This document shows positions 1 through 64,000 of a DNA stretch of 64,000 bases, piece by piece. The notes under the pieces were generated by a model. That model worked only from the letters and a program-made list of their open reading frames with translations, was not told where the DNA came from and did not search any database. Position numbers and translations under genes: made by a program. Position 1 is the first letter of the stretch; each line of letters starts with the position of its first letter. Source of the DNA: a virus (lineage: Duplodnaviria; Heunggongvirae; Uroviricota; Caudoviricetes); IMG/VR virus record IMGVR_UViG_2920292642_000002, positions 19,431-83,430 of that record; one strand, 5' to 3'.

Positions 1-68
1 ATCACCAGCTTGCCGTTGGCGTAGAGTCCGACCCAGTCGTCTCCGTTGACGTAGATGATATGCATTTC
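1..68 (-). CDS. hypothetical protein, 5'-partial in window (starts MHIIYVNGDDWVGLYANGKLV, continues off the left edge)
   Basis: ATG at 66-68 on minus strand follows the stop of the upstream small gene; reading frame runs off window start. Confidence 0.3.
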
Positions 69-229
69 AGTTTTCCTCAGCGTCTTCCTGCCACTCGCGC
101 AGGATGTCCATGGCGTGTTCATGACCATCCCAGTTGTCGACGCCGGCAGCCTCCAAGGCGTCCAGCTTCATTCCGTCCGCTACGAGCTTCTGGTATTCCT
201 CCAGCGTGATCGTGATCGTTTCTTTTTCC
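62..229 (-). CDS. hypothetical small protein (~56 aa, MEKETITITLEEYQKLVADGMKLDALEAAGVDNWDGHEHAMDILREWQEDAEEN)
   Basis: manual translation; ATG at 229 directly preceded by the conserved junction motif GGAGGGTTGAGTGCAG; below the 60-aa cutoff of the ORF track. Confidence 0.4.
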
Positions 230-249
230 ATCTGCACTCAACCCTCCGA

Positions 250-429
250 TTACATCCACCAGCCCCGATCACCGGACATCGTGGCCGGCTGGTAGACGTG
301 GTATTTCACGACGTGATGGTCTCCGATCACGAGGCCGCACTTCGGCTGGAATGGAAGATCAACCGTCTTCCAGACCCCATCCGCGTTGGGCTCGTTGTTC
401 GGGACAAGCTTGACCTCGTACTTCGCCAT
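250..429 (-). CDS. hypothetical small protein (start MAKYEVKLVPNNEPNADG...)
   Basis: ORF 250..435; true ATG at 429 immediately after GGTGGGTTGAGTGCAG junction motif. Confidence 0.45.
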   Translation of the reverse strand: MAKYEVKLVPNNEPNADGVWKTVDLPFQPKCGLVIGDHHVVKYHVYQPATMSGDRGWWM

Positions 430-435
430 CTGCAC

Positions 436-645
436 TCAACCCACCAAAGCCATGCCGAGAAGTACGAGACCGACGACGATCCCGGAGCCGAACATGAAGT
501 AGAACATGACCCCACCGAAGATGAGCGCGCTGAGCCCATCCCCCTTCCTGTTCAGGAAGATCGTGAACCACGTCAGCAGCATCGACACGACGTACAGTCC
601 GACAAGGTAGAGTGCAGAGGCACCGACGATTTCCAGACCAGTCAT
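436..645 (-). CDS. small hydrophobic membrane protein (69 aa)
   Basis: ORF track; two predicted TM stretches; stop TGA embedded in junction motif feeding the next gene. Confidence 0.5.
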   Translation of the reverse strand: MTGLEIVGASALYLVGLYVVSMLLTWFTIFLNRKGDGLSALIFGGVMFYFMFGSGIVVGLVLLGMALVG

Positions 646-646
646 G

Positions 647-934
647 TCAGTCTCCGATCATCTTGTCGTAGTAGTGGGGTGACGCGTACTCGGTGCGAGC
701 GTCGGCGACCTCATCCAGAGCAGCCTCGGCGAGGTATTCGCTGAGCTTCGCGCCCTCTTCCGTGATGCTCCAAGGCACCACGATCACGCCGCCCTCACGC
801 CCCTTGCGAAGCTCCTCGGGGAACATCTCCAGCATGGTGGCGATCCCGCCCATGATGCCGCGCATTTCCTTGGGCGCGACACGCATCGCCCAGAAGGACA
901 AGAGGGATGAGAGCAGAAGACGGAGCTTGGCCAT
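647..934 (-). CDS. hypothetical protein (95 aa)
   Basis: ORF track, codon usage consistent with neighbours, tight spacing in minus-strand operon. Confidence 0.45.
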   Translation of the reverse strand: MAKLRLLLSSLLSFWAMRVAPKEMRGIMGGIATMLEMFPEELRKGREGGVIVVPWSITEEGAKLSEYLAEAALDEVADARTEYASPHYYDKMIGD

Positions 935-937
935 CGC

Positions 938-1213
938 TCAACCCAGATGCTTGAGGGACAGGATGCAGTGATCACGATCCAGCACCACGGAAGACATCGC
1001 GCAGGGCGTGTCGTTCGACGTGATGTAGGTGATCTCGAAGTCAGCCGAGCGGCCGGAGTAACCACCGCCGAACGGTTCGTACTCTTCGAGGCGGATCACC
1101 TGCCCGACCTTGAAGTCGCGGTCCTTCTTACGCACGTCGTGCGTCTTCTTGCCGGCGATCATCTCGCGAAAGAACGCCGGCCACGACTTCATGGTGTGTG
1201 CTGGAATGTTCAT
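938..1213 (-). CDS. ASCH/PUA-like domain protein (91 aa)
   Basis: sequence pattern (KKTHDVRKKDRDFKVGQVIRLEEYEP) resembles ASCH-domain proteins; 4-nt overlap with upstream HNH gene. Confidence 0.4.
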   Translation of the reverse strand: MNIPAHTMKSWPAFFREMIAGKKTHDVRKKDRDFKVGQVIRLEEYEPFGGGYSGRSADFEITYITSNDTPCAMSSVVLDRDHCILSLKHLG

Positions 1214-1742
1214 CGAATTTCCTCAACAAGAAAAGGGTCGTCCGGCTCGATCAGAGGAGCAAAACAATCAAGTACGACGGTTCTGAATTTCTCGGAAAGC
1301 GCAGGCATCGCCTGTGCGTAGAAACAGATGTAATCATAGACGCCGGAGAAATCGCCAGCCTCTGCGAGTGTCGTCAATTCTGCATAGTTGAAGCCGCGAG
1401 AAGTAAGGCGAACGAATATGTGGTCCATGTGCCCTTGATAAGTTGTCTGCTTGTTAGCGAACCAACTCCAATACATGGATTTATTGTACTGCTCAGCGAG
1501 CCCTTCACTCTCAATGTGACAGGGCGCACAAAGTACATGCAGGTTGTCAGGCGAGTTGTCGCCGCCATGCCAGATTGCGACGATATGAGCGCGCTCAAGG
1601 CGCGCCCCGTCACCACACGCCGCACAGCATACGTCTCCAGAGACCTCAAACCCTTGTTCCTCCAAGATTGGAAGCCAATGATCGTGAATGGCCTGCTTCG
1701 ACGGCATCCCCTTCCGTCTCTGTTTCTGCTCCTTACTCATCA
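1210..1742 (-). CDS. HNH endonuclease (about 176 aa; start MSKEQKQRRKG at 1740, ATGA overlap with polymerase stop)
   Basis: HNH motif CAACGDGARLERAHIVAIWHGGDNSPDNLHVLCAPCH in ORF 1210..1905; upstream part of that ORF overlaps polymerase gene so internal Met chosen. Confidence 0.7.
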
Positions 1743-3842
1743 GTGCGTCTGAGCCCACGTTAGTCCAATCTTTGCTTCCGCATCGACCGGCGCGACATAG
1801 TTGAAGTGATGGCCGGCATCGGCGGCGGCGCGCTTGGCGATCTCGGCCGCGTGCTCGGCGATCTCCTTGGTCCGGCAGGCCGACTGGATTTCGTCGTGGA
1901 CCCATGCGCAGAGCGTGAAGTCACCATCCCAGCCGAAACGGTAGCCGGCGTCTTCCATGTACTCGACGTAGAGGCAGACCCACTTCTTGGCGATCAGAGC
2001 GCCGTCCGACTGGAGCAGCAAATTCAATGCCGAGTGAGGCGACTTCACCCAGAGCTTGCGCCCGTCGAGGCCGGGCATCCAGCCCTGACGCGCCTGCTTG
2101 GCGACCCAGCGCATAAGCTCGCGGTACGCCGGCACGCCCTGCTGGAACTTCGCCTTCAGTTCCTTGCCGCGCGCCGCCATGATCTTCTCAGGCGTGCCCG
2201 GAGGACAGACGATCGAGCCGATCTTGGCGTCGCCACCACCGTAGAGGGTCGCGTAGATGAAGGTCTTCGCGTTGTCGCGGGTCGGCAGACCTGCGGCCTG
2301 CTGATTGGTCGTGTGAACGTCGCCGTTGAGGACGACTTCGAGATATGATCCCTCGTCCCAGCGGGCGAGATGGTGGCCGAAGCAGCGAAGCTCGATGCCC
2401 GACAGGTCGCAACCCATGAGCCACCACTGGTGGCCGTTGAGGACCGGAGCCTGAAAGAGGTTTCGGCACTCCCATCCATAATTGCCAGCGCGGCCATAGA
2501 CGACCGCAGCCTTCTTGAGACTGCCGTCCGCCTTGTAGCACTGCGGTAGCCACTCACCATTCGCGTCGAGCAGCAGATTGTTCTTGGAGCCGTCCTTCAA
2601 GATCAGGTCGACGACCTTGACCTTCGGCACCTGCGCAATATTCGGGAACGAATGGCTGGCGCGGCCGGAGCGCGTGCCGCCTGCGTTCGTGCGAGCGTGA
2701 ATGAAGCCGTCCTCGTCGACGAGCTTCATCCATCCGTTCTGACCCTTGGCGACCTGACCGTGCAGCTTGGCTAGGAAGAACAGTTCCGCCAGCGTGTCAC
2801 AGATCGGCCAGTCGTCCGCGAGCTTGCGCAGGACCTCGTCATCAACCTGAGGATTGCCGGCCTCGGTGAAGTCGACGGGTTCCCAGTTGTAGACGACGCG
2901 CAGGCGATCGATGATCTGCGGGCGCGAGTTCGGATTGAAGTCCTTACGCTCGACCTTGCAGTACGGAGCGTCGGCGCTGAAATGGCACCAGACGCCGGCC
3001 GCGTCGCCTTCCTTCATCCGGACGCGCCGGGTCGCGCGCTTCTCGATCGTGACCTCGGCCCAGACCGAGCGGCTGTCGTCCTCGCCGAAGTGCTCGCGCG
3101 GCTCACCCTTGTACTTCTTCGACGGAGCCAGCCACCATCCAAAGTGCTCGATCGCGACCTTGGAAAGCTTTTCGTATTCGGCCGTGACCTCGTCTTCGAG
3201 CGCCTGTCCACCAATACGGTCGAACCAGAAGCCCGCCCGCTCTTGCAGCGCCATCAGGTGCGTGATCTGGTGTTCGAGGCGGATCGCCTCGTCGGACCAC
3301 TGAACACCCTTGCACTTCATCCACAGGCGGTAGGTGACCTCGATGTCGTCCTCGCAGTAGGGGACGCCCGTCTCGAAATCGAAGTCTTTCCAAGGGTCGC
3401 GGCCGAGAGCCTGCATGTCCTTGGCGTAGGAGCCCTTGTAATGACCAAGGCGCTGACCCCACGCTTCAAGTCCGTGCCGGCCGATCAACTTGCCTTCCAA
3501 CACGCCGCGTTCATGCAACTTGTAGTCTTTGTCCTTCTGGTTGGCGAAGATCATCTGCGACAAGGCTTGCGTGTCGCGGATGATCTGCCCTTCCTTCGGG
3601 TTGAAATCTTCGTAGAGCTTTTCGAGGACCAGAAGGTCGTAGCCGAGCAGGTTGTGGCCGATCGAAATGTCAGCCTCTTCGATGATGCCCACGGCGTCAT
3701 CGATCTCGTCTCCGGTGTAGGAGAAGATCGGGCTAGGCTCGTCGTTCTCGATGATCATCAGCGAGATCACCCAGATGCGGGAGACCTCAGGCAGCAGACC
3801 ATCGGTTTCGCAGTCCCAGATGACCTCACGCACGTGCGTCAC
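1740..3842 (-). CDS. family A DNA polymerase with 3'-5' exonuclease domain (700 aa)
   Basis: Exo motifs DCETDGL and HNLLGYDLLVL; polymerase motif A LMGCDLSGIELR, motif B KTFIYATLYGGG, motif C VHDEIQ. Confidence 0.9.
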   Translation of the reverse strand: MTHVREVIWDCETDGLLPEVSRIWVISLMIIENDEPSPIFSYTGDEIDDAVGIIEEADISIGHNLLGYDLLVLEKLYEDFNPKEGQIIRDTQALSQMIFANQKDKDYKLHERGVLEGKLIGRHGLEAWGQRLGHYKGSYAKDMQALGRDPWKDFDFETGVPYCEDDIEVTYRLWMKCKGVQWSDEAIRLEHQITHLMALQERAGFWFDRIGGQALEDEVTAEYEKLSKVAIEHFGWWLAPSKKYKGEPREHFGEDDSRSVWAEVTIEKRATRRVRMKEGDAAGVWCHFSADAPYCKVERKDFNPNSRPQIIDRLRVVYNWEPVDFTEAGNPQVDDEVLRKLADDWPICDTLAELFFLAKLHGQVAKGQNGWMKLVDEDGFIHARTNAGGTRSGRASHSFPNIAQVPKVKVVDLILKDGSKNNLLLDANGEWLPQCYKADGSLKKAAVVYGRAGNYGWECRNLFQAPVLNGHQWWLMGCDLSGIELRCFGHHLARWDEGSYLEVVLNGDVHTTNQQAAGLPTRDNAKTFIYATLYGGGDAKIGSIVCPPGTPEKIMAARGKELKAKFQQGVPAYRELMRWVAKQARQGWMPGLDGRKLWVKSPHSALNLLLQSDGALIAKKWVCLYVEYMEDAGYRFGWDGDFTLCAWVHDEIQSACRTKEIAEHAAEIAKRAAADAGHHFNYVAPVDAEAKIGLTWAQTH

Positions 3843-4455
3843 CTGTGACGATCGTCAGCTTCGGCTTCAGGGCGTAGTGGACCTCGGCCGCGCGATTGCC
3901 CGCGCCGGGACTCCAGATGAACCACGCGTAGTTGTGTCGGGGAGAGCCGGTGCTGTCGGCGATCCAGCGCGGACGCCAAAGCAGTGACAGCTTCGTGTCG
4001 TACTGCGCACAGTCGAGGAAGAACTTACGGCGGGTGATCGCGCTGTCGACTTCGTTGCGCATCAGCATCGCGCATGTGACGCCGTATTCGCGGGCGAACG
4101 TCACGCACTTCGCCATAAAGGCGTCAATCACGTCCCGCTTGTAGGGCGGGTTGGTGATGATGTAGTCGATCGGCTCCTCGACGCCGATCACGGCCGTGGT
4201 GAAGTCACCGACGACTGCGTTCTTCGTTTGCGGGGCGATGTCGGACTCGATCACTTGCGCGCCGTAGAGGCGACACACCTTGGAGATGTGCCCCTGACCG
4301 GCAGCCGGCTCCCAGACGAGCTTGTCGAGAACGCCGCGACCCTGCGCCTCAAGGAAGCGCAGGAGCGCATGCGTGCACTCAGCCGGCGTCGGGTAGAAAT
4401 CGTTCTCGACACGCTCGTGACCCGACGTGCCAAGCATGGCATTGTCGGAGCGCAT
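3826..4455 (-). CDS. DNA N6-adenine methyltransferase (209 aa)
   Basis: DFYPTP and NPPY motifs typical of phage-type N6-adenine MTases. Confidence 0.75.
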   Translation of the reverse strand: MRSDNAMLGTSGHERVENDFYPTPAECTHALLRFLEAQGRGVLDKLVWEPAAGQGHISKVCRLYGAQVIESDIAPQTKNAVVGDFTTAVIGVEEPIDYIITNPPYKRDVIDAFMAKCVTFAREYGVTCAMLMRNEVDSAITRRKFFLDCAQYDTKLSLLWRPRWIADSTGSPRHNYAWFIWSPGAGNRAAEVHYALKPKLTIVTGDARA

Positions 4456-5177
4456 CAGAAGTAGGTCTCACCCGAGCGAAGGAGGGCCGGAAGGGGATTT
4501 CGGTAGCTGTCATCAACCGGATTCTGGCTGAGCGGTCCGCCAGCCACGTCGTCGGTCATGACATCGATCCGACCGGCGCGTTGCATCAAGCGTATGAAGC
4601 CGGCGACCACGGCCGCAAGCCGATCGTCTTCATGGTCCCAGATGACATCATCGTTCAGAAGACGAGGCGTGTTCGGATCGACCCATTCGAACTCGGTGTC
4701 CTCCTCGGTGCCATCCGCGTGTAGGTAATAGCCGTCGATCTGGAAGCGCAGCGCCTCCTCGACGACCGCCTGCCGGTCGGCCCACTGGAGCAGATCGTCA
4801 TACTTCTCCATGAGGCCGTGCAGATCGAAGCGCTCGACTACGGCCGCGAGAACACGTGCCTCGATCTGCTTGTAGACATCACCGAGCAGTCGCTTCAGCG
4901 GCGTCGGCACGTCGACAACAGCAAACTCCGGGAAATCGTGAACGAGGCCGACGATGCCGGCCTCGGCGATCTCGACATCCGACATGCCAAGGCCGCTCGC
5001 GCGCTCCATCATCAGGTGCGCGACTTCGCAGATATGCTGCCCAACTTTCAAAGGCGAATGTCCATTGAATCTGGACACGCGGGACAAAGAGTTGGCGATG
5101 TCGAAAAGGGTAATCTGCGTGGGGTCGGGATTGAGAAAATCAATCCGCCGCCCGGTGCCGGTTTTGATCCACGACAT
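4455..5177 (-). CDS. HD-domain phosphohydrolase-like protein (240 aa)
   Basis: H...HD-type metal-binding pattern (GQHICEVAHLM ... GLVHDFPE); phage nucleotide metabolism context. Confidence 0.55.
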   Translation of the reverse strand: MSWIKTGTGRRIDFLNPDPTQITLFDIANSLSRVSRFNGHSPLKVGQHICEVAHLMMERASGLGMSDVEIAEAGIVGLVHDFPEFAVVDVPTPLKRLLGDVYKQIEARVLAAVVERFDLHGLMEKYDDLLQWADRQAVVEEALRFQIDGYYLHADGTEEDTEFEWVDPNTPRLLNDDVIWDHEDDRLAAVVAGFIRLMQRAGRIDVMTDDVAGGPLSQNPVDDSYRNPLPALLRSGETYF

Positions 5178-5270
5178 CGGCCGCTCCTGATTTTTGGTGT
5201 GTCCAGTTATTCTTTACGATTAGGTCGAGAAATGGTTAACAGTCAAGAAGATGTTAGGAACGTCGCGTTC

Positions 5271-7577
5271 CTAACCATCGAGCGCCTGATCGATAATCTC
5301 TTGTTTCCCCACGATCTTTCCGAGCAGACTGTCGTCGAGAGAACCTTGCACGACCAGATGTTGTGCTATGACGTGGTCCGTCTGTCCGAAACGGTGAGCG
5401 CGGTCTTCGGCCTGACACAACTCGTGTGGCAGCCACGTCAGTTCGGCGCAGACGACAAAGCGCGCGGCCGTCAGCGTGTAGCCGGTGCCAGCAGCGGTGT
5501 ACTGACCGATAAACGGGTTGCAGTCCGGGTCGTCCTGAAAGCGATCTGCCTCGGCCTGCCTGTGCTTCGTCGGCGTACCGCCATAGATGCAGGCTGCGGA
5601 GTTGTCCCAGCGCTTCTTCAGCGCCTCGATCACCGCCCGGTGGTAGGCAAAGACAATGACCTTCTCGCCCTGCTCCATCAGGCTCTGGACGTGCTCGATG
5701 ATCATCGGCACCTTCTCCAGCGCCAGTTCGGCGCGGGCGATCGCGAGCTTGTTCAGTGGCGTGTCCGGATCGAGGCTGCCGTCGACCGTCTTGGCGTAGT
5801 CGTCGAACATCTGCGGTCTGGCGTTCATCACCAGTTCTGCGATGTCGGCGTCTGGCATGTCCTTATGGATGCCGAGATGGGCTTCGTACTGAGCCAGCAG
5901 CGCCTTGACTGCGCTCTTCTCAGCCGCGACCTTCTTGACCAAGCCTTCGGAGGAAAGCGGGATTACCTGCCGCGTCTTCGGCGGTAGGTCCTTCAGCACG
6001 TCGGCCTTGAGATGGCGGACCATGAAGCGGTCGCGCATGAGCTTGCGCAACTCGTCGAGGTTCGTCGCGCCGTTGTCGTCGAGCCCCATTGCCGTTTCAT
6101 AGGCACCGCAATAGCGATAAGCGAAGGCGCGGTAGTTGCGGCCGAGCCCGTCCGGATCGCAGCGCCGGACCAGCGGCCAGATGTTTTTGACGCGGTTCGG
6201 GATTGGCGTCCCGGTCAGGTAAAGCTCACGCTTGGCACTGATCTCCTTGAAGCGGCGCTTCTTCTTTTCGCGCTGGTACTTGTTGTCAGCGTCTCGAAAC
6301 TCCTCGGTGACCTTGATCTCCTTGCCGTAGGAGCCCATCACGTTGACGGTGCGGCGCGCGAGTTCGTTCTGGAGGTAGTGGGCCTCGTCACAGATCAGCA
6401 CGTCCCACGTGCCGGCGCGGATTGCCTCATAGTGCCGGTGCAGGATGTCGTAGTTGATGACGACGCATTCGGTATCCGGGAAGAAGTCGCCCTCGGCGAT
6501 GCCGACGCTGAGTCCGTGGATGTCCCACTTCTCGACGGCGCGCGCCCAGTGAATTTTATGGCTGGCAAGGCAGATGATCAGCACCGACCGGACTTCCGGC
6601 AGGTTGTTGCAGAAGCCGATGCCACTCACGGTGTTATGGGTAAGGATGAACTGATCGGTCAGGTACAGTCTGTCCGGAGCCTCGACCTCGATGCAGCGGA
6701 CGAACTCCTGACCGCAGGGCAGGATTTGCGTGATCGAGCGCGGCGGGATGCCGGGCACGAAGTGTTTCCAGCGGCGATGGATGCGTGTGACGTTTGGTCG
6801 ATAACCGACCAGAGACAGCCACAGATCGTCGGGCAGATAGATGTCGACCCGATTGTGCCATGGTAGTTTCTTGACCAGCGCCAGACCGCCGAGGCTGCGC
6901 GTGATCTGCACAATCGCCTCGATCAGGTCGGCGACCGGCTCGTTGTGATGTTTGATGAACAGGCGAATGTTCATGTCGCCGCGCACGCGGCCATGATTGC
7001 GGATGATGGCCGACAGGAACGCGATGCGCTGCCCCGGCGAGCCGTCGACATAGGCGAGCGGGTCGATGACGGGATAGCCTTCGATGCACGGTCGCATCAG
7101 ATGTGCGCCGGCCAGTCTCGGCTCGATCTCGTAGGTCTTGGCCAGAAACTCGACCGGCTTGCCGACTACCGGAAGATCGAACTGATCACCCTTCAACAGC
7201 CGCGCCGCGATTTCCGTGGTGCCGATCGTCACGAAGTCGCCGGCCACGTAGTCGTAGACGGTCCACAGATGATCGCCGTCGACAACGACAGACGCGCCGT
7301 CGCTGGTCATGACGCGATAGACCGGCAGGACACCGCGCTCGTGAATTTTGATGATGCGGTTTGGAGAGCCGTCCGATCCGAAGACGTGGTCACCCTCACG
7401 CAGATCGCCGACCGGTCGGAATCCTGTCGGGGTCGGCAAAAGCTGCGTCAGGGGATGGCCCTTGCCAAGGCCCGGCTGGTCGGCAATCAGCGTCCGCTTG
7501 CGCCGAAGCGCGTAGCGGATGCTGTTATGCTGAAAGTCTAGGTAGTTCTCGCCCTCGGGGCGAATGAGGACTTGCAC
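5271..7577 (-). CDS. SNF2-family DNA helicase/translocase, interrupted by an intein in the Walker A loop
   Basis: ADQPGLGK | 276-aa insertion | TVSGIGF restores GLGKT; DEAH box LICDEAHYLQN; motif III LTGTPIPN; C-terminal helicase motif QAEDRAHRFGQ. Confidence 0.8.
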   Translation of the reverse strand: MQVLIRPEGENYLDFQHNSIRYALRRKRTLIADQPGLGKGHPLTQLLPTPTGFRPVGDLREGDHVFGSDGSPNRIIKIHERGVLPVYRVMTSDGASVVVDGDHLWTVYDYVAGDFVTIGTTEIAARLLKGDQFDLPVVGKPVEFLAKTYEIEPRLAGAHLMRPCIEGYPVIDPLAYVDGSPGQRIAFLSAIIRNHGRVRGDMNIRLFIKHHNEPVADLIEAIVQITRSLGGLALVKKLPWHNRVDIYLPDDLWLSLVGYRPNVTRIHRRWKHFVPGIPPRSITQILPCGQEFVRCIEVEAPDRLYLTDQFILTHNTVSGIGFCNNLPEVRSVLIICLASHKIHWARAVEKWDIHGLSVGIAEGDFFPDTECVVINYDILHRHYEAIRAGTWDVLICDEAHYLQNELARRTVNVMGSYGKEIKVTEEFRDADNKYQREKKKRRFKEISAKRELYLTGTPIPNRVKNIWPLVRRCDPDGLGRNYRAFAYRYCGAYETAMGLDDNGATNLDELRKLMRDRFMVRHLKADVLKDLPPKTRQVIPLSSEGLVKKVAAEKSAVKALLAQYEAHLGIHKDMPDADIAELVMNARPQMFDDYAKTVDGSLDPDTPLNKLAIARAELALEKVPMIIEHVQSLMEQGEKVIVFAYHRAVIEALKKRWDNSAACIYGGTPTKHRQAEADRFQDDPDCNPFIGQYTAAGTGYTLTAARFVVCAELTWLPHELCQAEDRAHRFGQTDHVIAQHLVVQGSLDDSLLGKIVGKQEIIDQALDG
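6633..7460 (-). other. intein (276 aa) inserted in SNF2 helicase P-loop; first residue reads Gly (GGC) instead of Cys/Ser
   Basis: Hint blocks: A-like PLTQLLPTPTG...GDHVFGSDG, B DGDHLWTV, F/G LYLTDQFILTHN followed by +1 Thr; degenerate endonuclease-like middle. Confidence 0.6.
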
Positions 7578-7578
7578 G

Positions 7579-7821
7579 TTAGGTTCCGGTGCCGGAACCC
7601 GGTGCGGTAAGCTCTTCGCCAGTCAGCATGTAGTCGAAGTCGTGGAGAGGGGCCTGCTCCTCGATCTTGGCGACGATGTTGTTGTGCATGGGATCGGAAG
7701 CGGCGAAGGCAAAGTTGCCGATGTCGGTGAACAACGCGACGCCGACACCCTCCTGCCGAACGGCAGCATATCCAAGCTGGGCCATGGGTACTCCTATGGT
7801 TAACGTCGGGCTGATAACCAC
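7579..7821 (-). CDS. hypothetical protein (80 aa or shorter from internal Met)
   Basis: ORF track; ends 2 nt before helicase start. Confidence 0.35.
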   Translation of the reverse strand: MVISPTLTIGVPMAQLGYAAVRQEGVGVALFTDIGNFAFAASDPMHNNIVAKIEEQAPLHDFDYMLTGEELTAPGSGTGT

Positions 7822-7915
7822 AAGAAGCGCGAATGTCCAGATATTCTTAACAACGGCTCATGAGCCGGAGTACGAATCGGTTCGGGATCGGAGGAATGTG
7901 TGCTATGGTTTCCGC

Positions 7916-8092
7916 ATGCGCCCAGACGATCCCGAAATGCTTGATTGCACCTGCGTCCACCGTGCGTTGACGCGCGAGGAAGTCATTGAATTTCTTTGCC
8001 CGGACGGGACAGGCTTCCGGGTCGCCAAGGACTGTCCAGTGCACGGGATGATCGATCATAAAAAAGAGGGCTCAACTCCGGAAACGTATTGA
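7916..8092 (+). CDS. hypothetical small Cys/His-rich protein (58 aa, MRPDDPEMLDCTCVH...)
   Basis: internal Met of ORF 7667..8092; upstream part of that ORF overlaps minus-strand gene; sits just upstream of recombinase. Confidence 0.3.
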   Translation: MRPDDPEMLDCTCVHRALTREEVIEFLCPDGTGFRVAKDCPVHGMIDHKKEGSTPETY

Positions 8093-8146
8093 CACGTCCA
8101 GAATTTCTGTCTAATTCTGTGCATGTCAACACAACGGAGTTAGGCC

Positions 8147-8803
8147 ATGAACATCGCAGTCCGCATCCCACCGCGCAAGAAGACCCGGCTCACCCCGGTC
8201 GTCACCAAGGTGCAGCCGTCGCATAGCGGCGCGCATGGCAAGGCCAAGATTCTCACCCCTGACCAGTTGCAGACGGCGCTCGGCAAGTGCGACGAGTCGA
8301 CGTTCCCGACGCGCGATCGCCTGATGCTGCTGCTGTCACACTATGCGGCGCTGCGTGCGCAGGAGATTGCCTATCTGGAGTATGAGGATATCTGCGACGT
8401 GGAAGGCCGGATCGTCGGCACGCTCCATGTATCGAAGAAGGCCGGCAAGTACGGCAAGGAGCGGGACATCCCGATGCATCCGGTCCTGCTCAAGGCGCTC
8501 AAGGCGTATTGCGCCGAGGCCGAGATCACCGATGGTCCGATCTTCTTCAGCCGCTTCGGTGAGCAGATGACGCCCAATGCGGTCCAGAAGCAAATCAAGG
8601 CGATCTACAAGGCCTGCAACTTCAAGGGCGCGTCGTCGCACAGCGGCCGGCGTGGTTTCATCACCCGGCTGGCAAGGTCGGCCGGTCAGGAGGAATGCTC
8701 GCTGGTCGACGTGCAGAAGTTGGCCGGTCACGCGTCTCTGACGACGACTGCGCTCTATATCGACGCCAGCCCGCAGGCCAAGCGTCTGGTGATGGCCCTG
8801 TGA
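8147..8803 (+). CDS. int: tyrosine recombinase / phage integrase family (218 aa, short form)
   Basis: catalytic region HSGRRGFITRL ... LAGHASLTTTALYID (R..H-R-Y signature); preceded by GTCAACACAACGGAG leader. Confidence 0.8.
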   Translation: MNIAVRIPPRKKTRLTPVVTKVQPSHSGAHGKAKILTPDQLQTALGKCDESTFPTRDRLMLLLSHYAALRAQEIAYLEYEDICDVEGRIVGTLHVSKKAGKYGKERDIPMHPVLLKALKAYCAEAEITDGPIFFSRFGEQMTPNAVQKQIKAIYKACNFKGASSHSGRRGFITRLARSAGQEECSLVDVQKLAGHASLTTTALYIDASPQAKRLVMAL

Positions 8804-8883
8804 TGGGCCATCGCCAAGATTCACTTTACGATTCCGTCAAGATTTGGTAGACACCGGGTTCTCCCAACGATAAAGACCCCGGA

Positions 8884-11800
8884 ATGCCCAGCGAACAGAC
8901 CTTCCTCCAGACATGGCTCGGCGGAACCTTCGGCCACGTCGACGGTGACCTCGACTTCCTGAATGCAGATGGCTCAGCCATCGTCACGACCGGCGACTAC
9001 GCCGAGATCGTCCAGTTTATCGAGGAGCAGGAAGAGGTCTTCATCGATCTGGTGGCCGGCGAACTGTTCGCCGGCTTCGCTCTCCAGTTCCCGGACGATG
9101 GAAATGTCGAGGCCGGCGTGTTCGCGCCGAGCTTCGCGATTCGAGGCAACGGCTATCGCTGGGATGTCTATCTTACCGACGCCTCGGACGGTGAGCTTCG
9201 TGGTCTGATCGACGAGCTTCAGCCGCAACAGGACGACACCTATACGGTTGAACGCCTGATCCCGCTACCCATCAACAATTTCGAGATGTCGGACGCGGAC
9301 GCCGATCGCGCGACCGAAGGTTATCGGGTCTTCACTCTGGAGGAAATCGAGGCGGTCTTCTTCGCCCCTGTCGAGGAGCCGGCCGCGCCGGCGACCGAGC
9401 CGTCCGGCCACATCAACGACGCCGAAATCTGGGGCGACGTGACGCCCGAGATGCAGGCGCTCGAAGTCGCCATCTCCACCGCCAAGAATCGAGAGGCCAA
9501 GGAGTGGACGACCCACGACCCGAAGCCGTTCATGGACATCTTCCAGACCGTCTTCTCCAAGCACGTCGCCGGTAAGAAGGACGGCAACTCCGTCGTGCTG
9601 GGCGCGCTCGGGCAGCAGACCAAGCGGCGCACAAAGACCAACGTCATCCGCAATTCGATGATGGGGCTCGACATCGACTCGGGTGCGTCCATGGAGGAGA
9701 CCTTCCAGCGCGTCCGCAAGATGGGTCTGGCCGCGATCTTCTACACCACGCACAGCCATGGCTCGACCGAGATCGAGATCGCCTACGACAAGTTCTATCG
9801 CTGGGCGCTCAAGAATGAGATCGAGCCGTCCGAGTCGACGGAACTGATCCGCCGCTACATGCGCGAGGAGACCAACTACGTCTCCGACGTGTGCGACCAT
9901 TCCGAGTTCGTGGAGAAGCGTCACGAGGACGGCATGAAGCTGATCCTGCGCACCCGGCCGATCGACAAGTTCCGCGTGATCTTCCCGCTCAAGGAAGCCT
10001 TCGTCTACGCGCAGCAGCAAGGCGCGCATAAGGACGTGATCCATCAGTGGGAATTGAAGGTCCTCGGCATGGGCCGCTCGATCGGCGTCGAGATCGACCG
10101 CGTCGCGCGCGACCCGAGCCGCCTTTTCTACCTGCCGCGCCACGGTAAGGACTCTACCAACCATCGCATCATGCTGACCTGCGGTAAGCTGGTCGCCTAT
10201 GAGGATGTCCCGGCCGCGTCCACCACCAGCCGCGTCTCTGACGATCCGTTCGATCAAGCCGCCGCGATCATGGGCGGCACCATGCGTGGCCGCACCATGT
10301 CACCGACACTCGGCCTCGATCTCGGTCAGTGGGCGAAGGACCACGCGCACGAGTTCGACATTGCCAGCGTCTTTCGCGATCATTGTTCGGATCGCATCCG
10401 CGTCGAGCAGACGCAGGACAAGCTAACGGTCGAGTGTCCGTTCGACGACGACCACTCCAATCCCGGTGATCCCGACGATCCCGGCTGCTTCATCCAGTCG
10501 GCCGGCATGGAGGCGGAGAGCTTTGCTTTCCATTGCAGCCACGCCGGCTGCGCCGGCCGCAACCGTCTGGTCATGCTCCAGAAGGCGATGCAGGAGGACT
10601 GGTTCCCCGACAACGTCCTCAACGACAAGGTCTATCTGGTCGAGAGCGAGGACGAGGAGGAGGAAAAGACCAAGGACGACGCCGGTCCGGATGCGGATGA
10701 CGACGAGGTCGAGGACAAGGCCTATTCCGACCGTCATCAGGAGGCGGTCGAGGCCATCTCCAAAATCTCGAAGGAGGCCAAGCGCTCGCAGATCAAGGAG
10801 GTCTACGAACTGGTTGCGACACTCAACCGGTCGGACCGTGGTCAGTTGGCGAAGACGCTGGCGAAGAAGCTCGGACTCGTCAAGGATGACGTGATCGCCC
10901 ACATCAACAGCCTGCGTTCCAGCGGCGCGGTCGAGGTTGATGACGAGACGCCGGACCCTGCCTCCGTGGTCAAGAATCTGAAGCGCAGGTACAAGGCGTT
11001 CAAGAACTCGAAGAAGCCGATCGTGCCGCAGATCGACGCCAACATGAAAGGCTCGATCGACTATTTCGTAGACACGGTCAGCACGGTGAACGATCAGAAG
11101 CCGATGCTCTTCCTGTACGGCTCGGAGAAAATCCGCTGCGTCCGGTCGACCAATAACGAGTTCCATCCCGAGACTCTGTCCAAGCCGGTGATGCGATCGG
11201 TGGCGATCGAGGAACTGGACGTGGTCGAGATCACGGCGGATGGGACCGTGAATCGAAAGGCCGTCAATGACGTGATGGCCGAGCAGGCTTGCATGTCGAC
11301 CCGGTTGAAGCTGCACAAGCTCGACGGCTATTCCGACCTGCCCTACTTCACCCGTGAGGGCAAGCTGGTCACCACGCCCGGCTATGATCGCGACGGCCGG
11401 CGTATCCTGCGCCTCTCCGAGAATGCGGAAAGCGCCTATGCGCCGGACAAGTTGCTCCCGGTGACGGCCGAGAACCTGCGCTTGGCCAAGGATGAAATCC
11501 GCTACGTGTTCTCCGACTTCCCGTTCAAGGATGCGGAAGTCGGCGACGGCGGCGCGTCCTCCTATTGCCACCTTCTGGCAATGATGCTCCAGCCGCTGGT
11601 CCGATCCATGTTCGACGGCAACAGTCCGTTCTACATGGTCAACAAGCCGATGGCCGGCACAGGCGCGACGCTCATGGTCACCACGGCGATGCACATCGCC
11701 ACCGGCACCAATCCTGGCACCGTGGCGATGTCGCACAATGACGAGGAGCTTCGCAAGGCGATCACGGCCCGGTTCCAGACCGGAACCAACGTCACCTTCT

Positions 11801-12633
11801 TCGACAACCTGACCCAGCCGTTGAGCAGTCCGCATCTGGCGAACCTCGCGACTTCGGCGGAATGGGAGGATCGCATCCTCGGCCAGACGACGATGACCAA
11901 GATTCCGAACCGGATGCAGGTGATCGTCGCCGGTAACAGCGTGCGGACCTCGGAGGAGAACACACGCCGCGTGCTGCCGATCTTCCTCGATACGCTCGAC
12001 GATCCGACCGAGCGTAAGGGATTCAAAATCAACGACCTCAAGGGTTATGTCGAAGAGAACCGCGAGGAGCTTTTCAAATACCTTATCTTGTTGGTCCAGT
12101 ATTGGCTCCAGAACCGCCCGGCCGGCTGGGACTATCGCAACTGGAAGGGTTTCAAGCTGCCGTCGTTCGAGCAGTATTGCGCCGTCATGGGCTCCATCAT
12201 GGAGACGATCGGTGTCGAAGGCTTTGGCGTCAATTGCAAGTACGTCCGTGCCGAGAACTCGGACCGGCAGGCGTGGAACGTCTTCCTCGGCGAGGTCGCC
12301 TCGAAGGCCAAAATTACCGCACTCGTACCGTTCGTCGAGTCGAAGCCGTTCACCCAGCACCAGATGGCCGGCTGGTTCGTCGACTGGGAGAACAAGATGG
12401 AGCTTCGCGTCAACGGACAGGCGCGACCGCTTCAAGGTATCGACGTGGACGATGTCAACCGCGATTTCTCGCGTCTCGTGCCCGGCATCCAGAACAACAT
12501 CTTCAAGATCATGTGGGAGGAAGCGCGCGACCACCATGTCGAGGTCAAGGTCCGCTTGCACGTCGGCAAGGACGCCAAAGGCGCGCCGCTCTTCACTCTG
12601 CGGCGGGTCGGCGAGAGCGCCGAGGCAGCCTAA
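8884..12633 (+). CDS. large replication protein: putative primase-polymerase (AEP-like) with zinc-ribbon and C-terminal NTPase-like region (1249 aa)
   Basis: GLDIDSG (acidic motif) and YTTHSHGSTEI resemble prim-pol motifs I/II; CPFDDDHSNPGDPDDPGCF zinc-binding primase-like motif; acidic linker; no close recall beyond family level. Confidence 0.55.
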   Translation: MPSEQTFLQTWLGGTFGHVDGDLDFLNADGSAIVTTGDYAEIVQFIEEQEEVFIDLVAGELFAGFALQFPDDGNVEAGVFAPSFAIRGNGYRWDVYLTDASDGELRGLIDELQPQQDDTYTVERLIPLPINNFEMSDADADRATEGYRVFTLEEIEAVFFAPVEEPAAPATEPSGHINDAEIWGDVTPEMQALEVAISTAKNREAKEWTTHDPKPFMDIFQTVFSKHVAGKKDGNSVVLGALGQQTKRRTKTNVIRNSMMGLDIDSGASMEETFQRVRKMGLAAIFYTTHSHGSTEIEIAYDKFYRWALKNEIEPSESTELIRRYMREETNYVSDVCDHSEFVEKRHEDGMKLILRTRPIDKFRVIFPLKEAFVYAQQQGAHKDVIHQWELKVLGMGRSIGVEIDRVARDPSRLFYLPRHGKDSTNHRIMLTCGKLVAYEDVPAASTTSRVSDDPFDQAAAIMGGTMRGRTMSPTLGLDLGQWAKDHAHEFDIASVFRDHCSDRIRVEQTQDKLTVECPFDDDHSNPGDPDDPGCFIQSAGMEAESFAFHCSHAGCAGRNRLVMLQKAMQEDWFPDNVLNDKVYLVESEDEEEEKTKDDAGPDADDDEVEDKAYSDRHQEAVEAISKISKEAKRSQIKEVYELVATLNRSDRGQLAKTLAKKLGLVKDDVIAHINSLRSSGAVEVDDETPDPASVVKNLKRRYKAFKNSKKPIVPQIDANMKGSIDYFVDTVSTVNDQKPMLFLYGSEKIRCVRSTNNEFHPETLSKPVMRSVAIEELDVVEITADGTVNRKAVNDVMAEQACMSTRLKLHKLDGYSDLPYFTREGKLVTTPGYDRDGRRILRLSENAESAYAPDKLLPVTAENLRLAKDEIRYVFSDFPFKDAEVGDGGASSYCHLLAMMLQPLVRSMFDGNSPFYMVNKPMAGTGATLMVTTAMHIATGTNPGTVAMSHNDEELRKAITARFQTGTNVTFFDNLTQPLSSPHLANLATSAEWEDRILGQTTMTKIPNRMQVIVAGNSVRTSEENTRRVLPIFLDTLDDPTERKGFKINDLKGYVEENREELFKYLILLVQYWLQNRPAGWDYRNWKGFKLPSFEQYCAVMGSIMETIGVEGFGVNCKYVRAENSDRQAWNVFLGEVASKAKITALVPFVESKPFTQHQMAGWFVDWENKMELRVNGQARPLQGIDVDDVNRDFSRLVPGIQNNIFKIMWEEARDHHVEVKVRLHVGKDAKGAPLFTLRRVGESAEAA

Positions 12634-12635
12634 AG

Positions 12636-12665
12636 AAAAGGCCCGGTCAATGCCGGGCCTTTTTG
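12636..12665. terminator. bidirectional rho-independent terminator
   Basis: GGCCCGGTCAATGCCGGGCC hairpin flanked by AAAGAAAA and TTTTTGA. Confidence 0.6.
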
Positions 12666-12667
12666 AT

Positions 12668-12865
12668 TCATTCGCTCTTGAAGAGAAAAGCGCGGACCGC
12701 CGCGTCCTTGGCTTCGAGGAGTTTTCGGAGTGCCACGGTGCGCTCGGGGTTGCGCGGCAGCGTGTCGACGATGCTCTTGGCCATCTCGCCGAACGGGCGA
12801 GAGATGTCCTGCAAGTGCGCCGGAAGATGCTCGTAGGCGAAGAACTGAAGGATTGCTTCCTGCAT
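12668..12865 (-). CDS. hypothetical small protein (65 aa)
   Basis: ORF track; flanked by hairpin terminators at 12636-12665 and 12893-12920. Confidence 0.45.
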   Translation of the reverse strand: MQEAILQFFAYEHLPAHLQDISRPFGEMAKSIVDTLPRNPERTVALRKLLEAKDAAVRAFLFKSE

Positions 12866-13299
12866 AAAGACTCCGTGCTGATGTTGAAAAGAAAAAGCCC
12901 GGCTGGAGCCGGGCTTTCTTCCCCTGTTCTGTTTACAGGCCGGGGATGCCCAGTGGGTTACGCCGCGAGGCGGTTGGCCACAGGGAAATTGTCGTTTGCG
13001 ACAGTTTCTAGGTTCGGACGATAACGGTGTACCTCACCGGGTCGCGTGTCCCCTTGCTCACAGCAGTCGATCCTATTTCGCCCCCATCATAACCACACTG
13101 AGCGCTGCCGTCTTGTGGAAGGCGCGGCCGTTGCCAGTGACGCCCACAGGCGTGATATCTAACCCCAAACGCGGGCCAGTGTGGTTATGGTGGAGGCGGC
13201 GGGTTCCGCCCCCGCGTCCTGCATGCAATCCAGTTTCCCGGATTACGACCATGCGACGTACATACTCCGAAGACCGAGGTGCTGTCAAGTGTTTCTTGC

Positions 13300-13599
13300 C
13301 TAGCCGGTCAAAATTTTCTGCGCCTGTGTGGTCAGGCCTCCATGCTCCACGATCGCCGCGAAGATGAAGTTGATGAGGTCCTGCGGATCAGTTTTTGGCT
13401 TCCGCTTCCCGAACTCCACCTGCTCGTACTCCTTCCAACGCTCATTGAGGGAGTCGGCGCAGGCCTTCGCCTTCGCCTGCGAAGCGAAGACGATCTCGAC
13501 GCCGGGGAACTCCGCATCCTTCCAGAAGAGAATCGTGCGGCCCTTGCGATGGCAGAGCCGCCACGACTTGTCGTCATGCTGTCGCGCGCCGAAGGCCAT
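13300..13599 (-). CDS. hypothetical protein (99 aa)
   Basis: ORF track; start/stop overlap with upstream 256-aa gene suggests operon. Confidence 0.5.
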   Translation of the reverse strand: MAFGARQHDDKSWRLCHRKGRTILFWKDAEFPGVEIVFASQAKAKACADSLNERWKEYEQVEFGKRKPKTDPQDLINFIFAAIVEHGGLTTQAQKILTG

Positions 13600-14369
13600 C
13601 AGCCGTCCTCCAGTCCTGCCAAGGTCTCGCGAATCGTGGCGAGGCGCGTCGTGAAACCCAACGGCTCAAGAAACTCCTCGGATTTCCGCAGGTGGGTGAC
13701 GATAGCCTCCTTCGTGATGGCTCCGTCCTTGATCCGCTTGTGGAAGTATTCGGCCGGCGTCAGGTTCTCAAGCGCGTGAGGACCCTTGGCCTGAGCGACG
13801 ATCTGGAATCGCCTGAGCTTGATGTCCGCCTCCGAGGGAGGATGGTGATCGTCGATCCGATCGACCTCGACCATTTCCGGGAAAGCAATGACTTCATTTT
13901 CGTCCGACAGGAACAGCAGGACATTCGGCACCGGTAGGCGTCCGACCGTCACCGTGGGTTGGTGGGAGCCGGAGAGGTTGGCGAACTGCTCGGCGCGGGC
14001 ACGCTTGGTCGTCCACGAGAAGCCTGTGTGGTTGAGTGCAGAGCCTCCGCGATAGACCTTCAGAGGGGCATCGCGCCGCGCCGCCCGCTTGATGAAGTCA
14101 AGCTCCTCGGCACTCATCGCCATGAACCGGGCCGGCGACTGGATGCGCGCCAGAGTCAGCATGTTCCTGATCTCAACTCCATGCAGGAAGAGAGATTCCG
14201 ATTCACGCCAGACCCTGCGGAACAGGGACCAGAACGCCTCATCGGTAAGCTCCTCATGAATATCGTGCAGGGCGGAAACCCGCTCGAATTTGTCGTGCAT
14301 CGTGAAGATGGCACGGACGAGATCGTCCAACATGTTTTTTGCCTCCCCGTAGAGTTTTGATTGACACAA
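13599..14369 (-). CDS. hypothetical protein (256 aa)
   Basis: ORF track; non-shadow composition; weak R/S-T/E pattern (YRGGSA, FSWTT, EMVEVD) noted. Confidence 0.5.
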   Translation of the reverse strand: MCQSKLYGEAKNMLDDLVRAIFTMHDKFERVSALHDIHEELTDEAFWSLFRRVWRESESLFLHGVEIRNMLTLARIQSPARFMAMSAEELDFIKRAARRDAPLKVYRGGSALNHTGFSWTTKRARAEQFANLSGSHQPTVTVGRLPVPNVLLFLSDENEVIAFPEMVEVDRIDDHHPPSEADIKLRRFQIVAQAKGPHALENLTPAEYFHKRIKDGAITKEAIVTHLRKSEEFLEPLGFTTRLATIRETLAGLEDG

Positions 14370-14450
14370 TCGGCAAGGAAATCTATACGGACTGCGATCG
14401 CGACAATCAATAGACTCTGTCGCGTTTTAACAAGGGATAAGTGGGGCAAC

Positions 14451-15680
14451 ATGTCCGATTTCGAGTTTATCGCCCAAGAGGGCAAGATGAGGTCCCATAT
14501 CAAGGCGTGGAACAGGGGCGTCGAGTTCGACGAGGGCACCTATGCCCAACTTAGAAACATCGCCAGCCTGCCATTCATCCACAAGCATGTGGCCGCTATG
14601 CCAGATGCACATGTCGGCATCGGAGCGACGGTCGGTTCGGTCATCGCCACCAAGGGCGCAGTGATCCCGGCAGCGGTCGGAGTCGACCTCGGCTGCGGAA
14701 TGATGGCGTGGCGCATCTCCCTGAAGGAGAGCGATCTGCCCGACTCGCTTGGCCACATCCGCGCCGAGATGGAGCGCGCGACGCCGCACGGTCGCACCAA
14801 CAACGGTGAGAAGGGTGATCGCGGCGCGTGGGATAACGCTCCGACCTCTGCACTCAACCGCTGGAATGGTCTCTTCGATCGTTACGAACAGATCATCGCC
14901 AAGCACCCGAAGGCCAAGAGCTACAACGGCCTCAACCATCTCGGCACGCTCGGCACCGGCAACCACTTCATCGAGCTTTGCGGTGACGAGAATCAGGACC
15001 TCTGGGTCATGCTGCATTCCGGCTCGCGTGGCATCGGCAACAAGATCGGCTCCTACTTCATTGAGCAGGCGAAGAAGGAGATGGAGCGCTACCACGTCAC
15101 CGAGTACCTGCCGAATGCGGACTGCGCCTATCTGGTCGAACACACCGAGCTTTTCCAAGACTATGTCGAGGCGGTTAGCTGGGCTCAGGACTTCGCGTGG
15201 GAGAACCGCAAGCAGATGATGCACCAGACCATTATGGCCCTGCGGAAGGTGCTGCCGCCGTTCGCTGTAACCCAAGAGGCGATCAACTGCCATCACAACT
15301 ACATCTCTCGCGAGCATCATTTCGGCGAGAACGTGATCGTCACGCGCAAGGGCGCTGTCCGGGCGCGCGAAGGTGATCTCGGGATCATCCCCGGCTCCAT
15401 GGCAACCGGCTCCTACATCGTGCGCGGCAAGGGGAATCACGATTCCTTCTGCTCGTGCTCGCATGGTGCCGGCCGGCGCATGAGCCGTGGTCAGGCCTTC
15501 AAGGCGATCAGCCTCGAAGACCACATCAAGGCGACCGAGGGGGTTGAGTGCAGAAAGGATGCCGACGTGATCGACGAGAGCCCGGCAGCCTACAAGGACC
15601 TCGGCGCGGTGCTCGCCGCCCAGTCCGATCTCGTCGAGGTCGTGCACCGGCTGCGGACGCTCGTGAACGTCAAGGGTTGA
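14451..15680 (+). CDS. rtcB: RNA-splicing ligase RtcB (3'-phosphate/5'-OH RNA ligase)
   Basis: VGVDLGCGM, GNHFIELCGDEN, HSGSRGIGNKIG, SCSHGAGRRMSRGQA metal/GTP-binding motifs; start aligned to canonical RtcB N-terminus (MSDFEFIAQEGKMRSHIKAW). Confidence 0.9.
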   Translation: MSDFEFIAQEGKMRSHIKAWNRGVEFDEGTYAQLRNIASLPFIHKHVAAMPDAHVGIGATVGSVIATKGAVIPAAVGVDLGCGMMAWRISLKESDLPDSLGHIRAEMERATPHGRTNNGEKGDRGAWDNAPTSALNRWNGLFDRYEQIIAKHPKAKSYNGLNHLGTLGTGNHFIELCGDENQDLWVMLHSGSRGIGNKIGSYFIEQAKKEMERYHVTEYLPNADCAYLVEHTELFQDYVEAVSWAQDFAWENRKQMMHQTIMALRKVLPPFAVTQEAINCHHNYISREHHFGENVIVTRKGAVRAREGDLGIIPGSMATGSYIVRGKGNHDSFCSCSHGAGRRMSRGQAFKAISLEDHIKATEGVECRKDADVIDESPAAYKDLGAVLAAQSDLVEVVHRLRTLVNVKG

Positions 15681-15686
15681 GTGCAG

Positions 15687-15860
15687 ATGGGCGACCGGCT
15701 GCTCCTTGAGTGGAGCAAGAAAGGCATCTGGTACGGTTCGACAGACCCAAAGTACGTCGAACCGTACCGTGAATGGGCTCTGGAAGCCCTATCCAAAACA
15801 TCCGAGCGCTACGTCTATCTGCACGGCAGGGCTCGGATTTCATTCTACGAGGGATGTTGA
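15687..15860 (+). CDS. hypothetical small protein (57 aa, MGDRLLLEWSKKGIWYG...)
   Basis: manual translation; ATG immediately after GGTTGAGTGCAG junction containing rtcB stop. Confidence 0.4.
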   Translation: MGDRLLLEWSKKGIWYGSTDPKYVEPYREWALEALSKTSERYVYLHGRARISFYEGC

Positions 15861-15865
15861 CGGTA

Positions 15866-16042
15866 ATGGAATCTGTTGTCGTTGAGTTCCCGACTGGGCG
15901 GCGCGAAGTCGCCGCCTATCTCGACACGTCGCGAAGGCGTGCGCTCCAGCTTCCAGTGGTCACGCCAGCACCGATTCCCGGCTATCGCTTCGAGCAGTCG
16001 ATCGCCGGAGACTGGTACGCCTTTGAAACATGGAGGGACTAA
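15866..16042 (+). CDS. hypothetical small protein (MESVVVEFPTGRREVAAYL...)
   Basis: internal Met of ORF 15773..16042; coupled TAATG to next gene. Confidence 0.35.
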   Translation: MESVVVEFPTGRREVAAYLDTSRRRALQLPVVTPAPIPGYRFEQSIAGDWYAFETWRD

Positions 16043-16452
16043 TGTCTGATCCTTCTCCGTGGGCCAACCCGCCTAAGAACGTTCCGGAACCTCGGCGTCC
16101 ACAGGCCTTCGTCGCGATCTCATCAGTCGAATATGACCGGGTCTGTGAGCACCTGATCCGGGTGGCGGCTGGTCTTAGACGCCTTGCCGGTAAGAAGGTC
16201 GCCCTTGGTTTTGGCTGGACCACCATGCCGGCGTTGAAGCTCGACGATAGTCAATTGCGGGAGCGGGTCGTCATCAACAACGACATTCCGCAGCGGTACG
16301 GACGCCTTCTCGACGATAGGGGTGAATGGGCTGAAGCACCCCTTACCAATCTCTTTCCCTCGATCGAGGACAGGTCGAAGGAAGACGATGAGGTAGGTCA
16401 GTGGACCTACTTCTTTGTGGACTGGTTCGAAAGGCCGGCGTGCCATGGGTAG
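16042..16452 (+). CDS. hypothetical protein (about 136 aa, MSDPSPWANPPKN...)
   Basis: ORF 16030..16452 from ATG 16042. Confidence 0.4.
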   Translation: MSDPSPWANPPKNVPEPRRPQAFVAISSVEYDRVCEHLIRVAAGLRRLAGKKVALGFGWTTMPALKLDDSQLRERVVINNDIPQRYGRLLDDRGEWAEAPLTNLFPSIEDRSKEDDEVGQWTYFFVDWFERPACHG

Positions 16453-16606
16453 CGCGGCCGACGACCTGTTCGACGCGGTGCTGCGTGAGCAGGAGATGCG
16501 ACATATCCTGCGCACCGCCTGCCCCTGTCACAATGAGAGCAACTGGTTCCGCAACGACGATGGCGTGATGGAATGCCGTCAATGCGGGGAAATGGTGGAT
16601 GAATAG
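16445..16606 (+). CDS. hypothetical small zinc-ribbon-like protein (CPCHNESNWF...CRQCGEM)
   Basis: ORF 16415..16606 from internal ATG 16445. Confidence 0.35.
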   Translation: MGSAADDLFDAVLREQEMRHILRTACPCHNESNWFRNDDGVMECRQCGEMVDE

Positions 16607-16607
16607 G

Positions 16608-17069
16608 ATGAGTGCAGAGCCTCAATACAAGAACATTCCAACGGTCTGCGTCACCGTCGTGCCGTTGACCACTGACAACAGGTTCAGCGGCATATTGCTG
16701 GTGAAGCGCGGTCTCAAGGACGATTGGCACGGTAAGTTGGCGCTACCGGGCGGCTATCAGGAGTTTGGCGAGACGTGGCAGGAGGCAGCCGCGCGCGAAG
16801 TTCGCGAGGAGACCGGGCACGAGGTCGAGATCGCGAGCAGGCCTTTTGCAGTCATGACGGTTCCGTCCGGCCACAACCTAATTTTCGGCGTGGCTTATCC
16901 GATCCCGTTCGACCAGCATGCCAACTACGAGCAGGTCGAGACGCTGGAGATCATGGCCGGCCGGGAGCCGTTCGAGCTTGCCTTTCCAGCGCACACCCAG
17001 ATTTACAATACGTGCCTGAGATTCCTCCGACAATCGCTGGACCTGAGCCACCTTTTCAGTAAAACTTGA
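16608..17069 (+). CDS. NUDIX hydrolase
   Basis: Nudix box GGYQEFGETWQEAAAREVREETG. Confidence 0.7.
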   Translation: MSAEPQYKNIPTVCVTVVPLTTDNRFSGILLVKRGLKDDWHGKLALPGGYQEFGETWQEAAAREVREETGHEVEIASRPFAVMTVPSGHNLIFGVAYPIPFDQHANYEQVETLEIMAGREPFELAFPAHTQIYNTCLRFLRQSLDLSHLFSKT

Positions 17070-17117
17070 CAGATACGTCCAGAATATCTAACCGAGAACG
17101 TAAATGGGAGTGTACTC

Positions 17118-17285
17118 ATGAACGCCTTCTTCGCCCTCGCCTTCTGGCTCACCATGCTCGCGTCGTGGCTGACGCACTTCTACGTCTCGATCGTCGACGA
17201 CAGGATCGCCCTCCTCTTCCTTGGGACGTTTGTCCCTCCGATCGGCTGGCTGCACGGCCTCGGCGTCTGGGTGGGTCTCTTCTGA
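17118..17285 (+). CDS. small membrane protein (55 aa)
   Basis: manual translation MNAFFALAFWLTMLASWLTHFYVSIVDDRIALLFLGTFVPPIGWLHGLGVWVGLF; GGGAG RBS upstream. Confidence 0.4.
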   Translation: MNAFFALAFWLTMLASWLTHFYVSIVDDRIALLFLGTFVPPIGWLHGLGVWVGLF

Positions 17286-17527
17286 TGGCCCAGCCGGTCG
17301 CGTTTGCCGGTCAGACGGACATCCTCGGCGCACCAAAGGGGAGTGCCGGCGTCAAGCCCCTCCCCTGCTATATGGACGGATCACAGGTGATCTCGGCGTG
17401 GCAACTTTCGCCTGAGGAGATCGAGGAGGTCCTGCGCACGGGCATCGTCTGGTGCTTCGTCATGAGCAGCAACCAGCCGCCAGTTTACCTTACCGGCACG
17501 AACCCGTTTCCCAAGACACAAAACTGA
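17285..17527 (+). CDS. hypothetical protein (80 aa)
   Basis: ATG overlapping previous stop (TGATG); tail of ORF 17066..17527. Confidence 0.4.
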   Translation: MAQPVAFAGQTDILGAPKGSAGVKPLPCYMDGSQVISAWQLSPEEIEEVLRTGIVWCFVMSSNQPPVYLTGTNPFPKTQN

Positions 17528-17561
17528 CGACAATGAGCCTCTGTCATGCTATCTCTTTGAC

Positions 17562-17768
17562 ATGACAGAGATTCAGAAGCTTGAGCGCGCAATCAACCAA
17601 GTCCTCGCCGAGGCAAAGCCCGGTGACGTATTCCTGTGTTGCGCGCAGCACGTAGGCGACTGCCCGCACTATGCCGAGCAGACCTGCGACTGTCCCATGA
17701 TCACGATCACCGAGGAGACGACGGCCGCTGAGGTCGTCGCCCTCTATCAGCAGCAGCCGAAGCACTGA
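17562..17768 (+). CDS. hypothetical Cys-rich small protein (68 aa)
   Basis: ORF track. Confidence 0.4.
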   Translation: MTEIQKLERAINQVLAEAKPGDVFLCCAQHVGDCPHYAEQTCDCPMITITEETTAAEVVALYQQQPKH

Positions 17769-18041
17769 TCATTCCGTCGTCGTGAACTTGGTGCGGTGCT
17801 TGACACAGAACGGGCACTGCCATCCGTACTTGCGCGTTCTCTTGTAGCCACGCGCTCTCGCTTCCTCGGCCGATCGCTTCATCATCCAGTCCGGCCGCTG
17901 CCCAGTCCTGAACAGGAGACCTGAGTTTTCCGCGTCTTGCGTGGCGCACGACATCATCCCATAGGGCGGAGCCTTGCGCCAAATACTGTCCGGCACATCC
18001 TCAGCCGGCGTGTCGCAGTGTATTTCAATCCAGACAGCCAT
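17769..18041 (-). CDS. hypothetical protein with C-terminal zinc-ribbon (CPFCVKH)
   Basis: internal Met (MAVWIEIHCDT) of ORF 17769..18287; upstream remainder is high-GC shadow. Confidence 0.4.
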   Translation of the reverse strand: MAVWIEIHCDTPAEDVPDSIWRKAPPYGMMSCATQDAENSGLLFRTGQRPDWMMKRSAEEARARGYKRTRKYGWQCPFCVKHRTKFTTTE

Positions 18042-18510
18042 TCCAAATCTCCTCGGTATCAATGACCGGAAAACCCTGCTGGCGCGACCGGCAGACCATG
18101 TCGGCCGTCCCGGAGCCTCCGGGCATGGCCACGACGGCATGTGGGCGCGGCTGGCTGTCCAGTATGGCTTGGTTGCGGCGAGGCCCTGCGGCCTTCCTGA
18201 AGCGCTCCCAGTCGGCCTTGGTGATCGGCAGTGCACGCTCGCCGACTGAGTTCGATCGAGCCCAGAAGCCGAGCAGCTTGTCGGCACCTGTAGCGTTCCC
18301 GTGGGTGATGAAGCTCGGGTTGAGGATGGACTTGATCGGCTGCATCGAGAGATCGAGGAACTTCAAGTTAAGGAAATTCCGTCCACCGGTCCCGGCAATG
18401 ACAATGCGTTGGAGAGGACCCCAGCGCTCGATGATCTCAGTTAGAGCGGCGCGCGCCTCGGCTATCAGCGCGCGCCGGTATCTCTCCAACACCTTATCCG
18501 TCGTCGTCAT
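18025..18510 (-). CDS. SLOG/DUF2493-like Rossmann-fold protein (161 aa)
   Basis: IVIAGTGGRNF ... HAVVAMPGGSGTADMV pattern typical of phage YspA-like SLOG proteins. Confidence 0.45.
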   Translation of the reverse strand: MTTTDKVLERYRRALIAEARAALTEIIERWGPLQRIVIAGTGGRNFLNLKFLDLSMQPIKSILNPSFITHGNATGADKLLGFWARSNSVGERALPITKADWERFRKAAGPRRNQAILDSQPRPHAVVAMPGGSGTADMVCRSRQQGFPVIDTEEIWNGCLD

Positions 18511-19189
18511 TGGACGCTTCGATCTGGAGCGGCAGCGGGCCGGACTGGAGAGCGGTGATGCCGGCGCGATTGATCACGTTCTGCATGTAGCCGTGTATTT
18601 CCTGTTTGGCCTTCTCGACGACCTCTTCCGTGTACTCGGCGAAGGATTTTGCGAGGAAAGGATAGTTGGCGGTGAGGTCCTGAATGACCATATCAAGAGC
18701 GTCCTTGATCTCAGCCGTCTTACCCTTCGGCAGGTTCATGCTGTCGATCCTCTCCTGCACCGTCTTGATGCGTCCGACCGTCCGCTTCGAGGCTTCCTTG
18801 AACTCCTCGGCAGACTGCTTCGTCCGAGCTTCCGGATCAGGAAGCGCAGGGATGATCTCTCCACCGATGTAACGGATCGTGCACTGAGTTCCGTCGCCGA
18901 CGTTAGGCGACGAGATCAGCGTCGCCCACTGCGCCTCGGACATATCGATCTCGATCAACTGTCCACGAGCATGTGGTCGATCGTGATAGAGGCTGCGGTG
19001 AAGCTCGCTGCGCGCGATCCTGAGACGGATGGTGGCATTGTGTTGGAAGTCAGAGCCATAGAGGCTGGCACGCCCTCCGGTCATACGACTGACACCAACC
19101 TGCCCGAAGGCAGGATGTGTGGTGACAGTCTCTCTGTCTCTGCCGGGTCCCACGGCCGCTACGGTCTTCGGCTCTTCAACTGGTCTCAT
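18494..19189 (-). CDS. hypothetical protein (about 231 aa)
   Basis: ORF 18494..19210 taken from Met at 19189. Confidence 0.45.
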   Translation of the reverse strand: MRPVEEPKTVAAVGPGRDRETVTTHPAFGQVGVSRMTGGRASLYGSDFQHNATIRLRIARSELHRSLYHDRPHARGQLIEIDMSEAQWATLISSPNVGDGTQCTIRYIGGEIIPALPDPEARTKQSAEEFKEASKRTVGRIKTVQERIDSMNLPKGKTAEIKDALDMVIQDLTANYPFLAKSFAEYTEEVVEKAKQEIHGYMQNVINRAGITALQSGPLPLQIEASNDDDG

Positions 19190-19599
19190 CAGAACAAAAC
19201 CTCTCCCCAATTACGCCGCGACCTGATTGCGGCTTCGTCAATCATCGACTGTTTCCACTTGACCCGGCCGACGACTACCACGTCCTCGATCGGGTAACAG
19301 CATCCGGCCACGCCGGAGCCACAGACGTACTCAGCTTGGGTCTCGTCGCACCATGCAAGGCGCGTCTTACCCTTGCCTGTATCGAACTCGCGGCACGACT
19401 CTTCGAGGATGTCTGCGATGATGGCCTCGAATCCAGTCAGTTTCGACGGCTTTCGCACATGTGCCTTCATGTAGCCCGTGACGCGCCACGTGTAGGGTCG
19501 CTGTCGCCACTTGGCATCCTCCACCGCTCTAGGATGATCCTCGCGCAGTTGGATGATATCGCCGATCCGAGGCACAAAACGAACAAGGGCGGTGCCCAT
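19189..19599 (-). CDS. hypothetical protein (136 aa)
   Basis: ORF track. Confidence 0.45.
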   Translation of the reverse strand: MGTALVRFVPRIGDIIQLREDHPRAVEDAKWRQRPYTWRVTGYMKAHVRKPSKLTGFEAIIADILEESCREFDTGKGKTRLAWCDETQAEYVCGSGVAGCCYPIEDVVVVGRVKWKQSMIDEAAIRSRRNWGEVLF

Positions 19600-19678
19600 G
19601 AATCTATCTCCGTCGTGTTGACGTTGATAGATTTACTAGACACCACCCGTCAAGTCAATCTGGACAGTTCAGGCAAGG

Positions 19679-19873
19679 TTAATGCTGGACGCCCTGAACC
19701 TGTTTTCCGCAGCCGGGGCAGACGATATACCAGACGGTGTCTCTACCGCCACCGTAGTCGGTGTAGCTGAGGGTCTGGACTTCCGACCGGGTGTAACGGA
19801 GCCGGGAGGCGCACGAGCGGCAGGTGCATTCGAACACCTGCGACTCGTCCCGACCGACAATCTGAACCATCAA
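19679..19873 (-). CDS. small zinc-ribbon protein (64 aa; CTCRSC...CPGCGK)
   Basis: ORF track; 4-nt overlap with nadV start. Confidence 0.45.
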   Translation of the reverse strand: MMVQIVGRDESQVFECTCRSCASRLRYTRSEVQTLSYTDYGGGRDTVWYIVCPGCGKQVQGVQH

Positions 19874-21288
19874 AGCCCCCTGTACTGTGCCCGCTCTCGA
19901 ACCTCGGCGAAGTTCCAGTGCTTGATCATCGGCACGGTGCTACGATCATCCATCCGGTAGACCGTCTGGAGGAGATCGCCGGGGACGGTGTATGGTCCTT
20001 CCGTGGGGATGGTTACGATGCCTTCGGTGCCGGGCATCCGGATGACATGCTGCACGCCGGCCTTTGACGCCTTCGACGGGTCGGTCTTCGGCTTCTTCTG
20101 GACGCTGTACCACGAGCCATCCGTGCGACCGATCGCCGAGGCCTTCATGGCGAAGCGCAGCGTGTCGCGGTTGACGTGCTGAAGCAGGCCGGCACCCATG
20201 CCGAAGGCGACGTTGTCGAGCGACCAGCCGTTTCCGATCATGGCGTCGACGATCTCGGTCAGGCTCTCGCGATCGATGCCGTCGCCCTGAATGAGGCGGA
20301 CCTTCGGGTGCAGGACCTTGTAGCCCTTCGAGTTGGTGGTGAAGCCCCATTCGTCGGCAAGCATCTCCAGCGACGACAAGACCAGATCAAGCGGATCGCC
20401 GCTGTCCGGGCGGATCACCAACGTCCCCTCGCGCGCATTCACGAGAGCACTCAGGTCACGACTCCAAATCTTCTGGAGTGCGTTCCAGTAGTCGTAGCTG
20501 TCGGAGACGACGGCGACGAGTCCACGCGGGAACTTCTCCAGCATGTTGCGATAGGCGTCGTTCTCGCGATCCGCACCCCACGACGTGATCGTGCTGTGCT
20601 CGGCGGCCGGGATCGAGAAGCCAGCCATGCCAGCATGGTAGTAGCGCTGGGCGAAGTACGCACCCATCATGGTGTCAGTGCCCTTGAAGTTCACCAGATG
20701 CGCCGCGCCGCCGATGCCGGCCTGCTCATTTGCACCCGTACCACGCGCGCCGAAATCATGGAGCTTGAACGGGGCCTGCCCGGCAGGATCATCGGACGAC
20801 CGCATCAGCGCGTCGACGATCACCTTCTTGATCTCGCGCGAGTTGGTGGCCACGGTCGACGGATACCAGACCGCGCGCAGCAGCGCCGTCTCGACGTAGC
20901 TGGTCAGCCACGGCAGGCGCGGATCGGTGTTGACAACCTGCACCATCGGAGTCCCGGTTGGCACCACCGTGCCCTCGGAAAGCGCCTTGATCTCTAGTGG
21001 TAGATATCCGTCGTATTCGTGAGCGATGATCTCCCAGCCGGTGCGATTGAACGGTACGCCGTGCGCCTCGCAGAAGGCCTCAGCCTCATCGATCACATTG
21101 GCGGTGACCTGCGGACCCCACAGCAGATATTCCTTGATGAACATCTGGAGGCCGAAGAAGACGACCTCGTCGTAGCCCTCCACCGGCCGCGCCTCGATGT
21201 AAGAGTTCACGAAGGCCGTCTCAGGCGGGTACTGGAGGAAGTGCGAAGTCTTGTAGCTGTCGGTATTCAGAATCGGATTGATCTTCAT
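19870..21288 (-). CDS. nadV: nicotinamide phosphoribosyltransferase (NadV/NAMPT)
   Basis: N-terminus MKINPILNTDSYKTSHFLQYP and full-length 472 aa NAMPT-like sequence. Confidence 0.9.
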   Translation of the reverse strand: MKINPILNTDSYKTSHFLQYPPETAFVNSYIEARPVEGYDEVVFFGLQMFIKEYLLWGPQVTANVIDEAEAFCEAHGVPFNRTGWEIIAHEYDGYLPLEIKALSEGTVVPTGTPMVQVVNTDPRLPWLTSYVETALLRAVWYPSTVATNSREIKKVIVDALMRSSDDPAGQAPFKLHDFGARGTGANEQAGIGGAAHLVNFKGTDTMMGAYFAQRYYHAGMAGFSIPAAEHSTITSWGADRENDAYRNMLEKFPRGLVAVVSDSYDYWNALQKIWSRDLSALVNAREGTLVIRPDSGDPLDLVLSSLEMLADEWGFTTNSKGYKVLHPKVRLIQGDGIDRESLTEIVDAMIGNGWSLDNVAFGMGAGLLQHVNRDTLRFAMKASAIGRTDGSWYSVQKKPKTDPSKASKAGVQHVIRMPGTEGIVTIPTEGPYTVPGDLLQTVYRMDDRSTVPMIKHWNFAEVRERAQYRGL

Positions 21289-21290
21289 GA

Positions 21291-22304
21291 TTACAGTCCC
21301 AACATGTCCTGAATGATGCTGAAGTGATCTTCGAAGAACTCACCGCGCTCCAGTGAGTCGACCGGGTGCCAGTTGGCACTCTCGGCGTCGTCCGCGCCGT
21401 TCACCCGCCACAACGGCTTGGCGTCCGGCAGACGGAACAGGAAGGCGTGCGTTACCGTCCGACCGCGAGTTGACCGATAGGGATTGTCGAAGACCTTGCT
21501 CTCGGTGATGTACGTGTCTAGCCGGCCGGGAGGGATGCGTCCGCGCCCGTCCGCGATCTCCGTCTCCTCGCGCAGTTCACGCACGGCCGCTGTACGGATG
21601 CGCTCGTACTGGTCGATGAAGCCGCCCGGCAGTGCGAGCAGACCCTTGCCGGGATAGTCTCCGCGCCGGATCAGGAGGATGTGGCCGGACTGGACGACGA
21701 CGGCGTCGACCGTGATGAAGGTCGGCGGGAAGGGTGCCGCCTCCCACGAGCGCCGGTAGCGCGAGATCGACTCGTGCTCGTAGTGGAGATTCCAATAGAA
21801 GTCGGAACTTACCCAGTCGTTCAGATATTGCCCGACTTCAGCAGGCATGGCCGTCGCGTCGATCTTCTTGAGGAAGGAGAAATAGGCGTTACGAATCGTG
21901 GTCGCGTCGAGCGTTCTGCGCGTCGACTGGATGTCGAGCGAGCCCCAGTCCGGGAAGAGCTTCAGATAGAAACTCGACTGATCCTTCGAGTAGCCGACCA
22001 GAACGATGTCGTCGCCATAGGCGTTTTCGTTCACGCTGTTGCGGACCTCAGCGATCCAGCGCTCATCGCTGGGATAGTCGCAGATCGGCAGGAACTCGAC
22101 CCGGCCGATCTCCTCGTCGGACAGGGTGCGGCTGATCATCTGCACCCGTTCATGGAACAGCCACGGGTTGCGCGTCGACCGCGCCGCGCCGGCCGAGCCG
22201 ACGAGGATCAGAAGTTTGTCGAGTTGGGAAAGAGATTCGCGGACGATCTGGAGATGGCCGCAGTGAAAGGGCTGGAAACGCCCTATAAAGACGCCAGTGC
22301 GCAT
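21291..22304 (-). CDS. natV: bifunctional NMN adenylyltransferase / Nudix ADP-ribose pyrophosphatase (NatV/NadM-Nudix)
   Basis: N-terminal nucleotidyltransferase GRFQPFHCGHL (HxGH) plus C-terminal Nudix box GGFIDQYERIRTAAVRELREETE. Confidence 0.85.
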   Translation of the reverse strand: MRTGVFIGRFQPFHCGHLQIVRESLSQLDKLLILVGSAGAARSTRNPWLFHERVQMISRTLSDEEIGRVEFLPICDYPSDERWIAEVRNSVNENAYGDDIVLVGYSKDQSSFYLKLFPDWGSLDIQSTRRTLDATTIRNAYFSFLKKIDATAMPAEVGQYLNDWVSSDFYWNLHYEHESISRYRRSWEAAPFPPTFITVDAVVVQSGHILLIRRGDYPGKGLLALPGGFIDQYERIRTAAVRELREETEIADGRGRIPPGRLDTYITESKVFDNPYRSTRGRTVTHAFLFRLPDAKPLWRVNGADDAESANWHPVDSLERGEFFEDHFSIIQDMLGL

Positions 22305-22392
22305 GAGACACCCTCATGATGTTGAAGAGGTCACGCCCACCGCGTGACCATGCTCTTACTACTCCGATCGGAGTCGTTTGTCAAGAATTAGT

Positions 22393-22932
22393 TTACATCG
22401 CCAGAACAGGACTGAGTTCGGCAAGCCGCTGCAACGGCATCCGCTGGTCGGCGATCATGCGGTAGAGCGGCATCTGTTCGCGACCACCTTGGAAGAAGGT
22501 CATCATGAAGAAATCGAACTCGTCGATGTGCTTGCCGGCCCAGATCGGATCGCGCGTCAGAAGGTCATGCTGGTGGTGGCAGTAGCGATCGGCGAGCTTG
22601 ACCAGCGACGCCCGTGGATCGGACGCAGCGCGCGGCAGTGAGATGGCCTTGGCTTCGCTCCGGGACAATCCCTCGGGATCGGTCACGAGGTCGACGATCC
22701 GCGCAATCTCGTTGCCGTAGGCGTAGCGGATGTCCTCGCTCTCGACATCGGTATCCTCGACGATGTCGTGCAGCCACGCCGCCGCGATGGTCTCCTGATC
22801 GGTCGTGAACAGTGCCACCATCCCGGCGACGGCCGTCAGGTGGTGCGTGTAGGGAAGATTGCCGTAGGTCTGGTTGCGGTGATGCTCGACCGCGAGCGCA
22901 CGCGCCGTATCGGCGACAGTTCGGTTTTTCAT
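22393..22932 (-). CDS. HD-domain (p)ppGpp hydrolase-like protein (small alarmone hydrolase-like)
   Basis: HHRNQTYGNLPYTHHLTAVAGMVA ... AAWLHDIVEDT resembles RelA/SpoT HD hydrolase domain; start at MKNRTV after GGAGAC RBS. Confidence 0.65.
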   Translation of the reverse strand: MKNRTVADTARALAVEHHRNQTYGNLPYTHHLTAVAGMVALFTTDQETIAAAWLHDIVEDTDVESEDIRYAYGNEIARIVDLVTDPEGLSRSEAKAISLPRAASDPRASLVKLADRYCHHQHDLLTRDPIWAGKHIDEFDFFMMTFFQGGREQMPLYRMIADQRMPLQRLAELSPVLAM

Positions 22933-23042
22933 ACAGGTCTCCTTGAGCCGGTCAGAGGTAATCCTTGACCTCCCGGACTGTCCAGAGTATCTGTCCAAGA
23001 CTGCGCGACTGTCAAGCGTATCTTTTCACTCTTATGGTTAAC

Positions 23043-23117
23043 GACGTGGTGGCGGAGTGGCTTACGCGCCGGATTGCAACCCCGGTCACGCCGGTTCAAT
23101 TCCGGCTCACGTCTCCA
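23043..23117 (+). tRNA. tRNA-Cys(GCA), CCA encoded, U73 discriminator
   Basis: manual cloverleaf: acceptor GACGTGG/TCACGTC, T-arm GCCGG-TTCAATT-CCGGC, anticodon loop TTGCAAC; A31-C39 mismatch. Confidence 0.6.
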
Positions 23118-23131
23118 ACTCCCCTGAGCAA

Positions 23132-23356
23132 ATGCGGCATTTCAAGATCATCACTCAAGACGACTGCAAATACTGTGACCGCGCGAAGGCGCTGATTCGG
23201 GAGATGGGTGATACCTTCTCCGAGATCAATCTTTCGACATTCACTGAGGAGGCGCGGGGCGCGTTCAAGAAACGCTACGGGACCGTTCCGCAGGTCTTCC
23301 TCGAAACGGTGCGCATTGGCGGCTCCGACGATCTTGCGGCATGGTACGCTACTTAG
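23132..23356 (+). CDS. glutaredoxin-like protein (NrdH/Grx family, 74 aa)
   Basis: CKYC active site and GTVPQVF...GG motif. Confidence 0.7.
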   Translation: MRHFKIITQDDCKYCDRAKALIREMGDTFSEINLSTFTEEARGAFKKRYGTVPQVFLETVRIGGSDDLAAWYAT

Positions 23357-23816
23357 CCGACTCCTTGACGTGGTAGGCGTCGCCTTCCTTGTCCTTGACC
23401 AGTATTCCCCTCTTGGCCATCTCGGACAGAGCGGCCCATACCGTCTGCTTGCGGATACCATCACCGAGCGCTGCGATGATCTCGGCGCTCGTCATCGGAC
23501 GTTCCTGACCAATTAATATGGTTGTGATTTGCTGCTTTATCGGCGGTTTTTTCTCGATAACGGCCGACATGAAATCCTTTGCGGCGCGCTTCGTAGATGG
23601 TGGGTTTACCGGGCCATTCGATTTTCGAGTCTTGGGAGCGGCGTGCGATTCCGTTTGTCGTTGCTGGTCGGCTTTCTTGAAGGAGTGGTAGGCCCCGGCC
23701 TCGATCGGCTCTCGGAGAGATTCGATCGTGTTTCTGACATCCTCCAATTTGTTTATTCTGATTTTTAATGCTTCGATCTCGCGGTCGATCTGGGCGCACA
23801 TCGCATCGATGTCCAT
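23349..23816 (-). CDS. hypothetical protein with C-terminal winged-helix DNA-binding domain
   Basis: TSAEIIAALGDGIRKQTVWAALSEMAKRGILV resembles wHTH regulators. Confidence 0.45.
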   Translation of the reverse strand: MDIDAMCAQIDREIEALKIRINKLEDVRNTIESLREPIEAGAYHSFKKADQQRQTESHAAPKTRKSNGPVNPPSTKRAAKDFMSAVIEKKPPIKQQITTILIGQERPMTSAEIIAALGDGIRKQTVWAALSEMAKRGILVKDKEGDAYHVKESAK

Positions 23817-24099
23817 TAACGACTCCCTGTCCCCTTGGTTTGTTGTTGCTGCGGTTCTCCGCAGACGATTACCTCACCCAAGGTCAGACCTTATCTGAAA
23901 TATGGCATCATGGGTATAACTCGTGCGTTAAGGAGGCTGGAAATTAACGGACGAAATCATAAGTCATTATGTCGCATAATTCGTCGGCTTTTAAGCCGGG
24001 TGGGTGCACCATCTAGGGTGCTTTCTGAAGGCGGGCAAGCGACTCATACGTGTACGCATGAAAAAGCCCCGACCGCTATCGGCCGGGGCTCTGTACTCA

Positions 24100-24417
24100 T
24101 CACATTTTGTCGAAATCGACAGCGTCATTGACCGGGATTAGAAGCTCTTCGAGATCGAGCATCACGTCCTCGTACTTCTTGATGAAGGCCTTGGTCACCT
24201 GCACGTCCGGGAGCGCGACGCTGTTGGGCTGGGCGTAGAGGGTGCCGAGCCCATCGACGTAAGCATCCTTGTTGACCTGCCTGACGCGGAGGGTCGTGTC
24301 ACCCTTCGGGCGCTCATGCTTGAACCAGTTCCAGAATGCCTTGTCGACATCCTCGGCCTTGCCCCACGAATTTCCTCCGACCACGATAAAGTGGTTGAGC
24401 GGCTGTTGCTCACTCAT
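24100..24417 (-). CDS. hypothetical protein (105 aa)
   Basis: ORF track; followed by hairpin plus U-tract at 24059-24092. Confidence 0.5.
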   Translation of the reverse strand: MSEQQPLNHFIVVGGNSWGKAEDVDKAFWNWFKHERPKGDTTLRVRQVNKDAYVDGLGTLYAQPNSVALPDVQVTKAFIKKYEDVMLDLEELLIPVNDAVDFDKM

Positions 24418-25106
24418 GTTGACACTCCTATAAGGTTTTCAAAGAACATTCCGCCTCATTGGCAGCATCTATATCATAGCATATCTGGTTGATATTGCAA
24501 CAACTTTGTTCTTTGTAAGAATACTTGCGAGACAAGACTAGGTTGAGTGCAGACTAACTTTGAATACTACTGCAAACACGAAAAAGGCCCGGTGGGAGAC
24601 GGGCCTTGATGGTTAGGGGTTGAGTGCAGAGACTAACATCGCAGGAATGATGACGATCTGGAGGAGAGCGGCTGGTCTTGATCCGCAGACCTCTCCCGAG
24701 GTCCCAACCGTTTTCGAGACGGTGCCGGCGCGCCTGTCCGGTTCACTCTCCATAACTGGTCCGAGGGGAGAGAATTTGCACTCCCACAGTCTAAGACGGC
24801 CGCTTTACAGGCGGTTAGGCTCACTCGTGCCCAGCCCTCGGATGCGCGATCGCGTATAAAGCGAGTTTATCCGGAATCGCGTATAAATGGCGGAAGGCGG
24901 TGGCCCTGATCCACTAACCCGTGCGGGTCTCATCCGTTTAGCAAACGGAGCCGGCCCGAGCCGGTTCACCTTCCAGAAATGAAATGGAGGAGACGGAGAG
25001 CAGGCCAGTATCGCTCGCGCTCGATTACGGGCGCGCCGGCCTGTCTCCTAGCCCTCTTACTCGCGCCATCCTATCGAGCCAACAGGACCGCTTCGGCAGG
25101 GCATCT

Positions 25107-25192
25107 TGGCGGAGAGCGGAGAACTCGAATCCCACACCTTGCGGTGCGCTTCGCCTTCCAAGCGGGCCGGGAACCTATCCCGTTCACTCTCC
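25107..25192 (-). tRNA. tRNA-Ser(GGA), class II
   Basis: manual fold: acceptor GGAGAGU/GCUCUCC, long variable arm, loop UUGGAAG, T-loop TTCGAGT, CCA encoded. Confidence 0.5.
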
Positions 25193-25196
25193 ATAC

Positions 25197-25272
25197 TGGT
25201 CCCAGCGGCAGGATTCGAACCTGCGACCTCTCCCTTATGAGGGGAAAGCACTACCGCCGTGCTCCACTGGGT
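25197..25272 (-). tRNA. tRNA-Met(CAT) (elongator or Ile-lysidine type)
   Basis: manual fold: T-arm GCAGG-TTCGAAT-CCTGC, anticodon loop CTCATAA, CCA encoded. Confidence 0.6.
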
Positions 25273-25748
25273 TAATCGCGTCGGACCACCTGAATGGGGC
25301 CGTCCGACAGAATGTCGTGCTTGATGCAGACCTCGACGGCGCGCTCGGCCGTCGCGCCCATCTCCAGAGCACCCACGGCGATCATGTCGCCGGAGCCGAA
25401 GACGTGCCATTCGCTCTCGACCTCGTAAGGTGGATCGTCCCCCTCGAAGCGGATGCAGACGCCGTCCGGCTTGATCACGAAGCCGGTGCAGTTGTCGTCC
25501 TTCCCAGTCGGCTCGATCCGAGGACTGCTGTACTCCAGATTCTGGAGGAACTTGGGGAAGTTGTCCGAGCGGCACCAGCGGATGAACTTGGCGACGTAGG
25601 GCGCTTCGCCGGTCCCACCGACGAGGTAGGCTTCACCATCGACATCGACGCGAGCGATCTTCTCGGCGTGGCCGAGCACGTTCCAGTTGCGTCGGATCAA
25701 CTGAGAATCCGACGCAAGGACACCGTCACGATAGACGAGGACAGTCAT
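25272..25748 (-). CDS. HslV-like N-terminal-nucleophile peptidase (proteasome beta-subunit family)
   Basis: MTVLVYRDG N-terminus (Thr2) and GSGDMIAVGALEMGATAERAVEV similar to HslV. Confidence 0.5.
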   Translation of the reverse strand: MTVLVYRDGVLASDSQLIRRNWNVLGHAEKIARVDVDGEAYLVGGTGEAPYVAKFIRWCRSDNFPKFLQNLEYSSPRIEPTGKDDNCTGFVIKPDGVCIRFEGDDPPYEVESEWHVFGSGDMIAVGALEMGATAERAVEVCIKHDILSDGPIQVVRRD

Positions 25749-26131
25749 CAGTAGCGCGCCGCGCCGAGCGAACGGGAAGGCGCAGCGCCCAGACCGGTCT
25801 CGGTGGACTTCTTGCCCTTCTTCTTGTTGTCGTCGAAGAACTTGTCGAGCGACTGGACCTGCACCGCCTTGACGATCAGGCGAACGATCGCGACCGGGTA
25901 GGTATTGGCCGAGGCCGAAACATCTCCGAAAGTGGCGATCGACGACTCGGTGTCGCCATTGCCGATCTTCCCGCCGACATCCCCCTTTCCGAGGATCGAA
26001 TTGACGGCCGCAGCCGCCTTGGTCACGTCGGTGAGGTCGGTGCCGAGGAGATTGTTCGCTGCTGCGAGCGCCGCGTCCTCGTCGTTGAGCTTGCTGATTT
26101 CGACCAGCTTCTCGAAGTCGTTTCTGTCCAT
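25748..26131 (-). CDS. hypothetical protein (127 aa)
   Basis: ORF track. Confidence 0.45.
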   Translation of the reverse strand: MDRNDFEKLVEISKLNDEDAALAAANNLLGTDLTDVTKAAAAVNSILGKGDVGGKIGNGDTESSIATFGDVSASANTYPVAIVRLIVKAVQVQSLDKFFDDNKKKGKKSTETGLGAAPSRSLGAARY

Positions 26132-26203
26132 GCCCGGAACTCCCTTGTGGTTAGGCTTGCGGGATTCCGTTTAGGGGTTCTTTACGGCAGTGTCAAGAAA
26201 AAC

Positions 26204-26277
26204 TGGATGCCCTGCCACGACTCGAACGTGGACTCATCGCTTCAAAGGCGCGCGTCCTACCTTTAGACGACAGGGCA
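26204..26277 (-). tRNA. tRNA-Gln(TTG)-like; weak anticodon stem
   Basis: manual fold: acceptor TGCCCTG/CAGGGCA, T-arm CCACG-TTCGAGT-CGTGG, loop CTTTGAA, CCA encoded. Confidence 0.5.
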
Positions 26278-26287
26278 GGAGTGAGGG

Positions 26288-26360
26288 TGGCTCGGCAGGT
26301 ACGGGTCGAACGTACATCGGCTGATTCAGAGTCAGCGTGCTTACCATTAGCGACTGCCGA
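26288..26360 (-). tRNA. tRNA-Gln(CTG)
   Basis: manual fold: anticodon arm GCTGA-CTCTGAA-TCAGC, T-arm GTACG-TTCGACC-CGTAC, CCA encoded. Confidence 0.6.
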
Positions 26361-26366
26361 ATAAAC

Positions 26367-26443
26367 TGGTGCCAAGGGGAAGTTTCGAGCTTCCGACCTC
26401 CGGGGTTTCAATCCGGCGCTCTAACCATCTGAGCTACCAAGGC
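26367..26443 (-). tRNA. tRNA-Phe(GAA)-like; U-U mismatches in acceptor stem
   Basis: manual fold: D-arm GCTC-AGATGGTTA-GAGC, loop TTGAAAC, T-loop CTCGAAA, CCA encoded. Confidence 0.5.
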
Positions 26444-26451
26444 ATAAAAAT

Positions 26452-26537
26452 TGGCTCGCGAGGGAGGGATCGAACCTCCGCCCCCTTCGGGGTCCACCGG
26501 TTAACAGCCGGGAACATTACCACTCTGCCACTCGCAA
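26452..26537 (-). tRNA. class II (long variable arm) tRNA with anticodon loop CTGTTAA (reads GTT/Asn-like; one base from Tyr GTA)
   Basis: manual fold: variable arm CCCCGAAGGGGG, T-arm GGAGG-TTCGATC-CCTCC, acceptor starts UU. Confidence 0.45.
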
Positions 26538-26546
26538 TCATAACAC

Positions 26547-26634
26547 TGGAGAACCGGGTGGGGATCGAACCCACGGTGGGCTTTCGCCATCGGATTAAAA
26601 GTCCGCGCCCTTCGACCAACTTGGATACCGGTTC
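26547..26634 (-). tRNA. class II scaffold tRNA with Lys anticodon TTT
   Basis: manual fold 88 nt: acceptor GAACCGG/CCGGTTC, variable arm GGCGAAAGCC, loop CTTTTAA, T-arm GTGGG-TTCGATC-CCCAC. Confidence 0.45.
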
Positions 26635-26640
26635 ACGATC

Positions 26641-26715
26641 TGGAGCCCTGCTCGGGGACCGCACCCGCTTCTACCGCTTACAAGGCGGCTGCTTCACTCT
26701 CAAAGCTTTCAGGGC
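26641..26715 (-). tRNA. tRNA-Thr(TGT)-like; non-canonical T-loop TGCGGTC
   Basis: manual fold: D-arm GCTT-TGAGAGTG-AAGC, anticodon arm GCCGC-CTTGTAA-GCGGT. Confidence 0.5.
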
Positions 26716-26721
26716 ATTGTC

Positions 26722-26796
26722 TGGAGCCTCGGTCGGGAACTGCACCCGCTTCTGACCGGTACGAACGGCCTGCTTCACTCGCAAAGCTTTCGAGGC
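26722..26796 (-). tRNA. tRNA-Thr(CGT)-like; non-canonical T-loop TGCAGTT
   Basis: paralog of previous unit; anticodon arm GGCCG-TTCGTAC-CGGTC. Confidence 0.5.
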
Positions 26797-26807
26797 ATAA
26801 TAAATAA

Positions 26808-26895
26808 TGGAGTACCCGGCTGGATTCGAACCAGCGGTGTGCTTTCGCAGGCGGATTAAGAGTCCGACGCCATCGACCAACTCGGCCACGGGTAC
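26808..26895 (-). tRNA. class II scaffold tRNA with Lys anticodon CTT
   Basis: manual fold 88 nt: D-arm GCC-GAGTTGGTCGAT-GGC (Ser-like), loop CTCTTAA, variable arm TGCGAAAGCA, T-arm GCTGG-TTCGAAT-CCAGC. Confidence 0.45.
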
Positions 26896-26901
26896 ATTAG
26901 C

Positions 26902-26975
26902 TGGAGCCGACACGTGGAATTGAACCACGGCTCCGTCCTTACCACGGACGGCGTCTACCACTGACATATATCGGC
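26902..26975 (-). tRNA. tRNA-Thr(GGT)
   Basis: manual fold: anticodon arm CGTCC-GTGGTAA-GGACG, T-arm CGTGG-TTCAATT-CCACG. Confidence 0.6.
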
Positions 26976-27060
26976 AAAATTTAACTGTCTCGATTAATCG
27001 AGCCGCAACTTGTCCTTGCTACAACCGCTGTGCTGATCACAACACCACGAGGCAACAGAC

Positions 27061-27243
27061 ATGATGAAACTGCTGAAGCGCTTCCAGAGCGATGAGTCTG
27101 GAGCAACTGCAATCGAATACGGCCTGATCGCTGCTTTGATCGCGCTGGCGATCGTCGTCGGCGCTGGCGCACTCGGCGAGAACCTGAACGCCAAGTTTCA
27201 GGCAATCAGTGACCAGTTGGCGGGTACGCCGGAGGGAGAATAG
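27061..27243 (+). CDS. flp: Flp/Fap-family type IVb (Tad) pilin precursor (60 aa)
   Basis: prepilin signature KRFQSDESGATAIEYGLIAALIALAIVV matching the Flp motif; own terminator follows. Confidence 0.75.
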   Translation: MMKLLKRFQSDESGATAIEYGLIAALIALAIVVGAGALGENLNAKFQAISDQLAGTPEGE

Positions 27244-27282
27244 AGTTCCTTGTCCGCGTTACAGCAACGACAAGCAACTGAC

Positions 27283-27310
27283 CGCCCTCCGGGGCGGTTT
27301 TTTTTTTTTG
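27283..27310 (+). terminator. rho-independent terminator of flp-like gene
   Basis: CCGCCCTCCGGGGCGG hairpin followed by T11. Confidence 0.65.
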
Positions 27311-27386
27311 GTGGAGACGGTGAGAATCGAACTCACAACAGCCTGCTTGCAAGGCGGGCTCGCTAACCCTTAGAACATGCGTCCCC
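27309..27386 (-). tRNA. tRNA-like, probably Ala(TGC); D-arm unclear
   Basis: T-arm GTGAG-TTCGATT-CTCAC, acceptor GGGGACG/CGTCTCC, loop CTTGCAA. Confidence 0.4.
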
Positions 27387-27563
27387 AAACTCTGAAAAAT
27401 GATCCGGCAGGCGGGCGAGTGTCCCCGCGTCATCTCCCCGGCTAGACAGCACCGAGGTTTTGCAGCCACGCCTTGTCTAAGGGCGGGTCGCTATGTCCGG
27501 AAGGTCACGTTATTCCACGCCAGACCATCCGCTGCTCGTCGCGTTCTGAGCTACTGCCGAAAC

Positions 27564-27640
27564 TGGACCTTCCGGCTGGGATCGAACCAGCGCCCTCCAG
27601 CTTCGGAGGCCGGCGCTCTTGTCCGCTGAGCTACGGAAGG
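27564..27640 (-). tRNA. tRNA-Arg(CCG)
   Basis: manual fold: anticodon arm CCGGC-CTCCGAA-GCTGG? with T-arm GCTGG-TTCGATC-CCAGC, acceptor CCTTCCG/CGGAAGG. Confidence 0.55.
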
Positions 27641-27643
27641 AAT

Positions 27644-27718
27644 TGGAGCGGGTAGCGAGGGTCGAACTCGCGCCTCTAGGCTGGCAACCTAGTGCTCTAC
27701 CAACTGAGCTATACCTGC
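27644..27718 (-). tRNA. tRNA-Gly(GCC)
   Basis: manual fold: anticodon arm CTAGG-TTGCCAG-CCTAG, D-arm GCTC-AGTTGGTA-GAGC, T-arm GCGAG-TTCGACC-CTCGC. Confidence 0.6.
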
Positions 27719-27905
27719 AATTTCGCGGGGTGGGGCTCAGGTCATCACTCCTGTCCCCTGAGCGGGTGATGATCCGGTTTGGGGCCGGTCCCTCTCCCCC
27801 TGCTCGGAGAGCCCGAAGGCTCAATCCTTGGAAACTCTCGACAGGGGTCACCTGTCGCTAGGCAAGGCTCTGAAGGTTGACGAGACCTTCGCCCTTGCGT
27901 GCCTA

Positions 27906-27983
27906 TGGCCTCCCCGGAGAGATTCGAACTCCCGACACGGGAGGTAGAAGCTCCCTGCTCTAGGTCCACTGAGCTACGGAGAG
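27906..27983 (-). tRNA. tRNA-Arg(TCT)
   Basis: manual fold: anticodon arm GGGAG-CTTCTAC-CTCCC, T-arm GGGAG-TTCGAAT-CTCTC. Confidence 0.55.
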
Positions 27984-28431
27984 GAGATCGCTTTTGGAGG
28001 GAGGCCAGCAGGCCATCGTTAGATGGAGTGTCAACACAACGGAGTCGCAAGACTTGCCGAAGCTGCCGACCTCCCGCCAAAGGCGATCTAGGTGCCGAAA
28101 GCGTGAGACTACCGCTTTCGATGACGACCTTCCCGCATTATCCGACGCCTTGCGAGCGTGGTTCTCGGGATGTCCACGCCGAGCATATTGCTATGTCTCG
28201 ACGTATTCGTCAATGCCGCCTTTTTTAGCGCGTGGCGTTTCGCGCGTCGCTGCGTGCTATTCGGCGTCTCGTCGACCGTGAGCCTTGCGGGCTCTTCGCG
28301 GCTGCTACACCGCTACGATCTCTTCCTCACCGACACCCTCCAGCTTGCGACCTTCAGGTGACCCAGTTCCCCGCAGGGCTGGGCATTAGGCATCTTTCAC
28401 ACGCAACCGGGACAGGCTTTGCGTTTTGTTA

Positions 28432-28506
28432 TCGTGAGGCCGGATTTGAACCGGCGACCGATGGCTTAGAGGGCCATTGCGCTACCAACTGCGCTACTCG
28501 CAACCC
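28432..28506 (-). tRNA. tRNA-like (anticodon loop CCTCTAA, TCT with C33; no encoded CCA) - possible pseudo-tRNA
   Basis: T-arm GCCGG-TTCAAAT-CCGGC, D-arm GCGC-AGTTGGTA-GCGC, acceptor with mismatch. Confidence 0.35.
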
Positions 28507-29061
28507 ACCGAGACGTGCTGCCCCAGTTGCTCCAAGCCCTTTTGGGACCCAGAATACAACACGCCTGCTGCTACCTTTCGCGCTGCTAACGCTACTCGAT
28601 CATGCTTCGAGATCACGGGTCATTTCAGCCCGAGACCTTGCCACATTGCCAGACGCCCTCGGCCGCTAAGCCTCGAACCTTCTGACTACCCTTCATCATC
28701 GGCCATCGATCAGTTTGCGTGCCGGGCGCGCTTTGCGAGCGCTTGAGGGCCACCATCGGCTACCCTCTTATCCAACCTTGCGGGTCGGACCCTGCCTGAT
28801 CTTCGGGCCTAGCCCACCTTCCGGTAAGCCGGGTGTCCCCGTGACTGGGCTTGCATGGCTGGACGCGGTTACCCGCGTGGAGGTTTATGGGAAACCCTCC
28901 TTTGGGCCGGTTGCCCGGCTTACCCTGACGACGCCATGCCGCCAAACTCTGCTCCGGTTCTCGTCGCCGATCGCCGTCGCCTTGTTGTCCTCTAACTACT
29001 TCACGACTGCGCCGCCCGTCAAGCATTAATTTGCAATCGTGTTAAGATTTTTTCGACATAC

Positions 29062-29141
29062 TGGAGCGCACGGCAGGGGTCGAACCTGCATCTTCCTCCA
29101 TTACCTTACTCTCGGTTCGTAGCCGAGGGGGTTACGTGCGC
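29062..29141 (-). tRNA. tRNA-Arg(ACG)-like with aberrant architecture (no recognisable D-arm, 21-nt insertion after anticodon arm)
   Basis: perfect acceptor GCGCACG/CGTGCGC, anticodon arm CTCGG-CTACGAA-CCGAG identical to E. coli tRNA-Arg ACG, T-arm GCAGG-TTCGACC-CCTGC. Confidence 0.4.
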
Positions 29142-29146
29142 ATAAA

Positions 29147-29222
29147 TGGCGAGCCATAAGGGAGTCGAACCCTCCTTCTCCGATCGACAGTCGGAGCCCT
29201 TCACCACGACGGGAAATGGCCC
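29147..29222 (-). tRNA. tRNA-Asp(GTC)
   Basis: manual fold: anticodon arm TCCGA-CTGTCGA-TCGGA, T-arm GAGGG-TTCGACT-CCCTT, CCA encoded. Confidence 0.6.
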
Positions 29223-29230
29223 ATTGAAAA

Positions 29231-29305
29231 TGGAACTGGGAGCCCGGCTCGAACGGGCGATTCCGGGGACACAACCCGGCCGGTTACCTCTACCGTCATC
29301 CCAGC
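29231..29305 (-). tRNA. tRNA-His(GTG)
   Basis: manual fold: anticodon arm CCGGG-TTGTGTC-CCCGG, T-arm GCCCG-TTCGAGC-CGGGC. Confidence 0.6.
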
Positions 29306-29313
29306 ATAGTGTT

Positions 29314-29388
29314 TGGAGCGGACTGCCGGGATCGAACCGGCCTTGGGAGATTGGAAGCCTCTTAACTCACCGAGAGCAAGCCCGCATG
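29314..29388 (-). tRNA. tRNA-like, probably Gly(TCC); short D-arm
   Basis: T-arm GCCGG-TTCGATC-CCGGC, acceptor GCGGGCT/AGTCCGC, loop CTTCCAA. Confidence 0.4.
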
Positions 29389-29400
29389 TCTGGTACGCCT

Positions 29401-29482
29401 AGCAGGACTTGAACCTGCACGCCGAAGCACGGGCATCTCAGTCCCGCGTGTCTACCTTTCCACCATAGGCGCATGTTTGTTT
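29401..29482 (-). tRNA. tRNA-Leu(GAG), class II
   Basis: loop CTGAGAT, variable hairpin TGCTTCGGCGT, T-arm GCAGG-TTCAAGT-CCTGC. Confidence 0.5.
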
Positions 29483-29621
29483 GGCGGGGCCGAACACCTG
29501 TCGACCCGATCCGGACGCGATCCCGGACCCTGCACGATTACCCTCTCGCCGATCGCGCGGCCGTTCATGACCGGCCTTTGTTCTCGGGCGATTTTGATGA
29601 AGAGAGTCGCCGTCGCCAATC

Positions 29622-29704
29622 TGGTGTCCGAGGGGAGACTTGAACTCCCACGCCGAAGCTCTGCGGTCTGAGCGCAGTGCGTCTTCCGATTCCGCCACTC
29701 GGAC
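29622..29704 (-). tRNA. tRNA-Leu(CAG), class II
   Basis: anticodon arm CTGCG-CTCAGAC-CGCAG, variable AGCTTCGGCGT, T-arm GGGAG-TTCAAGT-CTCCC. Confidence 0.6.
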
Positions 29705-29710
29705 ATGTCT

Positions 29711-29820
29711 GGTGGAGTGTGACCGGATTTTTACCGGAGCCCATAGGGACAGGTGTACGGCCTGTTCGGGATAGGCAGTCCCGCTCGCAGACCTCTAGCG
29801 GTCCGCTTAATCACAACTCC
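29711..29820 (-). ncRNA. unresolved 110-nt tRNA-like RNA (acceptor-like ends GGAGTTGTG...CACACTCCACCA, multiple internal hairpins; no canonical T-loop)
   Basis: encoded CCA tail and terminal helix but atypical internal structure. Confidence 0.3.
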
Positions 29821-29825
29821 ATAGA

Positions 29826-29904
29826 TGGTGCCTCGCCCCGGATTCGAACCGGGAGGATGTCGCCGGGTTTGAGCCGACCGCGTCTTCCGTTCCGCCAGCA
29901 AGGC
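29826..29904 (-). tRNA. tRNA-Leu(CAA)
   Basis: anticodon arm GTCGG-CTCAAAC-CCGGC, T-arm CCCGG-TTCGAAT-CCGGG. Confidence 0.55.
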
Positions 29905-29960
29905 ATTGATACGTTTAGAGGTATAGAGCGCGCGGCTCTATACGTCTAAAGGTATCAGAT

Positions 29961-30035
29961 CGTGGCAAAGGCTGAGAGATTCGAACTCCCGCCGCAGGGT
30001 TTTGGAGACCCGCATGCTACCGCTACAACAAGCCG
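29961..30035 (-). tRNA. tRNA-Trp(CCA)-like; two mismatches in acceptor stem
   Basis: anticodon loop CTCCAAA as in E. coli tRNA-Trp, T-arm GGGAG-TTCGAAT-CTCTC. Confidence 0.45.
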
Positions 30036-30556
30036 ATCCACGAGCCCCGGCCGGACGGATTCCCGGCCGGGGTTTCTGATGTCATCATTCCTACGATGTC
30101 AAAGAACGGGACCCTAACTAAGGTCCAAATGCAAGAAGGCCCCGGAGATTTCTCGCCGGGGCCTTCTGATCGATCCGAGGATGGTACTGTTAGAATACAG
30201 TACCTCCGTCGCCAGAAGACCCCATGATACCGAACAGATTGGTATCAAGCAGACGCAAGGAGGCGCGGCGCGACTGCGCCGTCCCACTCGTCATTTGATG
30301 CCAATACTGCTGTTTCACAGCGGTCTTCCTTGTTCACGTCCCTCAGGAGAGCGGATATCCGCTGGTCGACTCCGAGGGCTCATTCCGAAATTCTGTTGCG
30401 GTCCCCATACGGTGAACCTGAGAGCGGCGTCAGCCAAGCTCAGCGCGAATGATGAACAATCCTGAGACGTTTGTCAAGCAAGAAAATCATCCGTCTCAAG
30501 AAAAAGTTTACATCGGAAAAGGTTGACGATCGAGTCACGAGGGCTAGATGTCGGGC

Positions 30557-30676
30557 TGTTACGAAGTCGGAGCATGGTGCTCTGATCATTTTTGAGAGGG
30601 AGCAATCTCAAGAGTGAAAGTGGACTCTTCCCAGACTTGACCATGAGTCTAGCCCGCTTCGGCGGGCTTCTTTTTT
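30557..30676 (+). ncRNA. candidate small RNA (promoter-like TTGACG-N17-TAGATG upstream, strong terminator at 3' end)
   Basis: no credible ORF; hairpin GCCCGCTTCGGCGGGC followed by TTCTTTTTT at 30653-30676. Confidence 0.25.
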
Positions 30677-30679
30677 GGA

Positions 30680-30754
30680 TGGCAGCCCATGACGGTTTCG
30701 ATCCGTCTTCTCCTGATTGAGAATCAGGTGTCCTATCCACTAGACGAATGGGCC
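30680..30754 (-). tRNA. tRNA-Glu(CTC); T-loop ATCGAAA (A54)
   Basis: anticodon arm CCTGA-TTCTCAA-TCAGG, D-arm GTC-TAGTGGATAG-GAC, CCA encoded. Confidence 0.55.
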
Positions 30755-30758
30755 AAAT

Positions 30759-30837
30759 TGGTCGGGCGGACGGGGCTCGAACCCGCATCGCAACGCTTGA
30801 AAGGCGCGCCACCTAGTCCAGTTTAGAAGGACCGCCC
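30759..30837 (-). tRNA. tRNA-Glu(TTC)-like; weak anticodon stem
   Basis: perfect acceptor CGGGCGG/CCGCCCG, loop CTTTCAA, T-arm GCGGG-TTCGAGC-CCCGT. Confidence 0.5.
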
Positions 30838-30914
30838 GTGGTCCTCGACCGTGGTTTCGATCCACGTGCCTCCGGCGTGTCGTGCCGGCGCTCTCCCGAG
30901 TGAGCTAGTCGAGG
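30838..30914 (-). tRNA. tRNA-Val(GAC)-like with C33 (loop ACGACAC); abuts previous tRNA
   Basis: anticodon stem CCGGC/GCCGG, T-arm CGTGG-ATCGAAA-CCACG, acceptor CCTCGAC/GTCGAGG. Confidence 0.45.
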
Positions 30915-30915
30915 T

Positions 30916-30991
30916 TGGTTGACCCTGCCGGTTTCGATCCGGCTGCCTCCTGTGTGTAAGACAGGCGCTCTCCCGAGTGAGCTAAGGGTCT
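30916..30991 (-). tRNA. tRNA-Val(TAC); 1-72 mismatch
   Basis: anticodon arm CCTGT-CTTACAC-ACAGG, T-arm GCCGG-ATCGAAA-CCGGC. Confidence 0.55.
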
Positions 30992-30995
30992 GAAC

Positions 30996-31069
30996 TGGTT
31001 GTCCCACTGAGAATCGAACTCAGATCAACCGCTTATCAAGCGGACGCTCTACCGTTGAGCTATGGGACG
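30996..31069 (-). tRNA. tRNA-Ile(GAT); C1-A72 mismatch
   Basis: loop TTGATAA, D-arm GCTC-AACGGTA-GAGC, T-arm CTGAG-TTCGATT-CTCAG. Confidence 0.55.
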
Positions 31070-31110
31070 ACACCGGGCCGAGGCTTGCGCCCCGACCCGA
31101 TGGGGCTTGT

Positions 31111-31185
31111 TGGTCTGGGTGCGGAGTTCCGCCCTCCGGCATCCGGCTTCCAAGGCCGGTACTCTTCTGCACGAGCTTCACCCAG
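31111..31185 (-). tRNA. tRNA-Pro(TGG)-like with non-canonical D- and T-loops
   Basis: perfect acceptor CTGGGTG/CACCCAG, anticodon arm CCGGC-CTTGGAA-GCCGG, T-loop GGCGGAA. Confidence 0.4.
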
Positions 31186-31195
31186 TTATCAGGCA

Positions 31196-31240
31196 AAAAA
31201 GAAGGCCCGGTTTTCACCGGGCCTTTGAAGTTGCCAACAG
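31196..31240. terminator. bidirectional hairpin terminator
   Basis: GGCCCGGTTTTCACCGGGCC flanked by AAAAAAGAA and TTTGAAG. Confidence 0.5.
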
Positions 31241-31352
31241 AACTCTTGATTGGTTCAGTCGCGCAATACCTTCCGGCCCGATTCCTCGGTCGGTTCAATG
31301 ATCTCCACGACGGGGACGATCAGGTTGCGCACTGGTGTTCTCCTAACGAAAT

Positions 31353-31431
31353 TGGTTGCGGCGGCTGGATTTGAACCAGCGATCTTCTGGTTATGAACCA
31401 AACGAGATTGACCGGGCTTCTCTACACCGCA
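31353..31431 (-). tRNA. tRNA-Met(CAT) (second CAU tRNA; Met/Ile2 unresolved)
   Basis: loop TTCATAA, D-arm GAGA-AGCCCGGTCAA-TCTC, T-arm GCTGG-TTCAAAT-CCAGC, CCA encoded. Confidence 0.5.
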
Positions 31432-31515
31432 TCAGTCGGAGCGAACTCTCTCACAGGTCGGAGGTTGTGTCAACTCTTTTTTAGCGGCTCAATAAACTTT
31501 TTCTGGACACACAAA

Positions 31516-31545
31516 AGCCGGCGAGGGTGTCGCCGGCTTCTTTAG
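31516..31545 (-). terminator. rho-independent terminator of band-7 operon
   Basis: GCCGGCGACACCCTCGCCGGC hairpin then TTTTGTGTG on minus strand. Confidence 0.55.
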
Positions 31546-31562
31546 TGAGGGTTGAGTGCAGA

Positions 31563-32414
31563 TCAGTTCGGAGAGAGATTGACGAACGGCAGGGCTCCGC
31601 CCGGCACCATGGTGGCCGGAAGCTGGCCGTTCCACGTCTCCACCTTCACGAGATCGATGACAGTCGGATTGTCGCGCAGCGCCTTGCCGCGTGCCGCGAT
31701 CGCCGAGGCGTCGGCGTCGCCCTTCAGTCGGATCGCATCGGCATCGGCCTGCGCCTTCTTACGAATCGCGTCGGCATCAGCCTGCGCCTTGGCGACCGTA
31801 ATCTCGTTGCGTTCGGCCTCCTGCTTCTTCTCCTGCTTGAGGCGTTCGACCTCATTCTCGGCGAGCATGCGCTTCTCGATCGACTTCTCGTAAGCGTCGG
31901 AGAAGTTGACATCCTCGATCTGAACCGACTCGATCAGGATGGGGCCGGCGATGTTCTCGGTCATGGCCTTGGCGACTTCGACGCCGAGACGTTCGCGCTC
32001 GGTGATGGCGGTCGCGGCCGTGAACGTGCCCATGACCTCCTTCAGTTCCTTCTTCACACGTCGGTCGACGAGTCGCGTCAGGACGCCCTCCTCGCCGCCA
32101 TATTCGGAATAAATCTGCGCGATCTTGTCAGCCGCGAGCTTGTAGGTGACCGACACCGTCATCGTCGCCGCCTGTCGGTCGGCCGAATAGAAGGGCTCGT
32201 CCTGATAAAGCCGCGAGTTGGTCCGGATGGAAATCGACTTGACGCTGTCGACCAGCGGGGTGATGAAGTTCATACCCGGCTCGGCGATCGACGAGTACGC
32301 ACCGTTGCGCAGGACCACGCCGCGCTCGCCCTCATCGATCGTCTCGATACTGAGGAGCGCGCCGAACATAACGACCACTGCGATCGTCCCAATTGCTGCA
32401 AAAATTCCCTTCAT
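31563..32414 (-). CDS. SPFH/band-7 (prohibitin/HflK-like) membrane protein with C-terminal coiled-coil
   Basis: N-terminal TM, SPFH core (GVVLRNGAYSSIAEPGMNFITPLVDSV...), repeated KKAQADADAIR coiled coil. Confidence 0.8.
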   Translation of the reverse strand: MKGIFAAIGTIAVVVMFGALLSIETIDEGERGVVLRNGAYSSIAEPGMNFITPLVDSVKSISIRTNSRLYQDEPFYSADRQAATMTVSVTYKLAADKIAQIYSEYGGEEGVLTRLVDRRVKKELKEVMGTFTAATAITERERLGVEVAKAMTENIAGPILIESVQIEDVNFSDAYEKSIEKRMLAENEVERLKQEKKQEAERNEITVAKAQADADAIRKKAQADADAIRLKGDADASAIAARGKALRDNPTVIDLVKVETWNGQLPATMVPGGALPFVNLSPN

Positions 32415-32415
32415 G

Positions 32416-32520
32416 CTATTTCCTTTTTCCCTTCTTCACAGTTACGTTCTCGACGACCCAGTAGACGCCGAATGCTACGAGCGCGACGAGGACGGCCGCG
32501 CCCAGTATTTTCAGTCCCAT
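32416..32520 (-). CDS. small membrane peptide (34 aa, MGLKILGAAVLVALVAFGVYWVVENVTVKKGKRK)
   Basis: C-terminal part of ORF 32416..32715; immediately upstream of band-7 gene. Confidence 0.35.
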   Translation of the reverse strand: MGLKILGAAVLVALVAFGVYWVVENVTVKKGKRK

Positions 32521-32533
32521 GACTTGTCTCCTT

Positions 32534-32812
32534 CTATGAAAGGACTTCCATGACGCCGCCCGGAACCAGACGGAGACGGACGATATTCTCGATCCAGTTG
32601 ACGACCATCTGATCATCAAAATCCAGTCCGGGGAGGACGACGATCCGTTCGCAAGGCAGTGCTTGGAGCCCGCCGAACGTGCCGATCGTCCGCCACTCGG
32701 CTTCCGGCAGGCCAAAGGCCTTGCGGGCGCGGCGGGCGATCAGTTCGGTGCGGCCGACGATGAGTTTGAAGGTGCGGCGGCTCGGGACTTCGATGGGGCG
32801 ATCGAGCGACAT
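32534..32812 (-). CDS. hypothetical protein (92 aa)
   Basis: ORF track. Confidence 0.45.
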   Translation of the reverse strand: MSLDRPIEVPSRRTFKLIVGRTELIARRARKAFGLPEAEWRTIGTFGGLQALPCERIVVLPGLDFDDQMVVNWIENIVRLRLVPGGVMEVLS

Positions 32813-33319
32813 TCAGTCGACTCCCACCACGTCGAGGACATAGCGGACGCCCATGGCAGCGACCTGCAAGGCCTCGGTCTGGGCCATCCGCGTACGTCCT
32901 TCATCGGGCCGCACCAGTTCCCAAAGCTCGTCGACCTCCTCGGCGATGACGCCGTAGGCCTCGAAGCCGGACACCATTGGTTTGTGCTTGAGAGTAGCCT
33001 TCCGGACTTCCTGCTCGACGGCGTCGAGCGCGACCTGAAGATCATCCTCTCCCGGCAGATGGGAGAGCGTGGTGAGATCGAGGACGTAGCGGACCGCCGC
33101 GCCGGACAGGTTGAGGCCATCGTGGAGTGGCTTCGTCGAGGAAGCGGCGGGATCGGTCACGCCCTTCCAAAGCTGCTCCATGGACGCGAAGATATAGGCA
33201 TAGCCCTCATGCGGAGAGTTGAGCACCTTGGCCCGCTCGACCGCGTACGACACCTTCTTCATCACCTTGGCGAGATCGGCGTCCAGCAATTCTGGACACG
33301 CTTTATAGTCTTTGGCCAT
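32813..33319 (-). CDS. hypothetical protein (168 aa)
   Basis: ORF track. Confidence 0.5.
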   Translation of the reverse strand: MAKDYKACPELLDADLAKVMKKVSYAVERAKVLNSPHEGYAYIFASMEQLWKGVTDPAASSTKPLHDGLNLSGAAVRYVLDLTTLSHLPGEDDLQVALDAVEQEVRKATLKHKPMVSGFEAYGVIAEEVDELWELVRPDEGRTRMAQTEALQVAAMGVRYVLDVVGVD

Positions 33320-33623
33320 CCTGCCTCTTCCTCAGACCTTGAAGTTTCGCATGGCGCGATCCTCTAGCTCGCGGATGTGTCGGATCAGTTTGCGGCGCAT
33401 GCGCCACGCCTTGATCTGGCGTGACCCTTCCTGCACCGCACGGATGCAGTGGGAAACGCCTACGCCGAGGCCAAACCCGACTACCGCTGCAAAGATCACG
33501 TCTTCCATATCCGGCTCATTAACCTTACCAAGCGGAAATGTCCAGAGGTTCTTTACAAAAGTTAGGAACGTTTCTTGACAGCATCGGAGGTCAGGTATAG
33601 GTCTCAACGAAAAGGAGTCTCGG

Positions 33624-33854
33624 ATGGATTGGCCGATCGTAGTGAAGACCTTGCGCGCCAGCGCACAGAAGGATGCGTCGCGCTCCGCCGACATGCAGCG
33701 CACCGATCCGGCGTTCGCCATGGAGCTTCATCTTATGTCGCTGCTGTCGAACCGACTGGCGGAGGCTTTCGAGGCCGGGCATGTTGCGGCGGGGGTCGAG
33801 CCGGTTCCCGAGTCCGTGCCGGAAAAGCGCGGCCGGCCGCGCAAGGTCGCTTGA
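33624..33854 (+). CDS. hypothetical protein with AT-hook-like KRGRPRK tail
   Basis: ORF track. Confidence 0.4.
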   Translation: MDWPIVVKTLRASAQKDASRSADMQRTDPAFAMELHLMSLLSNRLAEAFEAGHVAAGVEPVPESVPEKRGRPRKVA

Positions 33855-33865
33855 GGAGGAGTCCG

Positions 33866-34144
33866 ATGCCTAGACATACCTACGAACAGGCACGTACCGA
33901 TCACGAATATCTCTGGGCCTATGGCCCGGCCAACGACATGACCGGTGGGTATGTCGATCAGACTGATTTGGCGAAGCTCTTGAAGAAGCCGACCAAGACG
34001 ACGGCTCGCAATTGCTACATCGACCAGATCGAATACTGGTTCCAAGTCGGTCCGGATCGTAATTTTCAGGGGATGTCGAAGGAATTAATCATCGAGACTG
34101 ATCCCGCCGTCCGCGAAATCGGCGAACGCTATGGGTGCCTCTGA
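33866..34144 (+). CDS. hypothetical protein (92 aa, MPRHTYEQARTDHEYLWAYGP...)
   Basis: internal ATG of ORF 33575..34144 with GAGGAGGAG RBS. Confidence 0.45.
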   Translation: MPRHTYEQARTDHEYLWAYGPANDMTGGYVDQTDLAKLLKKPTKTTARNCYIDQIEYWFQVGPDRNFQGMSKELIIETDPAVREIGERYGCL

Positions 34145-34395
34145 TGAATAATGAGAGACCAGCCACCACTAAGAAGCGATGCCCAAAGTGCCGCTCTCGC
34201 TCCTTCTACATTCACGAGACACAGGAAGTGCACCAGACATGGCGGGTCGAGGGCGGTAACCTCGATCGCACGCCCGGTGACACCATGTTTGGTAGCTTCG
34301 TCGGCGTCTCCGGTGAGTGTTTACACTGTGACCACCGTTGGACATTTCGCGCTCAGCAGATCGACGACTTAGTGACGGAGAACGACGATGGATGA
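34144..34395 (+). CDS. zinc-ribbon protein (CPKC...CLHC)
   Basis: ORF 34135..34395 from ATG 34144 (ATGA coupling). Confidence 0.45.
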   Translation: MNNERPATTKKRCPKCRSRSFYIHETQEVHQTWRVEGGNLDRTPGDTMFGSFVGVSGECLHCDHRWTFRAQQIDDLVTENDDG

Positions 34396-34564
34396 AGCGC
34401 TGATCAGGCTTGTGTCCCTTTGGGACGATGTCGACAACGCTGCCGCGCGCGTCGAAACGTCCTTGCCCTTTCAGATGTCAGAAGCAATCGCCCGGTTGGA
34501 GGAGACCCGCAAGGTCTTTCGGATCGCGCTTCAGAGCTATGCCATGAGCAGGAATAAGCCATGA
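34388..34564 (+). CDS. hypothetical small protein (58 aa, MDEALIRLVSLWDD...)
   Basis: manual translation; ATGA coupling to next gene. Confidence 0.35.
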   Translation: MDEALIRLVSLWDDVDNAAARVETSLPFQMSEAIARLEETRKVFRIALQSYAMSRNKP

Positions 34565-34938
34565 ACAACATGACGCTGGAAGCGATCCTCGAAGAGCTTT
34601 GCCGCTACGGCCTACCGTCTCTGCATCCGTTCATGGCGGACCCCTACGATCGAGATCAAACCAAGCCAACTAAGCCCGGTCTGTGGGACTGCCACATTCA
34701 GGTGCCCTACAACGACGCCTCCTATGAACTCAACCCGTATCGCCACGGTGAATGCTCGGGGACGCGGGCATACGCACGCAAGTTCAAGCAGCAGGTCGGC
34801 TTCAATGGACGCGGCAAGACGGCGCGGGAAGCTGCGCAGCAGTGCCTCGATCGGGTCCTGCTCTATCAGGAATATGGCTGGCACTATCTGTGGCCGGCCG
34901 AAAAGAAACCCGCAGGAGTGCCCGACATTGCCGCGTAA
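34561..34938 (+). CDS. hypothetical protein (125 aa)
   Basis: ORF track. Confidence 0.45.
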   Translation: MNNMTLEAILEELCRYGLPSLHPFMADPYDRDQTKPTKPGLWDCHIQVPYNDASYELNPYRHGECSGTRAYARKFKQQVGFNGRGKTAREAAQQCLDRVLLYQEYGWHYLWPAEKKPAGVPDIAA

Positions 34939-34966
34939 ATTGACCGTGACCGAAGCCCTTGCAGAG

Positions 34967-35131
34967 ATGAAACAGAACGTGATCGACTGTGACGGCATTG
35001 AAGTCTTCAAGGCCGATTGGCCTCTGGGTGACAAGCTCGTCGCAGCCGGGGAGTGTGAGTGGATCGGCGATCCTCGCGGTCCCTATTTAGCGTGGAAGCG
35101 CCTCGGACTAGCAGGGAGTGTCCAGTCTTGA
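34967..35131 (+). CDS. hypothetical small protein (start uncertain; MKQNVIDCDGIEVFKADWPLGDK...)
   Basis: tail of ORF 34724..35131; alternative TTG/GTG starts at 34939/34945. Confidence 0.3.
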   Translation: MKQNVIDCDGIEVFKADWPLGDKLVAAGECEWIGDPRGPYLAWKRLGLAGSVQS

Positions 35132-35394
35132 AGACCTTTGAGATCGAAGTCCGCCAGACCGTCAAGGTCACGCTCGACGAGTCCAAGTTCACTGAACCGT
35201 TCATGGAGGAGTTCCGGGCGCACTTCTTCCCGTTTTATGACGTGGAAGACCACGCCAAGCACATTGCTCAGCTTACCGCCCGCGAGGTCGCCGACTTTGG
35301 CCACAACCGGCATGAGTTCGTCGAAGGTTATGGGCCGATCGGCGACTTCGGCATCCGCGCCGAGGTCACCGACACCGAGATGGAGGTTCTGTAA
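35128..35394 (+). CDS. hypothetical protein (KTFEIEVRQTVKVTLDESKF...; non-ATG start likely)
   Basis: tail of ORF 35059..35394. Confidence 0.35.
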   Translation: MKTFEIEVRQTVKVTLDESKFTEPFMEEFRAHFFPFYDVEDHAKHIAQLTAREVADFGHNRHEFVEGYGPIGDFGIRAEVTDTEMEVL

Positions 35395-35619
35395 ATGAGT
35401 GCAGCAACCTCAGCAGCTACGGCAGCAACCACCGCGTGTCTTGCAGTGATTCTGATCGAGGAAGATCGGCGTCGCCGGGAGAAAGAGGGAGAAATACCCT
35501 ACTATCCTTATTATTCGAGCGACTACGTTGCGCCTTCACCGTGGTGGTGGCGTTTGTTTGTGCTCACGATGATCCTCTTCTGTGTTGGCGTGGCCGGCGT
35601 CGTCTGGGCCTTGTCATGA
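35395..35619 (+). CDS. small membrane protein (74 aa)
   Basis: ORF track; C-terminal TM LFVLTMILFCVGVAGVVWAL. Confidence 0.45.
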   Translation: MSAATSAATAATTACLAVILIEEDRRRREKEGEIPYYPYYSSDYVAPSPWWWRLFVLTMILFCVGVAGVVWALS

Positions 35620-35804
35620 TCGACCCCGGAGAGCACGAACTGGTCACCATCGAGCAGCCTTATGACAAGGTCGAAGAGGGGCTGCTGAGGAGGATTGAGG
35701 ACCTGCGGCAGGAGTACATGCAGCGGATACAGCCTTTGGTCGACGAGTTCGTCGCACGCAGGGCCACAAAGGTGCCGAAGTATATTTTGGTGAGGAAGGG
35801 TTGA
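35616..35804 (+). CDS. hypothetical protein (62 aa, MIDPGEHELVTIEQPYDK...)
   Basis: ATGA overlap with previous gene; tail of ORF 35436..35804. Confidence 0.4.
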   Translation: MIDPGEHELVTIEQPYDKVEEGLLRRIEDLRQEYMQRIQPLVDEFVARRATKVPKYILVRKG

Positions 35805-36035
35805 TTGATGGCATCGGTCAACGTTTCAGAAGCTGAGTTCATGGTCGTCGCACACGCTGCCTACGAGGCTCATGCGCATGGTGACACGGATTCGGCCAAG
35901 GTGTTGGATAAGCTCGCCCGCAAGATCAATGCGGCGCTGTCCAATGAGACCACGTCAAGGGCCACTCCTTTCGCCCGCGTGACAAAACCGGCGTCGTGGA
36001 AGGACATGCCGTCGACATTGGATAGGGAGGGTTGA
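35805..36035 (+). CDS. hypothetical protein (76 aa); stop embedded in GGTTGAGTGCAG junction
   Basis: ORF track. Confidence 0.45.
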   Translation: MMASVNVSEAEFMVVAHAAYEAHAHGDTDSAKVLDKLARKINAALSNETTSRATPFARVTKPASWKDMPSTLDREG

Positions 36036-36041
36036 GTGCAG

Positions 36042-36344
36042 ATGAAGTCGATCCTGAGCCCACGTGAGACCGAATTTCTCGTCGATCTCTTCCGCAAGTC
36101 GAAGGGCGAGCCGTGGGAGCCGAACAATCCCAAGCACCCGTTCTTCGACAAGGCGATCAAGGCCGGTTACCTGCGGCGTGCAGACGGACGCTGCGGCTTC
36201 GAGCGGTTCAAGGACTCCTTCGTCGCGTGGACAGAGGCCGGGCACAATGCTCTAACCCTGTCCGAGGCGGTCATGGAGCCTGTCCGTCGCCAAGAGATCA
36301 TTAGACACCGAGCAATGGGGATCGTGAATGCAGCTACCAATTGA
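36042..36344 (+). CDS. hypothetical protein (100 aa)
   Basis: ATG directly after junction motif. Confidence 0.45.
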   Translation: MKSILSPRETEFLVDLFRKSKGEPWEPNNPKHPFFDKAIKAGYLRRADGRCGFERFKDSFVAWTEAGHNALTLSEAVMEPVRRQEIIRHRAMGIVNAATN

Positions 36345-36783
36345 CGTGGCGCGGCAAGCGCCATTCAAGAAGCCAAAATACATCGACGAAGAGACGCCGA
36401 TGCTCTCGCGATGGATGGTCTTCGGCTTCCGGCCCGAGGATCAGCACAAGCCCTACGCACATCAACGCGTCGACGTGACCGATCCGAACGGCAGTGACAT
36501 CTTCACGAACGTCACCGGAAAGCAGGCAGACGCGATCCTAAAGGCGCGAAACGACTTCGTCGACGCGATCCTCAAGATCATCAATCATCGCGTTCCTGAG
36601 GCGTGGCGGGTTGGGATGCGGGTCGAGTATATCCGCCAAATCTCGTGGGGACCAAGTACCGGCGACAAGGGAACGATCGTCGAAGTCAACGGCGTGAACG
36701 ACTTCATCGTCATGCCCGACGAAAACGAGTCCCATCGGTTCTACACCACCACCGACGACGTGACGTGGTTGCCCGACGATTAA
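36328..36783 (+). CDS. hypothetical protein (151 aa)
   Basis: ORF track. Confidence 0.45.
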   Translation: MQLPIDVARQAPFKKPKYIDEETPMLSRWMVFGFRPEDQHKPYAHQRVDVTDPNGSDIFTNVTGKQADAILKARNDFVDAILKIINHRVPEAWRVGMRVEYIRQISWGPSTGDKGTIVEVNGVNDFIVMPDENESHRFYTTTDDVTWLPDD

Positions 36784-36858
36784 CCATGTCCAGTTTTTCT
36801 GTTTGATTTTGTCCAGAATCGGTGTAATTCTGTCTTCGTCAACACACGGAGATTACGC

Positions 36859-37377
36859 ATGACGGACCTGCTCAAAGAACTCGCCGACGCTGAGGCTGAA
36901 GCTGCCCAGCGCGTCAGGCTGGAGAAGCGGCCGAAGCCCCAGTTCGGATATCGCAACATGTACGCGGTCATGATCGACGGCGTGTACCGGGGCTTCGTTG
37001 CCATGCGGAACGGATGGGGCGGTCGCTGGGACTATCTGAACATCTATCAGCGGCGTCCTCAGAGCGCATTTCTTCCCTTTATCTACGACAAGGAAGGTGC
37101 GCCTCGACGCATCCTTGAAGCCTACACGAAGTATCCAAACGAATCGTTCTGGCGCAGCGTTGAGGAGATCGAGGCAGCGGAGTCCAAGAAGAAGGAAGAG
37201 GCCGAGCAGCGTGAGCAGGCTTGGAAGAAGGCTGCCGAAGAGCGGCGAGAGAAGAACGCGGCGACGCTGGAAGGTCTTATTTCCCTGCGCGACAATCACG
37301 ACAGCCGGCGCTATACCAATCAGGAGTTCGCGGCGATTGTTGCGGCGATCGACTATTTCAAGGGGCAGGTAGGGTGA
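36859..37377 (+). CDS. hypothetical protein (172 aa), own promoter/leader GTCAACACACGGAG
   Basis: ORF track. Confidence 0.5.
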   Translation: MTDLLKELADAEAEAAQRVRLEKRPKPQFGYRNMYAVMIDGVYRGFVAMRNGWGGRWDYLNIYQRRPQSAFLPFIYDKEGAPRRILEAYTKYPNESFWRSVEEIEAAESKKKEEAEQREQAWKKAAEERREKNAATLEGLISLRDNHDSRRYTNQEFAAIVAAIDYFKGQVG

Positions 37378-37616
37378 TGGCCGGCGATCAAAACTACGAG
37401 CGGTATCTGGAGGGTCGGCAGCTACGCCGCATGAAGGCCGACGATCGCTGGCTTGCCCGGCGCGAGCGGCTTGAGGCCAAGGCCGATCGGATGATCGGCG
37501 AACTCTGTCGCGACGGTAAGACCGTCCACTACGTCTTTCCAGTTGGCGGACGCTACAAGGAAGGAACGTGGGGAGAACTGGTCGACTACCTGATCCGTAA
37601 CAAGTGGGTGCACTGA
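37377..37616 (+). CDS. hypothetical protein (79 aa)
   Basis: TGATG coupling; tail of ORF 37221..37616. Confidence 0.4.
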   Translation: MAGDQNYERYLEGRQLRRMKADDRWLARRERLEAKADRMIGELCRDGKTVHYVFPVGGRYKEGTWGELVDYLIRNKWVH

Positions 37617-37801
37617 TGGGATACCCAAACGTCACCGCATTCTGCAAGGCTCTCGGGCATCATGGAGTGTGTCCCGAGGGTCTGGAGGTCATGGGTAAGG
37701 TCGCGCACTTCCTCGACGAGGAGACGCGCGAGGAATACGACCAGATCATGCGCGATCTCCGGGCGATGTTCGCGCCGGTAGGCGAGTCGTCACAGGACTG
37801 A
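37616..37801 (+). CDS. hypothetical protein (61 aa)
   Basis: ATG in ORF 37604..37801. Confidence 0.4.
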   Translation: MGYPNVTAFCKALGHHGVCPEGLEVMGKVAHFLDEETREEYDQIMRDLRAMFAPVGESSQD

Positions 37802-37881
37802 CGTTAACCACGTCCAGTTTTTCTGTTTGATTTTGTCCAGAATCACTGTAGATATGTGTACGTCAACACACGGAGAGACCA

Positions 37882-38469
37882 ATGACCAACGAACCGAACA
37901 TGCGCTCGATCGCGGACACCATCAACAAGGCGCAGGAAGGCTTGAGGGGCGTCCATGTGAATGCCGTCCCACGCATGTCAAAGCTGCCTGAAATCACGAT
38001 CAAGTGTGATTCCTTCGGATATACCTTCGAGCACGCACGATTCACCGCTAACTGGACGGAAGGGGACGCTCGTTTCCACGTCTGGATCAACAGCGACGGC
38101 GAAGTCGAAGAGACGATCCACAAGAATAGCATCGCGGACATGTGGATGGACACGCCGGACGGCCGTCGCGTGCACAATCCGGCGTATTATCCACATCGCA
38201 CGCTTGACCTCACTGCGAAGAAGAATCAGCCCATTCGCGAAGCGATCCTCGAACTCATCAAGGACGGTGAAGTTCTACGATCCCTTCACGCGGCTGCCAA
38301 GCAGAAAAAGGACGATGAGGAGGCAGCCAAGCAGTCTGCCTACGCCGAGAAGATGCGCAACGCGCTCCTGACCGAAGGCGCTACCCTCGGCGACGAGTTT
38401 GCGTCCTTGGTCAAGTCCCTGAGCGAGGAGCAGTTGCATACGCTCGCGAAGATAGTGCATTCAGCATGA
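37882..38469 (+). CDS. hypothetical protein (195 aa), own promoter/leader
   Basis: ORF track. Confidence 0.5.
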   Translation: MTNEPNMRSIADTINKAQEGLRGVHVNAVPRMSKLPEITIKCDSFGYTFEHARFTANWTEGDARFHVWINSDGEVEETIHKNSIADMWMDTPDGRRVHNPAYYPHRTLDLTAKKNQPIREAILELIKDGEVLRSLHAAAKQKKDDEEAAKQSAYAEKMRNALLTEGATLGDEFASLVKSLSEEQLHTLAKIVHSA

Positions 38470-38828
38470 GCATCAGGAACATCATCGCCGGCCTCTTCGG
38501 CTATGGCAAGGCGAGGGTGAATGTCGCCCTCGCCGACGCCTTCAAGAACTGGGAGCGGCCGGCTGATGCCGGCGAGCTTCCCGACGATCAGTTGCGCTAT
38601 ATCTACGACGCCAGCAAATGTCCCTACTGCAAGTCCAAGCATGGACTTTTCGAGGGTCCACGCGGCGGCGCGAGCGTCAACATGTTCTGCGGTGATCCGG
38701 ACTGCGACAGCCGATTCAACGTCGTCGACGGGAAGATTTGGGGCTTTATCCCGTGGGGCGAGTTCACCGGCCGCTGTCCTCCTGAGTTCATCGAGCAGCG
38801 CCGGAAGGAGATCGCCAATGTGGTATGA
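38466..38828 (+). CDS. zinc-finger protein (CPYC...CGDPDC)
   Basis: ORF track. Confidence 0.45.
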   Translation: MSIRNIIAGLFGYGKARVNVALADAFKNWERPADAGELPDDQLRYIYDASKCPYCKSKHGLFEGPRGGASVNMFCGDPDCDSRFNVVDGKIWGFIPWGEFTGRCPPEFIEQRRKEIANVV

Positions 38829-39123
38829 TCAGTACCAGAACAAGCTCGTCGGCTTCGTCGTCGAGACCCGTCGCGGCATGTTCAAGCCGCTGATCGGGAA
38901 GTGCATCGAGAGCGACGGCGATGACGATTGCTTCATCAGTGTGATTGGCAACCAGCCGCCGCAGGAGACGCTTGATCAAGCGCTCGCTTTCTTTGCACCT
39001 GATCAGGACAAGTTTGTCCGCGTCTTCACCAAGCCAAACAAGTCGGGCGGGATGATGGGGCATTGGCTGTGGGCGTTGATGTTCAATGAGGATGGCGTCA
39101 ACCCGAGGAAGATCGCGACCTGA
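38818..39123 (+). CDS. hypothetical protein (101 aa, MWYDQYQNKLVGF...)
   Basis: internal ATG of ORF 38521..39123. Confidence 0.4.
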   Translation: MWYDQYQNKLVGFVVETRRGMFKPLIGKCIESDGDDDCFISVIGNQPPQETLDQALAFFAPDQDKFVRVFTKPNKSGGMMGHWLWALMFNEDGVNPRKIAT

Positions 39124-39347
39124 TGGACGACCTCGACCGCTTGATCCACCACATCCAAGGCACCTGCCTGTCGATCGAGCAAGCCGTCGAGAGTCTTGAA
39201 CTCGATCCCTCGATCGACTGGAAAGACAAGCTCCTCGACCGCAACATTGAATTGTGCGGCGTCTGTAACTGGTGGCACGAGTCCGGGGAACTGGAGTTCG
39301 ATGAGCAGCGGAACTTCGGTGTCTGCGAACAGTGTCTCGACGATTAA
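39123..39347 (+). CDS. Cys-rich small protein (74 aa)
   Basis: ORF track. Confidence 0.4.
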   Translation: MDDLDRLIHHIQGTCLSIEQAVESLELDPSIDWKDKLLDRNIELCGVCNWWHESGELEFDEQRNFGVCEQCLDD

Positions 39348-39425
39348 CCATCGTCAAGATTTGCTTGACAAACCTCTTGCCGAGGAGGCGGGAGGCGTAT
39401 AGGTTGGCGGAAAGGTTGAGTACAG

Positions 39426-39779
39426 ATGCAAACTCCTAGCCTCATGGATATCATCAGGGCCAACAAGAATGAGCCCTCGGGTCCGGAAAAGCCACTTAGT
39501 TTCGGAACGCATCTTCTGGGTTCGAGGGGTTGGGCCATTCTCGAAATCACAAGAATGGAGCCGGATTGGGCGATGACCAAGGTGGTCGACGCCTCGCGCG
39601 CCGACTGTATTGGCAACGTCATGCACATATCGGGGAACACCGGCTTCATCAAGCGCGCCCGCGCCAGCAGACGCGAGGATTTGAGGACCTTCAAGGTCGG
39701 CACCCGGATCACGATCGCGATGACCTATCGCGATAAATTTGGTCATCGTCTGGCCGAGATCGAGAAGGTTGAGGGATGA
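39426..39779 (+). CDS. hypothetical protein (117 aa)
   Basis: ATG after junction motif variant GGTTGAGTACAG. Confidence 0.45.
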   Translation: MQTPSLMDIIRANKNEPSGPEKPLSFGTHLLGSRGWAILEITRMEPDWAMTKVVDASRADCIGNVMHISGNTGFIKRARASRREDLRTFKVGTRITIAMTYRDKFGHRLAEIEKVEG

Positions 39780-39970
39780 GCATCCAAGATGACATCTTTG
39801 ACGTTGAGCATGCCCTGCGTCGCAATCCGGCGATGAAGAAGGCATTCGAGCGCATCGTCACACACCTTGCCGCCGTCGAGCGGAGAGAAGAGCAGGCACG
39901 GACACATCTGCTCCGTCTTGCTGATGGTGCGAAGGCCTTCAAGGAACTGGTCGATCTAGGTCGGGGTTGA
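39776..39970 (+). CDS. hypothetical protein (64 aa)
   Basis: ORF track; stop in junction motif. Confidence 0.4.
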   Translation: MSIQDDIFDVEHALRRNPAMKKAFERIVTHLAAVERREEQARTHLLRLADGAKAFKELVDLGRG

Positions 39971-39977
39971 GTGCAGA

Positions 39978-40295
39978 ATGAACCGCAAGGACCGCACCAT
40001 AGCAGCCGGTCTGGCGGCGCGCTGGGAATGGGGAAGCACGAGCAGCGGTCCTGAGGCAGCGGCGAAGTATGCCTGCGCCAAGGACCTGATCGAGGAGCTT
40101 GCGATCCCGGCCGAGGACCTGTCCTTCGCGCGCGCTTGGGAGATAGCCGAGCGCATGCAGATCAAGGACGACGAAGCGCTGATGGATGTCCTGAATGACA
40201 TGGTGGACGACGACTACAAGGCCGTGGTCGACATGATCGAGGACTTTGGTTTCGACGGCCTGAAGCATGAGATCACGAAGAGGGCGACGGCATGA
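39978..40295 (+). CDS. hypothetical protein (105 aa)
   Basis: ORF track. Confidence 0.45.
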   Translation: MNRKDRTIAAGLAARWEWGSTSSGPEAAAKYACAKDLIEELAIPAEDLSFARAWEIAERMQIKDDEALMDVLNDMVDDDYKAVVDMIEDFGFDGLKHEITKRATA

Positions 40296-40699
40296 TTGTC
40301 GAGTGGGACAAGGTCGACGCCGACTACCTGCGCAAGGTTCTGGCCGAGAACGATCCGGCCGCGTTCCGCAAGCTCTATCTGTGCGAGCCGGTGCCAGAGC
40401 CTTTTCCTGAGGTCTACTGGTTCTTCGCGCCGAGCTTCCGCGTCGCCGAGGCGGTCCTGTGGTCCGACTATGACATCCACCCGAAGCTACCGATCATCAA
40501 GATCGTGACCAAGTCTATAGACAGTCTGCGTAGCCTCAAGGCCGGATCGACCGTGACGATGTTTGATGACCCTGAATTTTCAGAGCGCATCCGCATGCGA
40601 GACCGTGAAGAGTTCTGGATGCTGGGCAGATATCGCGGCTGGCGTAACTGGGACAAGCGCGACAGGGATTACCTTCGAGCTTTGACAAGACAGGGTTGA
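40292..40699 (+). CDS. hypothetical protein (135 aa)
   Basis: ORF track. Confidence 0.45.
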   Translation: MIVEWDKVDADYLRKVLAENDPAAFRKLYLCEPVPEPFPEVYWFFAPSFRVAEAVLWSDYDIHPKLPIIKIVTKSIDSLRSLKAGSTVTMFDDPEFSERIRMRDREEFWMLGRYRGWRNWDKRDRDYLRALTRQG

Positions 40700-40705
40700 G
40701 TGCAG

Positions 40706-40972
40706 ATGACGGATCAGGCTAAAAGCACGCGCCTATTTACGTTTCCAGACAAACTTCTCGTGGCGACGAGCCTTATGGAGGCACGTCGAATCAAGCGCGT
40801 GCTTGGCCTCGGCGACGATTGGCGACCGGTTGGGTTGTACCAGAACATGGCTGGATTCCGTGCTTCCAAGATCGTGGTGATCGGCGTCAAGTTCTATAGA
40901 GGACTGGAGGTCGACTTGGTCGAGCAGCTTCGGTCGCGCCTGCGGCCGGGCGGTGATTTGGAGACCATTTGA
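40706..40972 (+). CDS. hypothetical protein (88 aa)
   Basis: ATG after junction motif. Confidence 0.45.
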   Translation: MTDQAKSTRLFTFPDKLLVATSLMEARRIKRVLGLGDDWRPVGLYQNMAGFRASKIVVIGVKFYRGLEVDLVEQLRSRLRPGGDLETI

Positions 40973-40973
40973 G

Positions 40974-41144
40974 ATGACCACGGAAGAAGAGGTTGAATGG
41001 TGGGCTCCGATGCTCGCTTACCATAACGGCCGTAAGCATGCAGCTTGGGGCTGGCCTCGGCGGTATGGAGCCAACTGGCACCAGAAGCAGAAAGACGCCT
41101 ACGATCGTGGCTGGAAAGAGACGGTGAATGGCCGAGGAAGCTGA
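40974..41144 (+). CDS. hypothetical small protein (56 aa)
   Basis: manual; tail of ORF 40953..41144. Confidence 0.35.
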   Translation: MTTEEEVEWWAPMLAYHNGRKHAAWGWPRRYGANWHQKQKDAYDRGWKETVNGRGS

Positions 41145-41433
41145 AAGCGAACGCCTGCGCCGACTTGGCTGGGACTGGCTGCGAAAGACACGTCGGGACA
41201 TCAGAGCCCGCGAAGCTGCCGAGGCTTTGCAGACCGACGCCGGTCTCCTGAAAGCCCTGCCGGCGATGATCCAAGTGCACCGCACGATCGCCGAGAACAC
41301 GGACAACAACTACTATATCCGCGACCTGTCGGCGAAGACCTATCAGGTGATGGAGCACGCGGAACGGCGACTCAAGGAACTGCTCAAGGACGAGGCCCTG
41401 CGCCAGTGGGGAGAGTCCTCGAACTTCTCGTGA
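41128..41433 (+). CDS. hypothetical protein (101 aa)
   Basis: ORF track. Confidence 0.45.
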   Translation: MAEEAESERLRRLGWDWLRKTRRDIRAREAAEALQTDAGLLKALPAMIQVHRTIAENTDNNYYIRDLSAKTYQVMEHAERRLKELLKDEALRQWGESSNFS

Positions 41434-41442
41434 TGGGTTGAC

Positions 41443-41673
41443 ATGTCTAAGCTGACACAGCGCCTACTCAACAGAGCCGCAGACCTCGCCGAGCTTCAGT
41501 CGAAGGTCCAGTCCGATCTTACCGAGGCCTTCCGAGAGCGCTACGGCACCACCTACTCCGATGTCAACGCCGACGAAATCATAGATGTGCTTGACTATCA
41601 TGGCGGACATATCACACTCAGTGATGTCGACGAAATCATGACAAAGGCCGGGTATCCGCCGCGAAAGGGTTGA
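41443..41673 (+). CDS. hypothetical protein (76 aa)
   Basis: ORF track. Confidence 0.45.
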   Translation: MSKLTQRLLNRAADLAELQSKVQSDLTEAFRERYGTTYSDVNADEIIDVLDYHGGHITLSDVDEIMTKAGYPPRKG

Positions 41674-41679
41674 GTGCAG

Positions 41680-41958
41680 ATGGGTAGCTACACACTCCTC
41701 GAAAAGAACGGCCTCATGGTCGACCTCGACGAGGCGAAGAAGGACTTCACCTTGGCGATCGTCGCCGAGGAGCCAGCCATGCTCAAGGTGAGCACGCACT
41801 ATCACCACCACGTCGAGATCATCGACCCGATGCTCTCGCCGGAGGACCTGATTCAGATCGGCATGCGGCTGATCAAGGTCGCGGCCGGACGGATGTCGCC
41901 GGAGGCCATCAAGGAGGCGGCTGGTGAGTTCGAGAAGATACTAGCCGTCAAGGAGTGA
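41680..41958 (+). CDS. hypothetical protein (92 aa)
   Basis: ATG after junction motif. Confidence 0.45.
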   Translation: MGSYTLLEKNGLMVDLDEAKKDFTLAIVAEEPAMLKVSTHYHHHVEIIDPMLSPEDLIQIGMRLIKVAAGRMSPEAIKEAAGEFEKILAVKE

Positions 41959-41967
41959 TCGCCGGCC

Positions 41968-42381
41968 ATGATCGCTCACTACATCCTGCGCGATCGCGAA
42001 CCGGTCCCGGCCGAGTTGATGGAGTGGGCGCGGTGGTTCGAGACGGCCGATCGGCACGTCGCGCTCGCCGACACCCAGCTTCACACGGTCTCGACGGTCT
42101 TCCTCGGCATCGATCACAATTTCAGCCGCCACGGCCGGCCGCTGCTCTTCGAGACGATGGTGTTCGAGCGCTGGAAGGGGGAAGACCGACAGGATGAGCC
42201 CGAGCGCGACGGTTTACCAGACCGGGTCATCGACTGGATCGAGACTCTTGGCATCTGCCGGCGCTACCCGACATGGGGCGACGCCGAGGAAGGTCACCGC
42301 AAGGTCGTGGCCGAGGTCCTGCGCACTGAGATGGACGCCAATCACCAACTGTTCGAAGCGATCCGCAAGCCCGCTCGCTGA
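41968..42381 (+). CDS. hypothetical protein (137 aa)
   Basis: ORF track. Confidence 0.45.
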   Translation: MIAHYILRDREPVPAELMEWARWFETADRHVALADTQLHTVSTVFLGIDHNFSRHGRPLLFETMVFERWKGEDRQDEPERDGLPDRVIDWIETLGICRRYPTWGDAEEGHRKVVAEVLRTEMDANHQLFEAIRKPAR

Positions 42382-43848
42382 TCACCGGACCTGATATTTC
42401 CGGTTTGCCTCATCCATCTCACGCTGGCGCTTCTGCCGGCTGCGCTCCCACATCACGTCCTCGACATCCTCAGGGCAGAATAGGTCGAGCGCTTCCTGCG
42501 TCAGCCGGCGATCGTAGGTCGTGACCTTCTCGATCCACGTGCCCTTGCCGTCGCCATAGCCTTTCGTCTCCCTGTTCAGACGCATGCGCGCGTAATGCGC
42601 GTCCGGGATCGTGCCGTGGAATTTCTGCCAATCCGGATGGAAGTCCCTGATGTCCTCCATCATCCCGTTGAAGGTGAAAAAGGCATCCGGGCTGACCTGC
42701 TGGCGGAACGCCTGCCGGCGCATGAACTCGTAGAACCAGTCGACCAGATAGTTCTCCTTGACATCGTAGTCGTGGAAAGCCTGCCGGCGCGGCCGGTAGA
42801 GTCCGTAACGCACGCGCTCAATTCGCGCTTCTCGATCGGTGTCGTCCGCACCCTTGCTCTTGGTTCGCCGCCAGCGTTCGAGATGGGTATCGATCGTGTG
42901 TGGGTTGGAGGGCTCACCGAAGACCTCGGGATCGGCCGTCATCCTGACCACGGTCTCTCGATCGAAGACGGGGAAATGCTCCAGCTTGAGGAGGATGTCC
43001 TTCCACGTCCACATCCGCTCATTGCGCTTGGCCGAAAGCTTCTCGATGTTGAAGGCGGCGCGGCGCTCGCGGAACACGTCATAGACATCCGACCGGTTGA
43101 TCCTGTCCAGAATCTCCGGCTGGATCATGAACTGGCCGGTCGATTTCGGCATGCGGCCGTTCGGAAGGGTCCGATGCTTGGCGAACATCTCCGCCTCGAT
43201 CGGCGCAATCATGTGACGGGCCGACTCGATCGTATGTGGAGTGAACAGATACTTCTTGGCAACGCGTCGGAAGAATGGCTCGCTCGGGTGATAGAAGGTC
43301 CGGCTCGGGTCCACGTCCATGGCGTAACGACCCATGGGACCGACACCCAACGTCTCGATCATCTCGTCGGACCGCTCCAGCTTCTTGCGATATCCCTCGG
43401 GATCGGCGTCGAGATGGAACACGTCGGTGAAGCAGGAGGAGAAGAGCTTGCGGGTCATCCACACCGCGCCCGGCCGGAAGTCGCGCTCCTGACTGTCGCG
43501 GGTGATTGTGAACGGGTTGCCGTCACTGTCGAGCACAGGCTTGCCGTCGATCAGGTATGGCGTCTCGATCGGCGGGTGGTAGATGCCCTTGTGATCGGTG
43601 TAGCCATAATACTCGCGCCGGGTCGCGGCCGGGAAGGGTGTCGCCCGGAGATAGGCGTCGCAGACCGCGCGCATCCATATCTCCATGGCGGTGAAGACGA
43701 ACTCCTTGCCGTCCTCCTCGACCTCGAACAGATTCTGAAACCTCGGCGAGACGCGGCGCTTGCGGGCATTGCTACGAATGTTTCGGTTCTGCGACCGTCG
43801 CTCCTTCGAACGCCCGCTTCCCATCTTCAGCTTCATTCTGCACTCACT
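42382..43848 (-). CDS. hypothetical protein (~488 aa) with highly basic N-terminus
   Basis: ORF 42382..43854; ATG at 43848 follows duplicated junction motif; no family recognised. Confidence 0.5.
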   Translation of the reverse strand, partial: SECRMKLKMGSGRSKERRSQNRNIRSNARKRRVSPRFQNLFEVEEDGKEFVFTAMEIWMRAVCDAYLRATPFPAATRREYYGYTDHKGIYHPPIETPYLIDGKPVLDSDGNPFTITRDSQERDFRPGAVWMTRKLFSSCFTDVFHLDADPEGYRKKLERSDEMIETLGVGPMGRYAMDVDPSRTFYHPSEPFFRRVAKKYLFTPHTIESARHMIAPIEAEMFAKHRTLPNGRMPKSTGQFMIQPEILDRINRSDVYDVFRERRAAFNIEKLSAKRNERMWTWKDILLKLEHFPVFDRETVVRMTADPEVFGEPSNPHTIDTHLERWRRTKSKGADDTDREARIERVRYGLYRPRRQAFHDYDVKENYLVDWFYEFMRRQAFRQQVSPDAFFTFNGMMEDIRDFHPDWQKFHGTIPDAHYARMRLNRETKGYGDGKGTWIEKVTTYDRRLTQEALDLFCPEDVEDVMWERSRQKRQREMDEANRKYQVR

Positions 43849-44593
43849 CTGCACTCAACCTGTTTGGGCCGGGTTTCCCTGTGTGCGCAAGCGCAGTCGC
43901 GCGGTCTCAATAGTGGACGATCTGGGTGCACCGGTCCCAACCCCTTCCTCTCCCTTTAAGCCAAGAGAAGGCGTAGCATTTATGGTTAGCGCCTATGCTT
44001 AATCCTGTCAATCGTATCTTTACACGTTCGGACATCCGTTCTGGACGCGTCGGCTCCTCCTCTCCCCTCGACGAGGCGGTAGCCGGTCGGTCAGACAGGG
44101 CGGTAGTTAGGGATTAGAGTTATTGGCTAATCTAAAATGCTACTGCTTCTCAAGGCTTTTAGGTAGGTTAAGGGGTAAGAGAAATTTAGAGGACCAGAAA
44201 ACTAGAAGCTGAGAAAACCAGAAATCCATCAGTCGATCAGGTTGAGTTCAGAGCGTCTGCACTCAACCCGAGATCAACGGACGGGCACGCCCCTTCTCAC
44301 CGGACAGCCGCCGCGCCGGCCGCACTCGATCCAGCGCAGCACGATCCACTTGATCCAATTCTAAAAGGTTGAGTGCAGACCGGCACCATCCACGCCCAAT
44401 CCCATCCTCTCCAAATCCCTTCTCCCAGCAGGATGAGTGCAGACCGGCACCATCCAAAACTCAGACTTACAAACACCGGGTTGAGTGCAGACGCGCTTCA
44501 CAGCCCGATCGCTTTGTCAAGGTATTATAGTGAGCCACTGTCCAGAATTTCTTGACATTTAGCCTCCAGAAGTCGAGACTCCGCACATTCTCC

Positions 44594-45136
44594 AAAATGC
44601 GTGCGGTGCACATGACTCTGACCCTCAAGCGGCCACGGCCGACCTTTGCGCAAGTCTTCGCGACGACCGCACATCCCGACGTTCTCCATTGGATTTCCAA
44701 AAGCGAAGCGCGCATCGGCCCGGACGCCTATAAGGAGTTCGTCGGCTCGCTCCCCTCCGAGCACACGCAGTTCCTGCACCTGCTCGAAGTGTCACTGCGA
44801 CAGGGTCAGGGCAATCTCGACGGCTTTCGCGTCGCCTCCGATCTCAAATCCTATCTCGATTGGCCGGTCGATTCCGAACTGGTCAAGATCATCGACGACG
44901 CCGTGGACATGACCCAGCGCAAGAACCTGCGGCTGGCGACGATCGCATGGGTGATGGAGACTGGCACCCGCTTCCACGCCAAACCCTCCGAGGAAGTCCA
45001 ATATCGCGGCGAGACCTTTTCCGGCACACGCTCCGGCCGCGTCGTCGAGGTCGACAGGGTGATCGCCTCTGGCACCGTCGCCGATGCCAATGACCAGCGC
45101 TGGACCGTACTCGGCGAAAATCTGGTGGCGGCATGA
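44594..45136 (+). CDS. hypothetical protein (180 aa)
   Basis: ORF 44552..45136 from ATG 44594 preceded by GTCCAGAAT...TTGACA promoter-like region. Confidence 0.45.
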   Translation, partial: KMRAVHMTLTLKRPRPTFAQVFATTAHPDVLHWISKSEARIGPDAYKEFVGSLPSEHTQFLHLLEVSLRQGQGNLDGFRVASDLKSYLDWPVDSELVKIIDDAVDMTQRKNLRLATIAWVMETGTRFHAKPSEEVQYRGETFSGTRSGRVVEVDRVIASGTVADANDQRWTVLGENLVAA

Positions 45137-45699
45137 AGTGGTCGGACAAAACCATCCGGCCGGGACCTGTCTGCGGCATCGATCCGGGCGTCGACGGCGC
45201 ACTCGCCTTTCTCGATGTGACCGACTGGACGATCGAGATCGTCGACGTTCCGAAGATAAAGGTCATCGTCAACGGTAAGCCGCGTCATCACGTCGACCAT
45301 GTCCGCCTCGCCGAGATCATCACGGCGCGCCGGCCGTGGATGATCGTCACCGAGCATCTGTGGTCGCGGCCCGGTCAGGACGCCAAGGGCCTGTTCTCGC
45401 TCGGCCGCTACACCGGACAGGTCGAAATGGCCTCCTCCATGCTCGGCTGTGACCTCCGGCAGGTGACGCCGCAGGAGTGGAAGTCCGACCTCGCCGTCTC
45501 CTCCGACAAGAACCTCAGCCGCGAACGCGCCGCGCAACTGATGCCGTGCCTCGCGCCGACCCTCACCCGCAAGGGCGACCACGATCGCGGCGAGGCCGCG
45601 CTGCTCGCCTTCTGGGGCGCGCTCAAGCTCGGCCGCATGCCCAAGCCGATCCGCCTCATCAACCCACCCGCCCCTCCCAAGAGAAAGAAAGCAGCATGA
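45133..45699 (+). CDS. RuvC-like Holliday-junction resolvase (RNase H fold)
   Basis: N-terminal GIDPGVDGALAFLD motif and acidic residues. Confidence 0.5.
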   Translation: MKWSDKTIRPGPVCGIDPGVDGALAFLDVTDWTIEIVDVPKIKVIVNGKPRHHVDHVRLAEIITARRPWMIVTEHLWSRPGQDAKGLFSLGRYTGQVEMASSMLGCDLRQVTPQEWKSDLAVSSDKNLSRERAAQLMPCLAPTLTRKGDHDRGEAALLAFWGALKLGRMPKPIRLINPPAPPKRKKAA

Positions 45700-46091
45700 A
45701 GAAAATGAACTGGGACGACGAGATGCGTACCCACGTCCCGTCGATGTTCATCACCGAGGATGACGACGACGAGGTCGAGTTGGTCGACACCGGCCGCGTC
45801 GACAAGGACGGCGTCCCGATCATCATCGCGCTCTCTCACAAGCAGGGCTTCGCCGGCTTCCTGCCGCCCGGAATGTACGAGCGTATCCAGCAGGCGAAGG
45901 AGGAGGCCGAGGCCAAGGCTGAGCTTACCGAGATGATCGAGGAGATCGTCACCGTCACGCTGAAGAAGATCGGCATCAAGCTCCCGCCGCCCGCGCCGGG
46001 GCCGGCTCCGGCTGTGATCCCGCGCATCAAGGAGAAGACTGTCAAGGTCTCGAACAAGAAGAAGGGATCGGCCGATGCCCGTCCTGAGTAA
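45696..46091 (+). CDS. hypothetical protein (131 aa)
   Basis: tail of ORF 45477..46091 from ATG 45696. Confidence 0.4.
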   Translation: MKKMNWDDEMRTHVPSMFITEDDDDEVELVDTGRVDKDGVPIIIALSHKQGFAGFLPPGMYERIQQAKEEAEAKAELTEMIEEIVTVTLKKIGIKLPPPAPGPAPAVIPRIKEKTVKVSNKKKGSADARPE

Positions 46092-46566
46092 CCCGAAATG
46101 GGAGGTCTTCGCCACCGGTCTGGCGGACGGCCTCACCGTTCTCGATGCCTATGAGCAGGCCGGCTACCCGCGCTCGGCCTCCTCGGCGTCGCAGTTGAAG
46201 AACCGGCCTGAGCTTCAGTCGCGCGTGCAGGAACTGATCTACGAGAAGCAGAGCGCCGCCCGGCGTGAGTCCGAGAATGATCCCGACATCAACCCGCACG
46301 AACTCAACCGTGCATGGTTGATCACCACGCTGATGAAGAATGTCGAGATCGCCCAGAAGGCGCAGCAGATCGCACCGGCCAACAAGGCGGTCGAGATGCT
46401 GGCCGAGATCATCGGCTACTCGCTCAAGAACCGTGGCGGCAAGAACGCCAACGACGACGACCCCAACAAGGACGGCGAAGCGCCCGGCTTTGATTTCGAC
46501 AAGGCCAATGACGCCATCGGCCGGCTCATGGAAGTGCTGCCGGACGCACCGACCGAGGGTAGCTGA
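46075..46566 (+). CDS. terS: terminase small subunit
   Basis: N-terminal HTH-like region PKWEVFATGLADGLTVLDAYEQAGYP typical of phage small terminase family; immediately upstream of terL. Confidence 0.6.
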   Translation: MPVLSNPKWEVFATGLADGLTVLDAYEQAGYPRSASSASQLKNRPELQSRVQELIYEKQSAARRESENDPDINPHELNRAWLITTLMKNVEIAQKAQQIAPANKAVEMLAEIIGYSLKNRGGKNANDDDPNKDGEAPGFDFDKANDAIGRLMEVLPDAPTEGS

Positions 46567-49379
46567 TGGCCCGTCCCTACCCTTACGCGGATCGGGACCG
46601 GGTCTACGCGTTTCTCAAACAGGCCGAAGAGTTCGCCACTCTGGTCGAGAAGATCGCCGAAGGTCAGGCCGATCACAGTCCCGAGCTTCAGGGCGCGCTC
46701 GCCGCGCTCACCGGAGCCACCGACCTGCATCAGCAGCACAAGGCCGTCCAATACATGCTGGATCGTGCCCGCAAGGAGCACGAGCGCCGGCTGATCGAGG
46801 CCGCGCCGAACGACTTCACCGCCTATGTCGAAGTGATCAATCCGGAGGAGCCGTGCGCCTCGAAGCTGCACCGCTTCCTCGGCGAGACGCTGATGGAGAT
46901 GGAGGCCAATTCCGGCCTCAAGAAGGGCGTCTCGATGCCACCCGGCCACGCCAAGGACATGTGCGTGTCCACGCCTGTGATGTTGGCGGACGGCTCGATG
47001 AAGCCGCTCGGCGAGGTCCAGGTTGGCGACTTCGTCATCACCCACACCGGCAGCGCCCGCGAGGTTCTGGAGGTCCACGATCAGGGCAAGCGCCCGGTCA
47101 TGCGTATGCGCACCCTCTGCGGCCGTGAGCTTTTTCCACATCCCGAGCATCCGTTCCTGACGCCGGCCGGCTGGGTGCAGGCGCAATATCTGAAGCAGGG
47201 TGACGTACTGGCGCAGCAGCGCGAGTTCTCGATTCCCAACGGCTCCGGCCGGTCCCTCTACGATTTCATTCTGGCCGGCTACATGATGGCGGCTGGCATG
47301 GTGCGCGGCCGGCATTACAGCCGCGTCTTCACCGTCGACCGCACCTTCCGCACCGACGATCCCGAGATCATGGCCGATCTCATCGACACGGCCAAGCGAC
47401 TAGGATTCCGCGCGCGGATCGCCAAGAAGGGTAGCTACGGCAAGGAGATCGAGACCGCCCGGTTCGATGAGAAGTTCATCCACTGGCTGCGTGGCCAGCG
47501 CCTGAACGGCCTGCACCGCCATACCATGCGGGTCCCCGACTGGGTGTTCAAGGGTGGGCTGATCGAGATCGCCGCCTTTGTCGGCGCGATCTTCTCGATG
47601 GACGCCAGTCTGGTGCCGACCTCCCACAAGCAGAGCCTGAACGCCCGCAAGATGGTGATCCGGCTGCGCAACGCCGGATTGGTTGGTGACATGCAGCGGC
47701 TGCTCGCCCGCCTCGGCGCGCGCTCGGCACTCGATAAGCATCTGGTCAACAACTACAACTACGAGCCGACCGAGTTCTGGAGCCTGACGGTCTGGGACGC
47801 CGAGGATCAGTATTATCTCCAGCGCTCGATGCGCGTGCGTGGCGTCAACCAGCGCCTGTGGGCCGACCCGATCGTGCCGCGCGCCTTCTTCGACGGACGC
47901 TATGCCACCGACCGCATCATCGCGATCGACTATGACTGGGACGTGCGGGAGACCAAGTGCCTGACCGTCGACGAGGACCATTCCTTCCTCGCTGATGGCG
48001 TGGTGGTGCACAACTCCACCTATTGCTCGCGCCTGTTTCCGTCGTGGTGGATGGGCAAGCGCGAGAACAAGCGCTGGCTTCAGGCCGGCCACACCCAGCG
48101 TTTTGCCGAGAAGGAGTTTGGCAAGAAGACCCGCGACAACATCCTCGCCACGGCAGCCTATCAGAAGGTGTTTCCGGGCGTCGGGGTCAGCACCGCCTCG
48201 CAGGACGAGATCATCCTGACCAATGGCTGCGCCTACAACGTCAAGGGCGTCGGACAGGGCATCTCGGGTTACCGCTCGCACTTCAACAACGTCGACGACC
48301 CATACGCGACCCATGAGGACGCGATGAGCCCGACCATCCGCGAGAAGGTCTGGAACTGGTGGGCGAACGACTTCAGGACCCGTCGCCTGCCGGGCGCGGG
48401 CGAACTGATCATCGTGACGCGCTGGCACACCGACGACGTGGTCGGCCGTCTGGAGGAGATGATCAAGAAAGGCGAAATAGAACCATGGGAGTTTATTAAT
48501 CTACCCGCGTTTGCGGTAGAAGAAAACGATGTATTAAATCGCAAAATTGGTGACGTTTTGTGGCCGGAAGTATTCAAAAAAGAATTTCTTCTGGACATAA
48601 AAGGCACCAGTACGGAAGAAAACTGGTCCGCCCTGTACCAGTGTGCGCCAGTGTTGGAAAAGGGCAACATCCTCCAGCGTAACTGGATTAAATACTATAA
48701 ACAACTGCCGCAGCGTAGTATTCGCCCGGCTGGTACTGTGCAGGCCGTGAACCGGGCTCCCGTGGCCGATCCGCGCCTCGTACGGGTGGACCCTTTGAAA
48801 TTCAAAATCGGGGCCGAGGGACCCTCGGAATCGAAACCGGGGCCGGCCGATTCTGGAAATCAAAATTCGGTTTTTGCAATTCGAACCGTGGTTTCCGTCG
48901 ACACCGCCGAAACGGATTCGGCAAGGGCCGACCGCTCGGCGCTTCAGGTCTGGATTTATGGATCGGACCGCAACCACTATCTGGCGCATGCCTCGGTCGG
49001 CAAGTATCTGTTCCCCGACCTCGTCGAGGCGATCGAGACGACGGCGCTGGCATGGGGAGCCGATCTCGTGCTGATCGAGACCAAGGGCGCGGGTCTGCAA
49101 TACATTCAGGCGCGCACCGGCCACTCGCAGACGCCGATCATCGGTTTCAACCCGAAGAACATCGAGAAGTCGATGCGCTTTGACGGCACCATGGTGATGT
49201 GGCAGACCGGCACCGTGCTGCTGCCGGAGAAAGGGACATGGCTGGCCGACTATGTCGACGAGCTTCTGAAGTTCCCGTCTGGGCGTTACGACGACCAAGT
49301 CGACGCGACCAGCCAGTATTTGCACTGGCACCGGATCGACGGCGGCTGGGATCGCGGCATGAAGAAGATCAAGGGCTGA
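46566..49379 (+). CDS. terL: terminase large subunit interrupted by a 351-aa LAGLIDADG intein
   Basis: N-extein ...MPPGHAKDM | CVSTPVMLADG...VVVHN | STYCS...; C-terminal nuclease/ATPase region typical of TerL. Confidence 0.8.
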   Translation: MARPYPYADRDRVYAFLKQAEEFATLVEKIAEGQADHSPELQGALAALTGATDLHQQHKAVQYMLDRARKEHERRLIEAAPNDFTAYVEVINPEEPCASKLHRFLGETLMEMEANSGLKKGVSMPPGHAKDMCVSTPVMLADGSMKPLGEVQVGDFVITHTGSAREVLEVHDQGKRPVMRMRTLCGRELFPHPEHPFLTPAGWVQAQYLKQGDVLAQQREFSIPNGSGRSLYDFILAGYMMAAGMVRGRHYSRVFTVDRTFRTDDPEIMADLIDTAKRLGFRARIAKKGSYGKEIETARFDEKFIHWLRGQRLNGLHRHTMRVPDWVFKGGLIEIAAFVGAIFSMDASLVPTSHKQSLNARKMVIRLRNAGLVGDMQRLLARLGARSALDKHLVNNYNYEPTEFWSLTVWDAEDQYYLQRSMRVRGVNQRLWADPIVPRAFFDGRYATDRIIAIDYDWDVRETKCLTVDEDHSFLADGVVVHNSTYCSRLFPSWWMGKRENKRWLQAGHTQRFAEKEFGKKTRDNILATAAYQKVFPGVGVSTASQDEIILTNGCAYNVKGVGQGISGYRSHFNNVDDPYATHEDAMSPTIREKVWNWWANDFRTRRLPGAGELIIVTRWHTDDVVGRLEEMIKKGEIEPWEFINLPAFAVEENDVLNRKIGDVLWPEVFKKEFLLDIKGTSTEENWSALYQCAPVLEKGNILQRNWIKYYKQLPQRSIRPAGTVQAVNRAPVADPRLVRVDPLKFKIGAEGPSESKPGPADSGNQNSVFAIRTVVSVDTAETDSARADRSALQVWIYGSDRNHYLAHASVGKYLFPDLVEAIETTALAWGADLVLIETKGAGLQYIQARTGHSQTPIIGFNPKNIEKSMRFDGTMVMWQTGTVLLPEKGTWLADYVDELLKFPSGRYDDQVDATSQYLHWHRIDGGWDRGMKKIKG
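46962..48014 (+). other. intein with double LAGLIDADG homing-endonuclease domain inside terL
   Basis: block A CVSTPVMLADG, block B HPEHPFLT, LAGLIDADG-like LYDFILAGYMMAAGMV and LIEIAAFVGAIFSMDASL, block G VVVHN + Ser. Confidence 0.75.
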
Positions 49380-49688
49380 GCGGCGTTAACCTTACCTGCA
49401 CAAGGTTAACGCCCGCGCCCGGCTCTGCACTCAACCCAGTTTCCCTAATGATTTCAAGGCTTTACGCCGGACTCCTACCAACTCCTAGAATGTACGAATT
49501 AGGAGTTGGGGAAAATTTGGATGATCATGGCCTCCAGATTTTGGATGAGCATGGTTTTGCATGAGGTCTGGCATGAGCATGGTCGAATTTTTGGATGGGG
49601 GAGAATTGGAACACGCGCCTGCGCGAGCGCGCGCCCGGATCGCTCAGATTTTCGGAAAACTTGAGTAAAATTTGAAACAAGCCCGCCG

Positions 49689-49845
49689 TTAACCATGCTC
49701 AGGTAAGGTTAACGCGCCTTGTTAACCATTCTCAGGTAAGGTTAACGGCCGGCGTTAACCATGCGGGAGTAAGGTTAACGCCGACCGCCTCCACCCAGCC
49801 CGCCTCGTTAACCCTACCCGAGTAAGGTTAACAACGCCAGCCCCG
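49689..49845. promoter_or_regulatory. cluster of four tandem GTTAACC-N10-GGTTAAC palindromes plus a half-site (operator-like array)
   Basis: perfect 7-bp inverted repeats with 10-bp spacer repeated at 49692, 49727, 49762, 49812; same element precedes every downstream cassette. Confidence 0.55.
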
Positions 49846-49927
49846 GCGTTAACCTTGCTGGCGATCGCCACTTGCATTTCGTGCGCAATGCATTATTCTG
49901 TATCAGTCAACGCAACAGGAAAGAAAA

Positions 49928-50149
49928 ATGAGCAAGGAACCTCCCTTCCTCGACTGGGACGCGATCGAGACCGAGATCGCCGACACCAATCGCAAGGCGT
50001 GGGACGCCGAAAACACCCCGGAGAAGATCGCGGCGCGCAAGGCCAAGTCTGAAGCCGAGTTCGAGCGCGGAGTCCGTAACGGCTGGTGGGACAAGGACGG
50101 CAATTCCCTCCAGCCCGAGGAGCCGGACGAGGAGGAGGACGAGGAATAA
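49928..50149 (+). CDS. cassette small protein (73 aa, acidic C-terminus)
   Basis: preceded by TTGCAT...TATTCTGTATCAGTCAACGCAACAGGAAAG leader. Confidence 0.5.
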   Translation: MSKEPPFLDWDAIETEIADTNRKAWDAENTPEKIAARKAKSEAEFERGVRNGWWDKDGNSLQPEEPDEEEDEE

Positions 50150-50286
50150 GACGCCGGCCGTTAACCATTCCGGGGTAAGGTTAACGCGTGCCGGCCGCGC
50201 CCGGCGTTAACCTTGCTGTCCAGATTCGCTTTACAAATCCGGAGGCGTCGCCTAAGGTGCTCTGGTCAACGCAACCGGAGGACCCC

Positions 50287-50613
50287 ATGAGCAAGCGATC
50301 CGACAAGGCAGCGGCCAAGCTGTTCCACCAACTGTTTCCCGGCGTCGGCTGGGATTACACCGACCACAAGGCCAAGCCGCTGCTGCGCGCCGCGTTCGCC
50401 CTTTACGAATCGGAGTGGAAGACCACCCAGCCTCAGGCGTTCAGGATTGAGCGCTGGGAGTGGCCGGCTAAGGCGTTCAAGAGCGACGATCCATATGTTT
50501 TCGACGCGCATGAGCCGTGGACGGTGCTTTTCCGCGAGGTCAAGATGCTGCACGACGCTCACCGCGAGACAAGCGGATACCCGCGCACGCTGGCGGACCG
50601 GATGCCCCGGTGA
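50287..50613 (+). CDS. cassette small protein (108 aa)
   Basis: promoter TTTACA-N17-TAAGGT and leader GTCAACGCAACCGGAGG upstream. Confidence 0.5.
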   Translation: MSKRSDKAAAKLFHQLFPGVGWDYTDHKAKPLLRAAFALYESEWKTTQPQAFRIERWEWPAKAFKSDDPYVFDAHEPWTVLFREVKMLHDAHRETSGYPRTLADRMPR

Positions 50614-50726
50614 TGACCTACGAAATCACCACGGCGCTTACCTTCCTGCTGATCCTCAAAGTGCCGCTGCTGCTCTGGATCGTCCAGTTCACGATGGACG
50701 TGGACTCCGGTCGCATCAAGCTCTGA
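50613..50726 (+). CDS. hydrophobic micro-protein (37 aa, MTYEITTALTFLLILKVPLLLWIVQF...)
   Basis: TGATG coupled to previous ORF; terminator follows. Confidence 0.4.
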   Translation: MTYEITTALTFLLILKVPLLLWIVQFTMDVDSGRIKL

Positions 50727-50907
50727 AACGTCGAGGCCGGGCCAAGCGCCCGGCCTTTTTCGTGCCGGCCGGCGTTAACCATACCCGAGTAAGGTTAACG
50801 GCGAGCGCGCCGGCTGCTCCGAGGCATTAACCTTGCTGTCCAGAATCGCTTTACAAAAGCGGAGGTATGGCCTAAGGTCCTCTGGTCAACGCAACGGAGA
50901 GACCGAC

Positions 50908-51168
50908 ATGTTCAAAATGGAGTTCAGGACCGACAACGCCGCTTTCGTCGACGATCAGGCCGGCGAGATCGACCGGATTTTCCGCGAGGTCGCCGAGCGC
51001 GTCGCGGCGGCGGAAAAGGGCGGCACGATCCGCGATAGCAACGGCAACCGAGTCGGCCGCTGGGAACTGGAGGCCGAAGACGAAGAGGAGGAAAACCCCT
51101 TCGATCCCGAGAGCCCGGAGGGTCGCGCGTGGGAGCGCGGCGACCGTCACCTTGTGGGAGGCAACTGA
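50908..51168 (+). CDS. cassette small protein (86 aa)
   Basis: leader GTCAACGCAACGGAGAG. Confidence 0.5.
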   Translation: MFKMEFRTDNAAFVDDQAGEIDRIFREVAERVAAAEKGGTIRDSNGNRVGRWELEAEDEEEENPFDPESPEGRAWERGDRHLVGGN

Positions 51169-51404
51169 TGACCAAGCGAGAGAAGCGCCGTTTCATCCGC
51201 GAACTGATCAGCGCTGTCCAGAAGTCAATTCTGGATCGTGTCCCAGACATGCCGGAGGAGTGGGACGGTCACGAACTGCGCGCCTATATCGCCGAGAAGT
51301 TCGGCGAAACCGTTGTGACGGTCGGCAGGACCGGGCACTATGGCAAGCCCTACGCCAAGCGGACCCGTGACTATCGCAACACCGTTATCGAGCGCAACCT
51401 ATGA
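51168..51404 (+). CDS. cassette small protein (78 aa)
   Basis: coupled to previous. Confidence 0.45.
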   Translation: MTKREKRRFIRELISAVQKSILDRVPDMPEEWDGHELRAYIAEKFGETVVTVGRTGHYGKPYAKRTRDYRNTVIERNL

Positions 51405-51532
51405 CCCTATTCGTGGAAGGCTACGAGGCCGCGAGACGTGGCGTCAAATGGTGGCGCAATCCCTATCCCTCAGGCTCTGAGGACGCCTACACATGGGACA
51501 AGGGACACACGAGGTTCCGCACCATCGGCTGA
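51401..51532 (+). CDS. small protein (43 aa)
   Basis: ATGA coupling; manual translation. Confidence 0.35.
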   Translation: MTLFVEGYEAARRGVKWWRNPYPSGSEDAYTWDKGHTRFRTIG

Positions 51533-51843
51533 TGCTGCACCGCACAACACGATAAATCAGGAGGTCGGGCCGCGTGCCCGGCCTCTTTTGCATTGCGGTA
51601 AGAGATTGATCTGCAAGGCTGATCTGGTCCAACTCCGAAAAGGTGGAAAAGCGGAGATGTCCGAAATCTGCGGCAAAGTTCGGACCGGCCGGGCCTTAAC
51701 CCTACCCGGTCAAGGTTAACCCGTCGACAGGCTCAGGACGCCCGGCCGCGCCACCTGCCGGCGTTAACCATGGCCGAAATCTCCGCTTGCAAATCATGCG
51801 GGATGCACTATTCTGATCCTGTCAACGCAACGGAGTTTTCGAC

Positions 51844-52077
51844 ATGGCAGTGCATTCCCTCGACACCTTCGGCCAGCCGGACGGCTCGACCCAGATCAAG
51901 GATCGGACCGGCGCACTGGTCGCCACCCTCGACTGGGACGGAGAGGCCAGCGCATGGAAGGTCACCCCGGACAACGACCCGATCGGCTTCCCGCGCCCGG
52001 CACACTTCGCCAGCCGCGTCGCGGCCGAGTTCTGGGTGCTGGCCTACGCCAACGAACTGGAGGCGACCGGGCATTGA
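51844..52077 (+). CDS. cassette small protein (77 aa)
   Basis: leader GTCAACGCAACGGAG. Confidence 0.5.
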   Translation: MAVHSLDTFGQPDGSTQIKDRTGALVATLDWDGEASAWKVTPDNDPIGFPRPAHFASRVAAEFWVLAYANELEATGH

Positions 52078-52149
52078 GCCCGGTCTTTTCCTTGCCCGGC
52101 CGGCGTTAACCCTACCCGAGTAAGGTAAACGCGGCCGGCTGCGGCGTTA

Positions 52150-52225
52150 ACCTTGCTGTCCAGATTAGCTTTACAAGAGCGGAGACCACACCTATGATGC
52201 TCTGGTCAACGCAACGGAGGACGTA
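52150..52225 (+). promoter_or_regulatory. representative cassette promoter and leader: GTTAACCTTGCTGTCCAGATT - TTTACA - N17 - TATGAT - GCTCTG - GTCAACGCAACGGAGG - ATG
   Basis: -35 TTTACA at 52170-52175, -10 TATGAT at 52193-52198, SD GGAGG 7 nt before ATG 52226. Confidence 0.55.
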
Positions 52226-52477
52226 ATGACTAAAGGCCCTATCATCCATGCACCTGTCGTGGTGCGCGAAGCATTCCGCATCGGCGATGAGATCATCGAC
52301 GCCAACCCGATCAGCGGTTTCCATTTCTCCGTCGAGACGATCGGCGGCAAGGTCTACACCGGATGCCCGGAAGAGTACGCCGACAACGGCGTTCTAATTC
52401 TCGACTGCGTTGGCGGCACGCCGACGCCGATCATCGACGTTGCCAAGATCGCCGCCATCACCGTGGTTGAGGTCTGA
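52226..52477 (+). CDS. cassette small protein (83 aa)
   Basis: ORF track. Confidence 0.5.
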   Translation: MTKGPIIHAPVVVREAFRIGDEIIDANPISGFHFSVETIGGKVYTGCPEEYADNGVLILDCVGGTPTPIIDVAKIAAITVVEV

Positions 52478-52480
52478 ACT

Positions 52481-52696
52481 ATGACGCACTATCCCCTTAC
52501 CCACGTCGACGGGAGCGCCGACAAGCGCTACTCGATCGCCAAGGAGTTTTGCGGCCACGCCGATCGCCGCTGGGTGCTCCGCTTCTGCGGCGAGTTCGTC
52601 AAGTCGTCGATCAGCTTTGCCAGCGTCGCCATCCGCGCCGCTGGTCACCGCTCGGCACTCAACGGCCAAGTGATATTTGAGGAGGTCCGGGCATGA
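52481..52696 (+). CDS. cassette small protein (71 aa)
   Basis: ORF track. Confidence 0.45.
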   Translation: MTHYPLTHVDGSADKRYSIAKEFCGHADRRWVLRFCGEFVKSSISFASVAIRAAGHRSALNGQVIFEEVRA

Positions 52697-52887
52697 AGAC
52701 CCAACTGCAACATTTTTGGGAAGCGCATCGCCGCATCGCCGATCTCAATGAAGCGATGCTCGATGCACTCTTCGGACCCAACCCGATCACCGACGCCGAG
52801 CTTCGCGCCTTGATCGAGAAGCGGCCGGAGCGTTACGGCCGCTTTGCCGGCTATCTCGGCACCCGTCAGATGGAGCAGGCCGCGTGA
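52693..52887 (+). CDS. cassette small protein (64 aa)
   Basis: ORF track. Confidence 0.45.
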   Translation: MKTQLQHFWEAHRRIADLNEAMLDALFGPNPITDAELRALIEKRPERYGRFAGYLGTRQMEQAA

Positions 52888-53023
52888 GCGGCCTTTTCCT
52901 TGCCCGGCCGGCGTTAACCTAACCGAGATAAGGTTAACGCGGCGGCGCGGCCGTTAACCTTGCTGTCCAGATTTGCTTTACAGTCTCCCCGGCTCTGCTA
53001 TGGTGTTCTGGTCAACGCAACGG

Positions 53024-53274
53024 AGAGACTCATGTACGTGATCCGCACCCACACTGTCGAACTGGCCGACAAGCGCTTCCTGTCCAGCGACACGCTGACG
53101 GAGATGACGGCGAAGGAACTGCGTACCGCCGAGGCCGAGAACCGGTCCGGCATCGAATACAACATCGTCACCGCCGAGATGGCGCGCCGCTATGTCAAGC
53201 AAGGCATGGTCCATGAAACGGGACTCTGGGTCGACATGGACGGTAAGGTCCGATACGCCAAGGCCGGGGAGTGA
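53024..53274 (+). CDS. cassette small protein (83 aa)
   Basis: internal ATG of ORF 52960..53274 after leader. Confidence 0.5.
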
Positions 53275-53417
53275 TCCCGGCCAACCCTTCACGCGCGTTA
53301 ACCATTCCAAGGTAAGGTTAACGGCCGCTCCGGCGTTAACCTTGCTGTCCAGAATCACTTGCATCTGGCGCAATCTCCGCTATTGTGAGACTGTCAACGC
53401 AACAAAGGAGATCGCTG

Positions 53418-53741
53418 ATGTACATGTTCAAGGACAAGAAGCTGGAGCAGGACCAACGCAAGGTCCAGTTCGGCGACGCCGACAAGTCCACCCTCGCCAA
53501 CATCTGCATGGTCGCGGCCGAGCGCTTTCGGGAGAACGCGGCCGAGTTCCGCAAGTGTATCGACTACAAGCCGAAGGAAGGCGAGTTCCCAATCTTCCCG
53601 ACCGGCGAGGCAGCCAAGCGGCTGGTCGAGCAGTTCGAGCGGCAGGCAGCCGAGGCGGAGAAGTTCCGCGACCTGTTCGACAACGTGGTTCAAATCCCGG
53701 ACATGGTGACGTTTGTCGAGGAAGAGGAGGAGGCCGCGTAA
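53418..53741 (+). CDS. cassette small protein (107 aa, ends EEEEEAA)
   Basis: stop codon lies in loop of terminator hairpin. Confidence 0.5.
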   Translation: MYMFKDKKLEQDQRKVQFGDADKSTLANICMVAAERFRENAAEFRKCIDYKPKEGEFPIFPTGEAAKRLVEQFERQAAEAEKFRDLFDNVVQIPDMVTFVEEEEEAA

Positions 53742-53886
53742 GCGGCCTTTTTCTTCGCCCGCCATTAACCCTAACCGGTCAAGGTAAACGCGGCCGGCCC
53801 CGGCGTTAACCTTGCTGTCCAGATTCGCTTTACAGATGCCGGCGATCTGCTATGGTGCTCCTGTCAACGCAACGCAGGAGTCCTGA

Positions 53887-54436
53887 CATGGATCATCTCG
53901 CTTTCCTCATGCCCATTTTCAATCGCCCAATGGGCGAAAGCTGGATCACCATGGTGATCGATGTCGTGCAAAAGCGCGACGCCGAGGATCACCCGATCAA
54001 CGGCGCAGATGTCGTCTCTTCCTATGAGACCGACAATCCCAAGCTGATCGGACATTCGCTGCGCGATCTGATCATCTCGGCACAGGCAAGCGTCACCGGA
54101 CAAGAGGACTGGTACGCCATTCGCGTCGAATACCGCAACGCCAATACGGTCGACGCCAAGCGCGCCCGAGCCATGGTCAAGACGCTCACCGCGATCGAGA
54201 AAGCGGCCGAGAAACTGCGCGACAAGCAGGGGCTCGACTATCTCACCGCGATCCTGCTGGCCTTCGACAAGGTATTTCCGGGCATGCAACTGGCCGAGAC
54301 TTCCGAGGGCGGCACAGTGCGCGGCTTCTACAATCGCCACAAGTGGCGGTGGACGCCGATCGGCGGCGCAGTCCGGGCAATCCGATCGAGCGCCGAGGAG
54401 GCGCTTGTCAGACACAGGAAGGAGAAGGCCGCGTAA
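53887..54436 (+). CDS. cassette protein (182 aa)
   Basis: ORF 53852..54436 from ATG 53887. Confidence 0.5.
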
Positions 54437-54584
54437 GCGGCCTTTTCCTTGCCCGGCCGGCGTTAACCCTACCCGGTCAAGGTTAACGCGGCCGACTCCG
54501 GCGTTAACCTTGCTGTCCAGATACGCTTTACAAATGCGGAGGTCGTGGTATGGTGCTCCTGTCAACGCAACAAGGAGTTCTGAC

Positions 54585-54962
54585 ATGACCCACATGGAAA
54601 ACCGCATCGCCCGCGCCGAGGCGCTGCTGGCCGAGAAAGGCGTCAACGTCTCGACCAAGGCCAGCCTCAAGATCGCGATCGATCAGGCCGGCGTCGCCCG
54701 CGTCAAGCTGGCCGATGTCAAGAATCACCTCCATCTGGTCTCCATGGCGGTCGAACGTGTGCTGGAGACGGGTCATCGCCTGACCGCGCACGAGTTCAAC
54801 GACGAACGATATTCCAAGGCGGTCACGGCCTGCGCCGCGATCGGTTTTCGCGAGGCGCTGGCCGCGCTCGATCGCGCGATCGAGTTCGCCGAACGCGATC
54901 TGGTCGCGTGGCGCGACGCGTGGAAGAACATCCGCACCATGACCAAGGAACGGGCCGCGTGA
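54585..54962 (+). CDS. cassette protein (125 aa)
   Basis: ORF 54405..54962 from ATG 54585. Confidence 0.5.
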   Translation: MTHMENRIARAEALLAEKGVNVSTKASLKIAIDQAGVARVKLADVKNHLHLVSMAVERVLETGHRLTAHEFNDERYSKAVTACAAIGFREALAALDRAIEFAERDLVAWRDAWKNIRTMTKERAA

Positions 54963-54974
54963 GCGGTCCGCCCC

Positions 54975-55037
54975 ATGGTCGCAGTCTTCCAACTGATCCT
55001 TGCACTTCTACTACTTTACATCCTCTGGCCGCTCTGA
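54975..55037 (+). CDS. hydrophobic micro-protein (20 aa, MVAVFQLILALLLLYILWPL)
   Basis: sits between main ORF and terminator; paralog at 59283. Confidence 0.4.
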   Translation: MVAVFQLILALLLLYILWPL

Positions 55038-55202
55038 CGAGCGGCCTTTGGCTTGCCCGGCCGGCGTTAACCCTACCCGGTCAAGGTTAATACTACCGCA
55101 CCGGCCGCGACCTCGACGCGTTAACCTTACTACCGATCGCCGCTTGCAATTCATGCAGGATGCACTATTCTGATCCTGTCAACGCAAACGGAGGTTTTCA
55201 AA

Positions 55203-55679
55203 ATGTCTGCATGGATGGTTTCTAACGCCCACGTCACCGCAATGATTTCTTGTGCGGTCGCACTGTTCCGGGAGTCCGACTCCTTCTCCGAGTTCCGTCT
55301 TGCTAATGGCAAGACGGCCGCGCGCCACGCTTTGGCCACTGCCGATCTGACCGAGCTTGGCAAGCTCCTGCTTCAGGAGAACGCCAAGAGCCTCGACGCC
55401 CGCTATCCCGGCGATAAGGGGTCAAGCGATGGCGACATGTACCATCAAGAGGAGATCGACTCCTATGTCTACGCCCGCGACAGTCACGCGGCCGGTCAGG
55501 ATGTCGGATTCCTTGCCAAGTTGATTAGCTGTTACGCTTATCAGTCCTGCGAACATGACGGCTGGGAGACCAGCGCGGCCAAGCAATGGTGCGACTGGGC
55601 GCAGGAGGTCGGCATCTCGGTCCTGCCGAGCTACAAGCGCGCACCATGGGGCTATGACGGACCGCCCGCGCCGCGTTGA
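55203..55679 (+). CDS. cassette protein (158 aa)
   Basis: ORF track. Confidence 0.5.
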   Translation: MSAWMVSNAHVTAMISCAVALFRESDSFSEFRLANGKTAARHALATADLTELGKLLLQENAKSLDARYPGDKGSSDGDMYHQEEIDSYVYARDSHAAGQDVGFLAKLISCYAYQSCEHDGWETSAAKQWCDWAQEVGISVLPSYKRAPWGYDGPPAPR

Positions 55680-55864
55680 CACACACGCGGGCCAAAGGAG
55701 GCCGGGCCGATCGCCCGGCCTCTTTTTCGCGCCGCGCCGGCCGTTAACCCTACCCGAGTAAGGTTAACGCCGATCGCCGGCCGCGTTAACCTTTCTGTCC
55801 AGATTTGCTTGCATCTGGCACAATCTCCGCTATTGTGGAATAGTCAACGCAAACGGAGGCTCCC

Positions 55865-56263
55865 ATGCCGCTACCTTCTCACCTGTTCATCGCCGATGAC
55901 GGCGCGCTCTACGACACCCGCGAACCAAACTGGGCGGAGCGCGCCCTTCGCCCGGTCTACAGAAAGACCGCCGTAACCATCCACGATGTCGCCGAACTGA
56001 AGGCGACCCTGCGCGTCGGTTCGCATGCATGGCCGGGTGGCTATCCCCTGTACATCGTATTGCAGGATGGATCGCCGATCACCCATGACACCGCGCGCAA
56101 GAATTTCCGCGAACTGGTCGCCGCAATGTGGGACGAGAACCTGCGCAACGACTGGCGACCGGTCGCCACGGGAATCAACTGGGAAGACCCGGACCTGTAC
56201 GACGCGCACACAAATGAGCGAATCCCCTCGGCCTATGCCGAGCCGGAGGAGGAGGCGGCGTGA
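55865..56263 (+). CDS. cassette protein (132 aa)
   Basis: ORF track. Confidence 0.5.
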   Translation: MPLPSHLFIADDGALYDTREPNWAERALRPVYRKTAVTIHDVAELKATLRVGSHAWPGGYPLYIVLQDGSPITHDTARKNFRELVAAMWDENLRNDWRPVATGINWEDPDLYDAHTNERIPSAYAEPEEEAA

Positions 56264-56331
56264 TCCTGCTGGTCCGACTCTTCGGGCTGGCACTGGCGCT
56301 GCTGTTTGCCTTCATCGTCTTCCAACTATGA
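56260..56331 (+). CDS. hydrophobic micro-protein (23 aa, GTG start, ILLVRLFGLALALLFAFIVFQL)
   Basis: GTGA overlap with previous stop; followed by terminator. Confidence 0.3.
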   Translation: MILLVRLFGLALALLFAFIVFQL

Positions 56332-56514
56332 CCGGGCGCAAGCCCGGTCCTTCCCTCCCCGGCCGGCGTTAACCCTACCCGCGTAAGGTTAACGCGCCGA
56401 GCGCCGGCCGCACCTGTCGGCGTTAACCTTACCTGCCGGCCGGTCAAGTTTCCGCTTGCAATTGTCCAGAATTACTTTACAACTCAAGGAGGTCAACGCA
56501 ACGGAGTTTCCGCG

Positions 56515-57147
56515 ATGGAACGCATAAAACTTCCCAACGGCTGGTCCGCCGAAATTCATCAGGATGAGGACTGCGAACGTCCCTATCAGGACGATGACGC
56601 GGTGCGGATCGTCGTCCTGCACGGCCGTTACATCGATCCGGCCAAGGGAAACTGCGGATCGGACCCGGATGAGGTCGCGCGCTGGGTCAAGGAAAACGCC
56701 CGCGATTGGTTCGTGACCAATCTCTATCTGTACGATCATAGCGGCGTCGCCTATCGGGCCGGCGAACGCAATCCATTCTCCTGCCCATGGGATAGCGGGC
56801 AGGTTGGCATCGTCGCGCTCAAAAAGAGCGAATGGGGACGCGGCAAGGGCGAACGCAACGCCAAGCGGCTGGAATATGCCAAGTCCGTCGCCGAGGAGTA
56901 TGGCCGCTGGGCCAATGGCGAATGCTATGGCTATGTGCTGCACGATCCCGAGGGCGAGGAAAGCGACTCCTGCTGGGGACACATCGGTTACGATTGGGTA
57001 TGCGAGGCCGCGAAGGACGCGGCCGAGGCCGGCGAGAAAGCCCGGCAACGGAGATTGAAGGAGGAGCAGGAGGAACGGAGACTGGCCCGGCAATCCAGAA
57101 CCAAAGCTTACATCCGCAACCACGTGCCGCTGGACAGGCGAGTCTAG
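56515..57147 (+). CDS. cassette protein (210 aa)
   Basis: ORF track. Confidence 0.5.
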   Translation: MERIKLPNGWSAEIHQDEDCERPYQDDDAVRIVVLHGRYIDPAKGNCGSDPDEVARWVKENARDWFVTNLYLYDHSGVAYRAGERNPFSCPWDSGQVGIVALKKSEWGRGKGERNAKRLEYAKSVAEEYGRWANGECYGYVLHDPEGEESDSCWGHIGYDWVCEAAKDAAEAGEKARQRRLKEEQEERRLARQSRTKAYIRNHVPLDRRV

Positions 57148-57390
57148 GAGGTCGACAAATCCCACACATTGATTAAAAGGCCGGACAAACTGTCCGGCCT
57201 TTTTGCTTGTCCGGCCGGTGTTAACCTTACCTGATCAAGGTTAACGGCCGTCGACGAGGCCTCCGACCTCGACCTCCGCGTTAACCTTACCGTCGACATC
57301 GGAGTTCGATTTTTGAAAAATTAGCTTGCATCCGTCCAGAAAATCTGTACGGTCAGAGTTGTCAATGCAACGCGAAATGGAGATCGCACA

Positions 57391-58476
57391 ATGACCACTC
57401 TGATCAACGCCCACAACAATTGGGCGCGCCGCGCACCCGATGAACGCTTTTCGTCGGTCGCGGACCTGCACGCCGCAGCCCTCAACTACAAGAACGCTGC
57501 GCGGCAGACCTCGAACCTGCCCGCCACCCGGCTGGAGGCGAAGGCGACCGAGGACGGCGCAGTCGTCCTCAACGGGTCGATGACCGAAACTAAGCTCACT
57601 CACTGGAGCTTTGGCCAGCTTGCCAAGATCGCCGATGCGCCGGCCGGCTATCTTCAGGACCTGCCCGCGCCGCTTGCGGCCGACTGCCTGAACAACGGCC
57701 TGCGCAAGGCGGGCGGCAAGGTCAACCTGTTCTACAAGATGGATGATCCGACCGAGCCGGCCGGCATGCGCACGCTGCGCGCGCTGACCTCGAACCGCTA
57801 TACCCGAATCTGGAATAGTGACATCACCCGCCGACTTGGCGAACTGGAGGCCGAAGGGCCATGGCAGCCCGCGCCGGCTGCGTTTGACGGCAGCCGTGGG
57901 TTGTATCTCGGCGACCGCGACATGTTCGCCTTTATGGTTGACAATGATCGCCGTATCTTCGAGACTGGTCCTGCTGGAGGCCTAAGCCGTGGATTTTTCG
58001 TAGAAAACTCCGAAGTCGGCGCGGCCTCTTTCAAGTTCACCAGCTTCCTGTATGAGTTTGTATGTGGCAACCACCGCGTGTGGGGCGCTTCCGAAGTCAA
58101 GGAGGTGCGCATCCGTCACGTGGGCGCGGCCGACGACTCCGCCTTCCGTCAACTGGAGGCCGAACTGGTCGCCTATGCCAATGCATCGGCGGCAGACGAT
58201 GAACTGAAAATCCAGCGCATGCGCCGCTATACGCTGGGCAAGGACCTCGACGCCGTCATCGATACCGTTATGGGCTTGCGAGTGCCCGGACTCGGCAAGA
58301 AGATGATCGAAGCAGGCTACGATCGCGCAGAGCAGTACATTGATTGGTACGGCGCGCCTAACACCGCTTGGGCGCTGGCCGGAGGCCTGACGCAGATCGC
58401 CCGCGACATGCCGAACGCTAACGATCGGGTGGCGCTGGAGCGGGCTTCCTCGAAGGTCATGGAAATGGCCTTCTGA
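57391..58476 (+). CDS. cassette protein (361 aa; possibly DUF932-like)
   Basis: ORF track; largest cassette gene. Confidence 0.5.
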   Translation: MTTLINAHNNWARRAPDERFSSVADLHAAALNYKNAARQTSNLPATRLEAKATEDGAVVLNGSMTETKLTHWSFGQLAKIADAPAGYLQDLPAPLAADCLNNGLRKAGGKVNLFYKMDDPTEPAGMRTLRALTSNRYTRIWNSDITRRLGELEAEGPWQPAPAAFDGSRGLYLGDRDMFAFMVDNDRRIFETGPAGGLSRGFFVENSEVGAASFKFTSFLYEFVCGNHRVWGASEVKEVRIRHVGAADDSAFRQLEAELVAYANASAADDELKIQRMRRYTLGKDLDAVIDTVMGLRVPGLGKKMIEAGYDRAEQYIDWYGAPNTAWALAGGLTQIARDMPNANDRVALERASSKVMEMAF

Positions 58477-58703
58477 TCCGACCGGGCCGGGCGAAAAGCC
58501 CGGCCCTCCCCTCCCCGAACGGCCCGGTTTCGACCGGGCCGTTTTGATTCAAACTTTAATCGTCGGCCGGCCGAAATTAACCCTACACGATTAAGGTTAA
58601 CGGAAATCGGAGCCGTCGACGACCTCCGACCGTCCATATTTTCCGCTTGCATCCGTCAAGATTTCCTGTACAAATCAGGAGGTCAACGCAACGGAGATGA
58701 GAC

Positions 58704-59213
58704 ATGCCTGAGTTCATCATGGAAGGAAAGGAACTCCCTGAGTTCCGCAAACTCGATAGCTTCACACAGGGCTACATCCAAGCCCTATTCTTCACCGAAT
58801 GCGAGCCTAACACCACGGCGGACGCCGGACAGGTCGACGACTTCATTCGGCTCTGGGACCCGGAAACGCAATCGAGCCTCCCCGGCGATGTCGGTTTCGC
58901 CGATCTCGACGCCGACTCGCTGGCGCGGATCATCAAGGCCTGTCAGGAGTTCCAAGCGATCTACGAAGCGGACCTCGATACCGTCGACGGCTACGCCCAT
59001 GGCCGACGCGGTGAGACATATTGCCGGGAACACGCCGGCCATGACTTCTGGCTGACCCGCAACGGCCATGGCGCTGGCTTCTGGGACCGCTACAAGTCCT
59101 CAGACGACCAGCCCGACGTGAAGGCGGCATTCGATCGCCTCAGCGATGCGGCCAAGGCCAAGGGCGAATGCTGGGCCACCTATGGCGATGACGGCAAGGT
59201 CTACCAGTCTTGA
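58704..59213 (+). CDS. cassette protein (169 aa)
   Basis: ORF track. Confidence 0.5.
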   Translation: MPEFIMEGKELPEFRKLDSFTQGYIQALFFTECEPNTTADAGQVDDFIRLWDPETQSSLPGDVGFADLDADSLARIIKACQEFQAIYEADLDTVDGYAHGRRGETYCREHAGHDFWLTRNGHGAGFWDRYKSSDDQPDVKAAFDRLSDAAKAKGECWATYGDDGKVYQS

Positions 59214-59282
59214 CGTGATTCCGTCCCGGTGACCGGCGCGACGCCGGGCCGGGATCATGCAGAGCGCGCCGCAAGGTGTTTT

Positions 59283-59345
59283 ATGCAAGCCGTGTTTTCG
59301 CTGATCCTATCGGGTCTATTCCTTTACATTCTATGGCCCTTGTGA
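59283..59345 (+). CDS. hydrophobic micro-protein (20 aa, MQAVFSLILSGLFLYILWPL)
   Basis: paralog of 54975..55037; terminator follows. Confidence 0.4.
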   Translation: MQAVFSLILSGLFLYILWPL

Positions 59346-59518
59346 GGCCGGGCCGGGGAACCTCCCCGGCCTTTCTTTTGCGCCGCGCCGGCCGTTAACC
59401 CTACACCATTAAGGTAAACGCCGCGCCGGCCGCGCGTTAACCTTGCTGCGCGCAACGGCTTGCATCTGTCCAGCGAATCTGTACAAATCAGGAGGTCAAC
59501 GCAACGGAGTTTCACACA

Positions 59519-60103
59519 ATGACCCGCAAGGAATTTGACCTGCACGGCTTCACCGCCGCACTCGCCGCCGTCCTCGGCGGCAAAGATCAGTCCAATTCAG
59601 ACCATTCGATGACGCGGCTTAGCGTCATGACTGGAGCGGTGGAGATGAGCCTGCGCACCGGCTACGGCTCGACATGGAACAAGGTGACGATCTGCCCCTA
59701 TTTTCCATGCCAGCAAGGCTTGAACCACTATGAGCAAATCAAGGTCGACTCGATAACCGTGACCGGCGATCGTGACATAGCGGCCGTGGCCAAGGACGTT
59801 AAGCGGCGCATTCTCGACGGCATCGAACCCAAGCTGGAGGAGGCGCGCGCCCGCGTCGCCGCCCGTGAGACGCTGAAAAGCAGCGTCGCCGAACGTGCGG
59901 CCGATTGGCAAAGGCGTTTCCCCGGACTGCAAGTGAAGATCAGCAGTGATGGAACGGGCGCAGATGTTTATTACAACCGCGCCGGCCGTTATCTCAACGG
60001 CTCAATGACCCGCGATGGTACGCTGAGTCTTCAGCGGGTGTCACTCGACGGGCCTGAGACCTCTGAGGCACTGCTGGCCTTACTGACCGCCGCGCCGCGT
60101 TGA
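59519..60103 (+). CDS. cassette protein (194 aa)
   Basis: ORF track. Confidence 0.5.
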   Translation: MTRKEFDLHGFTAALAAVLGGKDQSNSDHSMTRLSVMTGAVEMSLRTGYGSTWNKVTICPYFPCQQGLNHYEQIKVDSITVTGDRDIAAVAKDVKRRILDGIEPKLEEARARVAARETLKSSVAERAADWQRRFPGLQVKISSDGTGADVYYNRAGRYLNGSMTRDGTLSLQRVSLDGPETSEALLALLTAAPR

Positions 60104-60348
60104 CATCTAAGCGCGGCAACGGCCGGGGATGAGCCAAGCTCTCCCCGGCCTTTTCACGCGTGCACCTGAGACCTGTTAACCATATCCGGGTAAGGTTAAC
60201 GCCGTCCTAACGGGCCGGGACCCTTCGGAATCAAACTCCGGGCCTTTCGAATCGCTGGTTAACTTTATCTCCGCTTTTGTACAGTTTCGCTTGACTTGTC
60301 GCACTCCGGCCCTATCCTCGACCCTGTCAACGCAATGGAGTTCATGAC

Positions 60349-60987
60349 ATGGCCAAGGAAAAGTTTTTGATCATCGCCGAAAAGATGATTCCGGACTGTT
60401 TCGGTGTCTTCTCGGAGACCGCCAATTGCGCGGCGATCGACGCCGGCACCGCTGACCCGTCCGATCCTTATAGCTGGATCGAGGCGAGCTTCGAGATCAA
60501 GCTGGTGCGCTATCGCGAGGCCACCCACATTTGCAGCCTCACCCCGTCCGCTTATTATGTCTGGCTGCAAAACCAGTTTGTCGGCGAGCCGAACGCCGCG
60601 TGGGATCGCGATGGTGATCCTGAGGGTCTGGAGTTCGAAAACGGTGGCGAATGTCACGGCTATGGCACCTATCGCGATGAGTACGATCCGCGCTTCATTT
60701 GCGAGACCTTCACAATCGACACGATGAAGGACCTCCCCGATCCGATGCGCAAGCCGACCGTGCGCAACACCCTGTCACACCGCACCGACAAGGAACAGTC
60801 GGCGCTCGATCGCTATCACCGGGCAATCTGGAAAGCTGCCGAGGAGGCCGCGCGCGAGATGATGTGCAATAGTCTCTGGTGCGACATCCTGAACGTCTAC
60901 ACCTATCGCCAGTGGGAGCGCGACAAGCTGGAGGCCACACGGCGGCGATCATTGGATGAGTCCAAGCGTGCATGGATGAGCCTGTGA
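60349..60987 (+). CDS. cassette protein (212 aa)
   Basis: ORF track. Confidence 0.5.
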   Translation: MAKEKFLIIAEKMIPDCFGVFSETANCAAIDAGTADPSDPYSWIEASFEIKLVRYREATHICSLTPSAYYVWLQNQFVGEPNAAWDRDGDPEGLEFENGGECHGYGTYRDEYDPRFICETFTIDTMKDLPDPMRKPTVRNTLSHRTDKEQSALDRYHRAIWKAAEEAAREMMCNSLWCDILNVYTYRQWERDKLEATRRRSLDESKRAWMSL

Positions 60988-61239
60988 TCAGCATGTGATG
61001 AGATCGCGGGCGCTTCATCCCTCCCCCCGGAGCCGCGCGCCTGCGAGACGCGGGGACCTCCCGCCGAGGTCCCGGCGTTTTCGTTTGCCGGCCGGCGTTA
61101 ACCATACCGAGGTAAGGTTAACGGCTACGCCTGCCCGCGTTAACCAAAGATGCCGGGGACCCTTCGGAATCAAAGATAGGGCCTTGCTATTATTGCAGAA
61201 TGCAATATTCTGATCTGGTCAACGCAACGGAGTTTTCAC

Positions 61240-61524
61240 ATGTCCATCGAAGTCGATACCGTCACTGCGCCGGCCTACTGGGCTTCAGCCCTGATCAATG
61301 GTGATGAGTCCGGCATGGAGGACCACGAGATCAAGGCAATGGAGATGTGGCTGAAAGGTCTCGGCGACTTCTACGTCGTCGACGTTGCCCGCGATGAGGC
61401 CGGGGAGTCGCAGGAGGCGCGCTTCACTTGGAGCTATGAACTGTATGGCGGCACGGCTCAAGGTGGAGACGTTCTCGACTATGTGGTGCACCGAATCGTC
61501 AAGCAGGAGGCCGGCGCGGCTTAG
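61240..61524 (+). CDS. cassette small protein (94 aa)
   Basis: ORF track. Confidence 0.5.
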   Translation: MSIEVDTVTAPAYWASALINGDESGMEDHEIKAMEMWLKGLGDFYVVDVARDEAGESQEARFTWSYELYGGTAQGGDVLDYVVHRIVKQEAGAA

Positions 61525-61751
61525 GCCGAGCCCTTTCCTATCGCTGATCTCGCTGGATGGCGGGAGCGCATGCAGAACCTGATCGAGGGCGGGCCGCGCA
61601 AGCGGCCCTTTCCTTGTGCGGCCGAGGCCGTTAACCTTGACCCGGTAAGGTAAACAAATGCACCGGCCGGCGTTAACCATGTTTCCGAATGGGCCTTGCA
61701 TTTAATGCAGGATGCAATATTCTGCACTGGTCAACGCAACGGAGTTACGAA

Positions 61752-62006
61752 ATGTCCATCACCCAGACCAAAGGCGCGATCATCGCAACCGGCGAGGGCG
61801 TCAGCGTCTTTCAGGCGATCACGATCAAGACCGCCCTGAAGCTCTACGCCAAGACAGGCATCAAGGCCAATCGGGCATACACGCCGAAGGCCATGATGAC
61901 CATGGCCGAGAAGATCACGGGCCAGAAGTTCCGGGCACGGGATTACCTCGGCGCGGTCGCCGGGCTGGAGACGTGGATCGACGAGCGCAAGGAGGCAGGG
62001 GCGTAA
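61752..62006 (+). CDS. cassette small protein (84 aa)
   Basis: ATG in ORF 61689..62006 after leader. Confidence 0.5.
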   Translation: MSITQTKGAIIATGEGVSVFQAITIKTALKLYAKTGIKANRAYTPKAMMTMAEKITGQKFRARDYLGAVAGLETWIDERKEAGA

Positions 62007-62226
62007 GCCCCTCGACCTTGCCTAAAATTTTACCGAAATTTTTTACCGACCGTTAACCATACTCAGGTAAGGTAAACGAAAAGTTAACGCGACCGGCGCA
62101 GGTCGAGGCCGCGCGCCGGCCGCGTTAACGCGCCGTTAACCATGTCCAGAATAGGTCGACAAAGGCGCTTGCAATTCATGCAGGATGCACTAATCTCCGT
62201 CATGTCAACGCAACGGAGATTTGGTC

Positions 62227-62388
62227 ATGAAAAAGAATGTTCTGCACTTCGGACTGGATAGCGGATTCAAGGCGATCGCCCGCGATCACAACGTGACTCG
62301 CCGGACTTTCAAGGGCGAATACGTCACGGTAAAGCCGAGCTTCGCCCGCGTCATCGTCGACGCGATCAAAAACATTTTCGGCCTTTAA
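62227..62388 (+). CDS. cassette small protein (53 aa)
   Basis: manual translation. Confidence 0.4.
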   Translation: MKKNVLHFGLDSGFKAIARDHNVTRRTFKGEYVTVKPSFARVIVDAIKNIFGL

Positions 62389-62400
62389 GGAGGCCGAGAA

Positions 62401-62565
62401 ATGAAGCCGATCCGCTTCGATATCATCGATCGCCACACTGGAAAGAAGGTCGGCGAGGCGACGACTCGGGCAGGGGCGAATCGCTCCGTTGATCGCCGCG
62501 ATAACGCGTATGGCGCATATCGATACTCGGCAAAACCGATCTATGCCGAGGACAAGGCCGCGTAA
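62401..62565 (+). CDS. cassette small protein (54 aa, ends EDKAA)
   Basis: manual translation; stop in terminator loop. Confidence 0.4.
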   Translation: MKPIRFDIIDRHTGKKVGEATTRAGANRSVDRRDNAYGAYRYSAKPIYAEDKAA

Positions 62566-62695
62566 GCGGCCTTTTCTTTTGCCGATCGAGGCCGTTAACC
62601 CGGCGTTAACCATGTCCAGAATGGGTTTACAATCGTCCTTGCAATTCGTGCCGAATGCAATATTCTGTCCTTGTCAACGCAACGGAGTAAGCAAA

Positions 62696-62872
62696 ATGCG
62701 CTGCAAGATTTTCAATCTCTTCGAAGGCGAAATTCTTTTCCGAGTCGGCGAGGCGTTTCACGTCCAGTTGGACAACGGAATCGAAGTCAAGGTCGACGCG
62801 GCCGATGTCGATTTCTTCGCCTACATGCCGACGATCGAACTGGTCGAAGTTGTGGAGTATGTCGCGGCTTAG
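62696..62872 (+). CDS. cassette small protein (58 aa)
   Basis: tail of ORF 62489..62872. Confidence 0.4.
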   Translation: MRCKIFNLFEGEILFRVGEAFHVQLDNGIEVKVDAADVDFFAYMPTIELVEVVEYVAA

Positions 62873-62902
62873 GCCGCGACATTTCAACCGAGGAGGTTTG
62901 AA

Positions 62903-63145
62903 ATGCAGCCTTTCACCCTTTCGATCGAAACCGATGCTGGCACCTATCGGCACGGATTCCATCTCGGCACAATCGAGCGACTCGCGCGCGAACTGGCGGA
63001 GGAGATTTGTCTAAAGCGGAGGCCGCAACGCGGCACGCGAATCGTCACTGTCGCGCTTTGCCGCTTTGAGTCGATCGTCGACGTTTTCGACGGTAAAGAC
63101 TGGTCAAATGCGCTGCTTTCCAAGTTCGCCGAGGAGGCCGCGTAA
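62903..63145 (+). CDS. cassette small protein (80 aa, ends EEAA)
   Basis: ORF track. Confidence 0.5.
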   Translation: MQPFTLSIETDAGTYRHGFHLGTIERLARELAEEICLKRRPQRGTRIVTVALCRFESIVDVFDGKDWSNALLSKFAEEAA

Positions 63146-63265
63146 GCGGCCTTTTCTTTTGTTAACTCGGCGTTAACCATGGCGAGGAGTGGTTTACAAA
63201 AGGACTTGCGGCAATTCGTGCGGCATGCAATATTCACATTGTCAACGCAACTGAGGAGTCACCAA

Positions 63266-63496
63266 ATGCGCCGCTATCATCGTCCTGAAATGCTCCGCCA
63301 AGCCGCCCGCGTCCTCGGGCTGAATCGCACGCGCGATGGCGATCTCCGCCCCATGGTTTATGCTCTCCGCATGCTGCCGCGCCTTAACACTCCTGAGGAG
63401 AATCAGCGACTCGATGCGGCCGTTTACGCAATGCGACATTGGACGGAATTTCAAAACTTGTGCGGCCGTGTTCGAACTGGTCGCGAAACACTCTAA
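63266..63496 (+). CDS. cassette small protein (76 aa)
   Basis: tail of ORF 63179..63496. Confidence 0.45.
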   Translation: MRRYHRPEMLRQAARVLGLNRTRDGDLRPMVYALRMLPRLNTPEENQRLDAAVYAMRHWTEFQNLCGRVRTGRETL

Positions 63497-63530
63497 AAGA
63501 AAGGCCGCGAAAGCGGCCTTTTTCTTTTAC

Positions 63531-63768
63531 TGCACGCGATCGGCCGTCCTGCCGTCCAGAGGCGCGCCTGCACGCGATCGGCCGTCCTGCCGTCCAGAGG
63601 CGCGCCTGCACGCGATCGGCCGTCCTGCCGTCCAGAGGCGCGCCTGCACGCGATCGGCCGTCCTGCCGTCCAGAGGCGCGCCTGCACGCGATCGGCCGTC
63701 CTGCCGTCCAGAGGCGCGCCTGCACGCGATCGGCCGTCCTGCCGTCCAGAGGCGCGCCTGCACGCGTT
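63531..63768. repeat. tandem direct repeat, about 6.3 copies of a 38-bp unit (GCACGCGATCGGCCGTCCTGCCGTCCAGAGGCGCGCCT)
   Basis: perfect head-to-tail copies; each unit carries GTCCAGAGG resembling the promoter-proximal GTCCAGAAT box. Confidence 0.8.
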
Positions 63769-63871
63769 AACCTCTTGTTAACCATGTCCAGTATTGGTTT
63801 ACAAAAGGACTTGTGCCAAATCATGCGCCATGCAATAACACTCTTGTCAACGCAACTGAGGAGTTCAAGAC

Positions 63872-64000
63872 ATGGCCAGCCAAGTTTTCACCGTCACCGC
63901 AGAGTCCGAGGACTATCGCCCCTATCGCCTGACCTTCGTTCGTAGCAACTTCGGCGCTTTCCCCAAACTAACCAAAGTAGAGCGTCAGCAGGACAATGGC
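63872..64000 (+). CDS. cassette protein, 3'-partial at window end (MASQVFTVTAESEDYRPYRLTF...)
   Basis: leader GTCAACGCAACTGAGGAG then ATG. Confidence 0.4.
   Translation, partial: MASQVFTVTAESEDYRPYRLTFVRSNFGAFPKLTKVERQQDNG

Follow-up and report, generated by a model that had tools for sequence, protein, structure and literature searches.

A short-repeat array at a fixed place after terL in phiCbK-like phages, a candidate site for genome-end formation and packaging

What does the non-coding DNA between the terminase genes and the early genes of phiCbK-like phages do? These phages, standard tools of Caulobacter cell-cycle research, share a gene order of terS, an intein-containing terL, a non-coding leader and many small CtrA-box genes. 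We analysed this locus in a window of 64,000 nucleotides (IMG/VR record IMGVR_UViG_2920292642_000002, positions 19,431 to 83,430) from a large siphophage of the phiCbK/Cp1R7A-A1 type, which carries 26 tRNAs, one tmRNA and one GOLLD RNA. Its terS lies directly 5' of terL, likewise in all relatives, and its TerL is 70% identical to that of Cp1R7A-A1 and ~32% identical to that of phiCbK; the record for P0001, a protein identical to the window TerL, lists Pfam Terminase_6C and Intein_splicing. A scan of IMG/VR with TerL as query gave no match, and a scan with one genome per species returned only distant relatives (~40%). The segment under study is the sole non-coding leader in the window between terS-terL and the small early-gene block. 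A sequence-only reading had described positions 49440-49680 as an AT-richer segment right after terL, and both points held: the leader begins 1 bp past the terL stop codon, and the GC content of the segment is 0.473, compared with 0.596 for the window, which places it at the 0.5th percentile among all 241-bp windows of the 64 kb.

Table 1. Features of the terL-proximal leader and of the candidate right boundary, in window coordinates
Feature	Position	Strand	Remarks
terS, small terminase, 163 aa	46075-46566	+	PHROG 11494 'terminase small subunit', E = 1.9e-9
terL, large terminase, 937 aa, intein-containing	46566-49379	+	Stop codon is the left edge of the leader
First palindrome of the GTTAACC-N12-GGTTAAC family	49382-49413		12-bp arms, 8-nt loop; 3 bp past terL stop
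CTGCACTCAACC 12-mer	49425-49436	+	Last of 24 window copies (232-49436), none further right
GATTTCAAGGCTTTAC	49450-49465	+	Resembles phiCbK GATTTCAAGGGCTTATAC; weak near-match to IHF consensus, judged by eye
Perfect inverted repeat CCAACTCCTA-N12-TAGGAGTTGG	49478-49509		10+10 bp arms; no T-run
Degenerate direct-repeat array	49512-49613	+	5-6 units, T-tract then core TKGSATGR
GC-rich block, GC 0.80, no true dyad	49614-49634		Folds no better than shuffles
A/T-rich spacer, GC 0.43	49641-49687		Between array and CtrA-box cluster; holds AAAATTTGAAAC at 49667-49678
CtrA-box cluster: four GTTAACC-N12-GGTTAAC palindromes and a half-site	49688-49854		CtrA-type TTAACC boxes
First early cassette: promoter region, GTCAACGCAAC-GGA leader (49906-49920), 73-aa gene (49928-50149)	49861-50149	+	PHROG 23094, function unknown
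Second small cluster of iteron-like units (TTGGATGAG, GCATGGATGAGC, GATCAGCATGTGATGAG)	60952-61002	+	11.6 kb past terL stop
GGGGACCCTTCGGAATC, single GGGGACCC-type repeat	61155-61171	+	15/16 match to Colossus unit

The leader contains an array of degenerate direct repeats (Table 1), whose units start at about 49517, 49541, 49557, 49569, 49591 and possibly 49606, with a main spacing of about 22-28 bp (24, 27 and 23 bp being the main values). Two units are near-identical 14-15-mers, TTTGGATGATCATGG at 49516 and TTTGGATGAGCATGG at 49540; a 12/14 copy, TGGCATGAGCATGG, lies at 49569, and shorter units are found at 49557 (TTGCATGAGG), 49591 (TTGGATGG) and possibly 49606 (TTGGAACA). On the plus strand, TKGSATGR occurs 5 times in 75 bp of the array versus 6 times in the other 64 kb. 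The density of SATGR is 8 per 100 bp in the array versus 0.63 per 100 bp, and TTTGGATGR has 3 copies in the array versus 0.89 expected over the whole window. Because the array is degenerate, Tandem Repeats Finder (score >=40) did not call it. Four iterons had been claimed here; the repeats are real, but they were loosely described, and the starts given for them (49519, 49546, 49577 and 49600) are off by 2-9 bp. No comparable array was found elsewhere among the 22 early cassettes of the window, and this uniqueness fits a single-copy cis site better than a set of operators. Two sets of explanations for the repeats were discarded: phased A-tract bending, since by eye the tracts do not recur at multiples of ~10.5 bp, and DnaA-box, CsrA (GGA), LexA or Chi-like motifs, since no consensus fits all relatives.

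Throughout the phiCbK-like group, an unannotated repeat array holds a constant position behind terL. We counted an array as present when the 1.6 kb beyond the terL gene held four or more exact 7-mer repeats inside a 260-bp stretch; this was so in 17 of 26 relatives, compared with 5 of 56 control segments. The group takes in Caulobacter, Brevundimonas-type, Rhizobium, Hoeflea, Mesorhizobium and Pseudaminobacter elements. The arrays of relatives have 4-7 copies with a period of 22-27 bp (six copies at exactly 24-25 bp in phiCbK), and larger relatives carry two or three different arrays per leader. A gene annotated over the repeats in Cp1R7A-A1, Cp1R7AA1_033, is probably a mis-annotation, and the available portions of PMC3556154, PMC9437464, PMC5648845 and PMC10688885 do not describe the arrays. 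The repeat sequence is lineage-specific and differs even between phages with 70% identical TerL proteins. This lack of sequence conservation, the degeneracy that Tandem Repeats Finder misses and the fact that our searches found no binding protein would suit a slippage-prone, fast-evolving filler without dedicated function, next to a hairpin that is a mere terL terminator. We consider this very unlikely, given that the presence of the array, its copy number, period, T-tract orientation and position are kept down to ~32% TerL identity. Furthermore, the window and relative L012 share the array core TTTTGGATGR and an almost identical last unit (GAATTTTTGGATGGGGGA) despite flanks that cannot be aligned.

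We also examined the inverted repeats and short motifs of the segment. The 10-bp-arm inverted repeat noticed earlier is perfect, although it lies one base inside the position first assigned to it (Table 1). Its single-stranded form has a folding energy of -9 kcal/mol (z = -4.2 versus shuffles, with z ~ -4 on both strands). The repeat sits in the slot held by a rho-independent terminator in most relatives, and terminator hairpins lie at the same position in L006, L008 and L012-L015. Hairpins are common in this genome, as the window holds ~25 distinct inverted repeats that are perfect over 10 bp or more, versus ~2 expected. The first GTTAACC-family palindrome folds at -14.2 kcal/mol (z = -5.4), and Cp1R7A-A1 has a GTTAACC...GGTTAAT copy in the equivalent place. 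The proposed GC-rich palindrome did not survive inspection: the sequence is aCGCGCCTGCGCGAGCGCGCGC, in which the supposed first G is an A, and its folding gives z = +0.7 versus shuffles. A 12-mer of this block, CCTGCGCGAGCG, is shared with the leader of L006, where its relative position differs. As to the near-match to the IHF consensus at 49450-49465, perfect copies of WATCAANNNNTTR (AATCAATGGGTTA on the reverse strand) are present elsewhere in the leaders of L006, L014 and L015. A consensus scan of the segment for promoters and terminators found nothing.

The 12-mer CTGCACTCAACC also lies 3' of the terL stop in L001, L012, L013 (twice) and L015. Its copies fall into two contexts: in one, the complement of the 12-mer is a ribosome-binding region of genes; in the other, the 12-mer closes an operon and a hairpin follows. 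As a 24-copy motif tied to these contexts, it was ruled out as the terminase cut site. The segment might also be expressed, as a 47-aa protein (ORF 49521-49664) or as a small RNA running from CTGCACTCAACC to the 49478-49509 hairpin. An ATG-started 47-codon ORF does span the array, at least 7 genes have a ribosome-binding region, GGTTGAGTGCAG-ATG, to which the 12-mer at 49425 is complementary, and a hairpin follows this 12-mer, as at two other operon ends. However, neither ORF 49521-49664(+) nor ORF 49499-49696(-) has a PHROG match, and in relatives including L012 the repeats are spaced by distances not divisible by 3, so there is no conserved reading frame. As for RNA, the hairpin has no U-tract and a terminator scan predicted none at it, and an Rfam search of the segment, at the gathering threshold and at E<=1, returned nothing meaningful, just two sub-threshold hits, both on the 49382-49413 palindrome. 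Expression of the segment is therefore extremely unlikely in our estimation.

In all relatives examined, the array is followed by an A/T-rich spacer and then by a CtrA-box cluster. The spacer 12-mer AAAATTTGAAAC occurs once in the window and is identical, in the same place, in L006 and L007, and A/T-rich spacers of the 'TTGA(A/T)TCAAAT' type occupy the same slot in L016, L017 and L025. CtrA boxes (TTAA-N7-TTAA, or TTAACC half-sites) crowd the flanks and not the repeats: 60 of the 65 GTTAACC copies in the window (2.6 expected for the whole window) fall within 49385-63783, and none is found in 49440-49680. To the right of the leader, at least 14 kb are taken up by small early-gene cassettes, 22 or more in number, all of which have a CtrA-box promoter of their own, and the leader sequence GTCAACGCAAC has 22 occurrences, all on the plus strand, between 49906 and 63856.

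Standing where late transcription of terL gives way to the first early promoter that depends on CtrA, the repeats could bind a transcription factor or nucleoid protein, of phage or host, and act as an enhancer, silencer or insulator. Consistent with such a role, the array lies directly 5' of the first of the early cassettes, with its CtrA box, promoter and GTCAACGCAAC leader; its relation to the CtrA cluster is fixed in all relatives examined; and the GGGGACCC array of phiCbK extends to 10 bp before the gp001 start codon. Mascolo et al. (2022, PMC9437464) also report experiments in which CtrA binds and activates promoters with such boxes in Cp1R7A-A1 and phiCbK. By contrast, the repeats are absent from the other 21 cassettes, so the array is not a general operator, and it lies ~180-410 bp before the first start codon with the CtrA cluster intervening. 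Prediction of sigma-70-like promoters in 49200-50400 gave none, and no regulator among the syntenic neighbours co-varies with the repeats. We regard a regulatory array as unlikely, though it too merits weighing.

An iteron origin gated by CtrA would account for the same layout: a phage initiator would bind the repeats, the A/T-rich spacer would melt, and the CtrA boxes would block or time initiation, for which the CtrA sites at the Caulobacter chromosomal origin are the model. Several features speak for such an origin. Five to six direct repeats 23-27 bp apart, that is, about two helical turns, are followed by a 47-bp A/T-rich stretch that could serve as the unwinding region, with inverted repeats flanking, although the repeats are degenerate and the stretch is only moderately A/T-rich. 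The order of array, spacer and CtrA cluster is conserved in the relatives examined, the array is a single-copy site, and lineage-specific repeats are what co-evolution with an initiator predicts. In addition, TTTGGATGA matches 7 of 9 positions of the complement of the DnaA box TTATCCACA (textbook consensus).

Other observations weigh against an origin. Cumulative GC skew, suggested earlier as a check, shows no inflection at 49.5 kb; its extremes are at ~33 and ~42 kb, and it turns in a divergent promoter region (42-44.5 kb) that precedes the site by 5-7 kb. The complete Cp1R7A-A1 genome likewise has no skew inflection at its array. Because phage skew mostly follows transcription, it is a weak test for an origin. 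The adjacent genes, terS, terL and that for a 73-aa protein of unknown function, are not initiator-like, none of 24 ORFs taken from across the 64-kb window and searched against Pfam and PHROG matched a Rep/O/DnaA-like family, and the replication module (T7-like polymerase, helicases) is ~40 kb from the array. Two or three different arrays in the leaders of larger relatives would be unusual for one origin, and an origin would not lead one to expect the motif to reappear close to the right boundary of the terminal repeat, as described below. We therefore regard an iteron origin as unlikely, though it merits weighing. It is quite unlikely that the array, spacer and CtrA cluster together form a cell-cycle-gated cis element, either an origin or an origin and packaging site combined, through which CtrA in swarmer cells would block phage DNA replication or processing until host S phase. 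If true, phages would have an origin of a new class, one that mirrors the host chromosomal origin, and the 'lytic deferment' proposed for this group would have a mechanism.

The sequence-only reading had left the choice between an origin and a packaging signal. The origin half keeps a fitting architecture but faces a GC skew with no inflection at the site and the lack of an initiator in our searches, whereas packaging gains positional support from the genome ends of relatives. According to PMC3556154, the left terminus of phiCbK was mapped by tag ligation to terL codon 652, 779 bp before the terL stop, and that of Colossus lies in non-coding DNA 'slightly downstream' of terL and is called a packaging initiation site. 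The Colossus end is 95 bp past the terL stop, as read from its record; the terminal repeat of phiCbK is annotated at 1-10287, and that of CcrSC from 763 bp before the terL stop. A 10.5 kb double-coverage block adjoins terS/terL in Lacusarx, and PMC9437464 gives Cp1R7A-A1 a large terminal repeat rich in CtrA sites. The direct terminal repeats of characterised relatives are 10-24 kb long, with the left boundary, from which packaging begins, at the 3' end of terL or at the junction downstream. By homology with phiCbK, CcrSC, Colossus and Lacusarx, we infer that the window phage has a long direct terminal repeat with its left boundary here.

The repeats lie close to these ends. In Colossus, the mapped left terminus has one copy of GGGGACCCTTCGAAATT on its outer side, at ~57 bp, and six on its inner side, at 355-481 bp, a P1 pac-like feature in that repeats stand on both sides of the mapped end, as pac sites flank their cut. 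The distance from the array to the mapped left end varies, from ~350 bp in Colossus to ~850 bp in phiCbK. We tentatively favour the interpretation that the array acts in cis in forming the genome ends and in packaging, which we judge a real possibility that falls somewhat short of probable.

Packaging through the array implies that a protein binds the repeats and that this binding serves packaging, as we infer. The simple candidate for this protein is TerS. However, its DNA-binding domain (the N-terminal ~55 amino acids) is nearly invariant among eight relatives with differing repeats, whereas distant relatives with a common GGGACCC repeat differ in their N-terminal domain. Because this domain does not co-vary with the repeats, in either direction, we rejected TerS as their reader in its simple form, and the simplest packaging model is weakened accordingly; that the conserved TerS helix-turn-helix reads the variable part of the repeats is unlikely. 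The variable protein g3, encoded between ruvC and terS, was also rejected as a reader, as it follows phylogeny and not repeat type.

A terminal repeat has a second boundary, which is mapped in phiCbK and presumed in Cp1R7A-A1 and the window, and we looked there for the array motifs. Each of the two phiCbK arrays has its best or second-best k-mer match no more than 200 bp from the right end mapped at 10287, and GGGACCC occurs at -44 and +171 relative to that end. In Cp1R7A-A1, the repeat core recurs at +11307, beside three GGGGACCC copies (+11.2-11.3 kb) and just beyond the last CtrA-type site (+10778). In the window, the best 6-mer match to the array lies at 60947-61002, over the second small cluster of iteron-like units (Table 1). 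This cluster ranks first among all 80-bp windows of the 64 kb by the number of 6-mers in common with the array (15 versus a mean of 1.8, sd 1.9), and it is possibly the right-boundary counterpart of the array. It overlaps the 3' end of ORF 60349-60987, and chance or coding constraint may account for it. Slightly further right is one repeat of the GGGGACCC type, which forms the post-terL array of phiCbK and Colossus; as the GGGACCC 7-mer is at chance frequency in the window, just the 15/16 match of GGGGACCCTTCGGAATC is notable. All these matches are post hoc and involve short motifs, with GGGACCC and GGATGAG at chance frequency overall. The CtrA-type territory passes the presumed boundary, as the window has further GTTAACC boxes and early cassettes out to 63.8 kb or more.

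If the array does serve genome-end formation, the terminase would make its first concatemer cut at the terL-leader junction, where a non-permuted long direct terminal repeat would start, and packaging would then run rightwards. The 5-6-unit array would act as a nucleoprotein assembly site with the hairpin on its left and the A/T-rich spacer on its right, and the same phage-specific motif ~11 kb downstream would mark the other terminal-repeat boundary. The array is a concrete candidate cis element in tractable phages (phiCbK, Cp1R7A-A1) and may mark genome ends in metagenomic relatives.

Several known systems have comparable elements. T7 carries arrays of short repeats of ~7 bp, closely packed, beside its terminal repeats, and T5 has a non-coding terminal-repeat region rich in repeats and palindromes. 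The array resembles these in that phage-specific short repeats lie beside or inside the direct terminal repeats of concatemer-packaging phages, although the families are unrelated and there is no sequence similarity. The T5 region is linked to two-step DNA injection, which is not known for phiCbK-like phages. Among origins, ori-lambda has four O-protein repeats and an A/T-rich region, plasmids have iteron origins, and the Caulobacter origin has CtrA sites. The leader shares with these 4-7 direct repeats about two helical turns apart, an A/T-rich stretch, lineage-specific repeats and CtrA boxes; it differs from iteron origins in having no initiator gene near, no skew switch, distant replication genes and, in relatives, several arrays.

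Terminase sites built from repeats include lambda cosB (R1-R3 with an IHF site), P1 pac (hexamer repeats flanking the cut) and SPP1 pacL/pacR. As in these, short repeats lie a few hundred bp from the terminase cut beside the terminase genes, with a possible IHF-like site. The known sites are read by the small terminase, whereas the TerS domain of this group does not co-vary with the repeats. Another difference is the array-to-end distance of 350-850 bp in phiCbK-like phages, whose genomes end in 10-24 kb exact repeats and not in cohesive ends or headful permutation.

The terminal-repeat boundary of the phiCbK-like phages themselves (Gill et al. 2012, PMC3556154) has the same gene order as the window, and post-terL arrays are present in phiCbK and Colossus too; the terminal repeat is mapped in these relatives and presumed for the window phage. 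The layout of Cp1R7A-A1, the closest relative, is of the same kind. The repeat types differ, being TTTGGATGR-type in the window, GGGGACCCTGGCAAAT in phiCbK and Colossus and CCAAACGGGA in Cp1R7A-A1, and the window leader is compact, with one array in 0.55 kb, compared with two or three arrays in 1-2 kb in the larger phages.

We found that the segment at 49440–49680 is a unique leader heading the early, presumed terminal-repeat region. The junction at which it lies is the exact meeting point of two motif territories, with CTGCACTCAACC on the left and GTTAACC and GTCAACGCAAC on the right, and its repeat array occurs only once in the window. The early cassettes that follow consist of a box of the type recognized by the host cell-cycle regulator CtrA, a promoter, a GTCAACGCAAC-GGAG leader and a small ORF. 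As the sequence-only reading had indicated, the segment is AT-richer (GC content of 0.473 compared with 0.596 for the window; 0.5th percentile of same-size windows), and the 10-bp-arm inverted repeat is perfect (z = −4.2). The direct repeats described as iterons are genuine but degenerate, and they start 2–9 bp from the positions first assigned: near-identical 15-mers are found at 49516 and 49540, a 12/14 copy at 49569, and shorter units at 49557, 49591 and perhaps 49606. The core TKGSATGR is present in five copies within 75 bp of the array, compared with six on the remaining plus strand, and SATGR is enriched 13-fold in the array. The supposed GC-rich palindrome, by contrast, had one base misread, and its predicted fold is no more stable than those of shuffled versions, leaving a GC-rich block.

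Features of the terL–early junction and of the RNA genes elsewhere in the window
Feature	Coordinates	Strand	Remarks
Permuted tmRNA, alpha-type	12958–13269	−	near tRNA cluster
GOLLD RNA	28100–28566	−	Rfam RF02032, 205 bits; tRNA-Arg embedded; inside tRNA cluster
TerL	46566–49379		937 aa, intein-containing
terL stop	49379		left edge of junction
GTTAACC-N12-GGTTAAC palindrome	49382–49413		first copy
12-mer CTGCACTCAACC	49425–49436		last copy of genome-wide motif
Hairpin	49478–49509		perfect inverted repeat CCAACTCCTA-N12-TAGGAGTTGG
Repeat array	49512–49613		
GC-rich block	49614–49634		
A/T-rich spacer	49641–49687		
Four tandem palindromes and a half-site	49688–49854		
Early cassettes	from 3′ of palindrome cluster to window end		at least 22, near-identical

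All 24 copies of CTGCACTCAACC (0.5 expected) lie left of the junction (232–49436; for example, the 44240–44490 cluster), and the motif is kept in Mesorhizobium phage Cp1R7A-A1 (20 copies). CAT precedes seven copies, so that the complement, GGTTGAGTGCAG-ATG, is the ribosome-binding region of genes. Further copies sit at operon ends directly before hairpins (24629, 31561 and 49425), and the complementarity of these 3′-end copies to GGTTGAGTGCAG-ATG ribosome-binding regions suggests that they may exert antisense control of translation. On the right are 60 of the 65 GTTAACC copies (49385–63783; 2.6 expected in the whole window). The 15 GTTAACC-N12-GGTTAAC palindromes are confined to 49385–61122 and the four canonical CtrA sites (TTAA-N7-TTAA) to 62125–63781, indicating a switch in site architecture at ~61–62 kb. 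Also right of the junction are 22 of the 24 copies of GTCAACGCAAC (1.2 expected in the window). A GTCAACGCAAC(N)GGAG leader stands directly 5′ of start codons in 22 copies, all on the plus strand (49906–63856), or about one per small early gene; relatives carry the same leader type (TGTCAACGCAAACAGGAG and similar), and it appears to be a conserved 5′-UTR element. We also observed a perfect tandem repeat at 63530–63766 (38 bp, 6.2 copies, 100% identity), 14.1 kb past the terL stop and abutting the TTAA-N7-TTAA site at 63767. This repeat may have expanded recently, may stem from misassembly or may serve as a boundary element.

The entire 64 kb look like DNA of phage origin, with genes for a T7-like DNA polymerase, an SNF2 helicase, RtcB, NAD salvage, a RuvC-like resolvase and TerS. 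TerL is 70% identical to that of Cp1R7A-A1 and ~32% to those of Caulobacter phage phiCbK and its relatives, and an identical TerL is recorded in a 391-kb contig of the bacterial isolate Pseudaminobacter sp. 19-2017. A relative with 40% identity is found on a 1.04-Mb contig of a Hoeflea MAG, and the Cp1R7A-A1 genome has genes for two tyrosine recombinases as well as for an HTH regulator (L072/L073; Cp1R7A-A1 63479–64138 and 90645–91892); integrated or otherwise carried forms may exist within this supposedly virulent lineage. The RNA gene set is very rich for a phage of this type, with 26 tRNA genes (cluster 23043–31431), and an 81-bp unit occurs twice (81% identity) between tRNA-Lys genes of the cluster (26639–26798).

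We compared the post-terL regions of Cp1R7A-A1, phiCbK, Colossus, CcrSC and some 25 further relatives from metagenomes or genomes. Close relatives (TerL 50–70% identical) all have the same junction order: the terL stop, CTG[CA]ACTCAACC, a hairpin (a canonical terminator in most), a direct-repeat array, an A/T-rich spacer, a cluster of TTAACC-type boxes and the first small gene. The repeat unit varies phage by phage, being TTTTGGATGR in the window and L012 (L-numbers denote relatives' regions), with an almost identical last unit in both, CCAAACGGGA in Cp1R7A-A1 (L001), GGCCGGAGAGAA in L006, CATTTTCTTATGC in L013, CCGAGTC-N8-CCATTTTTGC in L008 and GGAAC-type in L014 and L015. Common to more distant relatives, including phiCbK (six copies, exact 24–25-bp period), Colossus, a Hoeflea MAG and Rhizobium rosettiformans W3, is a GGGGACCC-type array directly after terL; these have an additional variable, T-tract-containing array just 5′ of the CtrA-box cluster. 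An exact 7-mer repeated four or more times within 260 bp was present in 17 of 26 post-terL regions, compared with 5 of 56 control segments. That the arrays are functionless slippage DNA is very unlikely, as their position, period and copy number are conserved. Each repeat unit of several relatives contains GANTC, the CcrM methyltransferase target (L008 4975–5125; L010 1375–1520; L039 4433–4560), with examples, noted by reading the sequences without statistics, being CCGAGTC six times in L008 and, in Colossus, GATTC/GACTC; on this basis, binding at the relatives' repeats might be methylation-sensitive. The window has just one such site nearby (GACTC, 49469–49473).

Within the segment, we found no Rfam family matches and no predicted sigma-70-type promoter or canonical terminator. 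ORFs across the repeats matched no PHROG family, and the repeat spacings of relatives do not keep a reading frame. Expression of the segment as a small RNA or protein has little in its favour and is extremely improbable. The annotated 82-aa 'hypothetical protein' Cp1R7AA1_033 (L001 6653–6901) lies wholly over CCAAACGGGA repeats and two GTTAACC palindromes, has no PHROG family match and is probably a spurious CDS rather than a gene.

Gill et al. (PMC3556154) mapped the phiCbK termini, with the left one in terL codon 652 and its counterpart on the right 10,287 bp downstream, and located the left terminus of Colossus in non-coding DNA just 3′ of terL, which they termed the packaging initiation site. 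Sequence records agree with the mapped ends: the repeats of phiCbK and CcrSC begin 779 and 763 bp before the terL stop, respectively, and the Colossus record begins 95 bp after it. In Lacusarx, a 10.5-kb double-coverage block adjoins terS/terL. Mascolo et al. (PMC9437464) report that phiCbK, Lacusarx and Cp1R7A-A1 each have a large terminal repeat packed with CtrA sites and small genes, and that CtrA binds to and activates promoters of phiCbK and Cp1R7A-A1. The locus is within this known layout of phiCbK-like terminal repeats and, because left ends are mapped or recorded near terL in relatives, homology would place the segment inside a terminal repeat, ~0–1 kb from its left end. The mechanism that we prefer, as possible rather than probable, is that the array acts in cis as an assembly site at which genome ends are formed and packaging is initiated, with related motif copies perhaps marking the far boundary.

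The mapped left end of Colossus has one copy of the repeat ~57 bp outside it and six copies 355–481 bp inside it. Apart from the array, GGGACCC occurs three times in the first 12 kb of phiCbK; two of these copies flank the mapped right end (−44 and +171), and both phiCbK arrays have their best or second-best k-mer matches at most 200 bp from that end. When positions in the complete Cp1R7A-A1 genome are counted from the terL stop, the last CtrA-type sites fall at +10.8 kb, the repeat core appears again at +11,307 with three copies of GGGGACCC next to it, and CTGCACTCAACC is at +11,550. Across the whole window, 6-mers of the array are best matched at 60947–61002 (+11.6 kb), after which come the last GTTAACC palindrome and a GGGGACCCTTCGGAATC. 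This recurrence at the other boundary is suggestive only: the matches are short, were found post hoc and, as bare 7-mers, occur at chance frequency genome-wide, and the window's early cassettes run on past 61 kb, beyond the presumed boundary.

A CtrA-gated iteron origin fits the anatomy almost as well as a packaging site but is unlikely, with no initiator found among the neighbouring genes and no skew switch at the site. Cumulative GC skew, proposed in the sequence-only reading as a check on an origin, has no inflection at 49.5 kb (window extremes at ~33 and ~42 kb), which counts weakly against it; the corresponding turning point in Cp1R7A-A1 is at a divergent promoter region that precedes the terL stop by ~6 kb. 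Because GC skew mainly follows transcription in phages of this kind, we lowered the origin idea without dismissing it. A 700-bp divergent intergenic region (43855–44551; A/T-rich core at ~44100–44230) adjoins the GC-skew turning point and is thus an alternative origin candidate; it carries CTGCACTCAACC in five copies as well as, on the minus strand, TTTTGGATGG/GCGTGGATGG units that resemble iterons, and it ranks first on that strand in k-mer matching to the array. A role for the array as a regulatory or insulator element upstream of the first early promoter, likewise almost equal in anatomical fit, is also doubtful. We found no initiator-like or regulator-like family among the junction's neighbour genes.

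The usual DNA-binding domain of TerS is its N-terminal region. These ~55 residues are nearly invariant in eight close relatives despite differing repeats, and vary among distant relatives with a common GGGACCC repeat; co-variation is therefore lacking in either direction. The conserved helix-turn-helix of TerS is unlikely to be the binding factor by itself. We rejected a variable small protein between ruvC and terS as the repeat reader because it follows phylogeny, not repeat type (identity of 64% between the window and Cp1R7A-A1 and 42% between the window and L012).

No description of the repeat arrays was found in the accessible portions of the literature on phiCbK-like phages and relatives. 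The arrays depart from each known class compared in at least one defining test. They are alike in kind to iteron origins, apart from the lack of a skew switch and of an initiator among the neighbouring genes, and to the terminase-recognition sites of lambda, P1 and SPP1, which are likewise built of repeats and from which they differ in the absence of TerS co-variation. They also resemble in kind the repeat arrays that T7 and T5 carry beside their terminal repeats.

Follow-up and report, generated by a model that had tools for sequence, protein, structure and literature searches.

The window analysed here, a 64-kb stretch of phage DNA, contains an array of small genes immediately downstream of the genes encoding the small and large terminase subunits (TerS and TerL), and the intergenic regions of this array are rich in the hexamer GTTAAC. 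The hexamer occurs 67 times in the window, compared with an expectation of 4.71 ± 2.13 (maximum of 11 among 100 shuffles), so that the over-representation claimed in the original prediction was borne out by the count it had called for. As many as 62 of the 67 occurrences are clustered, in intergenic positions, within a single region of 14.4 kb (49385–63782), while the first 49 kb hold only five, a chance-level figure given about 3.6 expected outside the array. The reiterated element is a palindrome of 26 bp, GTTAACC-N12-GGTTAAC, whose TTAA centres lie 20 bp apart (TTAA-N16-TTAA), about two helical turns. Fifteen perfect copies were found in the window where none would be expected, and permitting up to two arm mismatches brought the total to 24 genuine copies (15 perfect and nine near-perfect). 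The 10-bp spacer originally assigned to this palindrome has to be corrected to 12 bp, since the pattern GTTAACC-N10-GGTTAAC gave no match in the window and a scan of TTAACC-Nk-GGTTAA with k from 0 to 30 returned k = 12 as the sole spacing present. The four perfect copies described as sitting side by side are indeed there, at 49688–49713, 49721–49746, 49754–49779 and 49807–49832, and the first three form a 33-bp tandem array in TRF (Table 1).

The left arm reads TTAACCAT in eight copies, TTAACCCT in 11 and TTAACCTT in three, and the right arm, taken as its reverse complement, corresponds to TTAACCTT. Variant arms are CTTAACC, ATTAACC, GGTAAAC (five times) and GGTTAAT, and in all nine variant copies the pairing is broken without compensation. 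Conservation is weak in the inner loop of the palindrome and in the flanks past CG...CG, and a search of the array against Rfam matched no family. The uncompensated arm mutations, together with the invariant spacing, argue for a site recognized by a protein at the DNA level and not for a hairpin, and the palindromes are therefore supported as sequence-specific, operator-like DNA sites.

Table 1. Positions in the window of the terminase genes, palindromes, half-site, leader box and canonical boxes
Feature	Position	Strand	Remarks
TerS and TerL genes	46075..49379	+	immediately upstream of array; basis of synteny with relatives
Symmetric/flipped palindrome (GTTAACCTT...AAGGTTAAC)	49385..49410	.	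6 bp past TerL stop codon
Four perfect palindromes, cluster	49688..49832	.	within 520-bp non-coding gap ahead of first array gene
GTTAACC proximal half-site, first array promoter	49848..49854	+	58 bp upstream of leader box 49906
First of 22 leader boxes GTCAA[C/T]GCAA	49906..49915	+	at predicted transcription start; GGAG, ATG next
Perfect palindrome	50160..50185	.	pattern match
Perfect palindrome	50774..50799	.	13 nt past terminator T-run
Palindrome, 1 mismatch CTTAACC, uncompensated	51695..51720	.	mismatch scan
Palindrome, right arm GGTAAAC (recurrent variant), uncompensated	52105..52130	.	after terminator 52065-52085
Perfect palindrome	52913..52938	.	after terminator 52877-52894
Perfect palindrome	53297..53322	.	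pattern match
Palindrome, 2 mismatches ATTAACC / GGTAAAC	53764..53789	.	mismatch scan
Perfect palindrome	54462..54487	.	pattern match
Palindrome, 1 mismatch GGTTAAT	55066..55091	.	after terminator 55027-55046; upstream of Cp1R7AA1_019 homologue
Perfect palindrome	55743..55768	.	after terminator 55704-55721
Perfect palindrome	56368..56393	.	pattern match
Perfect palindrome	57220..57245	.	pattern match
Palindrome, 1 mismatch ATTAACC	58576..58601	.	mismatch scan
Palindrome, right arm GGTAAAC	59394..59419	.	after terminator 59350-59372
Perfect palindrome	60175..60200	.	pattern match
Perfect palindrome	61097..61122	.	after terminator 61062-61077
Palindrome, right arm GGTAAAC	61630..61655	.	after terminator 61591-61608
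Palindrome, right arm GGTAAAC	62052..62077	.	mismatch scan
Canonical CtrA-type box GTTAAC-N5-GTTAACC (TTAA-N7-TTAA), 'type C' promoter	62124..62141	+	
Canonical box GTTAAC-N5-GTTAACC, overall layout GTTAAC-N5-GTTAACC-N12-GGTTTAC	62594..62633	+	proximal TTAACC is the -35 of predicted promoter TTAACC-N16-TACAAT
Canonical box GTTAAC-N5-GTTAACC	63161..63178	+	
Canonical box GTTAAC-N5-GTTAACC	63766..63783	+	

Each palindrome belongs to an intergenic module of ~130 bp, arranged in the order intrinsic terminator, palindrome, GC-rich spacer, single GTTAACC, sigma-70-type promoter, leader GTCAACGCAA, GGAG and ATG. The leader box GTCAA[C/T]GCAA anchors the module and marks 22 array promoters, whose transcription start sites are predicted positions. 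The palindrome, said to precede essentially every cassette promoter, is present ahead of 19 of the 22, but the last three (62673, 63241 and 63846) have a canonical TTAA-N7-TTAA box only. Likewise, the additional half-site proposed to abut the −35 region does exist at 21 of the 22 promoters, but in 13 units it begins 58–59 bp upstream of the leader box, about 16–17 bp upstream of the predicted −35. A three-half-site geometry fitting a dimeric regulator had also been suggested; the three half-sites are there, but the two arms are 20 bp apart, an atypical distance for a simple HTH dimer, which has a half-site spacing of ~10 bp, and the third half-site lies at a variable distance (18–63 bp). All palindromes are located upstream of predicted promoters, and 15 of 22 copies sit 7–20 nt past a run of at least three T. 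Eleven hairpin-plus-T terminators were predicted in the array and eight palindromes are preceded by one, at 15–20 nt; no copy is followed by a T-run, in agreement with the earlier remarks that a U-tract is missing and that the palindromes are unlikely to be intrinsic terminators themselves. The array also contains four canonical TTAA-N7-TTAA boxes (62125, 62595, 63162 and 63767) in which the hexamer is again GTTAAC, the overall tally in the window being 24 palindromes and 21 single half-sites versus four canonical boxes.

Comparative analyses placed the window close to phages with a documented connection to the cell-cycle regulator CtrA. The window is collinear over ~64 kb with Mesorhizobium phage Cp1R7A-A1, with 70% amino acid identity between the TerL proteins, and its resolvase-TerS-TerL-array synteny matches that of the phiCbK-like phage RBC63, which together relate it to the phiCbK / Lacusarx / Cp1R7A-A1 cluster. 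The phage is most likely Cp1R7A-A1-like and its host an alphaproteobacterium. In RBC63, the annotated terminal repeat begins inside the 3′ end of TerL, an N13 pair follows TerL, and the repeat carries an analogous 220-bp GTTAAC cluster as well as canonical boxes. From the synteny with this annotated repeat and from the statement published for Cp1R7A-A1 (PMC9437464), we infer that the array, present in the window as a single copy, is a direct terminal repeat. Cp1R7A-A1 has in common with the window the small-gene array after TerS-TerL, the intergenic sites grouped in one region and the canonical boxes. Its genome contains six N12 palindromes, confined to the array, with a syntenic three-copy cluster at 13691–13799 and a copy after TerL in the same position as the window copy at 49385–49410. 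A search of IMG/VR with the extended pattern returned one chance match in an unrelated contig of 41% GC, the lineage being essentially absent from that collection.

The terminal repeat of Cp1R7A-A1 has been shown to contain CtrA-binding sites and to be expressed in a CtrA-dependent manner (Mascolo 2022, PMC9437464). In that work, CtrA~P shifted a probe of the gene-019 promoter in an EMSA that concerned the canonical box, and in a ctrA-ts strain a lacZ fusion to the same promoter gave ~2-fold lower expression (PMC9437464). The study scores only canonical TTAA-N7-TTAA boxes, whereas the dominant element in the window is the N12 pair (24 versus four boxes), and no mention of the inverted N12 pair was found in it. 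The published residual EMSA shift ('orphan half-sites') was set aside as evidence for binding to the arms, because the 123-bp probe, as reconstructed from sequence, barely reaches a degenerate palindrome.

The arms themselves resemble known CtrA targets. TTAACC[A]T (TTAACCAT) is the CtrA half-site of C. crescentus and TTAAC-N5-GTTAAC the full site of Rhodobacterales (PMC3692519; PMC7232146). The arms TTAACC ... GGTTAA match this half-site, for which the consensus comes from C. crescentus, and every arm contains TTAACC or a one-base variant of it, in keeping with the consensus TTAAC(C)(A)(T) (PMC3692519). In Caulobacter, CtrA half-sites are TTAA-based and cause activation when they cover the −35 and repression when they cover the −10; a full site close to the −35 activates, and promoters often have more than one site (Zhou et al. 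2015, PMC4287350). The phage promoters likewise possess several TTAA-based half-sites each, but the palindrome arms lie at about −76 and −96 and not over the −35 or −10, and the Caulobacter site classes do not include an inverted 20-bp pair (PMC4287350).

The same palindrome was recovered from bacterial chromosomes by a motif-first scan restricted to the N12 spacing, which located it in CtrA-regulon promoters of Alphaproteobacteria. Among the matches listed, ctrA is the gene downstream, at 30–68 bp, in 48 of 117 loci, the distance to the start codon being 30–43 bp in 47 of these 48 and 68 bp in the remaining one; the identity of ctrA was confirmed by an NCBIfam equivalog (420–431 bits). In other listed matches the palindrome lies immediately past the 3′ end of pleD (19 loci) or precedes flbT-flaF (one locus) or mraZ (two loci). 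The host ctrA sites read GGTAAC-N5-GTTAACC-N12-GGTTAAC, a layout matching the phage arrangement GTTAAC-N5-GTTAACC-N12-GGTTTAC. In a motif-blind metagenome sample of ctrA loci the exact N12 pair was found in none of 34, and the host N12 site thus appears to be lineage-specific (mostly Rhodobacterales); the notion that all ctrA promoters carry the pair was rejected on this ground. Half-sites of the TTAAC type were present in 31 of the 34 ctrA loci of that sample versus 8 of 40 control regulators. Rhodobacterales ctrA promoters, such as that of Ruegeria sp. KLH11, share with the phage the 26-bp GTTAACC-N12-GGTTAAC and a further half-site 5 bp upstream of it, but they have one site per chromosome, in contrast to the reiterated array of the phage, and its orientation to transcription is flipped relative to the phage copies. 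The study of KLH11 points out a CtrA half-site 62 bp ahead of ctrA and reports autoregulation that is positive but modest; it does not describe the paired arrangement as such (PMC3692519).

Taken together, the CtrA half-site character of the arms, the canonical boxes, the bacterial ctrA sites, the published relative and the lack of a recognizable DNA-binding domain above threshold in the 60 window proteins scanned favour host CtrA over a phage HTH protein, and we consider it rather probable that the palindromes are CtrA half-sites, paired in inverted orientation, through which early phage genes are coupled to the state of the host cell. The operator-like sites are placed for coordinate control of the whole array, as had been proposed, but the evidence points to the host regulator and not to a phage-encoded one. 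CtrA is the presumed binder, and both the stoichiometry of binding and the sign of regulation at the palindromes are likewise presumed. Phosphorylated host CtrA would occupy both arms and the promoter-proximal half-site, which in the commonest unit would put CtrA sites near −96, −76 and −55 as counted from the predicted start, while at four promoters it would act instead on a canonical TTAA-N7-TTAA box that covers a −35. Every small early gene might thereby have its transcription tied to the CtrA state, that is, to cell-cycle and motility stage, and the 4+1 cluster, located where the repeat has its inner edge, could serve as a high-density CtrA-binding region. Some features count against CtrA. 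The 20-bp inverted pair is outside the described CtrA-site architectures, the palindromes departing from the canonical full site, in which TTAA half-sites are 11 bp apart, centre to centre; moreover, most units have no CtrA site over the −35, the usual activating position. Conservation also reaches past the 5-bp CtrA core (CGTTAACC-n-T ... AAGGTTAACG), which could reflect another protein or the common descent of duplicated modules.

For the closest relative, CtrA wiring of phage early genes has been published, whereas the paired-inverted geometry has not been described before. If CtrA binds the paired sites, the published CtrA input to phage early genes is an under-count, since position-weight-matrix scans detect only canonical boxes, and the geometry at bacterial ctrA would define a CtrA-site architecture open to simple oligonucleotide tests.

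The main competitor of CtrA is a regulator encoded by the phage itself, dimeric or tetrameric, which would use the palindromes as operators to switch the whole array, possibly in competition with CtrA; we regard this as possible but unlikely. The strictly invariant N12 spacing and the conservation beyond the 5-bp CtrA core would suit such a protein, as would the N13 pair of RBC63, which looks as if spacing had co-varied with the phage. Related phages do encode candidate regulators: in Cp1R7A-A1, gene 198 specifies an XRE HTH protein and gene 042 a Ros/MucR regulator, and phiCbK has the early XRE regulator TgrL (PMC10688885). Most window proteins are ORFans without known function, and one window protein (23349–23816, minus strand) gave sub-threshold winged-helix matches. 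However, the search for a phage-encoded HTH protein advised by the original prediction, which covered 60 window proteins with Pfam, 10 with PHROGs and the methyltransferase with NCBIfam, revealed no Pfam DNA-binding domain above threshold among the 60 proteins, and the window lacks an equivalent of the Cp1R7A-A1 Ros/MucR gene, although the genes on either side of it are both conserved. Furthermore, the same palindrome occurs at ctrA, pleD, flbT and mraZ in many bacterial chromosomes, where the phage protein is absent, its arms are CtrA half-sites that share the array with canonical CtrA boxes of the same hexamer, and the 20-bp half-site spacing does not suit a simple HTH dimer. Should a phage protein nevertheless bind there, it would be an unannotated regulator aimed at the CtrA half-site of the host. 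Another host binder is possible, for instance MucR, which co-targets CtrA promoters (PMC4287350). SciP was rejected as a binder, its motif being GCGNC-N5-GNCGC (PMC4287350).

A further-reaching version of the CtrA interpretation appears doubtful to us. It would make TTAACC-N12-GGTTAA a distinct, hitherto unrecognized CtrA-site architecture, to which two dimers or a tetramer would bind cooperatively, used at the bacterial ctrA promoter and copied and multiplied by the phage, with the array additionally titrating CtrA as a decoy of the autoregulatory ctrA site and so perturbing the host cell cycle. The titration idea is based on about 70 half-sites per terminal repeat, two repeats per genome and a large number of genomes in replication.

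It seems improbable that gene shuffling is the main role of the palindromes, either as attC-like substrates at cassette boundaries for the 218-aa tyrosine recombinase encoded in the window (8147–8803) or as reiterated homology in the manner of PeSL cassettes. The reiterated module does bound every cassette, the gene content of the array is far from that of Cp1R7A-A1, where many window genes have no homologue, and the gene 019 homologue is found at a different place and behind a different promoter type. Integron attC sites, however, have an RYYYAAC ... GTTRRRY core, form imperfect palindromes of 57–141 bp with extrahelical bases, and accompany promoterless cassettes and an adjacent intI. The array palindromes are 26 bp long with perfect arms, GTTAACC and GGTTAAC each deviate at one position from GTTRRRY and RYYYAAC, the window cassettes have their own promoters, and the recombinase, 41 kb away, falls short of the size of an integron integrase. 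Recombination would account neither for the 4+1 cluster nor for identical sites before bacterial ctrA, and shuffling by homologous recombination is a possible by-product of any reiterated regulatory module. The PeSL cassettes of T4-type phages, which Arbiol and co-workers are said to have described in 2010, reportedly consist of a promoter-plus-palindrome module flanking small novel ORFs in a plastic region; the reiteration can reportedly drive modular gene shuffling, and the stem-loop is reported as a likely terminator or RNA element. The array resembles them in its reiterated promoter-plus-palindrome module, but phage group, promoter consensus and host differ, and here there is a separate terminator, with the palindrome behaving like a site for protein binding.

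Quite improbable, too, is a function of the palindromes as nucleic-acid hairpins, whether back-up terminators, stabilizers or processing sites of RNA 3′ ends, or DNA cruciforms. Each would fold as RNA into a 7-bp stem, often lengthened by flanking GC pairs (z-scores of −1.8 to −4.4), and the palindromes come after gene 3′ ends. Against this, no T-run lies downstream, and the intrinsic terminators located 15–20 nt ahead of eight palindromes imply that most palindromes should not be transcribed. In addition, the arms are fixed in sequence, with nine of nine variant copies breaking the pairing uncompensated, the inner stem is not conserved, Rfam gave no match in the array, and the same sites stand upstream of genes in bacteria. 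A hairpin or terminator role was accordingly rejected on position, absent T-run and absent covariation. The 4+1 cluster was also considered as a packaging (TerS) site or injection-stop signal. Since the element is found again at 18 internal intergenic gaps, this is disfavoured as an explanation of the palindromes in general.

GTTAAC is the HpaI site and a DNA methyltransferase homologue lies at 3826–4455, the assignment of which, made in the original prediction, agrees with PHROGs (phrog_799, E = 7e−43) but finds no Pfam or NCBIfam match; yet it is extremely improbable that the excess reflects a restriction-modification or epigenetic system with HpaI-type sites methylated by this enzyme, as that prediction envisaged, since outside the array the site stands at chance (five versus about 3.6 expected), neither avoided nor enriched, and the excess comes wholly from fixed-geometry sites in intergenic modules and is thus entirely a matter of regulatory repeats.

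In its general organization the array is reminiscent of the long direct terminal repeats of SPO1 (host-takeover module) and T5 (pre-early region), in which small early genes each have their own strong promoter and terminator. To our knowledge, those arrays are not wired to a host cell-cycle regulator and have no TTAAC-type sites, the presence of which distinguishes the array studied here. The terminator-operator-promoter-leader module constitutes a compact, naturally occurring example of a portable regulatory cassette, found in a phage terminal repeat with a rapid turnover of genes.

The 64-kb window contains 67 copies of the hexamer GTTAAC, where dinucleotide-preserving shuffles predict 4.71 +/- 2.13, which bears out the over-representation first noticed. 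As many as 62 of these copies are confined to 49385-63782, the remaining 49 kb containing five, about the chance number. The original prediction had placed 10 bp between the arms; GTTAACC-N10-GGTTAAC has no match in the window and the true spacer is 12 bp, GTTAACC-N12-GGTTAAC being present in 15 perfect copies (0 expected) and in 24 genuine copies once arm mismatches are tolerated. When TTAACC-Nk-GGTTAA was tried across the window with k from 0 to 30, k = 12 was the sole spacing present. With the spacer so corrected, the four adjacent perfect copies previously reported are indeed found.

Alignment of the sequence upstream of the 22 leader boxes (GTCAA[C/T]GCAA) defined a module that runs from the upstream stop codon through a GC-rich hairpin with a T-run, the palindrome, a GC-rich spacer variable in sequence and length, a single GTTAACC and a sigma-70-type promoter to the leader box; GTCAACGCAA lies at the predicted start, with GGAG and ATG after it. 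Intrinsic terminators, independently called, were predicted in 11 array gaps, with 7-20 nt from terminator to palindrome. Upstream of the leader box, the single GTTAACC begins at a distance of 58-59 bp in 13 units, 68-70 bp in six and 79-81 bp in two, and because of this distance it stands apart from the -35 region, which it had been thought to abut. Core promoters in the array include the types TTTACA-N16/17-TATGGT, TTGCAA-N16-TATTCT and TTGCAT-N16-TACAAA, while the last four units read GTTAAC-N5-GTTAACC-N12-GGTTTACAAT, that is, TTAACC (-35)-N16-TACAAT (-10) in which a TTAA-N7-TTAA box covers the -35, and then a second promoter.

The leader box GTCAACGCAA is found at 22 sites between 49906 and 63846, on the plus strand only (21 exact copies, none on the minus strand), and at non-array promoters variants of it (GTCAACACA) are present near 36880, 37900 and 19590 (minus strand); an initial transcribed sequence, an operator or a 5'-UTR element are its candidate roles. 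The octamer TGTCCAGA appears 24 times on both strands throughout the window, about two being expected from length (for instance at 7834, 33539, 36810, 37834 and 44539 on the plus strand, and at 19666 and 31509 on the minus strand). Usually accompanied by a -35-like or -10-like hexamer 5 nt downstream, it looks like a phage-specific promoter element; TTAACC often lies upstream of it, so that isolated TTAACC half-sites characterise the promoters of this phage in general. Just upstream of the last promoter of the window, a perfect tandem repeat (63530-63766; 6.2 copies of a 38-bp unit, CTGCACGCGATCGGCCGTCCTGCCGTCCAGAGGCGCGC, 100% identical) carries in each unit CGTCCAGA, a variant of the TGTCCAGA box.

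The concentration of sites for CtrA, the host cell-cycle response regulator, in the terminal-repeat array of phages of the phiCbK and Cp1R7A-A1 type is already published and partly validated experimentally. We have not found described the inverted pair of half-sites separated by strictly 12 bp as the dominant element (24 copies against four canonical boxes in the window array), its presence in the Mesorhizobium phage Cp1R7A-A1, or its identity with a site that many Rhodobacterales, and certain other Alphaproteobacteria, carry ahead of ctrA. The key step of our reading is CtrA as the predicted binder of the pair. By sequence, the palindrome half-site is a CtrA half-site, TTAACCAT, present in eight left arms, being that of C. 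crescentus; the full site for CtrA is TTAA-N7-TTAAC or TTAAC-N5-GTTAAC (PMC3692519, PMC7232146, PMC4287350), and canonical boxes are formed from the same GTTAAC hexamer at four array promoters. Phosphorylated CtrA (CtrA~P) shifts a probe of the Cp1R7AA1_019 promoter, mutation of the canonical box abolishes the main shift, and a lacZ fusion is about 2-fold lower in a ctrA-ts strain, indicating about 2-fold activation of this promoter, the one tested in the relative (Mascolo et al., PMC9437464); we found no mention of the N12 pair in that study. Six such pairs occur in Cp1R7A-A1, all inside 5.1-14.1 kb, including one directly after the large terminase gene (TerL) and a three-copy cluster ahead of the first array gene, syntenic with the 1+4 arrangement of the window. 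In the phiCbK-like phage RBC63, TerL is followed by an N13 pair, 13 GTTAAC are clustered within 220 bp early in the repeat, and the promoters have canonical TTAACC-N5-TTAAGAC boxes.

We propose that host CtrA~P would sit on both palindrome arms as well as on the proximal half-site, positions that in the modal unit fall near -96, -76 and -55, some two turns of the helix from one another, and at four promoters on a canonical box over a -35 instead; in Caulobacter, CtrA sites over the -35 activate and those over the -10 repress (PMC4287350). Early-array expression would thereby be tied to the cell's CtrA state, much as the 'lytic deferment' model has it for phages of this group. At the inner repeat edge, the 4+1 cluster would form a high-density binding region, perhaps for regulating the first promoter, for titration or for some function linked to the boundary of the repeat. 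SciP was excluded as binder, its motif being GCGNC-N5-GNCGC (PMC4287350).

A motif-first scan of bacterial genomes with the extended pattern GTTAACCNTN8AAGGTTAAC returned at least 117 loci. In at least 48 (48/117 among the matches listed) the ctrA start codon follows the palindrome at a distance of 30-68 bp, three representative products scoring 420-431 bits on the NCBIfam CtrA equivalog (cut-off 350). The ctrA-oriented site reads [G]GTAAC-N5-GTTAACC-N12-GGTTAAC, a near-canonical 11-bp-phased box with one half-site common to box and palindrome, the same layout as in the last four promoters of the window phage. In Ruegeria, an earlier study had noted a half-site for CtrA 62 bp ahead of ctrA, along with modest positive autoregulation (PMC3692519). 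Among the matches listed, at least 19 further loci, of Parvibaculum type, carry the palindrome 64-76 bp 3' of a divK-like/pleD pair (context checked in two loci; PleD equivalog, 671 bits), one carries it 34 bp upstream of flbT-flaF, and two Shinella loci upstream of mraZ. The Parvibaculum-type sites (5311-5336 in locus L056, 2287-2312 in locus L099 and 17 similar) lie downstream of the operon between convergent genes, a context that differs from that of the ctrA-upstream sites. As a motif-blind control, 34 metagenome ctrA orthologues were fetched by protein similarity. The exact N12 pair was present at none of the 34 and an N21 inverted pair at three, the Rhodobacterales-type loci showing GGTAAC-N5-GTTAACC with a degenerate right arm, yet TTAAC occurred within 200 bp upstream in 31 of 34, against 8 of 40 other OmpR-family regulators from the same search. 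Hence, the N12 pair at ctrA is lineage-specific, atop a general half-site theme.

It is unlikely that a phage-encoded regulator binds the palindromes instead. The suggested search for a phage HTH protein gave no above-threshold DNA-binding domain in 60 window proteins scanned with Pfam, the only hint being a sub-threshold winged helix (TBPIP/Hop2, 19.8 bits; Penicillinase_R, 19.4 bits) in a 155-aa protein encoded at 23349-23816 (minus strand). In Cp1R7A-A1, gene 042 codes for a Ros/MucR regulator (E=5e-50) and gene 198 for an XRE protein. A MucR homologue is absent from the window, four unrelated small ORFs occupying the syntenic position (40700-41960) although both neighbour genes are conserved, and the region homologous to gene 198 falls outside the window; nothing positive supports such a regulator. 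In Caulobacter, MucR also targets CtrA promoters.

The window is collinear with Cp1R7A-A1 in reverse orientation, covering that record between about 71 kb and 3.4 kb. RBC63 has the same resolvase-TerS-TerL order, then an annotated 10.2-kb direct terminal repeat that starts inside the TerL 3' end, and Cp1R7A-A1 also has a large terminal repeat packed with small unknown genes (Mascolo et al. 2022, PMC9437464). On this synteny and that statement, the array, of which the window holds one copy, is very probably the terminal repeat. Its gene content shows strong turnover relative to Cp1R7A-A1, and the gene 019 homologue (55203-55679) stands at another point in the gene order, behind another type of promoter. 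We consider it improbable that recombination or cassette-boundary marking is the primary role of the palindromes; module reiteration probably promotes cassette shuffling as a by-product. The sole array gene with an above-threshold Pfam family encodes a DUF932 protein (361 aa, 57391-58476, plus strand), 76% identical to Cp1R7AA1_027. The non-coding stretch 49411-49687, which separates the TerL-proximal palindrome from the four-copy cluster, contains three TTTGGATGAGCATGG-like repeats at 24-28-bp spacing, with a core, TGAGCATGGTT, reverse-complementary to the inner left portion of the palindrome at 49688, and a 10-bp inverted repeat (49478-49487/49500-49509); these elements may represent palindrome copies in decay or a site linked to the boundary of the terminal repeat.

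Features of the terminase-array region and the regulator gene of Cp1R7A-A1 (record L001)
Feature	Position	Strand	Remark
RuvC-like resolvase	45133-45699
Small terminase (TerS)	46075-46566
Large terminase (TerL)	46566-49379		70% aa identity to Cp1R7A-A1
Non-coding gap	between large terminase and array		520 bp
Symmetric palindrome copy	49385-49410		6 bp past large terminase stop codon
Four-copy palindrome cluster	49688-49713, 49721-49746, 49754-49779, 49807-49832
Array of small genes	to window end	all +	at least 22 transcription units
Ros/MucR-family regulator Cp1R7AA1_042	L001 21527-21976	-	Pfam PF05443

A function as hairpin or RNA element is hardly to be expected. Being palindromes, the elements necessarily fold as RNA (z-scores -1.8 to -4.4). 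The arms are invariant (CGTTAACC / GGTTAACG), left-arm position 8 can be A, C or T, the base it would pair with being A in every copy, and the inner 6-8 nt are poorly conserved, the downstream flank not at all. None of the nine copies with arm substitutions (CTTAACC, ATTAACC twice, GGTAAAC five times, GGTTAAT) has a compensatory change on the opposite arm; GGTAAAC also occurs upstream of gene 019 in Cp1R7A-A1. From these uncompensated arms, the lack of a T-run, the position downstream of the real terminators (in line with the view that the hairpins are not terminators) and the absence of any Rfam match for the palindromes, we conclude that they serve at the level of DNA as sequence-specific binding sites for a protein. 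The HpaI-type methylation or restriction once envisaged can practically be dismissed, since GTTAAC outside the array occurs about as often as chance predicts, and the methyltransferase homologue (phrog_799) has no assignable specificity.

Elsewhere in the window, about 21 tRNA genes (25200-31431, minus strand, and 23043-23114, plus strand) match the tRNA cluster of Cp1R7A-A1. Inside the cluster sits a full-length GOLLD RNA (28100-28566, minus strand; Rfam RF02032, model positions 1-416, score 205 bits, gathering threshold 150), within which a tRNA occupies 28431-28503; the presence of such an RNA in a phage of a Rhizobiales-type host may merit a look of its own. A permuted (two-piece) alphaproteobacterial-type tmRNA gene lies at 12958-13269 (minus strand; RF04321, 101.6 bits; RF01849, 89.1 bits). 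The phage is regarded as virulent, and it encodes a tyrosine recombinase of 218 aa (8147-8803, plus strand), catalytic domain only (Pfam Phage_integrase, E=2.9e-24), homologous to Cp1R7AA1_140.
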